Source: Blasia pusilla (Eukaryota). Taken from it: a stretch of 64,000 nt of DNA. How positions within the stretch are numbered: position 1 is the stretch's first letter; each line of letters begins with the position of its first letter. Position numbers and translations under genes: made by a program. Of the stretch, positions 1 through 64,000 are shown piece after piece. Under the pieces are notes generated by a model. It searched no databases. It was not told the origin of the DNA and saw only the letters and a list, made by a program, of their open reading frames with translations. Where the stretch lies: contig CM114271.1 of NCBI GenBank assembly GCA_050084515.1, positions 29,264,001 to 29,328,000 of the forward strand. The letters run 5' to 3'.

Positions 1-650
1 AAGACCTCGTTTTGTGTTGCTAAGACATGCTTTGGTTCAATCCTTGGAGAGGGCCCGAAGACTACGCCGTGAAAATGGAGGATCCGGCGAACTAAGTTTT
101 TGCCGTGTGGTGTCTCTCAAAAACATCCTTTTCATTTAGTAGATGGGCCCATGGCCTCTTTTGGGACGTATGCTCGGCCGAACCTTCGCCCCCCGTAGGG
201 TCGCGGCGTCTCCTATGGCGGAGTGGCTGATTATCCCTATTAATCGGGCCATTTCCCAGCGTCTTGGCTTGCTGGTGTTGTCCCCGGTTCATAGTTGCCA
301 ACCCAGGTACCTAATATGAGAGCAAGATGGTCCCTGCGACTAATGATCTTCTGCAAGTACATTCTAGTAAGGGCTCGTGATGCATGGCCCGACCCAAACC
401 AAATAACAATCTCGGATTGAACCGATATTCCCAACGCGTGTTTGCCGTTCCACCAAGCGAGTCTTGGCTTTTATTAGGAATAGATTGAAAATGCGGATTG
501 CGCTGCCCTTTTGCATTCCTCGGCCGTTGATGCATGGCATGGCTACACACGTGCTACAATGGCAATTACAATTGGAAGCAATCTTTGTTGGAGCGGAAAG
601 ATTGCCTAAGTTGGATTGTTCTCTGCAACTTCGAGAACATGAAGTTGGAA

Positions 651-684
<34 letters not shown>

Positions 685-698
685 AGTACTCGGGCTCT
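1..698 (+). pseudogene. rrn18: Degraded mitochondrial-type SSU rRNA fragment (NUMT)
   Basis: Conserved SSU rRNA blocks: CCTCGTTTTGTGTTGCTAAGACATGC (5-30), GGCTACACACGTGCTACAATGG (541-562), GGATTGTTCTCTGCAAC..GAGAACATGAAGTTGGAA and CTAGTAATCGCGGATCAGCATGCCGCGGTGAAT (about 613-683). The sequence between blocks is degenerate or rearranged. Confidence 0.7.
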
Positions 699-774
699 AA
701 CTGCTTCGACAAGAAACCACACTCCACCATCATGAAAAGGCTGACGGCCTTGATAAAATGTCAACGGACCCTAG

Positions 775-1085
775 AACTGGTTATGAAACATGAGGTGTTG
801 CGGAGGGCATATGCGAGAGTGGAGCGTCCCTCCAATTTGTTGGTGGATTCTATATTGGATCCGGGCCGTCGATCACAAGCAGTGAGGCTAGATGATCGAC
901 CGCCGTTGACTGTGGTCAACAGGATTGGCATGCCACGGGCAACCTTTCCCACATTGGTGAGTTTTCCCGCTTCCTATGCATTGAAGGAGGCCAGACCTAA
1001 CTTATGGTTTGGGATGACCAGTTACAGAGGTTGGTGGAGCCCAATGCCGATGAGGGAGAGCGAGCGATGGGATTCCCCACAAGAG
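775..1085 (+). pseudogene. C-terminal part of the retroelement C5 cytosine methyltransferase (copy A)
   Basis: Collinear with 20450-20755 of copy C, including the motif IX-like ERERAMGFP. Motif X is deleted in this copy. Confidence 0.8.
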
Positions 1086-1799
1086 TGACGACATCACAGC
1101 ACTTGCGTTGGTGATCCCCATGCCTACCGAGATAGTTGAGGCACTGGCTGGGGGCAAGATCCAAGGAGATCGACACAGCAAGGGTGATCAAGAGGTACAT
1201 CCTTGGACTTCTTTGGATGTTCTACAGGTATGCCAGGAGATGATAGCCACAACACTGAGCGTGGTTCTGAGTACTGCACATGGAGGTCCGATTTTGCAGT
1301 TGGCTGTAGGGGAGCACTTGAGTTTTGTTGTTAGAGATGGGGTTGCACCATACCACCAACACCCGCGTCGGAGAGTCCTACCGTAGTCATGATGGAGACT
1401 TGGGAGCCAAATATAGGCCCTAAGTTGATTGGAGGAGAGCGGCGCCGGATACACCAGTTCCTTACGAGTTATAGGAGGTATTTTGCATTTAGTATGGATG
1501 ATTTGGGTACGCTGAAGGGTCCAAGGATCCGCATTGAGTTGTCGAGTGACACGTCGATCTTCCGACAACCCTACAGGTACAGTGATATGGAGAGGATCTC
1601 GCCAAGAAGGATGTGCATGGCAACTGGATGTATAGGCGGATCTGTGGAGATTACCGACCTATCAATTGGCAGACAAAGTTCAATTGGTATGCCATACCCA
1701 CTCCTGAGGAGATCTTTGATGCGATTGGGCATGCAAAGGTCTTCAGTTCATTGGATTTGCAAGTCGGATACCATCAGCTGCCTATCAGATTGGGGAACA

Positions 1800-2897
1800 A
1801 GCAGACTCCACAGTTGCATCCACTTCCAATCATGGGTTTAGGTTATAGATGGAGTTTGGATTTTGCAGGACCTTTGCCTTTGACGTAGCGTCATAGTCGC
1901 TATGAGTTGGTGATGATCGAGCACTTTCTCAAAGTGGATAGAGTTGGTTGCATTGCTTGACAAGGCTAGTGAGGGAGTAGCGTATGCCTTCCTAGATCGG
2001 GTGCTGAGTCATTACGATGCACCAGCTGAGGTATTGACAGACCAGGGTATATAGTTCCGCGGGGAGTTTCAAGCCTTGTGTGATCAGGCACTGATTCCAC
2101 CGCACTACTTCGCGAGATCATCTTGAGGCGGATGGACTAGCGGAGCGGGTTGTGCAAACGGTGAAGAGAGGACTACGCAAGTATGGCTTGCAGAGAGGTC
2201 ACCTAGGAGATTGGGACCTCAAGTTGCCGTGGTTTGCAATGAGATACACATTCAACAGGCATGCATCCTTAGTGCATGTCTTTCTCATCATACTTGCTTT
2301 TGTATGGCCGAGAGCCAGATTACCTACGGCCATTTGTCGAGATGTTGGTGAGGTGTTGAACCTTGATGACCCTGATGTATGGATGCGAGCATGTTCTAAG
2401 AGGATTGAGTTATTTCGAAGAGTGATGCCCATGGCGTTTGAGAACTTGGCGATTACGCAATATCGGGATACATTGAGGTATGCGATTATTCGGGAGGTGG
2501 TTATCGACCTACTATCCGGAGTTTTCATAAGGGAGACTATGTCTACTTGCAACAGACGGCACCCACGACCTTGGATGTGACTGCATGGTGCACCATCTTG
2601 AGAGTGTGTGAGGTTTTGCCATCCACTATTCTCTTATTGGAGGGACGTGATGGTATGGTTTGGAAGGACCATCTGCGTAACTATGCGCCATATCATTTTC
2701 CAAACATTGACGGTACAATTGATCCAAGCTTAGCAGTAGTTCCTACACGCTTGAGATGTATGTTGTGTGGTTCCGCCCGTGGTGCAGCCACTATGCTAGT
2801 GTGTGATGGATGTTCGAAAGGATGGCATATGGCATGTCTGACGTTACCTCTCACTAGGGTTCCTGAGGTACAATGGATGTGTCCCAGATGTACATAG
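1800..2897 (+). pseudogene. Gypsy integrase with C-terminal PHD finger (PHD 2757-2891)
   Basis: DDE core (SLDFAG / TDQG / AERVV), a GDYVYL..RNYAPYH tail, then CMLC-x11-CDGC-x4-H-x2-C-x14-CPRC with PL..VP...W.C, a canonical C4HC3 PHD. Confidence 0.85.
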
Positions 2898-3077
2898 TGT
2901 AGCTAGTTCTACATTCCGACTTGTGTCTCTGACATGGATGACAAGAAGACGACTATTGATGGGGCCACATGAGCACTCGACCTTCTAGCTCTTAGCGTCT
3001 GAGAGATGTATGTCATGGTAGGTAGGGATAGATGGCTATCTAGAGTTAGAGGGACCTAACCACCAGGTAGGAGGGCG

Positions 3078-3497
3078 ATTGGAGATATTTTGGTACTTCT
3101 TGTCTCGTTGTTGGGATGTCATGAGTTTGCATGGGATCGTGCGTGTTTGTGTGTGTGTTCGGTGACAGCGTGTGTGTTGTGTAGCGATGTGTATGCGTAT
3201 GAGAGTTGTCACGTCTTTTAGGATAGATCGGTGAGATCTAGTAGCGCGCCTTCACAAGTAGTGGAGGACAGGCTCAAGAGGTTGAGAATGACCTGCAGAG
3301 GCCCCAAGAAATATGATAGATTAAGATAAAATTTTCATTAGGTCTCAAAATTCCAAAAAGGATTATCACATCCATGCGCATACACATCGCTATACAACAT
3401 ACATCGCTGTCACCGAACATACACACAAACACGCACGATCCCATGCTAACTCATGACATCCAAACAATGAGACAAGAAGTACCAAAATATTTCTAAT
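3078..3497. repeat. Inverted repeat, arms about 130 bp (about 3078-3205 and 3365-3497)
   Basis: 3365-3497 is the reverse complement, with scattered mismatches, of the 3' untranslated region of gypsy copy A. Confidence 0.85.
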
Positions 3498-6400
3498 TAA
3501 ATCAAGATCCAATGTCTCTCAACATCATAGCTTTCAAATGTGTGCACTCTCCTATTAATATAGGAGCGATTCCTCCATGGCCACGCCTCTCTTCGTGAAG
3601 CGTGTCAAATGTTTTAGTGCCCAAAACCATAAAAAAAGAAAAAAGAAAATTATGAGAGATAATTAAGTCAAGAGATGGGAGGTGAGAGGGGAGGGAGAAT
3701 TTTCTAGTTTTTAATTTGAAATCTTTTAGGAATAGAGATTAAATTTAGTTATGCTCTCACGTATTTTTTATAAGTAAGATATTCTCAAAAAAATGAAGGA
3801 GTGAAGTAATTCTTCTAAATTTTTATTTCCCTTAAAATATGAACATTTCTCCCGACAATAGATAGGGAAAATTTTTTCAACATAAAAATAACTAGATTCA
3901 AAAATATTATTCACTAAGTAGAAAAGATGCACAAAGTGATGTTTAGATAACTTATTCTGCATTCTTATCTTTTTTTAATCTCTTTTCATTTTTGAACCTT
4001 TTCGAGTTCTTAATTTTTTTTCAATTTTTTTATAAATTCTTAAAGTGCATTGTAAAGACATTTTTACTACTATGCATGTATGAATATAATTATATACATA
4101 CAACTCTTTCCATATTGGAAAAAAATTATATTTATATCTATATCACTATTGGCAACCCTATATGCACAATAAAAAAATAGTTTTAAGTAGATAATTATGT
4201 CTCTTCATATTAGATATTTTGGGAAAGAAAAATTTTCTTGAAAGAGGAAAATGGTGTTATTTGTTAATTTAACTAATCGTCTGGTTAGTGAATTGAAAGG
4301 ATAGGAAATAATATTTGTAAACTCTCAAGGGAAAATATAATTATTTAGGAGAATAGAGTATTATGTAAAAATTAATAGAGAAGCGGAATTATGGAGAAGA
4401 ACGATATGTTATTCCCGTTTAAAATTCAGGAAAGTGGAACTTTCATATCAAAAGATATCTACATTCTTAAAAAAATCATTTTAGTACGCAAGCATACTAA
4501 ATAGTCATGTATAATGGGGATAGGATAACGTTACATTGTGAAGCCACGCTCGATTATAACCTACTAGGTAAAGGGACTAACCATATTCATGTAAATTCAA
4601 GTGAATGGGGAATATGTTTTTTACACAAAAGGGCAGGTCCAATTTTGACCCCATAATTTTAAATCATAAACACACAGTTCTTTACAAATTAAGAAAACAC
4701 TCTTAAATGATAATATAAATTATTTCATGAAGAAAATTAATATATTTGAAAATAAATATATTAAATAAAATGTTTCTTCTAGTTTTTGTTATATCACTCA
4801 CCACCCCTTAAAAAACCTTGCAAGACACTCCGATGTAAGTGTAGTGAAGAATCCACATATTAGGAAATACGTGGAGTCAAGTGTTACCCGTTTTCCTATT
4901 CCGAAACTGGACTGGTATACGGCCCACTCTTTTCTCCCTCTCCATTCACTAACTACTTTCTCTTCCACCCCTCTCAGAGGATGGATACAAGATACGAAGA
5001 CTTCGCCGTAACAGACTCACGGTTCCCACGAGGCTGAGCAATTGCGACAAATTTCCGCGAGTTCACCATTCTAAGACTTCGACTCGAGCAACTTGAATTC
5101 TAGGGTATCTCGAGGATTTTGTAGGCAACCGTGCATTTCATGCTTGGTAGGGTACCTTCGCAGAGCATATCGCGACCAATTGTAGGTCATCTAATTGGAA
5201 TTTACGCTGTCCTTCGGCCCTGTCCCCGGAAATCCAAATGCCCGATCTGATCAGGACTCCACTAAACTCTGCTCAATCTAGATCTTGAGCAGAGTTTACC
5301 GAGCTTACAACCCTAAATGTTTCAGACCGACGGGATCCGGCGGCACACGAGATCGTGAGGAGTTAACTCGCTAACATCGATAGCAAACCTAGGGAACGCT
5401 GTCGGAATAAAACGTACAATCTCTTGGGAGTGCTGAAATTCGAGTCAGTCTATAGAAAGTCGAACGCGCTGAGCCTGGTCTAGAACCTATAATCGAAAGA
5501 CCCTGTCAGCTGACCATGTGTCGTGTTCACTCTAAGATTGCAAGTTCCTTTTGGATTAGTATCCTTTCGCAGTTTGACAAAAAATTGACTCAGATACTTC
5601 TCACCTTATCTAATGTTCTTTTCTTTTCGGGAACTCTCGACTCCGGACATGTTGATGCTGCCGACTCTTTCACAACGCGCACCATAAGAGCGCGCAACGG
5701 CTGAGCCGTCACCAAGTGAATCGAGATGCTTTCGCTTGCAGGGTGAAGTTTGTATTGTGCAACCTAGTGACCATCTACTATTTAAACTACATATACGCCG
5801 TAAGATTCACGGATTAAATCTCAAATTCTCAAATGCCATTGAAAATTAATTTGAAATGATATTTGACCGAAAATATGAAGTGAGGAGCGCACTGTCAATA
5901 TAATACATAGAGATAGATTACGTTTGCCCGTGACGCGATGTGGCACACACGAGCATGATTGCAAGCACCCCTGGTCAGCGCGGTGGTGCAACACGCTGGC
6001 GACACATGGATGTGCTCGGAGCATGCCGAAGCCACGCACGCTGGCAACGGGGCACACTTCGATGGGTCTGGAATAGCTTCCAACTGACTGACACAGAAGG
6101 GGCTGGTCCAGTTTTGACCCGAGATCTCGGAAGTTTGATGGGTACTCGTGATTAGCTAATGAACAGCTTGACGAATTCACCGTTGTACATGTGGCGCGTT
6201 CTTACAATGTAAGCCCCTCGCTTCTCACGAAGCCATGGCCAATTCTAATGCAACAATCGAATAGCTAATGCAAGAAGCAAAACCTAGCTTAGAGCTACTG
6301 TTACCAGATCTCAACGTCCAACCGTTTCTAGTGCGCTGTTAATTAATTAAACACCGAGCCCGATATGAATGGCCGTACTTATCGTACTTTTATATTACAT

Positions 6401-9400
6401 GATAAAATATAATAATTTAGCCGCAGGAGAATCTCGTTATCGGGCACCAGTACCCAGGCTTTTGGAGAGGGTCTTAAGAACCGGCGCAACTGCGATCGAT
6501 AAGCTTCCAATGGGCGGTTCCCAAATTGATTAAATGGAGGCAGGTATCCATATTAGGTGGATCTACAGGTGCAACATAGACATGCTTAGTTAGCAATGAG
6601 AATAAGCATTCGTGTGGTCTCCGAGCTGGCAACTGTTGGCGTCTGATTTCCGGCCTGCTCCCTAATGATACTTTTACGTTTCCGGGTGATCAGGTTTGCT
6701 TTCAATAGATTCAATGTGCGCGTCCTCTTCTTGACATTGAAGTGCCTCGTGGATCGACAATGCATTCGGAATATTTTCAAAATCAAGCCGCACATTTTGA
6801 CAGTTAGGGTTGGTTCAATCTTACAAGGGAGCTCAAACCAGAATCTAGGTTGATTTTCGAGGTCTCGATTGCTTTATCCACATGTGTATACACATGTGGA
6901 TAAAGCAAGCCAGGAGCAGTCAGGCCACATTGATCGGTAAATCTAACCTTCAGTTCTACTGACTATCAATCTTGTCAACCTTCATTCAACCCAGAATTCA
7001 ATCTTCCAACGTTTCAAGCTGGCTTCGTCCGCAAACCTGAGCTATCGACAATCGCCTCGCGTGAATCTATTGAACGTACTGAGCTTTCTGGTGAGGTGAT
7101 TTACTGCCTAAGCTTATTCGCTACCTTCACTTTTCACATCCTGGCCAGATTCTTTCCAAGCCATGTGTCACAAAACATGTTTGGTAAACTCATCCGCGCG
7201 TGTCGACCTTGGCCGTGGCCTGATCGAGACTGCAGATATTTTGTGATTTTAAGTTTATTTCTGTATCTTGAAGCAAGGTGGATCCAAACGACAATGTCTT
7301 TGTAAGAAGAGGAAGCTAGAGCTAAACCCTACTTTCCGAGCCTAACCTGTGAAGACATCGTCTTGGAAAGGTTCCAGCCGCACCAAATTGCCACCAATCC
7401 GAGATTCCGCATCCCAAAGCGTTCACTTTATCAGATTGTCAGTGCGTATCGACGCGTTGTTTCATTGACCATCTAACATTAAACGTAAATATCTTGGCGC
7501 AGGTACGTCTTCCCCGAGGCTGCGTACTATGAGGAAATCGGAACTTACTTTTGCCAAGTTAATTGTATACCTTGCTGCTAGCTAGCTAGCACCTGACCTC
7601 ACGGCATGTCGCGGGGCTTTTCTGACGCGCGGGTCTTCCGATGCTTTTGTCCTGCTTTTTCAAGGTGAGCTGATCACAGTAATTCAGTTGATTCGGTTTA
7701 GCCTCTCAAGTCAACGAATTGAACTTCCTCACGAATCCAAGAACCCTGTCTGTTTGAACTCTAAAGTTCGAATAGGAGTTAAGGTTAACAAGTATGCGGC
7801 CCCGGCTTGCTTCAGAATGTGGGAGATGTTATTATAAGCAGAGAATAGGGAAATGATGATCTGGCTCGCTTGGGGGCTATCAACTGTGGTCTCGTAAGCT
7901 TGGCCAGGCACGCACTTGATCTTTCTCCCGATCCACGGGCTGATTGGAAGTAACTGGGTCCTTATGAAGTGGATACATCTGACTTAGTAATTAGGAGACA
8001 AATGCTATATATGCACTCAGGTTACAAGCGAGTTGGTAGCTCCGTTTTACAATATAGTGTGTAGCGAACTTTTTACAAGTGAATTACGCTTCAAGCGAGG
8101 TGGTATCTTTGTTTATAATATAGTGTGCGGCGAAATTTTACAAGAAACTCACTGATGTGGTAATTCTTCGAATTGACGATTAGGATTAATAACACCTAGC
8201 CATTATTATAAGTGGAACACTAGTACTTGTTTGGTTCATGTGACATTTCAGAAGGATTATCAAAGGCGTGAGAAGGATTAGTGTGTATAAGTAACGTAAA
8301 CTTGTTTAGCTGCTGTTTAGCGGTGGCCGTAGGACAGTTGGGGTAGAATGAAACTGAACAGGTATTGTAAATGTTCCAGAATTACCCAGGTGTAAGCTTG
8401 GTGTGGCACAACGATGGAAATAACAATAGACACTATATCTTGGAAATCGTGAGTAAAAACAGACTTATGGATCAGCTAAATAAGAAAGGGACACCAATCA
8501 AATAGCTGTTTGGTTATTAATGGGATGGTGGAATGAAAAAAATGAATGAAAAATAAAGTTGACACGAAGCCTTACTCATATGGTCGGAGTGAACCAGAGA
8601 ATTTCATGAAATGAGCCGACATATTTATAAGTAAGGATAGATGGTAGAAACTCAGCCCACTCACGCAGCATGTACGATGATTATCAACTATTTGGCACAC
8701 ATAGACCTAGATGCTTGGCCTGAGGAGAATGCCAAGATCTCCGAAATAAAACTATGAAGAACATAGTCGTTACCGTACTTGTGCAAGCAAAACTTTTGAA
8801 CTTTCAGTAGCTTGTTGTGAATCAACTTCACTTGTCTCTGCATATTAAGGTTTTCTTCTACATTATGGTTACTCTCATGGGCTAGAGAATGCATTATTGT
8901 GCGCAAAATGTCATTGTGATGTTCAGACTCCTCAAGCCGGTCCTCCCTCCTCTGTGCTTATTGACCTTTGTCTGCGATGCTTCTTCTGGACGGCATGGGT
9001 ATGAGAGTTGGGTGTACCATAGCTACTTGCCTGAGGTGTCGCAAAACTTCTATCGTGCAGACATCACAAAACGGATGGGAAGTAAAATGGAAATCTTATG
9101 AACTGAAGGAAGCATTCAAAGAGGCAGAAGTTCAATTGCAAATTCGTGGTAAAGCCAGTACAATCGAGTGAATATGTTTACAAGACAAGAAATATGAACT
9201 CTTTATTCATGAAGTCGACCTGTTGACACGGAAATGGTGTACACTAGCAAGCAACAGATGGTATTGCACATATACACCCACTCTGAGATAGTGTATGGTA
9301 ACACCACAAATATGGTGAAATAAGTGTGTAAAACATTTATATCGCGGGGTATCACAAAAATGGGCCGAGGTAGTTGTGATGGCATTGCACAATGCTAGTA

Positions 9401-9574
9401 GGTAGTGCATGGTAATAAGATATGGGTTCTCAAAGTTCAGGAGTTGATGCAATGGAGAAAAAACATGCTTCACAAGCCAAAGCTTAGACAAGGTAATAAG
9501 TCTGGTGGATAACTTTTGGGTTGAGGTCTGCTGCCGAAGTATTAAAGGCCTGCCACAACCATGCACAATAAGGT

Positions 9575-12500
9575 GATGGACCTGCCCGAGCATCCGCTCC
9601 AAGGGCAGGTCCATCACCTCCTCTACAATCACCTCTGCACGTGATGCAGGAACTCCGACTCCGGGCTCACATAGTGAAGCGGCCAGCCGAAAAGCCTCGG
9701 CGGGCGTACCCCCCAGCGTCATAACATCGGAAGCAGAAAATAAAGGAGCGCGGTACACAATGGTGGCCGCCCCCAAAATGTGTTTGACACATGCCCCTCG
9801 TGAGCATCAGCAATAGGAGTCGTCGCACTCGCTTCTCCCATCGCCCTCCGTGCCTACACACCAAACTCTCCAGGAACTCTGATCAGGATCCATTGATGGG
9901 GTCCTCATCGCCTCGGACAACATGAAAGACTGAGGAAGCCTAGTCTGTTTCTTGGCTTCCCCTCAATGTGGATCCAACTCTGCGGTTGCTCCACGCGTCA
10001 CAACTGCGGCTACCTCCATCTGGGCAACCTTGCACTTCCAACCAGGATCCTCCATATCTCTGGCTGCTCCATATGATGTCGATGCCACAGATTTGGCATC
10101 GGGTAATCTCAATGCCATAGTGGCAATCTGCTCTTGTAGCTGATGTATCTGAGCAGCCATCCTAGCCTCACGCCCGTCATCTCCCTCGACGCGTCTAGGT
10201 GGTAGGACTCTATCTTCTCCACGGGCAACTCCATCACCGTGTCGGGAAACTCCAGCTCCTTGTCCCCCAACGGGACCACCTGGTGCAGGATCTCTAGGCC
10301 CACCCAGACCGGCTATTCGCTCTGGTGCCCTCTCTGGCCCTCGGTCCGAACGTAACTCACAATATAAACTGAAACACCTAGCGCGTGTATGACCATACCT
10401 CTGACAATAGTCACACTAATAACCTCCTAGTGCACCATCTCCTCCTCTATGTTGAGGCACACGTCCATGACCCTGACGAGTGCAGTCGCGCTGATGATGG
10501 GCTCCACCACATGACCAACAAGTGATAGTAGGCGGCTGCTGTTGAGCCGCATATGAAGGCGTAGGTCTTGTGGCATGGCCTCCCAGTATCCTCCCTAAGC
10601 TCGTGGAGCCACAGTCGATCTATCTCTCATCACCTTCTATTCCGCATCTTGAGTCTTTCGTGTCACTCTTGAGTGTATGGCTTTGGGATTGCTTGCTCTT
10701 CCAATGATAGTGGATCACCCCTCTTGGGAGAGTAACTTGACCATGGTCTATTCTTCGAGAGGTTTCTAGAGTGTGGTGTGTGTGTGGAGATAAGAGGTCA
10801 CCTTAGAGGAGTTTAGTCATACTAAAATAATGAATATTTTATATTTTGTATGTCCTTATAGGGATTGTACTTTGTATGTCCTTATATAGCAATCCATGGA
10901 CGTCAATAGGCCTGCTCAAGTAGGGTTTAACACTAGTTGTGCTATCTTCCTTGTATACAAGCGTAAAGTAGTTTATAGGGATTTTATAGCTATGAATTTT
11001 GGGGTCTGATATTACGAAGAAGTGATCGCCTCGGCACTTCTATTTGTGAGACCTATCGTGAGAGAATGGAGAGTATACATGATAATCTTGTATTGAAAAA
11101 GGAGAACTTCTTAGAGATTTCACCTTGCATCGACCACGTCTGCCGCAGCTAGAAGGTCTGCCCTTACTCAAAGAAAGGCTCTCGAAACGACAACGTTGCT
11201 GCACACGAGGGGCAGACAATCGCGACTGCTCTTGCCAGAACCCATGGTGGCTACGCTCTCCTCCGCCATGTTGCCCTCAATGTTCTTGGCGGTCCTAAAA
11301 AAAACTCTCAACGTAGGGGAGGTGTTCATAAGAAGCACCCCGACCCGCACCCGTGTCTGTAGGGTCCGGTCAAGCATCCTAAACCGTGACTAGATAGCCT
11401 GAGCCTCCGTCACCCCCTGAGTCACATTGATCAACTGGCGCAAGCGAGTGTAAGCCTCACGCAAACTCTCACATGGGCGCCTCTGGAAGTCGTGGATGCT
11501 CCGCAACTTCTCCGTCCGTACCCCCTGGTAGCTTGCCCTCAACTCAGCAAAGAACTCAACCACAGGGTTGAACTTGAGACGAACCCAACTAGATGGTGCA
11601 ATTGCTCCCGTGTGAGTAATCCCTCCTAAAACGTCACTAGTGGAAGAGGAAGTAGCCTCTCTTGACTCCTCCTCCTCATTTGGGAATGGCTCCATCCATG
11701 ACATATAATGTGGGTCATAGTAGAGCCTCCATGCCTTGATCTCATGTGCATATCTCTGAGAGAACTCATGGTAATCGTCCATGGGCGTCCCCTCTAAATG
11801 CTGAAACATACCGTTCCATGCTGTAAACGGGTTGAACTCTCTAGAGTTCCTGGCCCGCTGGGAGTGGCGCCAACTCCTAAACTCTACTATGAAATCGTGC
11901 AACTCAATTGTGCCTACTACACTTGAAAACCTACGCGGTCCTCTACCTTGGTCGTCCATCAAATGCCCAACTGGTAGGACCACTCACAATGTGTGGCGAT
12001 GTGCTCACAAACTCCTCTACACCCTCCCCCTTGTCTGACGATGACACAGAAGGAGGTTGAGGTGGTCCCTCACGTGGAGACCCTCAGAACCTCGCGCCAC
12101 TCCGCGTATATCCTCTAGAGCTACTCTCAAGTTCATCACCTCGCCTCTTTAAGTCTCGAACTGACTCCGTGATGACCCTCATGCCCCTCTCACTCGATCA
12201 CTCTCAAACTTGCAAGTAATCCCTCTATCACCCATCCCAAACATGTGGCACTCAATCTACACTCTCCCTCCCCGAGATGTATAACGTGTGGCAACAAGCG
12301 GCGTGGTGCGGCAAATCGACTAGGCTATCATCTCATCGACAACCTACCCTCAACTCCGGACACTCCACACAGATCTATGTCCCCTAAACCACATACATAA
12401 ATGATGCTCTCAACATCCACACACCCAATATCCCCTAATAAACTACCCAGATCCTAGAATCCCTCACGCGTGCAGGGTACAGGACCAGAATGGGTAACGT

Positions 12501-14302
12501 GAACACATGTCGATTTCTCTCCTCAGCAATTGCAAATCTCGACCCAAACTCAGTCGTGAAGACAAATCCTCCAATCAAGAAGTCATACTCCTCCCATACT
12601 GACGCTGCTCACAACTCTTCGATAGACAATGCGGTTCCAGTAGAATGGTGCGGCGTTGTAGGCGGCACGGAACGGCTACAAACAACATGACCCTCGATGG
12701 TGGGATGCGGCACTTGACGGCATACCCTCCTCAATCAACAATAAACCCACACTCTGCTCCACAATAACGGAGCGGCTCCGTGATCGAGATGGTGCGTTGC
12801 GGCCACGAGCAGCACGGCGCGGCAATCGGCGGCACGTTGCGGCTATGGGCGTCACAACACGGTACTTGATCGTCGTCAAGCGATTACCAATCACAACATA
12901 ACAGCATGAAATCAAAACTCAAACACCATAACCGGAGGTCATTTGCCATCACTAGTTGATGACAAAACTGCGATGACAGTGGCGGCCAAAACAAAGTACG
13001 TGGTGGCAACGCAAGTCAGAGAATCTACAAACGTTGTGGAAGACCCTCCACTCCGTAACGGGCGGCAATGGCAACCAAAGGTGGACAACGGATGGTGGAC
13101 CGTTGACGGTGACGGTTGACGGCTGATGGTGACGGCTGACCAGTGACGATGATGGTTGATCGTTGATGATCACGGTTGACCTTCGACGGCGGACTGTTGA
13201 CGGTGACTATGACGGTGACAGCCGCCGCTGGCGTGGCGGCTGGTTTAGGGATTGAACAATTTAACCCTAAAAATTGCCTAGCAATGGTAGTTTTGCAAGA
13301 TTGACCATAACCTCTTACTTGCAACTCCAAATTGTGTATTGTTTGTTGCACAACGTGCACAGCTTCACAATCTACAACAGCGTCAAAAAATTTGGAATTG
13401 GAGATTGCAGTAAAAACTGACGGGGACTGTCGTAACGTGCAATGTCTCTTTCTCCTACACAAAATTTGGCAGCGCTTCTACACTAATTTCTCCCAACCAA
13501 AATGTAAGACCTATAAAAATACAAATCATCAAGGTACATGGTGCTCCCAAGAGCACCTGCATGGGAAAACTTGCCCCCATACTCAATCCCTATAAAAAAT
13601 TGGGCAGTGCTTCCGCGCACCACTCTTCCACACAAAAAATTGGCAAATGCAAAGAACAATCATTGCAGTGCTTGCTCCGGTGAGCACTCCCATCAGCCGC
13701 GGAACAGGGAACACGGTCCCCAATCTGCAAAAACAGCGAATGACCAGCGAGCTCTCCCATGAAGTTCTCTCTTTCTCTCATTCTCTCTTTGTAAAGTAAG
13801 ATCCAATCTCTCTCTACACCATCTCACACCATAGCTCTCAAAGGTGTACACTCTCTCTCATGTCAAACAAAACCCACTCTCCTAATGAGAGGCTTGGGTT
13901 ACACTCACAAGGCAAGGGACTCACTCCGCCGCCTCATGCCAAGAGGTTCAACAAAGAGAGAATAAGCTCTCAAGCTCTCTCTCCTTGAGGTATACCCCTC
14001 CCCTCTCCCAAGCTCTCTCCATTGTAACCTATTCTCCCAAGTCACCTCCTTGGCTCTTGACCTGATATAGGAGGTCAAAGGTCACTTACCAAAAATATAA
14101 AGTCGATCATATATTCAAAATGGTACTTACCTAAAATAGTAAGTTTCTCAATATGGCTCCAAATGAGCCGAAACGAAGGGGAAACCTACTCTGTCAGGTT
14201 TTCCGGGCCTCAGAAGGTCATGCTCAACCTACAGAGCTTGTCCTACACTACTCGTGTAAACGCTCTGCTAGATCCCACTGATCTATCCTAACAATTGTGA
14301 CA
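9575..14302 (-). mobile_element. Ty3/gypsy copy B of the same family: 5' LTR, leader, gag; truncated before the protease
   Basis: Gag ORF 11390-11983 (GPRRFSSVVGTIELHDFIVEFRSW..ESLREAYTRLRQLI), CCHC knuckle near 10375-10415, and 9575-10430 collinear with 22180-23040. Carries an AT-rich insertion of about 500 bp at about 10620-11125. Confidence 0.85.
12508..14302 (-). repeat. 5' LTR of gypsy copy B (about 1.8 kb; inner boundary inferred)
   Basis: Starts TGTCAC at 14302 (minus). Its first about 100 nt match the 3' LTR start of copy A (3207-3310). TATA-like CTATAT lies about 235 nt in. Putative end ..ATCGACA at 12508, where similarity to the leaders of copies C and D begins. Confidence 0.6.
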
Positions 14303-16090
14303 CTATCTACAATAGTAGCCGATGCACCATTTGCAACCTCATTTTTCATGTCGATACTTGTTGTGAGTAGCACTTTGCAGCCAATGGCTAAAAAATAAAC
14401 TCATGAAATTGGCCATCTGATATCCATTCATTCGTGTGTGGATCAGGGGGGACATCTGTGGTTACATGAAGAGGGAAGATCTCAACTGCGCGAAACAGTT
14501 TACGGAGTGTTATAAGATTAAATAACTGTACATCGATATGGTGAGTACAAATGGCATGCGTGCTACTATCTATGTAATCTCTTGCAATGCCTTCATCGAC
14601 AAAGCATTCACCAAGACAACTATCTATCTCACAGTGCGTCGGAAGTGTTGACCTTATCTGAGATAGGAAGTTCAAGAATTCAGGGTCGCTGCCATGCGTC
14701 ATAAGAATGGCAAGATTATACTTGTCTATATTAGCATAGAATGGCGAGGAAGAGATGTGCCAAAAGGAAGAGACAAGCTCTCTATTATGACAACATATTG
14801 GGGGTAAATGACAAAGATCACCCAATAAGATCACAAGCTTATTTGAGAAAGGATTAAGGTCTGATGAGGGAGACACTTGGTGTAGTCTCATTGCTACAAT
14901 CTTAAGAAGGCGAGGCGTGAGCATGGAACATTCATCAATAACAATAACCTTGGCATCCCTTAAGCGCATGTATTGATCGGAGGCTGTATGTATTGAGGGT
15001 AAGTCACCTTTAATTGGGATAGCAAATGTTGAGTGAACAGTGATAGCAAAGTCATGCAATCAAACAACAGCAAAGCCAGTAGTGGCAGTAAGCAATTTAG
15101 GAATAGAATAAGCTGACAAGAATGTTTGCATGAAATGGATAAAAGAAAATCTTGCCACATCGTGGGGCGCCAATGATAGCACCAAGCCAAATGACTTTGT
15201 ACGAATTATATGGTATAGGTTTGCTTGCTCTGCATTTAACAAATGAATGGAGAGGTCTGGTTGACAAACTCGATGGATGCTGCTGTCCATTGTGGATTGT
15301 TGAGTATGAATGTCACTAAGAGACTGCACACATAGGTCAAACTGCAGGTGAGGGCCAATGACGTCCATTGCTTTAGAGACTATTTATGTACTGTGAAGCT
15401 AGCTCCAAAGCTTTGAATCAGCATGACTTTGAATTTCATCACTAATGCAGGACTCAGAATTAAAAATTCTTCGATGAATACATTCATGAAGGTATGTCCA
15501 AGATGGTGACACTAAATATCTGGTTCTCAAATTTTAAGGTGCTATTGCGTAACAATACTATATAGAAGAACTCGCTCCATTAGTGCAATGGATGGTACTG
15601 AGTAAAGTGTACCAGCCTTTGAGTCTTATAAACTGAGTTCCCCACTAAGTCTAATCCAACAAGGTTTACTAAGCACCTTGTGGGTAGTCTAAGAACCTCA
15701 TGGCTCTTCCAAAAATCAATGAATGTAAGTTGAGATAAGGATTCAGGTCGGTGGCAATAAAGGGTTGTTGGATGTATATAGACGATTGTAGCTTTTCTGT
15801 ATAGGCTTGTCCGCTTGTACGGTGGACTACAATTGAAAAATTCAACTCCCTTTCACTTGCATTTGATAAGAATCTTAAGAGCCGTAAGAGCAGCTTTAGT
15901 CAATGAGATTGATCTATTCAATATCAGGCCAGATATTAGTCGCAACCTGGTTTCATCCAAACCTTCAAGTCCTAGATACTTTGCACACTCGGTCGTAATG
16001 TTCAAAGCACCTTGAGGCTCGCATTTCAAAGCATATTTAAGCAGGTAAAAAGACCATTGAACATTTGTGACATGCTGTAGGTTCATGTCA
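14303..16090 (-). pseudogene. Helitron RepHel C-terminal part: Rep motif 3 and Pif1-like helicase
   Basis: YLLKYALKCE (Y..KY..K Rep motif), GAPRCGK Walker A, TATTG..TVHSTFAIP, VIVIDECSML, FSNKLVILLGDLCHLPPI, ANGASATIV. Interrupted at 14302 by the gypsy B LTR. Confidence 0.85.
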
Positions 16091-16114
16091 TCGGGATTAG
16101 TGGTCATCGGGATC

Positions 16115-18668
16115 CTATCTAACTGTTAACTGCGGGTTTTCCTTACTGCATCCACTTTTGTTGTGAATTTTTAGCTCCGTCACTTACGAAAAACTCAGAG
16201 CTGACCCATTGCTACATAACTAAAATGAGTACCTTGTAAGACTCCTGTTGGGTGGCCCCAGCCTTAATGCTTCACACATATTTTTTGTGCAGAGTTTTGT
16301 TTAGCGACCTCTGACAAAGAACTTTTCATACCTTCAAACCCAGAGCCATGTATGTTGTTGCATTTCTAGGGTTGGTAAACTCACGCAATTAGGGACTTAC
16401 ATCATAAGTTACTAGGTTTCCTCACTTTTTTGTGTTGTGTTCATCTCAAAAAATTAGCGTATATTCTTCACTGAAACAGAACAGGGTGATCAGATATCGG
16501 ACTCTACGCAACAACACGTAGTCTTTCGATTAGGTGACCTCGCAAGCAGTACATAGCACAGAACGTATACTTACCTCAAGTTCATTTGTATTTCATATTT
16601 CATGTGTAGGCACTACTCACTTGGAAACTTACCCTTAGGACATATCTATTATTTTCAAGTTGAATGCTAAGCACCACTCAGAATTCTTAGGTTTCTATGG
16701 AACTACACACACTATTAGTACCTATACTTATAAGTAGTTTCAGTGTCTTAAATGCTTCACACAAACATTATGAGGATCAATGATGACACGCTTTTCTGCA
16801 ACGGACCCATGTGTAGTATTAGCTAACCTCCATTGACAGTAGGCAAGGATACTTCGTAACGTTATGCTCCACATATTCCACTCTTCTAGTTGTACTCAAC
16901 TGATCATCTACTTAACTGTAGATTCCAGGGAGCGCATAGTTCAGTGAATGAATTTCAGGGTGCACGTAGTTCAGTGAATCAAGCTTATTTTTGTCTCCAC
17001 GTCTGTCTGTTCAGATAAACATTTATCAATTGACGTCGTTAAGCTGTGCCAGACAAGATTGAGGTATGGCGCGGCCTAGGGTATCAAATAGACCTAGATC
17101 CAAGTTATTGTTCAAGAAGCTTAGGATAGCACGGTGTAGGCGCCATGCAAAAGCCACGGTTGTTGAGTCTCATAGACTACTCAGGTAGCCGGTGTGTGTT
17201 GCTTGGCCAGAGATTGCAATGTAACTTACTAGTTGGGAATCATAGTGCAACTCATTTATTAAACATATGAGGTGTTGCGGCTATTATGGTAGTGTATCCT
17301 ATAGCACATGTCACTTAAAAATGACAATTAAGACAACAGAAACATATCTACCTTATGCATTATGTAACGGGTACATGACACAATATGTCATTCCGTCGCC
17401 TTGTAATTTTTTTGTCTACCCACAACATGTAGGAGAAGATCGGTACACCGCCCATAATGTCTATATGACACCAGCCTATATTCGGGACATATTGAATGTA
17501 AACCCACTTTACCTGGAGTTCCTATCGTTAGTCAACTCAAGGCTAGGTATTGAGACCAAATACAACGGCTTTCATGATGGGTTCTTCCAAGTCAATAGCC
17601 TCCTAGACTGCCCTGTTTGTCGCATGGGGACTTGATGATCAGACTTCCATTAACTCTGATTTCTTGTACAAAAAAGTGCGCAAAGCGTTCTCCTAGTCAA
17701 CTTGAGGATTAATGAATTGTATTCACAATATATCCCGTTATTTGAACAACCTAATCCAATACGTGGTCTTGTAGTTTTTCCTTCTTCATCAGTTGAGCCA
17801 ATACTGAGAGCTTCACAGGAAAAGGGAAAAATAACCCATAGCATGACAGTTGATCCATACAGTTCAGAGTTAAACATGCTACAGGATGTGGAGTATTCAT
17901 GACCTATAAAAAGGCGCGCTTCCTATGATATACTCCAGAATGGGAGTGTTATATTCAAGGAACAAGCTCACATTAGATAGCAGTTCCTTAGTGATAGGAA
18001 TGGTATATCTGCAAATGCTAAGGTCACTATTGAGACAGGAATCTTCCCATTCCTATTCCCGTATGTTAGAGACTATTTTGACGGACAATGTTCCTTTGTA
18101 GACTACCTGCGCAATTGCGTGAAGAAACTTCTCAGTGTATTTACACTATATAAACCATACCTACTAATAATGCATCAACTTTGGCAGTCTATTGCATTTG
18201 CCTCTCGCGCACGTTCTTGATCTTGAATAGGGAGCTTGCTCAACTAAAACAAAAATACCCTAAAATGAGCGAACAGGAACTTTATTCATACCTTTCAAGG
18301 TACACTATTAGTGCACAGATACCAGGAAGCCCAAGTTGGCATCACCGCCATCTTAGGCACCTAATGGGGAATGTTGGATTTTTTCTTGACTCTCACTTCT
18401 GATGAGGTGTTTGAAACAAGGTGGGTTGAGGTTGAAGATGTTGAGAATATGGTAAAGAGAATTAACCCGCTCTTCATGTGGCGCGATGCACCGGTTGAGT
18501 GCGTAGTTCTATTCCATACTAGGTTGAAGGCATTTCTCCAAAGTTATATTTTGGGTGGTCCCCGCTAACTTAGAAGAACCCACAATTATCTGATTAGATA
18601 TGAACTACAGGGTTGAGATAGCTTGCACTCATATATTATCTTGTGGATTGAAAAGGAAGATATTGATC
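16115..18668 (+). pseudogene. Helitron 5' half (leader and Rep N-terminal region), inverted relative to the helicase half
   Basis: FPFLFP (about 18045-18062), IPGSPSWH, FFLTLT (Rep motif 1), DAPVECVVLFHTR, and RYELQG*DSLHSYIILW (HUH motif 2, about 18595-18647), which ends at the gypsy C junction. Confidence 0.75.
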
Positions 18669-18669
18669 C

Positions 18670-19080
18670 GGCCCACCTCGTAAGCTTCCCTATAAGCTTA
18701 TCGGACTCTATCAACCACTTAAGTGGCAAATGATCGGTAATGATGGGAAAGGGGTTGCGGAATAAATAACACCTAAAATGTGCAACAGCCCACACCACGA
18801 GCAAGCACTCACCCTCATATGAGCTATACTTTGCCTGTGCAACGTTGTTCAAGCCACTAGCAAAAGCCACCACGAACTCTCTACCATCATTGTCATGCTG
18901 GGTAAGCAGGGATCTAAGCCCCAACATGCTCCAATTGGTATGCAATTGGAAAGGACGCCCCCTAATCAGTCTCCTCAATATAGGCGCGCACGTGAATCTG
19001 TCCTTGAGCAGTTGAAATGCTCTCTCCTGCTCATCCCCCTAGTGCCACTTCCGATCCACCTTGGTCAACAAGGTTAGCGG
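18670..19080 (-). pseudogene. Gypsy RNase H
   Basis: RPFQLHTNWS..REFVVAFAS..AKYSSYEGECLLVVWAVAHFRCYL..FPIITDHLPLKWL..KLTRWA. Confidence 0.9.
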
Positions 19081-19990
19081 CTTCGCAATCAAACTGAAAC
19101 CTTGATGTACTGTTGATAGAAGTTTTCCAATCCCATGAATGCACAAACTTGACTCATATTTGTAGGGCGTGGAATGCATGAAATAGCCTCTACCTTCGTG
19201 CTGCACACCAAGGCCTCATGGGTATATCGTTTGACCCAAGTTCTCTGGTCATAGAAAAACTTGCACTTGCCTAGATGTAGCTTCAGCGCATATAACTGCA
19301 ATCATTGAAAGACCTCCTCTAGATGTCGCTCATGCTCCTCAACAACCATGGCTCTAAAGACTACGATGTCATCAATATAACACCTAGCAAAATCCAGACC
19401 TGCCAAGATCCTATCCATGACCCTCTGAAACTCAGCTGAGGCGTTCTTTAATCCAAATGGTAAGAACCGCCACTGGTACAAAGAATCCTACCCGTGAGAA
19501 TGGAAGCCCCAAAATACCCTCTTCTGCCTATCCTACAATCTGATAGGCTGCTGATGGTACTGGACCGCAAATCCAATGAACTGAAGACCTTTGCATGCCC
19601 AATTGCATCAAAGATCTCCTCAGGGGTGGGCATGGCATACCTATCGGACTTCATCTGCCGATTGATAGGTCGGTAATCTCCAGACATCCGCCTATCCATC
19701 TAGTTGCCATGCACATCCTTCTTGGCGGACATGAGAGTGGCAGATGCATATTCTTCATGCAACATCTCCACTAACCCTACTCCAACCAAGTTGTGGCTCC
19801 TACTTTGAATCTGAGCTCTCTCCATGTCACTGTACCTATAGGGTTGTCAAAAGATTGGCGTGTCACTCGACAACCAAATGCGGATCCCTGGATCCTTTAG
19901 CGTATCCAAATCCTGCATGCTAAATGCAAAACAACTCCTAGAACTCCTCAGGAACTGATGTATCCGTCGCCGCTCTCCTCTTATCAACTT
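19081..19990 (-). pseudogene. Gypsy reverse transcriptase
   Basis: DYRPIN..DRYAMPTPEEIFD..FSSLDL, PFGLKNASAEFQRVMD, CYIDDIVVF (about 19357-19383), LGKCKF; frameshifted. Confidence 0.9.
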
Positions 19991-20359
19991 AGGGCCCATG
20001 TCTGGCTCTCAAGTCTCCATCGTGACTACGGTAGGACTCTCTGGCGCGGGTGTAGGTGGTTGCTATGGTGCAACCCCATCTCGAACAACAGAACAACTGC
20101 TCTCTTATGGCCAATTGCAAAATCTGATCTCCATGTGTAGTACCCGGAACCACGCTCAATGTTGTGGCTACCATCTCTTGGTGTACTTGCAAAACATCCC
20201 AAGAAGTCCAAGGGTGTCTCTCCCGATTACCCTTGGTGTGTTGATCTCCTTGGGTCTCACCCCCACCTACTGCCTCAACCGTCTCGGTAGGCATGGGGCT
20301 CACCAACGCAATAGTTGTGATCTGTTGCATCCTCAAACGACGCTGCTCAGCTACTCCTA

Positions 20360-21308
20360 ACCTGAAAATCCATGTCAAGCAGTTCAAGTCCATCGCTTGA
20401 CCCAAGACATGATGTCCTGATGCCTCTGATAGTGACAGTATTGTCGTCACTCGTGTGGGGAATCCCATCACTCGTTCTCGCTCATCGATGTTGGGCTCCA
20501 CCAACCTCTGTACCTGGTCATCCCAAACCAAGCCACGTCCGGCCTCATTGAATGCATACGAAGCGGGAAAACTCACAATTGTGGGAAAGGCTACCCGTGG
20601 CATGCCAATCTTGTTGACCATAGTCAATGGTGGTCCATCATCATGCTTCACTGCTTATGATTGATGACTTGGATCCATAATAGAATCCACCAACAAATTG
20701 GAGGGGCGCTACACTCTAGCGTACGCTCTCCGTAAAACCTCATATAGGACCGAGTTGGTCCACCAAAGATGCGGGCGGTGTATTCTAGAACCTACACTTG
20801 CCGCATCCAAAAACACTGCCGAGCCAATCCATGCGCGCACGTGATGTGCACTCGTCACCACGCGGGATCTTGAATCGCCCAAAATCGGCACATTCTCTAG
20901 AATGAATGTTGGAGAATGAGACTGATGCTCTTGCAAGTGTCGCAAAATCCGCATCATCTCCCAAAACAACCTGGACCGAGTGTGAGCCAACCCACTACCT
21001 CGTCCAACACTCGAGTGGCCCTGACATGGCCAACCAACAATGACCAACTCTATGGCCCCAACCCGCTCCGAGTCCTGCGCCCCCAAAAATGAAATATCCC
21101 TTGGTAGGGAACTCTGGTATCCCTAGACAGCGGACGTAGACAACAAGTCGGGAAAACGAAGGCGTAATTGTGCCACATGGTGAAGTGAAGCGCGCCTCGC
21201 AACATCATCAATCTCCACATACAAGTACTCTTGTATGCGTACTCCTACCTGCAAAACAACAACTAACCCAATGCTAATCCCTCCAAAGAGATCCAACACC
21301 CGAATACC
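20360..21308 (-). pseudogene. DNMT3-like C5 cytosine DNA methyltransferase domain embedded in pol
   Basis: All in one frame: motif I VLDLFGGIS (21273-21299), motif II YVEID, motif IV GWPCQ (21021-21035), LFWE, motif VI FILENV (ENV 20889-20897), motif VIII DAASVGSRIHRPHLWWTN (to 20754), motif IX ERERVMGFP (about 20458-20483), motif X VLGQAMD (about 20389-20409). Only point-stop codons interrupt it. Confidence 0.92.
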
Positions 21309-21734
21309 CTCCTATGCGATGCGCCACACAATAGGTGTGATATCCAAGGGTGTCATCATAGCACTTTCGACTACCTCGGGTTCCTCTAACCCGTCACGCT
21401 CTGGTGCAAATGTCTCGCTTCACGCGGTCTTCACAGGCTCAGTGACTAAGCATCGAAGCTCCTCAATTGAGCCCCAAAGAAATACCTCTCCTCCATGGAC
21501 TGATGCGGCGACCATGGCACTCCTATCGGTAGAAATTTCAAGAACAAGAGTATCCTCTACATGGACATATCCCTCAATCAAATCACTAGGCCAAATGATA
21601 GCGTTGCTAAATGCTGCTAAGGTCGCCATCTCTCATGGCCGGCGCTCGATCACTGCACTTGTGAATCAAACGGGTAATGAGCTAAGGCGCCCATCACCTG
21701 ATTGCCATCCTGGTCTGTAGGACTCTGACTCCTC

Positions 21735-22045
21735 CTAGTAATCCAGGGAAAACCCCATCGGGTACAATACTGCTCCACCAACCAAGATGTCGCAAGACTC
21801 ACCATCAGTCACTATTGCCTTAGCTCGCACCATGGACTCATCTGTAGGATGTCTCGGGCGAATCCTTACCATGACCTCCTATTGGATGATATACTGTGTG
21901 GTACTCACTCCACCCAAGGATGAATATATCCGGAATGGACAATGCTCCACATTTGCCCTTGTCAACCCAAACCTCTAAATGCCGCTTTCCCCAACATCAA
22001 GGGTTGCGCTCCTGAATCCAACATGACGCGTTGCGGACCAAACGC
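21735..22045 (-). pseudogene. Retropepsin aspartic protease
   Basis: RVMLDSGAQPLMLG (DSG at 22010-22018) and C-terminal DILVGGAVLYPMGFSLDY (about 21740-21791). Confidence 0.8.
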
Positions 22046-22949
22046 TCTACCTCCTGGACTCACCAACTAAAAGACCTCTCCCCGATTATCAAAAAACAAC
22101 ACCAGGAGAAGCCATGGCATGCTCTATCGTGGGTCTAGTGGGCATCTCTGCCATCCTAGCAGCCGCAGCCTACCATGAATCTGACATGGACGGCCCAAGC
22201 ATCAGCTCCAAGGGAAGCTCCATCACCTCCTCTCCAATCACCTCTGAACTTGATGCAAAAACTCCAACTCCACGCTCATATAGCCTCGGCAGACAAACCT
22301 CCCAACGTTGTAACATCGGAAGCAGAAAACAACGGAGCACAGTACATCATCGTGGCTGCTCCCAACATTATACTCGACACATGCTGCCCGTGAACATCAG
22401 CAATAGGAGTCGTCTCACTCGCTTCTCCCATCATCCTTCGTGCCTACACACCAACAACATCACCAACTCTCTAGGAACTCTGATGAGGACCCATCAATGG
22501 GGTCCTCATCGCCTTAGACATCGTGAAAGACTAAGGAAGTCTGGTCTGTTTCTTGGCTTACCCCGATGTGGATCCAACTCTGCTACTACTCCACGCGTAA
22601 CAACTATGGCGGCCTCCATTTGGGCAATCCCGCACATCCAACCAAGATCCTCCATATCTTTGGCGGCTCCATAAGACGTTGATGCCACGGATCCGGCATC
22701 GGATAACCTCAATGCCATAGTGGCAGTCTATTGCAGTAGCTGCTGTATCTGAGTAGCCATCCCAGCCTCACGCCCAACATCTCCCTCAACGCGTCTAGCT
22801 GGGGGAACTCTACCTCCTCCATGGACAACTCCACCACCCCCTCGGGCGAATCCGACTCCTCGTCCCCCAACGGGACCACCTAGTGTACGACCTCTAGGCC
22901 CACCCGGACGGGCAACTCCCTCTTGTGCCCTCTCTAGCCCTCGGTCCGA

Positions 22950-23990
22950 AGGTAACTAAAGGTGCAAGCTGAAACACCTGGAGCGTGTGTGACCGTACCT
23001 CTGACAATAGTCACACTGATAACCTCCCGGTGTAGCCCAATCTCCTCTTCCTTGAGCTTGTGGTGCCACAGACCTATCTCGGAATCCTTGTTGCTACACA
23101 GATGGTGCAGGCAATCGTGACTGCTCTCGCCTAGAACCCATGGTGGCTACGGTCTTCTCCGCCATGTTACATTCGATTTCTCGACGGTCCTAAAAACATC
23201 TCTCAATACAAGGGAGGTGTTCATAAGAAGCACCCCTCCCACAAACGTATCCGCAGGGTCCGGTCCAACATTACGTACCATGACTGGATAGCCTGAGCTT
23301 CTGTCACCCTTTGAGTGACGTTAATCAACTGACACAAGCACGTGTAGGCCTCACGAAAACTCTCACCCGGGCGCCTTTGGATGTCGTTGATGCTCCGCAA
23401 CTTCTCCGTTCATACCCCCTAGTAGCTCGCCCTCAACTCAACGAAGAACTCAACCAGCGGATTGACTGGACGATGCAACAGCTCTAGTGCGAGTCACCCC
23501 TCCTACAACATCACTCGTGGAGAAACCCTCTCTTGACTCCTCCTCCTCATCTGGTAACAGCTCAGTCCATGATACTTAGTGTGGGTCTTATTAGAGTCTC
23601 CACTCCTCAATCTCATGGGCATATCTCTGCGAGAACTCATAGTAATCGTCCATGGGTGCCTCCTCTAAATGTTGGAACATTCCATTCCATGCTGTAAACG
23701 GGTTGAACTCTTTGGAGTTCCTAACCCGCTATGAGTCACACCAACTCCTAAACTCCACAATGAAGTCGTGTAGCTCTATAGTGCCTATAGCACCCAAAAA
23801 CCTACGGGGTCCTCTACCCCGGTCATCCATCTCGTACGCCCAACTGGTAGGACCACTCAATGTGTGTGGTGGATCACTAGCACACTCCTCTATACTCTCT
23901 CCCTCGTCTAAATACAACACAAAAGGTAATCAAGGTGGTCTCTCACGTGGAGACTCTCGAAATCTCGCACCACTCCGAGTAAACCCTCTA
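22950..23990 (-). pseudogene. Gag with CCHC zinc knuckle
   Basis: CDYCQRYGHTRSRC (about 22975-23016); GPRRFLGAIGTIELHDFIVEFRSW homologous to copies B and D. Confidence 0.8.
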
Positions 23991-24015
23991 CAGCTACTCT
24001 CAGGTCCACCACCTC

Positions 24016-25018
24016 TGTCGCGCCCCTACACTCCTTGAACGTCAATCTTTAGTGTTGCGGAAGCGTGCGTTCAGTAGGTCACGAACTCATCGCCGATCTG
24101 CATCCAAACACGTAATCTCGTTAGTCGGGTTTGGGCCAACCGGCGTTCCAACCCACCGAGTCCTCAACTCGGCGTCTCATCAAGCTCAACCTTCCTTAGT
24201 TCCTAGCTTCCAAAACATGGCAAGTCCTTCAAGACTTGGAACAGACTTCCTGGTTAGTCCAGGGATCTGAAACGGCCCTTGCGCGCCTAGCGATCCCAAC
24301 TGTTCAACGGCCCTCGGGTGAGTTCCAAACCGAGACCCAAGTAATTGAGTCGCGGTGTGAAATCCAAGAGGGATGTCTAAAATCGCGTCAATGGACTTGG
24401 TGCAGGTTTTCCAACCCAACGCCCAAACTCGCGTTCCGTTCCATGCCCTTGAGCCGCCCCACGGCACCCAAATTGGGGTTTGGGTTCCAAGCACTCTCGG
24501 AGACCTTCCCCCTTACTAGTACTTCTGGGGTTCTCCAATAACCCCTCCCCTTTGGGAAAAGAGGGTCGGGCCCTTCATTGTGGCCATCAACCCGACTCCA
24601 CTTACAGTCGTTTTCGGGTCGTATCTCAGCTGCTGCTTATGCGTTTGCAGCGATCTTTGATGCATTTGGACCGGCTCTCCATAAGCTTTCCAACGCATCC
24701 TTATTTGCTCCAAACGCATCTTGGCGCTAAAAGTTATGGCCATAAATACAGTCGGAAACTCTCAAACGCTAGTGGCGTTCCAAATCCGGATCTTCCCTTT
24801 GGCAACCCACTTCCTAGACTCGATTTCTTTCAAGTCTCATTCCGCGTTTGGTCCAGGTTTCTCAGTCGCGACCTTAACACCTGAAACGCGACTCCTCGTT
24901 CGCGTCTCGTCTCTTGTCTCCTCTTTGAGACAACTCCAACGCACAAACCATCTTAGCGTGAGCCCGCTAATGTTCCGATGTTCCGCTTGGCACTTGTTTG
25001 GTCATGAGGGTCGCGACA
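24016..25018. mobile_element. Solo LTR (1003 bp) of another family, inserted in the leader of gypsy C
   Basis: TGTCGCGCCCC...GGGTCGCGACA termini (10/11 inverted match) and perfect 5-bp TSD ACCTC (24011-24015 and 25019-25023). The flanks rejoin to match the uninterrupted copy B near 12135-12150. Confidence 0.92.
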
Positions 25019-25397
25019 ACCTCGCCTCTCAAAGTCCTGAAAGGATGTCGTGATGACCCTTGTGCCCCTCTCACACGATCACTCTCAATCTTGCGAGTAA
25101 TCACTCAATCCAACATGCGGCACTCAATCTACACTCTCTCACTGAGATATGTGTTGTGCGGCAACAAGCGGCGTGGTGCGGCAAATCATCTACTATCCTA
25201 TAATCTCATCAACAGGACACACCCTCAACTCTCGACATCTCATACAGGTCTATGTCCCCTTACCCAAACATCAATGATGCTCTCAGCATCAACACGAAAC
25301 TCAATATCCCAAATAACTGCCCAGTACCCGGAAATCCCTAACACGTGCAAGGCAAAAGACCAGAATGGATAACTTGACAACAAGTGTCAATGTCGGG

Positions 25398-25605
25398 CCC
25401 CTGCGCATATGCCAGTGACATGGGATCCCCTTTCAACTCCTATCGCTCAATTGATCACATCCCACGTAATTCAGTGTCCCTTGCGCATATGCCACTGACA
25501 TGGGATCCCCTTTCAACTCCTATCGCTCAATTGATCACAGCCCACGTAATTCAGCGTCCCCTACGCATATGCCAGTAATATGGAATCTCCTTTCAACTCC
25601 TATCA
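25398..25605. repeat. Tandem repeat, 80-bp unit, about 2.6 copies
   Basis: Units start CCCCTGCGCATATGCC / CCCTTGCGCATATGCC / CCCCTACGCATATGCC at about 25398, 25478 and 25558. Confidence 0.85.
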
Positions 25606-26799
25606 TTCAAATTTTCTCTACAGCAGCTCCCTCAGACTTCAAACTTAGCTCAACTCCAACGCCTCCACTTGCTCCACGGTCAAAATAGTAACCGATCAAG
25701 ATCCGTCTCTCCCTTCTCGATTCTAAAGCCTTTTATCGACTCTAAAGAATGATCAAAGGCTATTAGGTGTCTAGCTCCCTCTGGAGGACACGATTTAGCA
25801 CGTATAGGTGTCAAATCAAATCAAATCAAATTGACCACAAACTTTCAACCAATGGCACAAGTCAGCAAATAAACCGACTAGGATAGAGTCCCCAAAAAAT
25901 AGCTAGATTTTAAGAAAGGCTTCACTTCTTATAGAGAATGCATTTCTTCCGGTTCTTTTTCCTTTCTTCATATAGTAACCCCCCATGTTTCAATACGAGT
26001 ATAGATATATGAAAAAAATGACATAAAAGGAGATGTTGGAGCACAAAACAAAGGTGCTTACATTGGAGAGGTGTTCTTTTTTACGTTAATATGTCTTCTT
26101 GAAATATGTTGCGGAATTGGTGTATCAGTGATAACACCGAGTGGTTGCCTCTCCACGTCCAAAAATGACCCGATAACACTTGCCATCTACATAACACACC
26201 ACAAAACTATTAATTAAGTGTTTACATTTAATTCTCTCAGCAGTCTTGACCAATCGGAGAAAGAAGTAAAAAGAGAACGAAGAAAAATTAATGGGAAGAA
26301 AAAAGGAGAAACAGAGGGAAAGAGAAGGGAGAGAAAAGAATAGATTGCAAATCATAAAATTTTGGAAAGACTTTAAAAAAGAATTTAGGTTAGGTTAGGG
26401 ATAGGGTAAGTAACCTACCTAAGCATGAAATAAAAAGAGAGAAAAAAGGAAAAAAAAGAGAAAAAAGAAAGGGAGAGAAAAGAATAAAATTTAGTGTTTA
26501 AAAATCATTACGAAAATATAAAATAAGTTTTTTTTAATATTTTTTAATATTGTCGGATCCAAGATCTGGCTACGGTGTGATCTAACGGGCACCGTCAGAT
26601 CTTCGATCCGACGGTAATTTCGTCAACCCCCTCCCAACCTTCCTCTTCACCACCTTCAACCTTCCCGCTCTATCCCATCCCATTCCACTCCACTCATTAT
26701 GCTCCTTCTTTCTATCCACTCATTCCACTCATTATGCTCCTTCTTTCTATCATAGGTCTCTTTGAGACCCGTTTTCCCTGCCCGAGGTTGTTTCATAGG

Positions 26800-29410
26800 A
26801 TCCTCCATGCTATTTGGGATGAGCTTCGCCAGTCTTTCATCCTTCCCTTATCTAGGATTGCACTTGATCCTATGGATGAGCTCTCGTGGTATCTACTACT
26901 TCTCCTTCCACGATGATGTCTTCGCTATACCCGAGGAGGGAAGGCTGGCCATAGAGAGGTTGTGGCCCGATTGCGGTTCTTCCGAGGAGGTGATTGGGAG
27001 TCTCTGCAAAGTGAGTTAGTGGCATATGCCAGAGGTAGCACTCCACGTGGTCTCCCAGCAAAAAATCTTGTAGCGGCCAGATTTCGACGATGTAGGAGAC
27101 TTGGGAGAGCCGGGGAGTACTCGCGAGCGGCTCGTGCGCTCCACCCCATGGATATGGCTCCTCCTTCCATTGTTACCATCGACGCCCTCCGGAGACTACA
27201 CCCTTGTCCAGTGGTTAACATCCCAGCATTTGTATGTGACTTCCATCCTGACACGACCTTATGCCTAGACCCGTCCCTCTTTGCACAGGCACTTGGGCGT
27301 TCCCTTAGAATAGTAGCTGGAGGGTTGTCCGGTATGATGTACAAACACCTTCGTGATTTCTTTCCCTGCAAGGACTCTGCTAGCGACTTTTCCAAGTTGC
27401 TTGAGATTGCCTCTCACCTAGCTCAGGGGAGAGTGCCAACAGCAGTAGCCTAGGTATTGGGGGCGGGGCGACTTTTGGCGTTATCAAAGGAGGGTGGAGG
27501 GATCCGTCCGATTGCCATAGGGGAGGTGCTCTTGCGGTTGGTGAGTCGCACTATCGCTTTGCAGTTCCATGAGGCTTTCCAGTCACATCTGAGTCCGCAC
27601 CAATTCAGAGTTGCCACGCCAGCCGGTTGTGAGGCTGCAGCCTTAGGTTTGAGGGCTTGTTTAGATATACATCCCGAGTGGGTGGTTCTCCAAGTTGATG
27701 TGGAGAACGCCTTTAACTCAGTGTCTCGGGCAACTATCTTCACGGAGCTGACAGATGCAGGGGGTCCCATAGCGAGCCTGATTCCCTTCGTGCATGCTTT
27801 TTATGGGGACCCCTTGGCTCTCTATTTTTACCACGGTAGGTTCAAGGAGGAGGTCACGGTCTTGGAGGCGGCTACTGGGACGCGTCACGGTGATCCCTTG
27901 GGTGGTGCATTGTTTGCTTTGGCTCATTATCGAGCGGTTCTTTCTACGATGGAGGCTTTTCTAGGTTGCATTTTCCCTTCGTTGGCAGATGATACTCACA
28001 TTGTCGGCCCTGCAAACTTGGTTGTTCCTGCATTTCAGCACTTTTCAGCACAGTTGGCACACGTTGGCCTTGCGGTGAAGGTGGGAAAGTGCAAGGCTTG
28101 GTCTTCATTAGGCTTGTCAGCGGATATTCATTTACTCGACGGTTTTTTGACACCTGCTGGAGGGCTTCGCATCTTGGGAGTCCCACTCAGGAGCCAGGAC
28201 TTTGTATCGAGTTTTGTGGCGGCGGCTCTTACTAAGGATCTTCTTCATGTCGACGATCTCACGAGGATTGGAGACCCTCAAGTAGCTTATGGAATCCTCT
28301 CGTCATGTTTTGCCCGTAGACCTGGTTATCTGTGTAGAACCGTGTGGGCGACTAGCCATATTACTTCCTTGTATAGATCCTTTGATAGAAAGATTATGCA
28401 AGGATTTGGGGATCTTCTAGGACCCGACTCATTAGAGTGCCCCGCGGGGGAGTTAGCTCGTAGACAGGCTTCTTGGCCGATTGCCTTTGGTGCAATAGGT
28501 CTCATAGCGACTGAGTTAGTGGCGTCTTCACCCTTTTTAGGGAGTTGGGCCATTGTAGCACCCCTCCTTTGCTCCCGATTTTTGGTTAGAAATAGACCCC
28601 TACTTTTACAGTACGTTTCCTAGGTCGAGGATGGTCTTTTCCCACTTTAGTCTTCACTCACAGCTTGTAGAGACTCCCTTCTTGTTGAGGCTAGAGCAAT
28701 TCTTCCCACTTTCTCTTCCCTAGTTACCTCCGGACAGTATGGGCTCCAATCTTCTTTGATGGAAGCCCACTTTGATGCATTGTTTAGAGCTACTATGTTG
28801 GACGGGAATATCCCCATGGAGGTTCGGGCCCGTATTTGCTCTTCCTCCATGAAAGGGGCAGGCTCATGGGTGGGGGCTCATCCCCTCATCCCGGCTTTCT
28901 GCATTGCACCACTTACCTACACTACAGCGATGAGGTTCCCAATGGGCCTGCCCCAACCAACGGTGGTTGGTTCGACACATTGCGAGTGTCATCGGAGTCT
29001 GGATCCACTTGGTGTGCATTTGGCACGGTGTCCAGTTGGGGGTGAGAGGATTGCCACTCACAATGCAGTGCGGGATATTCTGTTCTCTATTGCTTGGGAG
29101 AGTGGATTCCATGTACAAAGAGAGAGGCACTACTCCATGTGGGATTCCCTTATCCGTGCTAATCTCTACATGACGAGGGAGTCTGAGGTGGTGGTAGCGG
29201 ATGTTGTAGTGACGGATCCTACACGGGAGGCGGTGCGAGCCCAAGTGGTAGCACAAGGGAGATTGCTACAAGGAGCGGCGGCGGTCAAGAAGACCCACAT
29301 TTATAGTCGACTTCATGACGGACATCGATTTATCCCCCTAGCCATTGAGATGTACGGGGCGATGGGGGAGAAGTTTGACTCGTTCCTTACGGATTGCGCC
29401 CATCCTCTCT
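26800..29410 (+). mobile_element. CRE-clade-like non-LTR retrotransposon (RT, CCHC, restriction-like endonuclease)
   Basis: ORFs 26962, 27457 and 28756 share one frame, broken only by stops. RT motifs: GIRPIAIGEVLLRL, HQFRVATPAGCE, VDVENAFNSVSR, GTRHGDPLG, LADDTHIVG, LRILGVPL. C-terminus: CECHRSLDPLGVHLARC, HNAVRD, RANL..VVADVVVTDP..K...Y..FIPLAIEMYG. Confidence 0.85.
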
Positions 29411-32245
29411 GGTGGAGCGACACCGTACCGAGCGCCCACCACGCTCGGTACGGTGTCGCGGCTATGTGCCCTCCTCGCGCATGCTTTTTCATGGCTACAA
29501 CTCCTCCGTGGTGTCGTCTCATGATCATCCACATGGTACCTCTATGTGCTCTCGTGCTAACCACAGCTCCTAGTTGAGACTATGTCGTGCCCTTGATCCT
29601 CTTGTCTTGCCCAAGTTTATGCTTCTTTGTGCTCCCGTGCTTGTTGCGGCTCCTTGCTCAGAGTAAACGCCGTGGCTCCTTGCTGCGACTACGCAGTGTT
29701 GTTACTCACTCCTCCTTGCGGGAACGGAGAGGCAATATAGCCCTTTCCTGTCAAGCTTGTGCTTGCTTCTACCTTGGCTCTCGAGCTTGTGCTTTCTTGT
29801 GAATCTAGATGCTTCCTTTCCTCTACTCTCACATTTGCGTCCCAATCTCCTTGCTCCTCAAGATGCCGTTTCTTTGAGTCATGTGCCACGAAAGGTAGAT
29901 TTGCGCCAAGGGGCTGGGGCTTTTAGAGTATAGGTTTGTTCTTGGCCTATTGATGAGTTTTGTCTTTGCATTTGGGTGGGGTTCACATTGGCATTTCTTC
30001 TGCTTCTTGACCAATTGATCAGAGTGTCCTTTCCTAGTCTAGGGTTGTTCTACTGAGGGCATTTCAAGGAATTGTAAGCATCATTTCCTCACTTCTAAAT
30101 CTTTGTCTTTCTCTTAGCCCTTATACTCCTTATTGGCTTTCCTATTGAAATGTTCCATTCCCAAATTTTTGCTCTACAACATTACTCCCTTATCGCTTGT
30201 GGTTGATTCTAAGTAGTGTAGAGTACCAAGAAGAGTACTTTTAGACAAGTGGGGGAGACGTGGTAACCATGGTTGATTCTAAGTAGTGTAGAGTACTCAA
30301 GAAGAGTTCTTTAGAGAGGTGGGGGAAATGTTGTTACCACACATTCAAGCAGAGTGACTATCAGCAAAGCTTTCATTTCCAACCAAGCTTTCATTTCCAA
30401 ATAAGCTTTACATGTTAGCCAATCTTGCTTTCTATTCCCGATCTATAGACTTGGAATTTTCCTCACTCCAAGTCTGGTAGGAAAGCAATCTCAATGTTAA
30501 TTACTACACCTTCACACTTTTTCCCTCTCTAAGGAATTTTTTTAGTCTCACATGTATGTGGGTTATTTAGATCTAATGGGCACGTTTAGGTGAACCAAAG
30601 ACCTACTCTAAAAAGCATATTGTGGTGTGGGGTTTTGAGACATTTTTTCACAGATGCTGCTTCAAATATGCATTCTCTTTCGTTGTAGGGCCTCTTGAGG
30701 TGATATTGGGGGCTCCCTTGGACTTCTATTTGAACATTTTTTTTCAACCCCTCAACTTGGTTAGAAAAATATCCTTTGTTTGATAATGAAGACTCTCCCC
30801 CATCGAAAAAAGAGTGTCCTTTATCGTGTCTTTGAACCGTGGAGCATGCTTGGGGCTGAATTTTTTCCCCCAAGGAGGGATAATGCCAAAGTGTGATTTC
30901 TTCCACTTGGTCAGACGCACACAGTCCTTTGAGAGATGGGACACCATTTGCAACTCTCCAATGGTTGGAGATTGGTAGGCTTTACACCATAATGCTTCTT
31001 CGATGAAGTGACTTTGGATTCCCTCTCCCTATGTGGATTTCTTTGAGGTTATTATGATTGCCATGTTGGTCTTTTCTGTAGCTTCGATATGTTTTGCATG
31101 AATGTTGGGAGTAGGCTAGGAGTTTTATTCCACTTGAGAGAAGATTTCTCCCAAGTGGAAGAAACCAGAGGTGACTCGAGAGCGCAACTAGAGTTGGAAC
31201 TAAACGTGGAGCAACTTCCAAATTGAAAGCTATTGAAGACGGGAGGTGACTCAATAGGGCAACTGGATTTGAAACTGAACTTGGAGGAATGGTCAACCCG
31301 GCAGCTAGTAGAGACAAGAGGTGACTTAGGAGCTCTTGGAGAAAGTTGAGTTGAGTTGAACTGATAGTCAAGCTGGCGGAATGTTCAGTCCGGAAGCTGC
31401 TAGAGACAGGAGGCGACTCAAGAGCTTCTTGAAAAGCTAAATTGGAACCTCGAGCTGCTCAACTTGTGGACTTCTTGGAATTCACAAACCACATGATTAT
31501 GAGAGTAGATTGTGCATAGGCCTAGCATAATTGTATCTTGCATAAGGATATGAATAGAACTTTGTAACTCTTAGAGAGAACAAAGTGGTAATCATCTGGA
31601 AAAATGAATAAAGTTCTGTATCAACTCTCAATGGTAAAAATTTGGTTCAAGTAAAGTGTTACCTGAGTATGTGAGTATGTGGAAGTGCGCAAGGTATATT
31701 CTCATGAGTTTCTACTTTGAATGCAATGTATAAATACAGTCAACTCTACACAGTTCCCAAGAACACGGAAATCCTAAAGACCACCTCACAACTCTTTGGG
31801 GAGGGAAAGAGCTTCTTCATCAACGGACCTCCCTTGGTACAATCATAACTATCACCAAGACAAAATTTACATGTTTGAAAAAAAATGTTATAAAATATTG
31901 CGGAGGCTTCAAAAAACCTAAAGTGTTTGACCCAAAAAAACCCTAAATTTCTTAACACACACCTACAAAGCTATACTAAGACCCCAAACCAAAGATGAAT
32001 TTGGTTAGCTAAAATTTCCAGGTGGCGTAAGGAGAGGTGTGTGCGCAGGGAGAAGGCACTTTCCCATAATAGTACAGATTCATGGCGTTTAAATCGTGAA
32101 TTCAATTTTTTTCATACAATTCTTTCTTCCTACAATATTTTGTCCATTGCCCAACCTTCCGAGGCCTTCCAACTTGAGACCGGTGCATAGCACATAGTAG
32201 AGAAGCTTCCTCTTGCGGGTTCTTTTTGAAAAAGGGTTTCGCAAG

Positions 32246-32584
32246 CATGGTTGCACTAAAACGGACAAGTTCTTCCTTAGGACGGACATGGACGTACGGA
32301 CAATTCTGGAGATGTCTACGGATATGGTTTCCAAGAGGTGGGACCCACACTTTTAGTCCATCATGGAAGGCAAGGCAAGGCAAGGATGAGAGGAGCAATG
32401 AGGAAGGAGGGAGTAGAGGTGGACGGAGGAAGAAATGGGAGAGTATGGAACACAAAGGTAAGTAAGGGGAATGAGAAAGAAGGAAAAGGTGGGGCCCACA
32501 CGGACAAGTCCTTCCATAGGACAGACATAAGTCCACGGACATGGACATGTCTACAGACACAGACTTTGTCCGCAAGCAACCTTG
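32246..32584. mobile_element. hAT-type MITE, 339 bp
   Basis: TIRs CATGGTTGC../..GCAACCTTG, perfect 8-bp TSD TTCGCAAG (32238-32245 and 32585-32592), GGACA-rich subterminal motifs. Related ends occur at about 35460-35540, 42480-43030, 47735-47762 and 61076-61843. Confidence 0.85.
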
Positions 32585-32829
32585 TTCGCAAGTAATAGAA
32601 AAAAATTATATCTTTTTATGTGAGTATATAAGTCCAAATGACTCTCATTTGGAATTTGTTAATTTTTTTGGGTAGATTTTAAAATATTTTATTTTATTTA
32701 TGTAAAATTTATTTTAGTGAGATTTTATATGGAAATGATCTTCAATCCCATATTATTATTTTTCAACATTATGCATATATTGGGTATCACTTTTTATATT
32801 TTTTTATTCTTAAGAAACACAAATGGATA

Positions 32830-35240
32830 AAACATGGATGGCATTATTCTCGTAAGCTTGAACATACAAGGATCATTATAAACAAAAGCATTGCAATTGC
32901 AACGATGCCACAAACTCCTATTGTCACAATGCTTGATTCACAAGAAGAAATGGAGAAAGCTAAGATCAAGAAATTTGCTTCATGTAAGTTTTACACATCG
33001 TAAATCCTAAAATATGGTGATTTTGCATTATTCAAGGGTATTAAGTGTGATGATTTTGATGAGTCCTATTATCATTCTCTAGTTTAAATTTTGAGGCTTC
33101 TAAAATCTCTAAAACCTTCTACTCACATAAAACTGAAGAATTATGTGAGTAGAAGGTTTTAGAGGCTATTATCATTCTCTTGTTTTGAGGAACTCACATA
33201 AAATTGAAGATTTTGTGGAATAAAGAGAAAGAGATAATTTTCTTTGATATATAAAGATTGCCATATATTTTCACCATTGAAATCAAGGCAATGTGAGTCA
33301 AGATAAGTGATACCTTCTTGCCATTTGTTTGAAAGAGAAGAGCAATGTTAACCTACCATATGAGCCTCAGACTTTGAGAAATAAACTTGATGGCCTAGGA
33401 AAAAAGTACAAGAGTTAGAAGTTCCAACTTCTAAGATGAAGTCAAGGTCATAGGTGCTAAGCCAAATGACTAGGAGTATTACCCTCAAATGCATATGATC
33501 AAGGGTTCTACATATATCTTAGTTTCTCACTTATAAGATCATTATTTGTTGATCTCGTAAAACTTAGTGAGGAGAATGAGGTATATATAGAATCTGATCC
33601 AACAAATGATCCATCAATACAATCACCAAAAGTGGAGCTAGTAGTAATGGATCGATGTAACATATCTATTAAAAGTTCAAATAAAATTCCATCAATCATT
33701 GAGAGTTCAAGAAGCAAAGCATGCTCTCAACTATACGTAGAAGGAAGACCAAAAAAAAAACAAGAAGTCTCGAGATATGAGTGAGATTAATTCTTCTCTA
33801 CAATGAATACGTTTATTCAAGTTTTCAAAGATACAAGTCACTAAGAAGAAGGCCCAACAAGAAGTTGGGACTTATGTCTTGAATACTTGAGGTTCAGCCC
33901 AAGGAGCTCGAGTTGGAAAAGAAGAAGCTCAATAGATCGTTGTCTTCTACTACAAATGCTAAAAATTGAGTAAGTAAATACTTTTTAAAATATATCTTAT
34001 CACTCAAGTAAGCATGTGTATCTTAGAATTTTTTGAAAAATTCCACTCTTATTGACTCACCTATGCTTCTTCTTCTCACGTCAATTGCTAATCGTGGAAG
34101 TGAATTGAGATCTCTGGCATTCAATCTTTCACTGACATTGCTTATATCATGTGGTAAGGGCTCTCCATGTAGGATACAAAAGTCATGCAAGAGTCACTTT
34201 AGATACACTTTCAAGGCTCATTGGATAATCTCTGAAATTTTTTTATCTACCTTTTAATTAAGTGGCCAAAAGTATTCTCTATAGTTACTATTGCCTTTAA
34301 TGTTTGTCGATCGAAGATGTTGTGCATTGGATCTCCTTCATGTGAATGTCGATGAAATTGCTTCAATAACCATGGTCAAAGTGGTTAGGCTATATCCTCA
34401 AGTACTATAGGGGGTATAACTTGCTCACCTCCATCTCCAAGTCGCAAAGTAATTTATGGTTGAGTAAGAGCTTGCTGATTTTCAATGCACTAAAAAATAT
34501 TGGATTGTCTTAAATATGCAGCATTGTGAGTGAAGCCCATGCAAGATTGTACAATGTTGGATCAACATCACAAACCCCTTGGAGAAGAAAATAATAGTTA
34601 GAATGGCGATTCCTATATTATTGAAGAAAGAATTTCATGGCACGTTTAATTCATCGATCAATGGCTCCTTTAATTTGTGAAATATCACATATATGTTGCT
34701 ATTTTCTCATTTGTTCTTTCATTTCATTAATATCTGGCCATCTCATCTATTCTAAGTATAGTTTATAGTTATTAGTGAGAATATATGGTATTTACAATTG
34801 AAGTATATTTGACAATAGTAGACCCAATACCAATTTGGACAATTTTGGTGAATTCAAACATTTCTGGATTTTGGACTCCTTCAATGATTTTGATTTCCTT
34901 GAAGTTGTGCTTCCAAGAAAAATGAAGACTTAAGTCCATTTAGATGTGAACCCTGAATCTTCCCCACAATAATAGGTCCACTCATCTTCTTTTGCAAGCA
35001 AACGAGTCTTTTTTTACAATGAGGGTCATAATAGGAAGATGAAATGTTCCAGAATCTTTTTGAAAATGTATATTTTGCAACTTTTTCTGGACATCTTGGT
35101 TGTATGATGGCTTGACATTGAGACAATGACAATTTTTCCATAACTATGCCAAATTGGCAAAGACCATCTTGCAATAAAAAATTCAAATATTTTCTCAGAT
35201 GTACTTGCGTGACTAGAGAGAAAAATAGTTTTTTCATTTG
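32830..35240 (-). pseudogene. Highly decayed PIF/Harbinger-like element: DDE transposase on minus (about 34050-35240), possible Myb/SANT-like ORF on plus (about 32830-33900)
   Basis: Minus-strand remnants WPDINEMKE, IKGAID, YRNRH, LQGVCD and IENTFGHL fall in the expected HARBI1-type order; the plus strand has an EYYPQMH trihelix-like remnant. Confidence 0.55.
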
Positions 35241-35599
35241 TGTGTCCTTCTAGTCATGTCCTCTAGTCAAGAAACATCTCAAACACCTCCATAAACGGAT
35301 TAGGACCACATCCCATGGATACCACAAATTGGAAACCTTGCTGAGACTAAACGTGTATTTTGATCCGAGCTCACCCTAGAGCCCGCTAGGTAGACCCGAT
35401 CTGAAACAGCCTGGATCTACGCGGCGGGCTTGGGTGCGGGCCGTGGGTTCTCGGGCCTGGACGGACATATCCATCCATAGAACAAACACGAGAACGAACA
35501 TAAGCCCGCAGACATGGACTTTGTCCATGTGCAACACTATTCGAGACAACCCTCACACGGAGACTCTCAAAACCTCAACCCACTCCACATAAACCCTTT

Positions 35600-36019
35600 A
35601 GGGTTACTCTCAGCTTACTATCTCGGCAACGTACTCAAGGTCCTAAAAGGATGATGATGATCCTTGTGCATGATAAATGATTTTTTGATGAATAAATTCG
35701 AAAACCTGGTTTAGATATTGTTTTCATTTTTTTATTACACCTATTCCAGAAGAATGATACTTTAAGACTATTCTCAAGCTTAAATCGCTTCCTCGAGAGA
35801 ATCCGTGAATATAACCCTCATTGTACAAAATTCTACAAAAATCCCAACAAAGACGCTAAACGAAAACACGAGGCATAATTTTACAAGCGAGAAGAGCGGA
35901 CAAAGTTTTTTTTTTTTTTTCTCTTGCTTATTTTTTTGAAAGAGGAAAAATAAAGAACACGCTTTTGAGCTTTTTTGCGCATTTTTTATACTAGATAAAA
36001 GATTACTTAATGTATGCAT
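35600..36019 (-). pseudogene. rps8: Mitochondrial ribosomal protein S8 (NUMT, frameshifted, 3'-degraded)
   Basis: MHTLSNLLSSIKNAQK..LRIVLKYHSSGIGVIKKMKTISKPGFRIYSSKN. Confidence 0.85.
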
Positions 36020-36562
36020 AAAAAAATATTTTTTTCGATTTTTTCCAACAAAGATTTTGACTTTGCGCCTCATGGGGCGTTTTATTTATTTTTTATTAAG
36101 AGACATATATCTAAATTGGTGGTTTCACCTCTCCTGGGGGTCGATAGCTTAAGCCCTTTTTTGTCCTGACGGCCCCCCAGGGCCCTTTGTTTTGTTGGAC
36201 AGTATTTTGGTTTTGTGGTGTTCGACAAAACAAAGTCCAGTGGCCCTAAAATTTATTTTTTTCAAATGCAGAGCACCTCTCCCTATAGTCTCGTGCCCTC
36301 CGGGCCACAAAGTGCGAGCACCTCTCCTTATAGTCATCTCGTGCCTTTGGCGGCCGAGGGTTCGGAAAAATATTTGTTTTTCACTCTATTCCTAATTCAA
36401 CTATTAGATTTTTTGTGTAGAAAGTTTAGCGTAGTAAACAAATTTTGAATCATAACAGAGAAAAAACGTATTTTATTCTCTGAGCGCCCGTATACTACGG
36501 CAAGGTTGAGGGGCAAGTAAAGACCTATGGGTACCTTGAAAAGCTAACCTTTGTTTTATTGG

Positions 36563-37764
36563 CTACCAACACGATTTGTTTATACCTATTAAAGAACCTT
36601 TAGAAGCTAGTTCACGAAAAACTATACGAGAAATGCGAAATAACTTATATACGGAACGAGGGCGCCCTGTGAAAATATACCGGTTTCTTACTTGTGTTTT
36701 GGAACTATTTCTTGGCAACTTAGAAAACTTGAAAAAATATTCATAACGGTTACAGTAGACGTGGAATTTCCTCTGATGCCCCTGATTCAAAACCGTATGT
36801 GATAGTCTCCCATCATACGGCTCTTTGCACCCAGATTGAAAAATTATTACAACTTAAAGACACGTTGTGTCTCTCATCTTCAATTTTGAAGCATATATGT
36901 TGACTTTTTTTTCTCCTTTCGGATGCATGGACACTTTAGCATATCCCGATCATAACAACCGGGCAAAAATAATTTTTTTTCAACTTTTTGCCCTATCCTA
37001 ATCCTACACACCATAAGGTTAGCCCCCGCCTGAGTGTAAGCTCAGAGTGCGCAAGATTACACAGTTCCGAGATTCCATTCATCCTTTTGGATTGAGTCGT
37101 AAGGCTCCCGCTCTACGCCGGAGGCGCACTCAAAGAACGGGAAAGGGCAGAAAAATCCTTTCCCTTGGCCTCTGTCTAATATTCTAGACGCGGGGGGTCT
37201 CCTATATAATAGGAGTAGGAAGCAATACCACCCCCGCTTTCCTATTACGACGCTTTAGATGCTACGGCTCAGTAATTAGCCTTTGTAGGTAGAATAACCA
37301 CCCTCTAGTATTCACCCAGACAATACCCTTTGGGTATTTGTCACGTCCTTGCTAGAGATTATTCGTTCCCCACTTCCAAGGGGGCAAAACCCGCTTATCC
37401 CCGGGGGGGGCGGGGGAAGACTACGGAAAAGGCTTTACAATTTCCGGGTTCTTCATCCCTTTTCTACCCAGCTTCACACCTTTGGATGCCACTCCAAACG
37501 CATGTGGGTACGCTGTTACCCTGTTCTCAAGGGAGAAGGACTTTCACCTTCATGGAAACTCAGTTCACTCACTCCGCCATCCGAGTGCGGATGAATGCGG
37601 AATAGAGCGCATAGGCGTGACTCAACATCTTGACCTGTGAACAGGTCGCACTATCTTATTAGGAAGATTTCTATCTTGACAAATGGCTTTATAATGCATT
37701 CGTTTTAATTCATATTTAGCCACAAGCAATCACGTTTGTGATCTCGTATAATTTGCTTTGACAT
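36563..37764 (-). pseudogene. rps14: Mitochondrial rps14 (exon 1 37764-37652, exon 2 36748-36563)
   Basis: MSKQIIRDHK..AKYELKRMHYKAICQDRNLPNKI | RYEYFFK.SKLPRNSSKTQVRNR.IFTGRPRSVYKLFRISRIVFRELASKGSLIGINKSCW. Exon 1 has a 1-bp deletion. Confidence 0.92.
36749..37651 (-). ncRNA. Group II intron in rps14 (rps14i114 position), 903 bp
   Basis: 5' GTGCG at 37651, domain V GAGCCGTATGATGGGAGACTATCACATACGGTT, 3' end ..CTACTGTAAC. Confidence 0.9.
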
Positions 37765-37768
37765 ATGA

Positions 37769-38328
37769 CTAAACCTCTTTTGCAAAAAGCCACTCCACAA
37801 AATTGATCTCATCTTGTGTGTTGGCTGAAGTGACAATAGTTACATCAAACCTCGAATATGCTCAAAAATCTCAAAATGATCTTGTATTTCCGAAATAATC
37901 GTGAATAACGACGTTGCCATTGATAATTGAATGGAGTTTTTTTGTATTTTGATTTGGATAATCGTAAAAAGATATTATCGTAACAAGTTTTTCCAAGAAA
38001 TTATACATGATATGCCCTCGTAGAGTGCTTCGTGCTAGGTAAGTTACATATCCCTGTGTCTCTCTTGGACTCTGATTTAATACAAATTTATTGAATCAAA
38101 CGACTTTCTGTCGAACCTCTACTTCTTGTCTATATGAATTTTTGACCACAAACAATTTCCATAGCTAATTTAACATTCTTTATGAAATTTGAGGGTGCCT
38201 TTGGAACTACTATTATTTTACACAACTGGGAACTTCCATTATGTTTTCATAATTAATTTTTAGCAAAACATCCGGACGTATTACCGATTGTAATGAAACT
38301 CAAGTCTATTTCTATTTGGAGAGAACGT
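37769..38328 (-). pseudogene. rpl5: Mitochondrial ribosomal protein L5 (NUMT, frameshifted, ACG at start position)
   Basis: (ACG)[50 protein letters not shown]. Confidence 0.85.
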
Positions 38329-40279
38329 AATTTGATTTGGCCTTTTTTATTGAAATTAAAGCATCAAGGACATCGAAAACCAATGTAAGCCCAATTGTTT
38401 ATTGGGAGGGGCCAGATCATCAACTCACCCCGATGGATATAGAGAAAGTAATCTTGATTGCATAATGCGACCACGCACCTAGAGATTCTACCTACTTCAT
38501 CGCGCGCAAAGAATGAGCTTCGGATCGGCCCCTTTTAAAGTCTTAAATGACGGGCGACTTCTTTAATGGAGAGTCCAAATAACGTATTTTCTGAAAGGTA
38601 ACATTTCAAAGATATTTTTAGCATTTTTATCCACGCCATCATTAATTCATTAAAAATTATGACCAGCGAAAAAACTTTATCGGTTTCTAACCATGGAAAA
38701 GTGCTAAAGCCCACCCGCGCCAACTTGTTGAAGTCAGTTGGACAAACTGACCGTAATCCGGCACAAAAGATAGAAAGATTTACAAGCCCTTCAATCGTAA
38801 AGCGCTCTTCCTCGGCGTGCCCTTTGGGGCAACCAGGATTTTTAGTATAAGGTGAAAGATGCTTGCCAATAGTGTGACTTTATAGTAAAGGTAATATCCT
38901 TTTCAAGAGTAACAACGAATTAGCAAAATAGGGTTACTATTGACGGTTCATTAGAAGAAAACAAGTTGTCTTTTTGCAAAGAGTTTTTAAAATGTATCAT
39001 CTTTTTTCTCTTTTTTTTCTTTTGATAAAAAAATTATTTATTTATTTATTTGCGACGGGCCATGGATGATTAGCTCAGATTAGCTCGGAAAGATCGCAAC
39101 CACCTGCAAAATGTATTTTTTTTTCGAAAGTTACGGATGTTTAGAGGAGCGGGAGATCTTGAAATAAGGTCTCCCACTATGAGAAATTAGAAAGAAGTAA
39201 CCACCGTTGTTCCAATTTAGACAGGATAATTCGGAAAGAACTACGCCAAGGTACATATAACAATGGTATCAAGATCTTATTATACTTTGAGTACGTAAGG
39301 TACCGATCAAAAAGATACAAGGACAAACGTTTTTAGTTTCGGGTATTTTAACTTTGAAGATTGCTCTTCTAATCTCCTTGAAGTCCCTAATGATAATTTG
39401 TAAGGTTAGCAAAATAACTAGTAAGATGCAAAAGAAGACGGTGATCTTCAATCGAATATGATGGAAGGGACCAATTTGGGCTAGGAGCCCCATATATTGG
39501 GCTCACTGGGGTTTCATACTATTTTTCCAATGATTCACAACAACTTCTAGCCCTTGTGTTGGGGTGACGTCTCCCAAATAAAATCCTTGGGTTAAATAGG
39601 ATAGTTGTCCCCAAATGCGGGGTCTCCAGAAGGTTCAAGGGCTACCCTCCATTCCTGGCAGCGATGAACCGCTTTAAGTAATTGTGTTTTGTATTCATAC
39701 ATGGCAGTTTTGTATTAAAAATTTTTGCTTTCGCCTCAAATTCAAGAAATTTTGTTTTTTGTGATGGATTGATTTGCTTTGGATTCCTCCTCAATTCCCA
39801 AGATTTTATTGGTTGTCTCGGCACCGCTTTTACCTAAGATATGGCAACCCCGTGAACATAGCAAAGCAAGGTGCTCCTACTATCGTGGTCGATGTCAAAC
39901 CCTTGCAATATCAAATCATATTAATCAGAGAAGAAACCCGCACTTTGTTTTGTCGACACCACAAAACCAAAATATTTAAAAACAAGGCCCCGAAAGGGGC
40001 CGTCGAATAATAAAACCCAGATAATAAAATAAAAAAGCGCCATTGAGCATATACATAAGGATGATATAACATAAAAACATCTTGATTGTAGGTATAGCAC
40101 AAGATCGAGGGAGAGGTGCATAGCACTCGGCGAGAAAAGAGCTTCGGAATGCCACTTTTGTCTTGAGGGCGGACTTCTTTAATAGAGCTAAATAATTAAT
40201 GTTTTTACAGGCTAATTTTTACTTTTTGCCATTTATTTATTTTTGACCAAAAAACTTTATCGACAAAAGTAATACTTGT

Positions 40280-40389
40280 TGAGAGAGGCAATCCATTTCA
40301 AATAAGAACCTTCAACACGTAGCAAAACCTTCAGCAGATATTGTGTTTTTTACAGTCTGTCGCTTTTAACCACTGGGAGGCCACTTCCC
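40280..40389 (-). pseudogene. trnY: Degenerate mitochondrial tRNA-Tyr(GUA) with several short insertions
   Basis: GTGGTTAAAAGCGACAGACTGTAA..ATCTGCTGAAGGTTTTGCTACGT..AGGTTC..TGCCTCTCTCA. Confidence 0.7.
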
Positions 40390-40542
40390 TAAAATTTTAA
40401 GTTTACAAGTTTTAACCACTTTCCGGTGCCACGGGACTCTGGTGAAAAATAGGTCAATCCACGCTGTAACGTTGTTCCTTTAGACTAATTAAACAAGTAG
40501 CAGGATTACCGTTGGTATATATTATTATTATTGTGCACTTTA

Positions 40543-40616
40543 CGCATTCTACAGGATTTGAACCTGTGACCTTCAACTTAGAAGGTTGTTGCTCTATCCA
40601 ACTGAGCTAAGAATGC
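40543..40616 (-). tRNA. trnR: Mitochondrial tRNA-Arg(UCU) copy within the NUMT
   Basis: GCATTCTTAGCTCAGTTGGATAGAGCAACAACCTTCTAAGTTGAAGGTCACAGGTTCAAATCCTGTAGAATGCG folds as a cloverleaf with anticodon TCT. Confidence 0.9.
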
Positions 40617-43600
40617 AGTACATTACTAACCACTTCGCAAAAAAAGAGTGAATTCTATTCTGGAGAAGCTTTCTTCTCTCCCGCTTTATTCGCATCGCGA
40701 ATGAAGGTTGAAAGAGAAAGGGTCGAATAGAATAAAACGAACAAAAATATATATATTTTTTTTTGCTTTGCGTTTTCTTGGTTTTGATCAAGTTCAACAC
40801 ACGACGAAATATAATGCATTTTGTATTAAAAACAATTCTGGAGGAAATTCTAATTCGTGTTTTTTGTATATTGATTTGCTTTAGTTTTACATAGTTTACG
40901 TGTTATTGGTTCTCAGAAGCCTAAGATGGCCCCGGGGCGTGGCGCAGAGTGCGGCATAACGGATAGCATATAGGACTTGTTATATCATATAGAATACACG
41001 AAACTGAAGTTTCGTATACATATAAATATTTAAAAATAGCATATACATATACAAAAACTTCAGTTTCGTATATATATATATATAACTTCAAATAGCATAT
41101 ACAGAAACTTCTACAGAAACTTCAGTTTCATTTATAGAATCGTTTTTCACATTCGTTGTCGAGGTGCAAGTTGAAAGAATTTATGGAAAGAAGCCGCTGA
41201 AGTTACTATCTAGTTGCAGCAGTCATAGGCTTTTATGCGCTAATCCGCGTTTATTATACCTATGTGATTACCCTCAAATTTTGTTTGAAAGTTATTCATT
41301 TCTTCGGAGTGCCAAAGTTAGGCCGCGTATTGTACACGTTTATGTTTTTCTTTTCTTACGCGGAACGACAGCGCGTACTGGACCTTTCTGAGCCTTTCAT
41401 TTATTTATGGATAGTCTGCGTATTTTGCAGTTGATACGTTCTAGGCTTAATTATAGCCTTTGCCGTTCTTTTGAGGTTTTCAATGATAAAGCAATTTGTA
41501 GAACACTTTGTAGATCGGGGTTATGTGACAACTCACATCGGCGATCATCCAGCAGCCACAAATGTCGTGCTGCCGGCTTTAAGCGTTGTATTATTTGATA
41601 GAGGACTCGACTAGGGGCAGGCCATCAAGAACAAGATGGATGCAGCCAATTATATCGAGTCGATGAAATCGTCCAATAAGGAACCAGACCCGAAGCAAAT
41701 AAAATATTTTTACAACAACGGCTTTCTCTATAAGATGCTATTTGGAGATAAAAATAATTTGAAACGGAATTAAAAGATAATGGAAGAAGGAAGAATGGAG
41801 CTCGGCGCTTTCTTTCTTTTGGACTTGAGTGATCACCAAAAAATTAAAACTTGATCACCAGGTGAAGTGGCCGGAAACTCTAGTAGGACCCAATGTAAGA
41901 CCAAGGACTAGGACCTAACCGACGTTTCCATGGGGACGCGCTCTTAATCTCTCCTTTTATTTTAAAATTCTTGGTCCTTATCCCCTTGCTCTCTTCAGAA
42001 CATCTCTCATATTTCCTCAAAATTGAACTCTTGATTTAAAATTTCAAAAAGTACCTTAAAAATATTAGAAAAAAGATAGACCTACGTGATTGGTTTTAGT
42101 TTGACTAGAAAAGGGATACATTGATAACATTTTCTCCAAAAGAATCCTTTCTCTATATTAATTTTCACTTTTCTTTTAATGAATTTAATCTAAAGGACAC
42201 ATTATACAATAAATTATAAAAATAGGGAAGAGAAAATGTGCATAAACATAGATAATGACTCAAACTTAAGGCATAAAAAATTATTTTAGCAATGCCTCTT
42301 CTTCCAAAAAATCATTATGATAATGACTCAAACTTAAGGCATAAAAAATTATTTTAGCAATGCCAAAAAAATCTAGGGAACGTCTGCAATAGATGTTTTC
42401 AAGCATTGTTTCATAATCACAGTTTTTTAATAGTGAGGAGATCTTTGAAGGTTGTCAAGGTTCCAAGAGAATGGACTTGTCTGTCCATGGGATGGACTTG
42501 TCTAGAAAATTTTGGACATGCCATTCCACACCCATAGTTGCACAAAAACAGACATGCACGTACAAGCCTAGACATGTCCATGAACATTGACTGCAAGAGT
42601 TGGGATTCACACTTTATAGTTCATGATGGAATCCAAGGCAAGTTAGAGCCCACATGGACAAGTCTTTTCATAGGACAGATGTAAGCCCATAGACATAGAC
42701 ATATCCGCGGACACAGACTGTATCCACATGCAACCTTGCCCACATCGTGCCCAAGTTGATCCGCATTCGGCCCGCGTTTGGCTTTTGTTTTGTCCATATG
42801 GGTGAGATGTGGGACGAACGCGAGCGGGATGCAAGTCCGTATGCCAGATGTAAAGGATGTAAGTAAATTTAAAAAAGAAAAAAAGAAATTCAAAATCAAA
42901 TAAGATAATGACCGCATGTATATAGGGTGTAGGTGTTCCCCTCTCTCAATATCCATCCCTTTTGCACGAACATATCCATGCCTAAGACAACCATAAGTTT
43001 ATAGACACGGACTTTATCCGCGTGCAATCCTAAAGATCATGAAATAATATTTTAAAGAACAAAAAAACCTGATTTTTTGGAGAACCTCACTTTCTCTTAA
43101 ATAATGAATTTCATACCAAATTTTACCCTTGATTCCATGCATAGAATTGACATTACCTTATGAAGAGCTAATATTTTAGGGGGGAATTTCATCCAATTTT
43201 GGGAACTCCTATATTTTTCTTTAGAACGTAATTTTTGGCATCTAAATTTTAAACTTTCTAAAACAAGTCCAAAAGTGATCGGTGGCATGGCAAAATTCTC
43301 CTTTGGTTGTAGCTTGTGTCTTTCTTTCATGTATCTTACAAACATTCCAACATGGAAGACGAATAGGAAACGAGGACAAATAAGTTATTGAGATTTTCCT
43401 TTACACATTTCTCACTTTACTTTTTTGTTAGTGGATCTCAAACTTCTATCCACAATGAAAGTAAAAGATTAATTGTTTCATCCCTACTCTCATGAAATGA
43501 TTTTAAGAGGAAGGTTTTACCGAATTCAAGTCTCTAAAAAATTCACTACATATTCCACGAATGAGGTATATAAGGCCTACTTCTGAAGTTAATATACATG

Positions 43601-44516
43601 TCAACAATTTCTAATTGTATTTTAAAATTTATTGGCTTTTTCTTGTTGACTAATCATGGTTCAAACTATTTTGTACATGTTATATGTCAAATTTTGAATT
43701 TAACTTTGATGTGGACAAGTTCTCTCAAAAGAAAAGTTGTTGGAAATTAAAGAGATTTTTCCATTGTTTGTGTCATGGTATTCAAGAAACTGAGCCTATT
43801 TCAAAATATGTGATAACTAGTGTGAATCACATACCATGCACGCAAGACCAACAATCACGTATATTCATGCTGCCCAAAAAATTATTATTTTTCCTTTCTG
43901 TGTGAGTTTAACTTAGCACTATTTATTTTTTCTTGTTGCCCTATTGCGAGATGTTTGCAATCACGAAGCCATCCTCTCTTAATAGGAAAGATTCATGAAT
44001 CATGACCATATTATTGTTAAGAGATTTGTCTATTTTACTTGGACGAGTATGTGTACTTACAACTATTGTCAACTAATAGTAGCATGAGCTATGCATAAAG
44101 CAAAGAATGATATTGCCCATAACAATTATCTCATTTCATTTACTATGGAAATATATTCTTGTTTCCCTTTGGCTTAGCCTTACACTCCAAGTCAAGTAGA
44201 GACTCTCTTCCAAATAAAAAATCTTTCCTCTCTTAAATTTATAGAAAATATGAATACAAGGCCTTACCATAATTAATTGAAAAGATTCAAACCATGTTAA
44301 TTTTTTTCTGAAGGGATTTAACAATTATTGGGTCACAAAAAATTCATTTGCATAATGCAATTATACCAAAATACGATATTTAAATTCGTTACTTGATCAA
44401 TTTTGAACATGATTGATGGAACATTGTCACATAGAGTATACTTGAATTTATGCTAGGCTTAATGACTAATATCTTTAAACTCATATGGTGGCATAAATTC
44501 AAGTAAATCTTCTAAT

Positions 44517-47500
44517 CTAGAGGGGTTTCAGTAACTTCAACTCCCTCATTCGGGGAAATGTATCTATCAGGATTTGCAAACAAGTACCTAAAATGAGCAG
44601 AATTCTTCCACAATATAACATCTCCTCATAATCAGAGGAAGGTCCTTCTAAGGCAATCCTCAAGACAACATCTAAATACTTTGTGGTCAACCTATTACGA
44701 GATTTAGTCTTGATCATGTTTTGAATGAATGAGAGAGCCTTTTCCATTCAAAACATGATCAAGACTAAATCTCGTAATCGATTGACCACAAAGTATTTAG
44801 ATGCTGCCTTGAGGATTGCCTTAGAAGGACCTTCCTTCTGAGGCATTCAAGTCATGAGTTTCCATGACAAAATTCATGGTAATCCTAGCTATCTCCGAGT
44901 TCACAATGCTCCCTATAGTGCTAACATCCACAAACTTGTACTGAAATGTCTTACTCAAATTTGCAAGCATGGAAAGTATGTTAGCCAAAAAGTAGAGTTG
45001 ATAGATCATTTGGAATGATCTCAACCTGTTAAATAAATTTGCAACATTCCCGTCGTCTTCTGAAGGGGAAATATCTCTAAAGTATGTCAATACTGATTCT
45101 AGAGAATCACACAAGGTGGTCATAGCTTGCCGACGGGATAACCATCTAATCTTGTGGTATCTCTTCATAACTCGTTGGGAGTCATTGAATTTTTCCTACA
45201 ACGATGCTAGAATTTTTTTCCTCTTCGACGACCTTCTAAAGTAACCAGCAACTGCATTGAGAATCGAATCGACTTCAGAGGATATGGACTTGCAATCAGG
45301 AGCTTTCGCAGTTGACAAAGCCGCCAAATTTGTTCTATGGGCTACACAATGAACTGAAAAAATATAGGGATTTACCTTCTGCTTCATTTGGGAGGCCACC
45401 CCTTTCTGGCTACCTACCATTGTAGAAGCTCCATCTGAACCAAATGCTATCATTTTGGAGAATTCTAACCCTCCATCTTTGATAAGTTGCAACAAACCTT
45501 CAGTAATAGCATTGGAACATTTTGATTCGCAACGAAGTCGTCCTAGAAAACAACATTTTGCTAGGCCCTCTTCAATGAAGGTGGCAAACACAACCAAATG
45601 CCCTGTTACAAATATGTCAGTTGACTCATCGATCATAATGCCAAAGAAAGGAGAGGCTTGAACTCTCACAAGACTTCTTCTAAACAGAACTTGGCTAATA
45701 AAGTAACACATCTCACTGCAACTCTTTTCATCTTGATATAAGTCTCTGGTAATAGGGGCATTGATCGATAACATTAACTTACAAAGGCTCGGAAATTTCA
45801 AAAATGGCATAGCTTCCTTTGCAAGGAAGTATGCGCACTTAAACAATGTCAATAGAGCGATTTCACAAGTGCGGTTGGTGGTGGCAATGGCCTTGGCCAT
45901 TGACTTCTTACCCCCATGTGCAGCCCATGCAAGCTTGATGTGCTCGTTGGACTTGGCATGATCAGTGAAGGATGAAACCTTACAGTTTATTGCTCCATCT
46001 CTGGAAAACACACTCTTCCCTTTCCCCTCCTTACAAACTTTACAAAAGATTCTACCAAGAGTTGAGTCCCACTCAATCCAATCATACATCGAATACCATA
46101 CATCCTTCCATGCTACACGAACTTTTCCAGGTACATCTGCACTGCTTCCTCACGGAGGAGGCTCATCTCTGTCATTAGATGAGCCAGACAATGCGATAAT
46201 GCCAGGCTCGTCATTGATTTGTTCCTTACCTAGGAAGGATGTCATTGTCTTTTGTCTCTTGGCCATGTGCACTACTGGACACTGGGCAGCTATCTGGACT
46301 ACAATCTGAGAACAGAAGAAGGGCTACTACATGGGAATAAGCTAGAACAGAGGAGTTGCAATGAGCTCGAGAATTTCTCGAGGAGAAGTTGTGGCGGCGG
46401 CGTGGCTTGGAAAGGCCCCGGTTAATGTAGGCAATCTGCGGAGCAGCAGAGCAAACCGATGCAAACTTGCTGCTAAGAAAACAAAAAAAAGAAATACATC
46501 CCGGGTGCTTGAGAGAACACAGTCTGGGAACAATCGAGGGCAGCAGCCTTTCCAAGAGTGACGGACTTGCCGCACATTGAGCGGCCCCGCCCCCACCCTG
46601 ATCCCTAGCAGCAACGCCACCAAGCCCACCGAAAATGACCAAGACAAGGCTGCCAAGCAGCAATGCGAGCAACAAGCTTGCAAGATTGGGTAGCACAATA
46701 GCAACGAGATGGAGCGCCAGGAGCGGAGTTACAAAAGATTTCGCAAAAGGAGAACTGGACGTGAGAGACAAGCACTGGAGCAGCAACACGAGACTCGGCT
46801 AAACCCTTAACAAAATGGAGCAGCAGCGCGAATGAAGTCTTTGAAGGCCAGAAATGTGAGCAGCGAGCGGCAAGCTTGCAGGATCCAGCAGCAGCATTGA
46901 TAGCTGAATAGCAACGCGAAACTCGGGGAGAGACGGCCAATCGGGCAAGGCGAATGGCAGAAACCCGAGCATCGAGGCGGAGCTGCGGAGCAGCAAAGCA
47001 GAGCCGCGAGGCAGAGCAGCGAGGCGGAGCAGCAAGGCGGAGCAGCAAGGCAAAGCAGAGCCACGAGCCGCGGAGCAGCAAAGCACAGCCGTGAGGCTGA
47101 GCAGCAGGGCGGAGCAGCAAGGCAAAACAAAGCCGCGAGACGGAGGCGCAAGGCAGCAAGGCGGAGCAGCGAGGCGCGAGCTCGGGAGCAAAGAACATGC
47201 GAGGGCGCAAGGCGGAGCAGCAAGGCAGCGAGGCGGAGCTCGGGACTCGGGAGGGAGAACATGCGAATGAGGCCCCAGGGGCCCGCAGTGGGGTCTCCAC
47301 CCCACTGCGGGCCCCCAAGGGGTATGCCACTTGTAATTGGAACCGTCCGATTCAGATCGGACGGGTGTGCTTATTGTGCCCTAAATGAGCGGACCGTTTA
47401 GATCCAGCCGTCTCCTCCTTAGCGAATCCTGACCACTCATACTTTTCCGGCAGCCGGCACCTGAGGCGGCAAAAAACCGTCCGCCGGTAATCGCACTCCA

Positions 47501-47714
47501 GCCACTAACCGGTTTCCCTACTTGGACGACGCACTTTCCGACAACTTCCTGCCGGGAAACAGTCAAATTCCGGCGCCTGGTCGGCTCGCCTGCCAGTTGC
47601 CGGTATGTACCCATTTTCACCCGGAACTGCTGCCGGGAAGTTCTTCTGTTCGTCGGAAATTTCAAAAAACTGCCGGCCGGGGTTACTCGTAACCCCGGAT
47701 CTCTCCGAACATTG
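44517..47714 (-). mobile_element. hAT DNA transposon (ZNF862/Tip-like transposase, about 44517-46250), internally deleted
   Basis: TTF-type finger WIEW..IFCKVC..DHAKSNEH, FFGIMIDESTD, FGSDGASTM, VHCVAHRTNLA, IRWLSR, and dimerisation tail KTKSRNRLTTKYLD. GC-rich leader with a candidate terminus CAATGTTCGG at 47714; the left terminus was not found. Confidence 0.85.
46840..47250. repeat. GC-rich low-complexity repeat (GGCGGAGCAGCAAGGC-like units) in the hAT leader
   Basis: Many imperfect copies of GCGGAGCAGCAAGGC, which generate spurious overlapping ORFs. Confidence 0.7.
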
Positions 47715-50700
47715 CTAGGGAGCTCTAGGAGTGGGATGGACTTGAGTGCACATGCAACCTTGGCATTCTTTCAATGTAAAGGATGCGTGTAACTATCTTT
47801 GAATCTTTCCAATATTCTGCCATTTTCAATATATTTTAATAAGTAAAATTTTCTTAGGCCAAGATTTTCCCAAGATCTCAAATTTTATTGGTTCTATTAA
47901 AGAAATTTTATTGGTTCTTGGATCTAGCAAGGCTTACATACGTGTCCTCCCATATGGACTTAAAATGTCAGTTATCTGAATTTAGGAAATGCTCATGCTT
48001 TAACACCTTGCGTAAACACTATCCCATTCACATATTATATTATCATCTAAACCTTTAAAATTAGAGTATTTCTTATTTCTCAAAACAGATAATCAGTTTT
48101 AACTCTAATTATTTTCAAGGCATGTAAACATAGAGTTGGTTTCATTTGGTGACAGCATTTAATTGAGAGTCTCAAAAAAATCTTGTTCCTCTTTCCTCTT
48201 AGGTACATAAAACATTAAAAAGTCTCTTTCCTTTTGAAAAGAAGAAATTTCTAGATTATTTTACACACATGCTCCCTGAGTTTAAAAACCAGAATGATGA
48301 GAAAATCTAAAATCTCATGTGCCTTCATATGAACTATCTATAATTGCATGCTTACAACATCACTTAAGTAGGAATTATAGATTGATAACTTGGTTGTTTT
48401 TTACGCCTCCAAATCAATATATTATAGATTGATAACTTGGTTTTTTTTTACGAACCTCCAAATCAATATATTATAGTCATGTGCTTTTTGCATGATTTTG
48501 CAAGTTCATACCATGACTTACAACTTAGGCGGAAAGAAAAAATTTGAATTTGTGCAGGATGATTACTCCTTTCTTCTCTCATGAGGGGAGGAAATGAGCT
48601 CCACGTAGAGGGAGACTATTCATAACTTGTAAAAAGTGGACAAGTGATGAGATCCAGATAGAGGAAGACTTTTTAAACTTAAAAGAAGTGGACAGGGGAT
48701 GAGATCCACGTCCAGGAAGACTTTTCATAACTCGAAGAAAATAGCTATGACGACGATTCGGGAGGTTCGGAAAGAACCGAATTCTTTTGTAGAACCAACC
48801 CGACGAAATTCTGAGAATTCCGAAGGAGGTCGGAAAGTTTCCGAAATTTGAAGGGGTGCAAAAGTGAGATTTACTAAAAACATTTGTCAACTAACCAAAT
48901 TTTATCCGAAAAACCGATCACTTATAATCCGACTAATCGCAGAACTCTTCCCGAGTCGATTGCGTATTACGCTTACAGACGAGGGAGGCGGGTCAGGGTC
49001 CGCTGGGCTCTGCGAAGCCAGCACAGGTTCCTTGTTGCCAGGTAGAAAACACCCCTTTCCAAGACCCGGCTTGGCCGTAGCCACTGAAAGGTCGTCAAGT
49101 GTAGGGTGAACCGTTAGGGACAGGGCATAAAACAGTTTCTCGTGGGGAGCACGTCTGAACCCCAAACGCAAAACACGACAGAATGGCGAACCGGCTCAAG
49201 TCCGACTGTCCGACTCGAGGCTAACGGGGGGAAAGTGTGGCTCGAACCGCAGTTATACTCTGGGATACGGACGAGAACGAGTCAATGGTTCCCGCGAGTG
49301 AACACATGTATCTGGCACGGTGCCGATTCGCTGAAAGTCCTGTCTCGTGAGATAAGCGCATATCGATTTAACCTGAAAGTTACGAGATCTTACCGAATCT
49401 GACGAGTCGAGTACTTTTCGATTTAACACGAGGAATTCACATGGAGTTACTGAGTCCGAGGATCAAATCATGAAGCACGAGAAGATAGTGGAGCCTCTTA
49501 CAAACAAGCTAAGGTCAACGAGCAGATCATGCTCAATGCACTAATTAAGTGATACGAGAGCATTAGGGAGGAGGGTTGTGTCCGTTTCGAACCAACGAGA
49601 GCAAAGATGCACTTCGATAAAAACGAGTGATGGAAAACCCATCGGCAACCCTAAACCAACGAACAATATTTTGTCTTGGTTCTATTTACGGAGTGGGGTT
49701 CAGATGGTGTCGACTCAGTTTCATTCCACAAGATCATCATCGTAAACGCTTTGATGGAACGTGTGCTTGCATGGTCAAGATTGACCCGGTGTAACAGGGG
49801 AGTTTAGTTGATGCGCGCAACCTTGGTTCCACGGAATAAAACCAGCACCTCGCATCGGCAGACTCGCCACAATTGCCGAACAAAACTCGTTAGACCCGGT
49901 CAAGATTGACGCGGCGGCCGACGCGGTTGGCTTTTGAAGCCGCAAGTTGGAGCAATACAATGTAATTATTCAGGCCTTCCTCTAAACCATCAGAGTTCTT
50001 AACACCACGGCGGTATTCATCTAGAGGAAAATTTGTACGTATGTATATGCAAGGGTTGAGCGAATTAGGCATATCGTTGGCAAGAAAGGGATTACCGTCT
50101 AAGGGCCGATGCACATGAAGTAACGGACTGGTACATGCACCGATAAAAAACTCTTGAAATAATTTAACCTTACAAAACATGAGTCTTGAAAGAACTATGT
50201 TTACGGTTGGTGGTGGTGTCCATGAATGAATAGTCTCACAAATCATGCGTCACAAACCAAGGCTCTACATGCGCTTAGCAATTAATTAATTGGACAACTC
50301 GTAGAGACTGTTGCGGGAGGAGTTGATACGATAGATCACGTGTCCAAATGGAGATTCTAGTATGGGTGGAAATAAAAATTCTTCAAAGGTAATAATAATT
50401 AAATGGTTGTTGTCACAATGACAAGAGTCGAGACTGATCGTGACAGCTCATGACTATGGTCGAAATTGATTGATCGTGGGAATCACACATGACAAGGATT
50501 GGGTGTGATGGAAAAAACTAGTTCGAGGTGAGCTAGTTTTAAGCATTGAGTTATTAGAGGTTCTTCTTACACTCAAAGTCTTTGACGAGTCTCGAATTAA
50601 AACCAAGCATGCCGTGAAAAGAAAACTCATACTTGACAACTCTGTTGCTGCATTGGAGTCCCTTCAAGTTATTAAATTCCACGTTTAAAGATGTTTTTCC

Positions 50701-51983
50701 CCACTCAAAAAGAGGATACAGAACGAAAATTGGTACTTTTTAAGTGGCCAAAAAGCAGGGAATAGAAATAGACCTATGTGATCTGGATGTCCACGCTGAC
50801 CTGGATGTACACGCGGGGGGCGTGAACGCGATAGGAGACTGGGCCTAAAAAGGCACCAGGGTAGGCCTAGAAAATAGGCACCTAGGTAGGCCTGGAAGAA
50901 TCTGAGCTCAAAAATCGCGTGGTGTCCTTGAATCCCGCAACACTTACACTCTCTAAACTCCCGTATCTTCTCCACTTGCAGCTGTATGTGTGCATTGCGC
51001 TGCGCCGAGGCTGCGTGCTCTCGCAGCTGGCATCGCGTGGAATTTAATATATTAAGTACGTAAACATGCGAAGAGGTGTGCTAGACATATCAAGCGCGTG
51101 TGAAGATTTTCCAGAATCGCAGCTTGCCCACTAGAATGCGCGCGAATGTTGTCAGATCGATTACCGCGGCCGCTAGCTCTGGCTAATTGCACAGATCAGT
51201 TTTGAACAGTGAAATTCTCCGATGGAGCAGATGAAACTTAAGTTTGTACTGGAAGCTAGCTAGATGGCTAGCGGACCTTTTCCGCTCAAATAAACCTTCC
51301 GTAGTTCTACCTACAGGCTGAATTCCCGAACTCTCCTCGATCGAAAAGATTGATCTTTCGTGTTAAACAATAATTAAAATGAATCTACGTTAACATTTTC
51401 TTAGTCGGATCGTAGACTGCGGGCAACCTGGGTGTCCACGAAGAGTTGCAATGCGAGGAACTTTGACTCGATCCCATACATGTGTAAAGTAGAACTGGAC
51501 AGGGAACGTTCATTAATTATCACTGGGACATGTATATAAGGAGGTCTTCTCGATATCTATCAGACCATGACGTGCACTAGCCTGTACGTTTTGCACTCCT
51601 GAGCTCGGGTAGTGCTTAGGCCCCTCGCGTTCACGAGTACGAGATCAGATCTCAGCTGGCTAGCGTCTGAGGACGCACAGTAGTGGAGCTCTGTGCAGAA
51701 CATTCTAAGTTTCGTCTACGCTGGTACTCTTGCAGTTGTACGTTTCAGATCATAATAGGGCACTAACCTTGCAGCGAGAACCCAAATATTTGTGGAATCA
51801 GACTCCTCGAGATCAAGAGCACAATTCATCGCAGTCACAGACGACATTCGCGAGATTATGGGGTGGATCCGGAGCTAGTACAATTGCACTAAGCGCGCAC
51901 GCCTTGAGACACAGTCCGATCCGGACAGGCGACATTCCACTTGCGACTTCAAAGCCAGCGAGAGCGTCAAGATCAATTCCAAA

Positions 51984-54443
51984 ATGTTCGGTACACGAGC
52001 AACGAAGAGCTCGGGCGCACGGGTCCTTGTACATAATTCTGCATTTTTAATCCAGACATGGATTGCTTTTTCCGTTGCATTTGTGGCAATGGTCCAAGGA
52101 GAGCACTCTTTGTGCCAGAATTTGAAGCCGTCACCCGTTTTGACACCGTTTGTAGACCCCCTCCGTATTCCTGAAACAATCGATGTTTCTAAGGGAACCC
52201 AAGTGACATTGGGCGCATTCAAGATCACTCAGGTGAGACCTTTTTCGATCTCATACTTATTTTTACCTCGATGGTCGGAGCCAACGTCAGCTTTGTTTGC
52301 AAGCCATGGCCCATATATGTATACATGTATTCAACTCTGGATACGTTTTGAAGTGGAGCTGTAGACATATTCTCCATGTTTCCTGTGTATTGTACTCGAG
52401 TGAAAGGCGCGCACAGAGCACCGTCAGGTTACATACGGATCCATTGAGCTCGTTCTGTACATCACATCCACGACTCCGAGCATTTCCTGCGGAGTCGTGG
52501 ATGTTCTTTGAGATGGGAGATTGAGGACACGTGTGGTCTCTAAATCTTCTCACATGCTCATGTAGCTCAGACATGTGTATATAAATATATGAATTATTGC
52601 TTCCAAGGAGCTCTAGATCGATCTTCAGGAGTGAGCTATAATCAGACCTCCAGTATGTCCTCACCCTGTTCAATTTAATTCGGCTATTGGGTAAGGGCGG
52701 GAAGAAATAATAACAGGTGCTTTTGATTTCGAAATTGTGCGAGCTCTTTCGATCGTGAGAAAAACACAATGGCTACAGTATCAATCCATCTGATCCAGTG
52801 TACCAAGCGATCATCTTTGTATGTCCAGTTTAAATACAGTCTTCCCGTGAGATCTCTCTTCGGAGTGACAGGATATTTGAAAATAATGTTGATAAATTCA
52901 TGTTTATGATGTGCAGAAACTTCATTCTGAGCTTCCTCCAACGACGATGTACGCGTATGGAACGAGCCAAGCCACTGCAACATATCCAGGGCCTACTCTG
53001 GTGGCCACTCGATACAAGCCATCATTCATCCGCTTCGAAAATCACATCCACGACTCCGAGCATTTCCTGCGGGTGGACAGATCCATCATGCACTGGGCGA
53101 ACCCTCCCAGCGGCCGTGGAATACCCGTGGTGTCCCATCTCCACGGGGGCGAAGTTCCTAGCGATTCCGACGGACACCCAGACGCGTGGTATACCGCATC
53201 CGGAGAGAGAGGCCATGCGTTCATCACTCAGAACTACACATACCCGAACTTCCAGAATGCCTCTTTCTTGTGGTACCACGATCACAGCGTCGGCATCACT
53301 CGTCTCAATGTGGTCGCTGGGCTCGCAGGCATGTATGTCATTCGATCGCCATCAGAGGAGCCTCCGAATCTGCCATGTGGTGAATACGAGATTCCTCTTT
53401 TTCTGCAAGACAAGCAGTTCTGGGCCAACGGATCAATCAACTTCCCGGACGTCGGCGACTCTCCTGGCGTTCACCCCAATTGGTGCCCGGAGTACTTCGG
53501 GGACACCATTCTCGTGAACGGAGTCGCGTGGCCTTTCCACGACGTATACCCTGCCAAGTATCGGTTCCGACTGTTAAACGGAGCAAATGCACGCTTCTTC
53601 ATTCTGTCACTCAGCGATCCGTCTCTCGAGTTCATCCAAATCGGTACAGACGGTGGTTTTCTCTCGTCTCCTGTTAACCTGGGATCATATGTCACCCTTC
53701 CTCCAGCTTACAGAGTGGATGTGATAGTCGACTTCTCCAAGGTAAAGGTGGGCACAAGCGTGTATTTGAACAACTCGGGTGCGGCTCCATTTCCGAGCGG
53801 TGATCCTAGTTTCAGCCCCCCCAGCACCAATTCCGTCATGGAGTTCAGAGTCAGAGCCCCACCCAAAGGAGCGAAGATCGAGAAATCCGTCATACCCAAG
53901 GAATTGGGAACTAAGGCTGCGCACCCCACATGGAACGCCTCCATGGGTGTTCACCGAACTCTGACCTTGATAGAAGTGGACGATGAAAATGGTCCACTTT
54001 ATTCCGTTTTGGGCAACCACACCTGGGTCGATCCAGTTACAGAGACTCCGAAGCTTGGATCGACAGAGATTTGGGACATCATCAACCTCACGCCCGACGC
54101 CCACCCTATCCACATTCACCTGATTTCGTTCCTATTTCTGCATCAGCAATCATTCAATCAAACAGCCCATGATGCCAACCTATGTACCCTCGATCTGCCA
54201 TATCCTCATCCTGGGAGCTGCTACACAGAAAAAGCCCGGGGTCCGGATGTTACTCAGATCGGATGGAAGGACACTGTCATAGTGTGGCCCTCAAATGTGA
54301 CGAGGCTGTGGATGCAATGGACGCCTCGTCACGGTGGGGAATTCGTGTTCGATGCTACTCGTGCTCCCGGTTACGTCTGGCACTGCCACATTCTTGATCA
54401 TGAAGACAACGACATGATGCGACCTCTTCAAGTGACCTTTTGA
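51984..54443 (+). CDS. Multicopper oxidase, LPR1/LPR2 (CotA/bilirubin oxidase)-like; exons 51984-52232 and 52917-54443, 591 aa
   Basis: Hydrophobic N-terminal segment, LTPFVDPLRIP, phase-0 GT-AG intron 52233-52916, and copper motifs HLHG, WYHDH, HPIHIHL, HCHILDHEDNDMMRP. The frame is intact. Confidence 0.93.
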
Positions 54444-57400
54444 GTCTAGCTAGCCTCGGCCTCGATCCTGACAGATCGTCATTCATTGTTTAAATAGAAT
54501 ACTGAGATCAAACTTTCAGTAAAAAAATTGAAGCTAAGTAGTCTCCCCCTGAGGTAGTATATATAATCGAGTATATATACATTTAATTCAGATCTAGAAT
54601 TTGTTGGTGCTTTGTAATGGCAACAAGTGCGACGTAGAGAGCTACATATATCGATCGTCTGCAGGCACGATCATTAAAGTTCACGAAGGCAGATGCACAT
54701 ATCGAGCTCACATAAGACATTCTTTTCGATGGTAGAAATCGAGGTGAAACAATTGCACATCAATTGTGATAGATCGCACATACCGATGTACATATGTATC
54801 GACCATATATACATAGCACATTCTTTTCATTGAATAATCTCTGGGATTTTTCTATGGATTGATCTTGTCAAATTCGATAGCTACTACAAGTGATCAAGAT
54901 CCCTGCGCGGCCCAAGCTCATTAAGATTGCGGTCCAAATTTTGGCACAAGCTCTAGTTGATTACGATTCGATTCATTATACTCTCGTGGTCTGATAACCC
55001 GATGACGTAGACACGTACGGTGGTAAGTTTTTCAATTCATGCTGGCATGCGATTGCTCTGGTATTCGGGAGCAGCGGGCGCAAAGATTTTGCGAGCTCCC
55101 CGGTTTTTCCCCGACACTCGAGAGGGTCTGACCGGAATTTTCTAAATATCAGCCGGTTTTTTTTGAACTTTTACAAAGAAACTGCATTTCCCGGTTCGGT
55201 TTTTGCCGAGACTTTGCTGGTCAGATCGGGAATTCTTAAATTTTACCGGCTGACATTCCAAAGAATGCCGGTTCTTGGGGCTCGTAGTTCGGGAGGACCA
55301 TGAACTAAGGTACAGTTGTGATTCACGCTACAGACATCACAAGACACTAGCTGGTCACAAAATTCTCGCTAAAATATCCTTAAGCTCGCAGGTCTCGCTT
55401 TACGTGTTTCGTAAAAGTTTACATCAGATCCTTTGTCTGAACCAAGCCAATATACTTGCATGTGTTTATCAGGTCGATGGAGGTCAGGTAGACCTGTGTC
55501 GTCCGATCGAAGGTGTGAATTGCACGCACGTTGTTGTTAAACAGATGCAGAGGGTAAACATCTGCACTAATTTTAATAATCGTTTCACTGAGGCGGGATT
55601 GCAGGGACCGACCAGTTGATTGCGCCAGTTGCTCTGGTTGATAAGTTAAATATGTATGTTTCAACCGCTCAGTTAGATCGTGAGGTAGGCGACCCTGTGA
55701 AAAATCTAGGCATCCAATGATCCATAAGCCTGTAGCTATTGGACCGCAGGCAAGCTAGAGCAAGTTCTAAGTATGGGTCTTTGAACAAATAGATCGAACC
55801 AGAGTTGGCAATGTAGAATTTTCTTCCCTGTTGGAAGGTGACAAATTTCCCAGTGATCGTAGCTTTACATGGACCAATCGTTCACGTCGCCAATCTTTGT
55901 CACGAAGACATGTACAGTCATTTCAAAATGTGCATCATGTGTCTTCGACGCACGTCCGTTCTACAGGGTCCGTAGCAGATTTCGTGCTGGTAGAATACAC
56001 GGTAGATACTTGCACTTGAAATGATTTCTCGATCCACCTAGCACGTGAGGTCAGGTCGGACATCATGTCGCCATTTTCGGTTTTTTCTTTATGCATGTAA
56101 AGACTTCTACTTGGGAGAGGCCATGACTCCCTTGACAGTCTCACAAACTTAGACAAATGGAGCTTGGAATAGGGAAACCAATCTAGATATCCGTATCTGC
56201 TATTGCTATGGTATTGATGGATGCTAGCATCCTGTTTTCCACACCGGCTCCCTGGTGTAAAGGATATCACTCTTTTGAAAGCAGCTTTGATGCAAAAGCC
56301 AACATCACATAAATTAATATATATGACATGGGAGGTCAAATTTTTCGTTATATAGCTACACTTCAGTGAATGTGACCATGTATAGTGGTCAAAGGAAGAT
56401 TTCTAGAAGAAACATAGGGACAAGATCCAAATATGGTAATTTTTTTCTTTAAAAGGGCATCCCTTTTTTGACATATCGTAGGGTGCGCAAATTTTTAAAT
56501 GTATTTCTTTCTAGTTCTATCCTCCATTCCAAAAAATGATTTGTCATTTCCTAGGATGCTCTGATAAACTCGACGAGTCTCAATTGGTTTATTTATTGTG
56601 CATAATAAGCATGCCATAATTTAGACCCCCTCAAACTATGGAAGAAGCCACTTTTAGGAAGGCTTCTCAGTATTTTAAAGTATTTTATTGTATGATTTCC
56701 TTAAGTCCTTTACTTTTTGGATTAGGTTTACATACATGTACGGGTGCACTATTCTCCATACATATCCTGTCTATAGAATTTTTACTAATCCAAGCAGCAT
56801 CCAGTGGAAGTTTGCTTTCAAGAAGAATCCTGCAATACGTGAATCTCATGAAGCTTAATAGCATAAGTCCGCCCGGGACCTCTGGAAGGTTTACTTCGAT
56901 TAGAGATTCGGAATTCGGTGAGAAAACACGCTTTGATCCAACAATTTAAGCTAAGTGAGTGACAGGCTCCAACGCTGCAGATGTCTCGCATCGGGGAAAC
57001 ATCTTTCGTTGAATCCGTCGTCACCAAAAGTCCAACCGCACTTCACACGCTAGAACGCACTCCAAGCAATCTTGTTCTCGGAGTAAGAAAGTCCCGCAAG
57101 CCCTTGACCAGATTCAACAGATGATCTAAGTCCGACACGTTTCTGGAGGTAACGACATGGATCGATTGTAGACTTTCTTGTAGGTATCACACGTATCGGT
57201 CCAAGTCAAACGATACCCGACTTACGTCCTACTCCGAAACATTACTTCGCTTGAAAGAACTCGACCACGACCGTTACTCAACCAACTGCCCTGCCAGCCA
57301 GCAGCAGGTTGGGTGAATACATACGTCACCCTTCGTTGACTTGAGAAAAATATCGTTATACTTCACAAGCAACTTCTTTTCTTCGTAATCCAGCTAATCT

Positions 57401-60079
57401 TCAGGGCTCCTCAAGACTTCAAACTGCGGATCACGTAAAACGTATGCACCTCTCCACAACCTCTTTCAATCATTCTACTCCGTTAGCGCCCTCATTCAGA
57501 CATAGTGCGAGTCAGGTCTTGAAATAAACTCGTGATTATTCCCGGGAGATTTGGTATGATCGAAGCGAAAGCGATGCCTAAGAGGTGCCTGCAAACTAGT
57601 CGGTCATCATGACCTCCGCATGTTGAAAGTTGGCGGACTTGGTTGTCTCCGTACTAAATTACAAATTTCTACATCAAGACATAGGAAATGATGGAAAACT
57701 GAAATAAATAAACAAAAACAATAAAAAAACCCGACAACAACTCATCGAAACCAAACCGGAAGGTTCTCTCCAGCTCGCCCTAGCCTGTAAATATTGACAT
57801 TCCGGGCCAGATATACACGAGGTTAGCTTGGGACCACATTAGACCGTGATAGTGAGAAGGCATTTCTCGTGCGCACTCAAGTGTAAGTATATCCATCTTT
57901 ATTTGTGCAAATTCTGTTTTAACTTTTTTTCTTAAGAACTAGTGCTAAGTTAAGGAGTGAGTATAGATAATGTGTTTCAGAGAAATAAATGCTTACGCCC
58001 AACCTGGTTCTTGAGTCCGTCAAATCAAACCTGTAAAGACTGGAGGATAGGTTTTGTGCGTAAGAGCCTCAATAAACAGCGGGTGATGAAAACCCATCGA
58101 GGGTAAAAAATGGGTGACTCAGACAGTCGAGTATATGAAGGCCGCAACCGGCCCGACGTAAGAAGCTTGGACAAGTTCCGAGTGAAAGACAAGAGCTTGA
58201 AATTGTGAACTACGGAGGATTGTGGAGAATTTCAAGAAACCAATACAAAACTGGAGAAGTATTATCATGAGAAGTGTTAGAGTCGCGCGTTTCTCAATAC
58301 TGAAAGTCTCACAAAAAACAGCGAGTCTTCGCTAGCGCCTTCTCCTTACTATGGACCTTCTCCCCCGCGGGTCGATCCTATGAAGAGTCTAACAACAGAA
58401 GAGCGTCATTCGGAGGAGATGCGGCCATTCTGTATTACTTTGTTGAGTCTGAGATTAATTCATCAAACATCCGATACACCCTTTATATACACAACCCTTA
58501 AGTTAACAATTCTGCCTTTGATATATATAGTCATCCTCCTATGAGGTCGTGCTGGTCCACGATATTCTAGATAGATGTACACACTTCACACTCGAGATTG
58601 ATCTCGTTGGATCTCTCACATTTCACGTTTACTCTTGTGCTTCGATAAAATATTCAGTCCATGCCATCACTCATGGATCAAATGTGGTGACTGAATCTGG
58701 AATTCCATCAATCACCTAGCTTTGGATTATTTCTAGCCACTTTCAATATATTTATGATCTCATTCACTCAATGTGATCAATGTCTGTGAAGCTCTTTCCG
58801 TCGAAGCAATGGGTGGAATATACGTAGATATTAAACTTATAAACGTCGAATTCCCATCTTTTGGGGTACGTGAAACGACTTGAAGCTCTAGTTTATCAAG
58901 TGATCAGCCGAGGAGTATCAGTTTCTGAACTCCATCGGAATCTCAAGTTGGTCTGTCGTCAACTCAATTGTCTTTTCTAGACAGTCGAGCACCTAACATA
59001 GTCCACGGGAAGCCAGATCGGCTTCCCGTGGACTAAACATCTAATCTACTCTTTGCGATCGCCGTTACGTACTTTCGTCCCACATTTTCAGGTTTCGTTT
59101 CGGCGACGCATCGTTACAGATCGAATCGAGAGAAATATTCAAAGACAATTTTTCTCAACCTCTGTTATCTCCCACTGATTTTGAAGTGGATTCCGTTGAG
59201 TATAAACGTTTATACGTTACGCTGGATACATTGGGAGCACCGTTCCTAGAAACGTTACCACTGATAAGAAGTATGTTAGGAACTCAGGGACCTGTCACCA
59301 GTAGCACCGTTACTAGAACCTGTCTAGCGTGGCCGTCACATTCATATTAAGATAAATCTCCACATGGTATCACAGTGTACTTCCAGATCTTCACTCAGTC
59401 CTACGAGACTGAGTGAAGATCCGGAAGCTGCTAGGAGATCATTTGAAGATGAGAGACAAGGAACTAGAAGATGACAACCACACAAATCACTTAACTACAG
59501 TGTATGGCGATACTGTTTTCAGCGCAAATCGTTTCTGGCTACACTTATTTCATATCTCCTTAGGCTGCAGCGTTGACTTGCAGCCTACGTCGTTTAGGTG
59601 GGCTAGTTGCAGTTCACTTGTTCCAGAATACTCCCTAAACGAAACTAGTATAAAGTATTGATCTGAATCTCTCAAACTAGGAAACACCTGCAAGCACCAC
59701 TCCAAACGTTTCAGTAAGAAAATGGTGGTATGTTTGTTGGTGAGTGAAAGAGTGAATTTCTGAACAATCGACCTGATGTTGTATCTTACGGTATTGGGTG
59801 AATAGAATTTCAACCAATAGTCCTCTAACCGAGGTATTGATAAAGGAGCTTCCGAGGTATTGATATGGAAGCTTGCTTCTTTCACTAGAAGTTCACAACT
59901 CCACTTCCAAATAACTCCCGTAATAAACTTTGAGAATCCAAGGATTGGTTTATTGAAATCATGAGTGGAGTGGGTGATGTAGACAAGTGAGTCTACCTTT
60001 TCGGGTATGCTTTCAAGTGCACTCTTGATCATTCGGGAAGGGGATAGATATGTAATAATCTAGGCAAAAGCTTGAAGGT

Positions 60080-60800
60080 TCATATGAGCCTCTCCTAAGT
60101 CAAGAAGGTCATCTTCGGCCCTAGTGTGAACTCCCAAGATTTTGATTTGAATGAAGAGAGGAATTCTTCTTTAAGATCATGCATCCGAGGTGTAATACAT
60201 CACACTAGTGATAATCAAATCATTCACATATGACAATCTCATTAATACAGATATTGAGATAAAGGTTTGGGTCTTGTTTATTCTTTGCAAATCCCAATTT
60301 GTTTAATAGATTCAAGTAGTAGGTTTGATTCTATACCCTACTTGCAATGCGTACATCATGGGATATATAATTTTAATTTCCTCATCATACGAACAAGGTC
60401 TTCAATTCCATAGCATTAAAGACTTAAAGTTGTTCTAGATACACTTCTTCTTCTTCCAAAATGCCATTGAAGAAGGCATTAAATTTGAACATCCATATTG
60501 ACTAGGGCCAATCAAGCTTGAATGTAAGAGAAATGATAACTTGTATTGTGATCATGTGCATAATAATGTTGATGATAGTTTCATCATAACCGTGCCTTGG
60601 CATTGTTGATAGCCTTTTACTACCAGCCTTGCCTTGTACCACAACAAAAATCCTCATAAGCCTATTTGGTAGGAGTAGCAATCCTCCCCAGATCCCACGT
60701 TTTGGTCGGCAAAAATAATGGAATTGTACTACTCAATCATTACATATTACCAATGTGGATTAGTGCACCCCTTATGGAATGATTGAGGCTCAATGGGAGC
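60080..60800 (-). pseudogene. Ty1/copia reverse transcriptase remnant
   Basis: YKARLVVKGYQQ, MDV..NAFFNGILEEEEVY, YVNDLII (YVDD-like) and DLG, in the expected order; heavily decayed. Confidence 0.7.
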
Positions 60801-61075
60801 TTTGTGATGTGATGCATGACTTAGAGAGAGAACCATATGTATAATCGATTCCTTCCTGAAATTGAAAGGAAGTTGTCATTGTTGACTCAACTTTTGCGGA
60901 GGGGGTATAGACAGTGAGGGTTCAATATGATCCGATATTTGATCTCTTCCACCATATGTAGGTGGTGGATCAATATGAGTCTTGGACTCAATACGTAATG
61001 CATCTTTGTCAAATTTCTTCTCTGATTTCTTGTGGTCGGAGGTTTAGGGTTTAGGATTTGATTGCTGCTCTTCTA

Positions 61076-61843
61076 CAAGGTTGCACGGAAATGGACAAGT
61101 CGGCCCATGGGATGGACATTCCCGTCCCGCACCCGAGCCCACCTTGGAGCCTGCGACCTAGACTTAGGTTGACAGAGCCCGCACCCGTTGCGTAGCCCGC
61201 AGGGCAGGCAAGCAGGCGCGTGCCTATGGCAGGTTGGGCACGGGCTAGGGCAGGCTAGCAAGCGAGCTCGAGATGGACAAGTGCGGGCTAGACTAGGATG
61301 GGCAAGCGCGGGCTCAAGGCTGATTGGGCGCGGGCTCTAAACGGGAAAACCGGAGCTCAGGTGGGCAAGGCGCAGGCTCCACGTGGGCAGGCGCAAGCTT
61401 GAGGGCCCTCAAAAATCTGGTCCCCTAGACCAAAAACTGGTCTGCCGGACCGAAATCTGGTCTGCCAAGTCAAATTTTGATACAATAAACCAATTTTTGC
61501 TGGCCTTCAATCCGCTCAAAGCCTGCGCCTTGCTTGCCTTGAGCCTGCGTGTGCCCGATTGGATTCCGCACCTGCCCATCCAGAGCCCGCGCCCAATCAG
61601 CCTTGAGCCTACATCTGCCTACCTGGAGCCCACCCTCAAGGCCTGCACCAAGCCCGCCCTAGACCAGGCTATGGGCCACGCAACGGCTGCGGGCTGCGGG
61701 CAGGTAGGCACGGGTGCACGCTTGGATGCGGGCTCAAATGTGGGCCTAGAGTACCCGGGCCCGCACGGACATGTCTGTTAATAGGACGGACATAATTTTG
61801 CATATATGGAAATGTCCGCGGACACGGACTTGTTCGTGTGCAA
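61076..61843. mobile_element. hAT-type MITE with long internal inverted repeat; right TIR interrupted by gypsy D
   Basis: Left TIR CAAGGTTGCACGG. The right end ..GTTCGTGTGCAA lacks the final CCTTG because the LTR TGTCAC begins at 61844. About 61300-61346 pairs with about 61575-61620. Confidence 0.75.
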
Positions 61844-64000
61844 TGTCACATCTGAGTAGCCGATACGCCGAGATCTATCATGGATAGGGCGTAGGAGAAA
61901 GCGGACTATCTTGAGGGTAACTTTGTGCCACGGTTTCGGATGAGGTTGAGGATAGGTCCATTGTGTCAGGAACGTCGTTTCTGACAACTTTCATGTTGAG
62001 GTCTTTCACACCCAAGTGACTTGTTGACCAGGTCACCCGCCCCTGGTAACCTATGCACGCAGGTTACCAAGGGAAGGGCTATTTTTAGGAGAAGAGCCTT
62101 TTGGCTCTTCCCAACCCTATATAAGAGAGGAAGATGGCTTTCCTAAGCCATCTTTCTCGTGTTGGGCCGTTGGAGCACCTTTCTTGTATATGTGTGAGAT
62201 AGGACTAGGGTGCTAGCGTCCAGATTCCTTGATAGCACAGGGTGGACGAGGCTTGATATGTCGATGTAGATTGAGGAGTGGAGTTTTAGGCCGGGTATGC
62301 CGTTTTTACTACTCTTTATTTTTACATGAGAAAGATGTCAGGGGGCTGGTGGGAATTCGTTGTTTGCAGGTAGGCAAGCGAGTTGCCTTGGTCGGGAGCC
62401 CGTGGAGACGTTGGCTAGCATTGTATTTGTCATTTTTCTGTTTGGAAGGCCTTGGGCGGAAGCGCTGTCCGTATTTCTCAGATTTTGCTGGTGCGGATTG
62501 ATTGGGGACAACAACAGGGTATAGTGCAGGTTGTGACGGCAAGTATAGCGTCGTCTAATAGCGGGAATGTCGAGATTTAGCAAGAAGGAGAGTTAGGGCA
62601 TGCAGCCGCCGGGGGGTTGTCAAGTAAAGGGCGGTTAGGTCACGAAGGCTAGGGTTAGGGTGACGTGCGGCGACGGCACCCCCCCCCCAAAAGTTGGGGA
62701 GGCCCATAGGGGTGCGGGCCAAGCCCCCCCTCCTTCCCCCCCGCATTTAGGGCCAGATTTTCCCCCCTCCAACGTGGTAGGACCGGATGTGGTGGAGTTG
62801 TAGGGGCTGAAGGTGGTAGCGCAATCCGACACGGTACCATAGTTGGCGGGAGTGATGTGGTAAAGTCGGATGTAGTCCGAAGGGAAGACATGGTTGGGAG
62901 CCAACCAGGGTGAGTCAGGTTACATGCACGGAGAGGTTTGCACGACATGATGTTTTTGGGGCGCGACAGGGCGTTGCGAGAGTTGACGATGGAGGGGCAG
63001 TGCACATGATGCCGATAGGTTGTCCGCATCTGTTGACGGAAGGATCGACGTGTTGGTCGAGGAGAATTTTGTGTTGCGGAGGTTGTCATATCACGTGGAG
63101 GAGTACATGTTGACGGTGCAACAGGTTGGAGGCCGTGATCAAGTTACCCATTCGAGTCCCTTTTTCCGCACTTATCGTGTGTGATTGAGAGTGTTGGGTA
63201 TCGGGTAGTAGCTGGTGCTAGGTGGTTGTAGTGATGGTGAGGAGTGTAGATTCTGTTCATATGTAGCATGTGGGTGGATTTACGGCGGTTGCCGAGTAGG
63301 GGTTGCGTGTATGACCCGAGAGAGTGTCACTAGGTTAGGTGAGTCAGTTGGGAGGCTTATGGTGAGCCCAAGTGTTGAGTGTGCGTGAGGCCGGGTATGT
63401 CATCACGGGATTGATGTTAGCATAGGTGAGCTAGTGAGGAGTGTGGGAGACTCTCGGTGAGTCTGAGTGCTTGAGCGGGTGAGACAGGGTTTGTCATCAC
63501 CGCGTTCTTCCAGGGTTCAGAAGAACAGGGTAATGGGAGCAGTAGTAGTGGTGTGACACGGAGTGGAGTGAGATACCGAGGGGTTACCAGTGAGGAGCTA
63601 CCTCAACATCCATCCGTGGCTGGATCGTCATCACTAGACATTGGGTCTGGTGACGAGATCATAGACAGAGACAGTAGTACTTGGCAGGAGATGGACGACA
63701 TGGGCCATCGGGGCATGCGTCGTTTCTCGGGTGCAGTGGGCACCAATGACTTAGATGATTTTATCCAGGAGTTTGACATTTGTGGTGCGACTTCCAAGAG
63801 ATACGGACCCCGACACGGTTCAACCCTTTCATGGCCTGGAAGGGGTTGTTCCAACACTTGGAGGGTCCTCCAATGGATGACTACATGGAGTTTCGATCAC
63901 TATATTCAGTAGAGATCGATGCCTGGAGGATGTATTGGGCTCCAGGGTATGTGTCCACTAGTGGTTGCGTGGCACATGATGGGATTGTGAGAGGAGAGAG
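61844..64000 (+). mobile_element. Ty3/gypsy copy D (more divergent): 5' LTR, leader, start of gag; runs off the window
   Basis: TGTCAC start, TATA (CTATATAA about 62116), shared leader motif AAGTTACCCATTC (about 63141), and gag TRSG..GHRGMRRFSGAVGTNDLDDFIQEFD..HLEGPPMDDY homologous to copies B and C. Confidence 0.8.

Follow-up and report, generated by a model that had tools for sequence, protein, structure and literature searches.

Retrotransposons with a cytosine methyltransferase of their own have been described in a single charophyte alga and in dinoflagellates. Among described systems, the one closest to the locus considered here is KnitGypsy-Dnmt3 of Klebsormidium nitens, in which a Dnmt3 lies inside the pol of a Gypsy element (de Mendoza 2018, PMC5890265). 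The presence of a DNMT3 domain in Gypsy pol is thus already published, and according to the text of that paper the terminal repeats of the K. nitens elements have a DIRS-like arrangement (PMC5890265). A preprint on the so-called EpiLTRs of Cymbomonas and Euglena reports in its text the combination of an adenine methyltransferase, a DNMT4-related DNMT and a chromodomain, and names the streptophyte Gypsy-DNMT3 as a separate, earlier case (bioRxiv 10.64898/2026.05.21.726589). The targeting of integration by chromodomains has been described as well (Gao 2008, as cited in the text of PMC6673714).

PHD fingers in transposons are also already known. REM1 of Chlamydomonas reinhardtii, said to have been described by Perez-Alegre in 2005, is reportedly a Gypsy LTR element of the green lineage with a PHD finger in pol. 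For Gypsy-7a_cRei, from C. reinhardtii, a figure legend lists a PHD between RH and INT and no DNMT (PMC9940879). The term PHD does not occur in the main text and legends of PMC5890265, nor in two plant LTR classification papers that include the Chlamyvir/Tcn1 clades (PMC3350952 and PMC6317226), and its sole occurrence in the text of the EpiLTR preprint (bioRxiv 10.64898/2026.05.21.726589) refers to a fellowship. Among the papers covered by our literature search, none describes an LTR element with both a DNMT and a PHD finger, which is not proof of absence.

The DNA analysed here is a stretch of 64,000 nucleotides (hereafter the window), near the start of which an ORF of 151 aa on the forward strand (2442-2897) is open throughout and holds, in one frame, an integrase C-terminal barrel and a C4HC3 PHD finger. 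An earlier note, made from the letters of the window, had claimed that pol ends, directly after the integrase tail, in a canonical C4HC3 PHD finger, and this description was borne out by Pfam, by a motif search and by the position of the stop codon. The scan with the Pfam PHD profile (PF00628) that the note had proposed returned residues 106-150 of the ORF with an E-value of 5.5e-11 and 42.7 bits (cut-off 24), covering profile positions 1-47 of 47. The spacing of the zinc ligands is complete, with all eight present (C-x2-C-x11-C-x2-C-x4-H-x2-C-x14-C-x2-C), and one codon separates the last PHD cysteine from the TAG stop. When all six frames of the 64-kb window were searched with a strict C4HC3 regular expression, this was the single locus that matched. 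In the family alignment, C121, C124, C147 and C150 were invariant, and C106, C109, H129 and C132 were conserved in at least 90% of sequences. AlphaFold2, run with a 33-sequence alignment, gave a pLDDT of 91-94 for residues 101-150, and the modelled PHD could be placed on the solved PHDs of DPF3b, BAZ2A and ATXR5 with an rmsd of 0.6-1.2 Å over 47-49 columns (Foldseek). The Pfam Chromo profile had no match in the ORF at E≤0.1. The fusion of a terminal PHD finger to an integrase tail is therefore confirmed as real and as lying far beyond chance. Of the interval that the note had given for the integrase end with its PHD finger (2547-2897), the right-hand limit coincides with the stop, whereas position 2547 falls within the integrase tail, as the ORF runs from 2442 and homology to the tail starts at about 2493. 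The coordinates of all features are collected in Table 1.

Table 1. Features of the retroelement copies in the window, with strand and supporting evidence.
Feature	Position	Strand	Evidence
Copy A: DNMT3-like cytosine methyltransferase, C-terminal half only	780..1105	+	tblastn with P0186, P0170 and P0209; 85% nt identity to copy C 20743-20442
Copy A: DNMT-RT linker and N-terminal RT	1392..1786	+	tblastn, P0186 residues 696-830 and P0209 residues 443-608; 84-88% nt identity to copy C
Copy A: internal deletion junction	1796..1805	+	similarity to copy C stops at 1805; integrase homology from 1796
Copy A: integrase catalytic core and next region	1796..2493	+	tblastn, P0191 residues 361-592, frames 2, 3 and 1, 61-83% identity; stops in three-frame translation
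Copy A: integrase C-terminal beta-barrel (SH3/Tudor-like), in frame with PHD	2493..2756	+	tblastn, P0191 residues 593-725, 70% identity; alignment; AlphaFold2
Copy A: PHD finger (C4HC3), last domain of pol	2757..2891	+	Pfam, PDB sequence matches, AlphaFold2, Foldseek
Copy A: TAG stop closing pol	2895..2897	+	sequence, ORF list
Copy B: gag-region fragment	9576..12510	-	window self-blastn, 77-80% nt identity to copy C; tblastn with P0170
Copy C, same family: gag, presumed PR, DNMT, RT, RNase H	18589..24015	-	Pfam, ORF map, tblastn
Copy D: gag start of a related copy, runs off the window end	63691..63995	+	tblastn, Marchantia P0170 residues 1-104, 64-68% identity

The element copy that ends in the PHD finger (copy A) is heavily decayed. 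Residues 18-105 of its last ORF correspond to the integrase C-terminal tail, with 57-69% identity to RT-RH-IN-PHD polyproteins, and AlphaFold2 placed the strands of the barrel at ORF residues 33-39, 46-59, 63-67 and 73-77. Between the barrel and the PHD, relatives have a conserved Cys-x2-Cys-His motif, at two positions of which copy A has Tyr. Although the DDE core and the C-terminal barrel of a Ty3/gypsy integrase can be recognised, the core is split over three frames with stops, and the Pfam rve profile, which was found in the relatives P0002, P0191 and P0209, was absent from the fragment ORFs of the window. Homology begins at P0191 residue 361, so that the HHCC zinc domain (P0191 residues 303-358), which the relatives have, is lost. 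At the deletion junction, RT residue ~608 abuts integrase residue ~1148 in the numbering of P0209; about 540 residues are gone, comprising the remaining RT, the RNase H and the integrase HHCC zinc domain. Since copy A contains three frameshifts and in-frame stops in the integrase core as well as this internal deletion, it is a pseudogene: a dead, decayed fragment that serves as a marker of its family and not an active module. The statement in the earlier note that the copy with the PHD finger also carries the methyltransferase C-terminus held true, as the C-terminal half of the DNMT was found upstream on the same strand.

Neither self-blastn of the window nor sensitive blastn of 2898-3700 detected LTRs around copy A, or any repeat common to its 3' flank and the 5' regions of copy B or copy C; the flank contained only a local palindrome (3078-3497). 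A look-up of sequencing runs listed no RNA data set containing positions 700-3300. In three RNA runs, of which 6-12% of each was read, the depth over 2527-2961 was 0-0.46. Reads at 2092-2265 continued into dissimilar sequence and consequently derive from related copies, so that these depths are no firm guide to expression.

The window holds further pieces of the same kind of element. In copy C, all on the reverse strand, gag lies at about 23815-22557, the DNMT at 21311-20358, RT at 20008-19101 and RNase H at 19071-18589. Pfam identified DNA_methylase (PF00145, E 7.1e-12), RVT_1 (E 2.9e-11) and RT_RNaseH (E 1.2e-25), with the DNMT upstream of RT and RNase H, while PR had no Pfam match there and was placed by position only. 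Copy C is decayed by stops and frameshifts and ends after RNase H, before the integrase. Over 790-1805, copy A is 84-88% identical to copy C at the nucleotide level, and the two therefore belong to one family. The order gag-PR-DNMT-RT-RH-IN-PHD proposed by the earlier note accordingly exists in the window only as a composite, because the DNMT and the PHD sit on two different dead fragments (C and A, respectively); in relatives, as described below, this order is carried by uninterrupted ORFs.

To place the fusion among known proteins, the 151-aa ORF was searched exhaustively against 1.84 billion representative proteins. This gave 3999 representatives at E≤1e-3 and 655 at E≤1e-10, and in most of the best 150 of the 3999 the match took in both the integrase tail and the PHD (query residues ~16-150). 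Among 321 collected proteins, 269 matched the tail and 238 spanned both the tail and the PHD, with the strict C4HC3 pattern kept in 214 of these 238. We inspected 10 of the 24 failures: four had His for the last Cys, four had a single ligand substitution, and two were truncated or read through. Several relatives have the DNMT and the PHD within one ORF, which is what the earlier note had hoped to see in full-length copies. These are P0227 (2518 aa, CCHC-PR-DNMT-RT-RH-IN-PHD), P0217 (2358 aa) and P0226 (1783 aa), both PR-DNMT-RT-RH-IN-PHD, each a single ORF, together with the 5'-truncated P0209 (1516 aa, DNMT-RT-RH-IN-PHD), which ends 3 residues past the PHD. The Marchantia protein P0186 (1190 aa, DNMT-RT-RH) is a truncated gene model. 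A C5-cytosine methyltransferase domain within Gypsy pol is thus found in copy C as well as in the single-ORF relatives P0209, P0217, P0226 and P0227.

Domain order was determined by phmmer with collected relatives as queries, which yielded 121 proteins with RT-RH, IN and PHD in this order. The DNMT lay before RT in 11 of them and between RNase H and IN in 61. Another 48 had no DNMT match, but have fewer than 400 residues ahead of RT and are for this reason uninformative on the presence of a DNMT; P0273 alone has 735 residues ahead of RT and no DNMT match. The DNMTs at the two positions are homologous (P0209 versus P0024, 29% identity over 339 residues, E 9e-31), and the RT-RH and IN-PHD parts of these two proteins are 40-42% identical. 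The PHD remains on the integrase tail whether the DNMT precedes RT or follows RNase H, and a large clade of elements from the green lineage has kept the fusion of tail and PHD. According to the earlier note, the integrase ends in a PHD finger instead of a chromodomain. The PHD does occupy the equivalent position and the window ORF has no Chromo match, but P0269, from the sister clade, has IN-PHD-Chromo in tandem, and "instead of" can for this reason be taken as a positional analogy only. The extension past the PHD in the sister clade matched no Pfam family at E≤1 (four of four sequences) and no PDB entry by phmmer at E≤10; a profile search of the PDB with it gave one match, at E 1.9, which is not meaningful.

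Relatives of the window family occur in bryophytes and in chlorophytes. All named matches to the ORF of copy C that covers the DNMT C-terminus and linker (19992-20654) were from bryophytes, namely Sphagnum jensenii, S. fallax, Marchantia polymorpha and Calypogeia fissa, and the best matches to the integrase tail (62-69% identity) also included Sphagnum, Marchantia and Calypogeia. In the protein atlas, the top cluster was Streptophyta and the next Chlorophyta. We built a FastTree phylogeny of 134 rows from RT-RH, the IN core and the IN tail, with the PHD columns excluded, and it recovered a 113-row IN-PHD clade with a support of 100. Nested within it, with a support of 99, was a clade of 52 rows, made up of 51 RT-RH-DNMT-IN-PHD proteins (one with Chromo) and P0286, which has no DNMT match; this clade contains the named chlorophyte proteins, from Scenedesmus, Pleodorina, Tetrabaena, Chlamydomonas eustigma and Pseudoscourfieldia. 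In the other rows of the 113-row clade the DNMT precedes RT or the N-terminus is truncated, and the PHD is terminal in nearly all of them. A quick IQ-TREE analysis (LG+G4) of 58 rows, hand-picked from the FastTree set as representatives, concurred, with an SH-aLRT of 100 for the IN-PHD clade and also 100 for a 19-row RT-RH-DNMT-IN-PHD clade.

In these trees, the RNase H ORF of copy C and the integrase tail of copy A fell together in a 7-row clade with Marchantia P0186/P0291, P0191, P0188 and P0193, nested within two larger sets (9 and 14 rows) to which P0209 belongs. Its support was 96 (SH-like, FastTree) and 93 (SH-aLRT, LG+G4), values to be read with the knowledge that both trees are more prone to long-branch artefacts than a mixture model and that the window rows fill 13-19% of the columns. 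The earlier note had reckoned with copies A and C falling in different RT clades, and this is not what was found. With the DNMT domain of P0209 as query, DNMT3A/B/C accounted for each of the 29 best matches in the PDB (E 1e-6 to 1.2e-5), and HaeIII and plant DRM ranked below them. This best match points to the "Gypsy-DNMT3" lineage that de Mendoza 2018 described from a streptophyte. Copy A probably belongs to a bryophyte branch of that lineage; its link to KnitGypsy-Dnmt3 is based on shared architecture, DNMT3 likeness and a streptophyte host, as the trees hold no Klebsormidium sequences and the lists of named relatives contain no protein named from K. nitens.

We then considered which histone state the PHD might read. 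By sequence, the closest solved chains were Lid PHD1 (E 1.2e-11), KDM5B PHD1, CHD4, KDM5A PHD1, KMT2D, DPF3, PHF12 and KAT6A, with PHF21A, ATXR5, BAZ2B, UHRF1 and AIRE also near. Structural matches to the PHD alone (Foldseek) included BAZ2A with unmodified H3K4 peptide, ATXR5 with H3 and UHRF1 with unmodified H3, as well as DPF3b, MOZ and KDM5B PHD1. The whole model matched the Tudor-PHD proteins PHF1, MTF2 and UHRF1 at an rmsd of 10-19 Å, which indicates that the two-domain composition is common to them but the geometry is not. We take the nearest solved neighbours to be readers of the unmodified H3 N-terminus, which for some of them is also stated in the title of the PDB entry. The H3-tail PHDs that came closest in sequence or structure (KDM5 PHD1, BAZ2A/B, ATXR5, UHRF1, DPF3 and CHD4) share with the window PHD the pattern ...C-D-x-C-x3-(aromatic)-H-x2-C-L-x-P-P-L-x2-(I/V)-P-x-G-x-W-x-C-P-x-C. 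They are 33-44% identical to it over 47-50 columns, but differ in being host chromatin proteins without an integrase fusion. In H3K4me3 readers, a Trp two residues before the ligand His forms part of the aromatic cage. The window PHD has Gly at this position, and a Trp directly before the His, where KDM5 and CHD4 have Tyr or Phe. Acidic residues of the type that presumably contact H3K4me0 in AIRE and BHC80 were not obviously conserved ahead of the first PHD Cys. Altogether, the solved neighbours and the missing cage Trp favour a putative reader of the H3K4me0/R2 type.

The explanation that best joins these observations, and which we consider probable without holding it to be secure, is that 2442-2897 is the pol 3' end of a dead copy from the bryophyte branch of Gypsy-DNMT3 elements, and that in active relatives the PHD tethers the integrase to H3 tails. 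After protease processing, the PHD would in such relatives stay on the mature integrase and could tether the intasome to nucleosomes via the N-terminal tail of histone H3, its most likely target being the unmodified K4/R2 state. Insertions would then be steered away from H3K4me3-marked promoters and toward H3K4-unmethylated chromatin, in a manner functionally like that of the chromodomain of chromoviruses, by analogy with chromodomain-directed integration. The DNMT3-like domain would act separately, on the cDNA or the new copy, and methylate the element's own DNA, as de Mendoza 2018 proposed. Copy A itself, as a pseudogene, is capable of none of these steps. The role of the PHD in chromatin tethering during integration is suggested by the position of the domain and by its nearest solved neighbours, and the "self-contained epigenetic module" of the earlier note may likewise be taken as a reading from domain content.

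The PHD could instead serve the DNMT, by steering or licensing it on H3K4-unmethylated nucleosomes, either within the unprocessed polyprotein or in trans. Animal DNMT3 has an ADD domain that reads unmodified H3, as the nearest solved PHDs presumably do, and of the 73 informative proteins, 72 have both a DNMT and a PHD. In the sister clade, moreover, the DNMT lies immediately N-terminal to IN-PHD, which makes a DNMT-IN-PHD product conceivable. We nevertheless regard such an ADD-like role as unlikely, since in the domain order of the window type RT and RNase H intervene and place the DNMT over 1100 residues upstream, and since it is the DNMT that changes position within pol, while the PHD is never found off the integrase tail; P0273, in addition, appears to carry the PHD without a DNMT. 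A different doubt concerns the target. PHD fingers are versatile, their specificity cannot be read confidently from sequence, and the alignment contains conserved residues that are specific to this family, all of which would fit a PHD with another ligand, be it a different mark (for instance H3K4me3) or something other than a histone (a host factor, a nuclear import factor or DNA, for example). Integration would in that case be directed at active chromatin, or the PHD would play no part in targeting. Yet none of the best 60 solved matches listed was recognised as a classical H3K4me3 reader, which we take BPTF, ING and TAF3 to be, and Gly stands where the cage Trp would be expected two residues before the ligand His; we hold this alternative to be distinctly improbable.

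That the PHD is foreign to the element, as a chance motif or as a host exon captured by one copy, might be suspected from the fact that a single copy in the window bears it. The remaining copies in the window are, however, simply truncated before the integrase, and the PHD is in frame with the tail and in the same place in 238 of the 321 proteins and in the 655 representatives at E≤1e-10, with the same fusion in proteins from Marchantia, Sphagnum and Calypogeia. As the in-frame fusion is conserved across relatives, we rejected chance or exon capture, which is scarcely credible. Returning to the PHD as part of an integrase that would be tethered to H3 tails, a wider reading can be formulated, which we offer as tentative and rather doubtful. 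It supposes a Ty3/gypsy clade spread over the Viridiplantae that has combined a DNMT3-like writer with an integrase-fused reader of the H3 tail since before the split of chlorophytes and streptophytes. The DNMT would have been relocated within pol, lying before RT in the bryophyte type and after RNase H in the chlorophyte type, where the PHD may moreover be followed by a chromo-like barrel and by another methyltransferase-like domain, of class I. The PHD would read H3K4me0 and thereby couple the choice of integration site to self-methylation. If so, Marchantia, a genetic model, would harbour a counterpart of the DNMT3-ADD logic that is borne by transposons.

The occurrence of the family in bryophytes would put elements with both a reader and a writer in land plants, and their relatives are widespread in green algae. 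Marchantia is tractable in this respect, as chromatin maps and genetics exist for it. Whether a transposon-borne PHD steers integration as chromodomains do, and whether it cooperates with the element's own DNMT3, become testable questions, and the significance of the family rises if the PHD does steer integration or if the pairing of writer and reader is ancestral to the green lineage.

Compared with described systems, the arrangement resembles that of chromoviruses in that a small chromatin-reader domain directly follows the integrase C-terminal barrel. In chromoviruses this domain is a chromodomain, whereas here it is a PHD, and Chromo was seen only in P0269 of the sister clade, after the PHD. 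REM1/Gypsy-7a_cRei, as far as the accounts cited at the outset describe it, likewise encodes a PHD finger in the pol of a green-lineage Gypsy LTR element; unlike in the family described here, the figure legend puts the PHD before and not after the integrase and lists no DNMT. Three proteins with the PHD between RH and INT (P0298, P0301 and P0306) fell outside the IN-PHD clade in both trees. The EpiLTRs, going by the text of the preprint, also are LTR retrotransposons in which a single element has both a chromatin reader and DNA methyltransferase domains, but here the combination is that of a DNMT3-like domain and a PHD. With KnitGypsy-Dnmt3 the family has in common a DNMT3-like domain inside the Gypsy pol ORF and a streptophyte host, the host being a charophyte alga in the one case (PMC5890265) and bryophyte-like in the other. 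The family is, in short, probably a bryophyte member of the known Gypsy-DNMT3 kind with an integrase-fused PHD that is undescribed in the searchable text of de Mendoza 2018. In the text of that paper the acquisition is presented as particular to the lineage of K. nitens (PMC5890265), whereas the relatives found here span bryophytes and chlorophytes.

The sister clade, in which the domains run RT-RH-DNMT-IN-PHD, was found to carry 316-402 aa of pol beyond the PHD (coordinates are collected in the table below). This extension consists of a small strand-rich module followed by a region of ∼180 aa, and neither Pfam nor PDB sequence searches returned a match to it. For the ∼180-aa region a predicted model of low confidence was obtained (mean pLDDT 54.7), and all 50 of the structural matches listed for it were class I SAM-dependent methyltransferases, of the FtsJ/METTL16/KsgA types (best Z 8.9). 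Judging by this model, the region may be a second methyltransferase-like domain; Z values near 8.9 can also result from a common Rossmann arrangement.

Relatives keep a Cys-x2-Cys-His motif in the segment that separates the integrase barrel from the PHD. Alignment A1, which places the integrase tail and PHD of the relatives against the window ORF, shows conservation of at least 90% at the second Cys of this motif, and in copy A, the dead and internally deleted element of the window, both Cys positions are occupied by Tyr. The motif might contribute to an additional zinc site. Within the PHD itself, the last ligand Cys was replaced by His (C4HC2H) in four relative proteins (P0227, P0233, P0229, and P0239), which belong to a sub-lineage with the DNMT placed before RT.

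RNA reads from three runs with the same species label covered a conserved integrase segment (window 2092-2265) at a depth of 4-14 and with 95-99% identity. These reads continue into unlike sequence, with loose ends at 2097 and 2214, suggesting transcription from other family copies.

Features in the window and post-PHD extensions at sister-clade loci
Feature	Position	Strand	Remarks
Small-subunit rRNA-like fragment	488-685	+	Rfam RF01959; just upstream of copy A
Cys-x2-Cys-His motif position	2682-2696	+	Residues 81-85 of ORF 2442-2897
Palindromic stretch	3078-3497		Directly downstream of copy A pol
PIF1-like helicase fragment (ORF)	14388-15059	-
Two long ORFs	27454-29577	+	First ORF: Pfam RVT_1, E 4.5e-16
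ORF with zf-C17orf113 and DUF4371	45196-46149	-	Transposase-related
Multicopper oxidase ORF	52896-54443	+	Intact, 515 aa; Cu-oxidase_2 E 5.4e-13, Cu-oxidase_3 E 4.3e-06
Post-PHD extension	L008:10557-11753		Further cases: L002, L003, L004, L005, L010, L014

The rRNA-like fragment scored 33.9 bits (E 1.2e-06; model positions 883-1325), which is under the gathering score of 50. On the other side of copy A, the two arms of the palindrome (3078-3201 and 3373-3497) show 92% complementarity and the entire stretch 72%, and 3207-3323 is similar to 14187-14302 on the opposite strand. Farther along, the two long ORFs look like a non-LTR retrotransposon, with no Pfam domain besides RVT_1 found in the first of them. 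The helicase and transposase-related ORFs are more debris of mobile elements, and the multicopper oxidase ORF is probably a host gene, intron-free over this stretch.

In three outgroup Gypsy polyproteins (P0298, P0301, and P0306) the PHD lies between RNase H and integrase (3/3), and precomputed annotation places the Dam adenine-methylase family PF05869 in P0298 and P0301. They resemble the DAM-LTRs of a 2026 preprint (bioRxiv 10.64898/2026.05.21.726589) and, in domain order, the Chlamydomonas reinhardtii element REM1/Gypsy-7a_cRei.

Follow-up and report, generated by a model that had tools for sequence, protein, structure and literature searches.

A C5 cytosine methyltransferase domain lies between the protease and the reverse transcriptase (RT) of a retrotransposon in the window, by which we mean the whole 64-kb stretch of DNA analysed here. 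Does this domain belong to a family of elements, what kind of methyltransferase is it, and in which of the element's reading frames is it made?

A dead retrotransposon copy with a methyltransferase domain

Positions 18589-25385 of the minus strand hold a dead, 3'-truncated copy (copy 1) of a high-copy retrotransposon family with the domain make-up of Ty3/Gypsy elements. From the 5' end, its parts are:

25019-25385, minus strand: 5' non-coding end, common to copy 3 (blastn, 77% identity to 12138-12510)
24011-25018, no strand assigned: insert of about 1 kb private to copy 1 (330 DNA reads run from 24010 straight to 25019; missing in copy 3 too)
22557-23836, minus strand: gag region (translation; tblastn with the gag parts of Marchantia P0158/P0160 and Sphagnum P0183, 28-61% identity)
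21618-22157, minus strand: retropepsin-like protease (tblastn with the L013 protease region, E 2e-28)
20376-21311, minus strand: DNMT3-type C5 cytosine methyltransferase domain, 312 codons (PF00145; PDB matches; motif table)
20066-20375, minus strand: poorly conserved tail of ORF1, the Gag-protease ORF, 3' of the methyltransferase (comparison of frames)
20057-20065, minus strand: ancestral ORF1 stop and context, in frame with RT (TAG 20065-20063, CAA 20062-20060, CCA 20059-20057)
18589-20005, minus strand: RT and RNase H (tblastn with L013 RT-RNase H, 56-72% identity; PF17917, PF17919), with RNase H at 19038-18589 (PF17917, E 8e-24)

Most family members do not have the insert, which probably arrived later. 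An earlier note on this DNA had described a complete methyltransferase domain flanked by a protease DSG motif at 22010-22018 and an RT YIDD motif near 19370, and both landmarks are real (DSG at 22018-22010, within RVMLDSGAQPLMLG; YIDD at 19379-19368). The Pfam profile PF00145, suggested there as a check, matched 21311-20376 on the minus strand with an E-value of 6.2e-11 and 42.7 bits against a cut-off of 22. The domain has motifs I (DLFGGI), IV (GWPCQG), VI (ILENV), VIII (HRPHLWWTN), IX (ERERVMGFP) and X (LGQAMD), and this order is unpermuted.

The protease C-terminus, the linker and the methyltransferase form a single frame in the minus-strand translation of 22100-19989, as the note had read them. 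DSG and the C-terminal part of the protease lie in different frames, and hence there is a frameshift inside the protease. One nearby 'point stop' is ancestral, since the site is conserved across relatives (see below). Further frameshifts and stops interrupt gag, in which CDYCQRYGHTRSRC is the remnant of a CCHC knuckle, and an indel shifts the ORF1 tail out of frame relative to the downstream stop. The methyltransferase domain has three in-frame stops (domain residues 63, 201 and 219), and the second arginine of motif VIII, kept in all 34 type-A proteins, is replaced by histidine. The integrase is missing because the element is cut off near 18586. With these domain stops, the motif VIII change, the frameshifts and the lack of an integrase, copy 1 cannot work.

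The methyltransferase groups with DNMT3

The matches to PDB sequences were DNMT3A/B/C in 29 of 34 cases and DRM2 in the remaining five. A profile of the family scored best with DNMT3A (6e-23), followed by DRM (7e-14), M.HhaI (4e-10) and DNMT2 (7e-10), while DNMT1 and CMT gave no match at E≤0.01. We modelled the domain of the intact relative L013, which is 61% identical to that of copy 1, with AF2 (pLDDT 83, pTM 0.85); all Foldseek matches listed, to rank 50, were DNMT3 (best E 6e-19, TM 0.73/0.80). Hence, the methyltransferase groups with DNMT3A/B/C by sequence, profile and predicted fold, in agreement with the earlier assignment as DNMT3-like. Pfam searches of the window translation, L013 and the Marchantia models found neither the PWWP nor the ADD reader domain of canonical DNMT3, and the likeness is limited to the catalytic domain.

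The element belongs to a family in bryophytes

The window contains four fragments of the element family, three of them besides copy 1:

790-2894, plus strand: copy 2, with methyltransferase tail (790-1093), RT start (1407-1805), internal deletion, integrase (about 1796-2540) and C-terminal PHD finger (about 2757-2891)
9576-12510, minus strand: copy 3, at about 80% identity to copy 1, covering the 5' end, gag and the stretch that leads up to the protease
63676-63995, plus strand: copy 4, a gag N-terminus that runs off the window end (tblastn, 62-68% identity to Marchantia and Sphagnum gag N-termini)

As had been claimed, the methyltransferase tail of copy 2 continues into RT; it is 85% identical to 20743-20442 of copy 1. 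Pfam recognised the PHD finger (PF00628, E 6e-10) and the integrase (rve) of copy 2, whose ORF1 stop was removed by a 4-nt deletion.

Outside the window, 31 longer proteins matched at E≤1e-10, and Marchantia supplied most of those with a named source; relatives are carried at 80 metagenome loci. Named matches across the full domain, at 40-61% identity, came from Marchantia, Calypogeia and Sphagnum; Klebsormidium was absent among the named matches. Gene models in all three genera are collinear with the window element, including Marchantia P0158 (gag-protease-methyltransferase, one 707-aa HSP) and P0161 (methyltransferase-RT-RNase H). When Closterium and chlorophytes are included with the liverworts and Sphagnum, identities range from 33 to 61%. 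In a domain tree, which was unrooted and built without Klebsormidium, host DNMT3 or host DRM sequences, the window domain falls in a well-supported clade of element-borne domains. The methyltransferase is therefore a family trait, as the note had proposed from the two copies in the window.

The assignment to Ty3/Gypsy also stood. Protease, RT, RNase H and integrase with gag upstream were found through copy 1, copy 2 and L013, and L013 has the complete order by Pfam. Simple LTRs of the Ty3/Gypsy type were not seen, and no terminal repeats were found in the window; the coding make-up is Gypsy, and the ends are DIRS-like in relatives, with split direct repeats (A1-coding-B1-A2-B2) in L020 and L049 and at least the A pair in L002.

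A neighbouring LPR1-like oxidase gene (52896-54440) matches liverworts best: its identity is 66-69% with the closest liverwort homologues and 61-62% with those of lycophytes, against at most 56% for mosses and 46% for charophytes. We therefore place the host among the land plants, with a liverwort as the most likely candidate, and the land-plant origin assumed earlier held. Within the overall explanation that we consider probable, the family would be the land-plant offshoot of the Gypsy-DNMT3 elements, of which the first description came from Klebsormidium.

Selection, copy number and transcription

Between distant lineages, the median dN/dS of the methyltransferase was 0.15 (63 pairs with dS 0.5-3), compared with 0.30 for the protease and 0.68 for close pairs, values that are only approximate because dS between lineages is near saturation (1.9-2.6). 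This comparison across copies, which the note had advised, argues against neutral evolution. The cysteine of motif IV is kept in 33 of 34 type-A and 144 of 144 type-B proteins, and the glutamate of ENV in every one of both sets (34 and 144). Judged from these comparisons, the methyltransferase of the family is under purifying selection.

About 1% of the DNA run gave read depths of about 410-2330 across the element as a whole and of 410-1340 in its methyltransferase part, and the family is present at very high copy number in the host. In three RNA runs, one strand was covered 6-113x and the opposite one 0-10x, the private insert (24261-24941) being the exception; the sense of the RNA is taken from the usual library convention. 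Family transcription is strongly strand-biased; only 2, 9 and 7 RNA reads were at least 99% like the window copy.

A conserved stop codon follows the methyltransferase

The 2163 codons of L013 contain only two stops, the second of which lies between the methyltransferase and RT. A stop followed by CAACC, 19-20 codons before the RT anchor, was present in 45 of 48 anchor-holding sequences (32 TAG, 13 TAA), although these 45 loci amount to few independent observations because many are close relatives, most belonging to one family. CAA CCA follows the stop in the window (TAG), L013 (TAG) and L014 (TAA), and the main metagenome family has CAA CCC, which agrees with five of six consensus bases. The divergent L072 reads TAG TAG CCA at this site, two consecutive stops in frame. 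The CAA CC codons are conserved, whereas the flanking peptides are not. In five Marchantia models, one Calypogeia model and the metagenome gag-protease-methyltransferase models, the ORF ends about 45 aa past the HPWxxWD motif.

Past the stop, the same frame in intact relatives encodes RT, RNase H, integrase and a C-terminal PHD finger (ORF2); ORF2 is in frame with ORF1 in L013, L002 and L072. The TMV-type (type I) leaky-stop consensus is given as CAR YYA (PMC2754532), and the TAG CAA CCA of the window fits it, with the downstream ORF in frame. As read from the frames of the intact relatives, the methyltransferase ends ORF1, and behind it stands a conserved in-frame stop, UAG or UAA, with CAA CCN as the next codons. 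The earlier description of a methyltransferase built into pol was too simple: in relatives the domain closes the Gag-protease ORF before the conserved stop. The stop is not universal, because methyltransferase and RT share one predicted ORF in a deeper type-A lineage (P0031, P0385, P0386, P0391) and in Closterium P0398/P0399.

Proposed expression and role of the methyltransferase

The explanation that we favour as a whole, a dead copy of a land-plant Gypsy-DNMT3 family with the ORF1 stop layout and leaky-stop expression, is in our judgement probable. Most ribosomes would halt at the ORF1 stop and release Gag-protease-methyltransferase, and a minority would read through to make the replication enzymes, by analogy with TMV and murine leukaemia virus gag-pol. 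Gag, not RT, would on this scheme set the level at which the methyltransferase is produced; the conserved stop suggests Gag-like amounts of the enzyme, which bears on its purpose. The methyltransferase could be carried into the particle, be freed by the protease and act de novo on the new cDNA or on the site of its insertion, while the PHD finger on the integrase may read histone tails and influence target choice. We infer each of these points: the readthrough, the packaging, the release by the protease, and what is methylated and why. A bolder version, which we find possible but doubtful, would hold that in bryophytes including Marchantia the main product is Gag-protease-DNMT3 and the replication enzymes arise solely by TMV-type readthrough, that a stoichiometric, particle-borne methyltransferase paired with the integrase PHD reader marks the cDNA of its own element no later than at integration, and that the lineage is old in green plants, with one domain shuffle between a streptophyte type (protease-methyltransferase-RT) and a chlorophyte type (RNase H-methyltransferase-integrase).

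The stop could instead be decay passed on from a dead master copy of an element with the methyltransferase internal to a single pol ORF. The one-ORF proteins of the deeper lineage and Closterium would fit, as would the supply of most stop-bearing loci by one family; yet the window lineage, L013, L014, the main family and L072 all have the stop at one site, it coincides with the ORF ends of the Marchantia and Calypogeia models, the codons behind it are conserved when the flanking peptides are not, and a family at such copy number must have spread with the stop already present. We consider such decay quite improbable. It is also unlikely, in our view, that ORF2 is made by splicing out the stop, from a subgenomic RNA or by reinitiation: the predicted gene models Sphagnum P0183 and Marchantia P0161 do remove the stop by splicing, and the double stop of L072 would suit such routes, but no RNA joint spanned 20065-20063 among the joints listed (15 of 59), the shared frame of the two ORFs would not be needed for splicing or reinitiation, and the stop context fits the leaky consensus.

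The enzyme may be active yet have a role other than self-methylation of cDNA: it might act on host or rival-transposon DNA in trans, or be a structural or DNA-binding part of the particle, which we regard as a real though lesser possibility. No targeting domain is attached to the methyltransferase, its production would be Gag-level if the ORF model holds, and the Discussion of de Mendoza et al. 2018 terms the role unclear (PMC5890265). Against this, the same work reported that retrotransposon DNMTs methylate CG de novo and put forward a self-methylation hypothesis (PMC5890265), the role that the note had likewise suggested, and the CpG o/e of 0.28 in near-intact L013 is as expected for a lineage methylated at CG over a long time. 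Recent capture of a host DNMT3 gene by one element, with neutral evolution of the passenger, found no support beyond the fact that the nearest solved relatives of the domain are cellular DNMT3 enzymes; it is contradicted by the occurrence of the domain from liverworts to chlorophytes, the approximate dN/dS of 0.15 and the placement of the window domain among element-borne domains, and its probability is very small.

Comparison with known systems

In print, DNMT-carrying retrotransposons are so far described from dinoflagellates and one charophyte alga, and our literature search found no published report of one in a land plant. KnitGypsy-Dnmt3 of the charophyte Klebsormidium nitens shares with the present family the Gypsy make-up, an intronless, unrearranged DNMT3-type domain within the polyprotein, conserved key residues, DIRS-like split direct repeats (found here in relatives) and low Ka/Ks, published as <0.2 and here approximately 0.15 (PMC5890265). 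The present family differs by its hosts, a land plant together with Marchantia, Calypogeia and Sphagnum, and by a far higher copy number. By its published description, KnitGypsy-Dnmt3 has the DNMT 'in the Pol polyprotein ORF' (PMC5890265); new here, as the compared frames indicate, is the methyltransferase at the end of the Gag-protease frame with a conserved in-frame stop behind it.

Cytosine methylation is the plants' main means of transposon silencing, and an element with its own de novo methyltransferase inverts that logic. A land plant is now shown to transcribe such Gypsy-DNMT3 elements and to contain them at high copy number, and Marchantia, Calypogeia and Sphagnum have them, so far unrecognised, among their annotated 'hypothetical proteins'. 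Their presence in Marchantia opens them to experiment in a tractable model plant, and warns that DNMT3-like activity in bryophytes need not be wholly host-encoded.

Chlorophyte-type Gypsy-DNMT3-PHD elements (Haematococcus, Hariotina and many metagenome contigs), on which we know of no paper, carry the same methyltransferase lineage at 33-39% identity and likewise have Gypsy RT, RNase H and integrase with a PHD finger after the integrase. They differ in the place of the methyltransferase, which is flanked by RNase H and integrase and shares one ORF with both, and the domain tree sets their proteins on one side of a branch with SH-like support of 98. In TMV P126/P183 and murine leukaemia virus gag-pol, an in-frame UAG parts an abundant upstream product from a rarer extended one; here, protease and methyltransferase lie upstream of the stop, and readthrough is predicted.

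SymbioDIRS-Dnmt3 and SymbioLINE-Dnmt of Symbiodinium are likewise retrotransposon-borne DNMTs, the former also DNMT3-like and with two domain orders, but as described they belong to the tyrosine recombinase and LINE classes and to dinoflagellate hosts (PMC5890265). Reader modules for chromatin or methylation also occur on chromoviruses (a chromodomain on the integrase) and CopiaMBD (PMC6673714), whereas the reader here is a PHD finger and the same element in addition carries a writer enzyme.

A methyltransferase domain between protease and RT in copy 1

Copy 1, a 3'-truncated Gypsy-type element, is a fossil. Within a single minus-strand frame (22100-19989), the C-terminal retropepsin half (…AIVTDGESCDILVGGAVLYPMGF…) is followed by a linker and then by a complete C5 cytosine methyltransferase domain. 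The motif order of the domain is unpermuted, with I, IV, VI, VIII, IX and X all present, and three in-frame stops break it. A complete methyltransferase between protease and RT, sharing one stop-interrupted frame with the protease C-terminus, is what the earlier note had described from the sequence, and in the PF00145 scan it proposed, the copy 1 translation matched with E 6.2e-11 and a score of 42.7 bits, the cut-off being 22. The protease DSG reported at 22010-22018 is real and sits in a different frame from the methyltransferase, and the YIDD reported at about 19370 was located at 19379-19368. Gag and protease had no Pfam matches on the degenerate frames of the window, where their assignment is based on tblastn with relatives.

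Features of the family and of the host in the window
18589-25385, minus: copy 1
22018-22010, minus: protease DSG of copy 1
21311-20376, minus: C5 cytosine methyltransferase domain of copy 1 (PF00145)
19379-19368, minus: YIDD of the copy 1 RT
19038-18589, minus: RNase H of copy 1 (Pfam)
790-2894, plus: copy 2, carrying an integrase and a PHD finger (PF00628, E 6e-10)
9576-12510, minus: copy 3
63676-63995, plus: fragment of the gag start (copy 4)
52896-54440, plus: host gene for an LPR1-like multicopper oxidase, open over 515 codons and apparently intronless over this span

The domain resembles DNMT3

When all PDB chains were searched with phmmer, 29 of the 34 matches at E<=0.01 were DNMT3A, 3B or 3C (best 6.8e-11), and the remaining five were plant DRM2 or DRM with alignments limited to motifs I-IV. 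A profile built from 11 family domains matched DNMT3A at 6e-23, DRM at 7e-14, M.HhaI at 4e-10 and DNMT2 at 7e-10; DNMT1 and chromomethylase were absent among its 57 matches. We modelled the intact domain of L013, a related locus on a metagenome contig, with AlphaFold2 (pLDDT 83.3, pTM 0.85), and Foldseek with this model returned DNMT3 structures only among the best 50 matches listed (top E 5.6e-19, TM 0.73/0.80). Pfam detected no PWWP or ADD domain attached to the methyltransferase in the window translation, L013 or the Marchantia models. A protein-cluster search with a Marchantia domain led to generic DNA_methylase clusters, phage ones among them.

The family occurs in liverworts and Sphagnum

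The earlier note had taken the methyltransferase for a family trait on account of a second copy with the same tail ahead of RT. This tail is present in copy 2 (790-1093, plus; 85% identity to copy 1) and continues into RT, and the trait is further upheld by the four family fragments in the window together with relatives in Marchantia, Calypogeia and Sphagnum. We found no terminal repeats in the window: comparison of copy 2 (3' side) with copies 1 and 3 (5' sides) showed no detectable common sequence. Among 1.84 billion representative proteins searched, 2405 matched at E<=0.001, and 158 of them reached E<=1e-30; the top match is from the liverwort Calypogeia fissa (60% identity). Among longer proteins there were 31 matches at E<=1e-10; the named ones are mostly 'hypothetical proteins' of Marchantia polymorpha, and the others come from Calypogeia and two Sphagnum species. 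Marchantia P0158 aligned with the window in one 707-residue HSP over protease and methyltransferase, with gag ahead, and the alignment of P0161 spans methyltransferase, RT and RNase H; Pfam confirmed the domain order in P0161 and P0178. That the Marchantia models are host genes was ruled out because they contain gag, protease and RT.

The host had been called a probable land plant, and the neighbouring oxidase gene agrees. Its best matches are liverworts (Marchantia 69%; M. paleacea, Calypogeia and Riccia 66-67%), followed by lycophytes (61-62%), mosses (at most 56%) and charophytes (46%). Judged by this gene, the DNA comes from a land plant, probably a liverwort.

A Gypsy element with DNMT3, KnitGypsy-Dnmt3, is known from the charophyte Klebsormidium with Ka/Ks <0.2 (de Mendoza et al. 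2018, PMC5890265). The same work shows that retrotransposon DNMTs methylate CG sites de novo and proposes self-methylation of cDNA. In the accessible text of two more recent papers, PMC12344493 and bioRxiv 10.64898/2026.05.21.726589, 'streptophytes' appear solely by citation of de Mendoza et al. 2018. Our literature search (liverwort, Marchantia, Sphagnum), which lay outside most subscription journals and supplements, found no land-plant report. The element is a genuine, well-supported Gypsy-DNMT3 member from a land plant.

Two architectures of the wider family

We classified and treed the 207 of 280 matching proteins that span domain residues <=12 to >=300, a filter that left out Sphagnum, Closterium NIES-53/54 and several Marchantia proteins. 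By their flanks, 144 are type B (RT/RNase H before the methyltransferase and/or integrase after), 34 are type A (protease before and/or RT after) and 29 show the domain alone. The tree of these proteins and the window was made with FastTree only, midpoint-rooted, and did not include host DNMT3, DRM, CMT, MET1 or Klebsormidium sequences. A clade of 165 rows (SH-like support 98) takes in all 144 type-B proteins and no type-A row. The window belongs with Marchantia and Calypogeia to a clade of 11 rows (support 100), itself part of a clade of 23 rows (support 99). One domain shuffle between the architectures would be consistent with this tree.

Named type-B hosts are the chlorophytes Haematococcus and Hariotina, and named type-A hosts are Closterium, liverworts and Sphagnum. 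Among them the position of the methyltransferase tracks lineage: in chlorophytes it comes after RNase H and before integrase, in Closterium, liverworts and Sphagnum after protease and before RT. A PHD finger follows the integrase in both architectures (window 2757-2891, plus; about 11890-12025 in the metagenome locus L020; many type-B proteins), occupying the place that the chromodomain has in chromoviruses. The repeats of L020 and L049, another such locus, have an A1-coding-B1-A2-B2 arrangement, as in the DIRS-like repeats of KnitGypsy-Dnmt3 (PMC5890265).

A conserved stop follows the methyltransferase

The ORF structure with a stop after the methyltransferase appears to be new here, and we consider that this layout, with its conserved leaky-type stop, most deserves testing. 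We obtained 80 related loci by scanning metagenome contigs. In L013 one frame runs for 2163 codons and contains only two stops, one private and the other between methyltransferase and RT; its Pfam domains are, in order, zf-CCHC, DNA_methylase, RVT_1, RNase H, Integrase_H2C2 and rve. Among 82 sequences surveyed (the 80 loci and two window copies), 48 had the N-terminal anchor of RT, and 45 of these carry, 19-20 codons ahead of the anchor, a stop (32 TAG, 13 TAA) with CAACC next to it on the downstream side. The six bases after the stop are CAACCC in 42 and CAACCA in three. As for the other three, L072 has TAG TAG CCA in frame at the equivalent place, L030 matches the RT anchor in part only, and copy 2 has a 4-nt deletion at the site. 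Copy 1 reads TAG CAA CCA at 20065-20057 (minus) with RT in the same frame, its methyltransferase frame being shifted by an indel upstream. Several gene models end at the stop site, about 45 residues past a conserved HPWxxWD motif (Marchantia P0158, P0160, P0162, P0165 and P0167, Calypogeia P0157 and metagenome relatives), and the Sphagnum P0183 and Marchantia P0161 models omit the stop stretch like an intron.

The leaky UAG of tobacco mosaic virus requires a CAR YYA signal, which the CAA CCA after the copy 1 stop fits (PMC2754532). In our reading of these sequences, ORF1 would encode Gag, protease and methyltransferase, and RT, RNase H, integrase and PHD finger would be made by readthrough. 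Against readthrough count the close kinship of many of the 45 stop-bearing loci, the commonest stop context, which has five of the six consensus bases, and the deeper type-A lineage and Closterium models, which continue without a stop.

Selection and base composition

Codon alignments were made for domains with a single HSP over at least 90% of the query (46 of 82 sequences for the methyltransferase), with stop codons masked and any pair whose proportions were saturated left out.

dN/dS of family domains
Methyltransferase, dS 0.5-3: 63 pairs, median 0.15 (IQR 0.13-0.17)
Protease, dS 0.5-3: 43 pairs, median 0.30
Methyltransferase, dS 0.02-0.15: 238 pairs, median 0.68

The comparison across copies that the earlier note had called for thus speaks against neutral evolution of the methyltransferase, the between-lineage values being approximate because dS is near saturation (1.9-2.6). 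The value of about 0.68 in close pairs is what post-insertion decay would give. The motif IV Cys is found in 33 of 34 type-A and all 144 type-B proteins, the ENV Glu in all 34 and all 144, and the second Arg of motif VIII, a His in copy 1, in 34 of 34 and 143 of 144.

Compared with family reads of the DNA run on 18586-25390, copy 1 has A/T where most have G/C at 410 places and the reverse at 125, the bias that a silenced copy should acquire as its methylated cytosines deaminate. The CpG observed/expected ratio is 0.28 in L013 (321-6809), 0.65 in the window copies and 0.90 in the host oxidase gene; the deficit in L013, a single locus, would fit long-term CG methylation of an active lineage.

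Abundance and transcription

Reads of one DNA and three RNA runs, all from the host, were placed on 18586-25390 at >=85% likeness. These three supply all of the RNA evidence; in the run index, none of the runs listed as containing the stretch is recorded as RNA. With both orientations summed and about 1% of the run read, DNA depth was about 410-2330 along the element (methyltransferase 410-1340, gag 800-1270, RT up to 2330). Of the 74581 placed DNA reads, 52148 were <90% alike. The family is large and diverged and has the domain throughout. RNA depth in the three runs, private insert excluded, was 6-113x for first mates mapping to plus versus 0-10x in the other orientation, which is sense RNA of the minus-strand element if the usual library convention applies. 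Only 2, 9 and 7 RNA reads were >=99% alike to copy 1; hence the transcripts come from other copies. A joint of 20629 to 21067 was seen in 12 RNA reads (1, 3 and 8 per run) and no DNA read. With 19 other letters between, it is no clean splice and is possibly an expressed family variant without motifs IV-VIII.

Other features of the window

Long open frames at 26917-29574 (plus) belong to a LINE-type non-LTR reverse transcriptase (PF00078, E 4.5e-16 on 27454-28620). A PIF1-like helicase fragment lies at 14391-15059 (minus; PF05970, E 6e-10), and a coding-like stretch with no Pfam match (18154-18568, plus) adjoins the truncation point of copy 1; both are possibly Helitron-related. At 45199-46149 (minus), a 317-codon open frame that matches zf-C17orf113 (E 5e-12) and, weakly, DUF4371 resembles a DNA transposon or a gene derived from a transposase. 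An array of three 80-nt tandem units (identity 95% and 65%) occupies 25398-25637, directly outside copy 1 on its 5' side.
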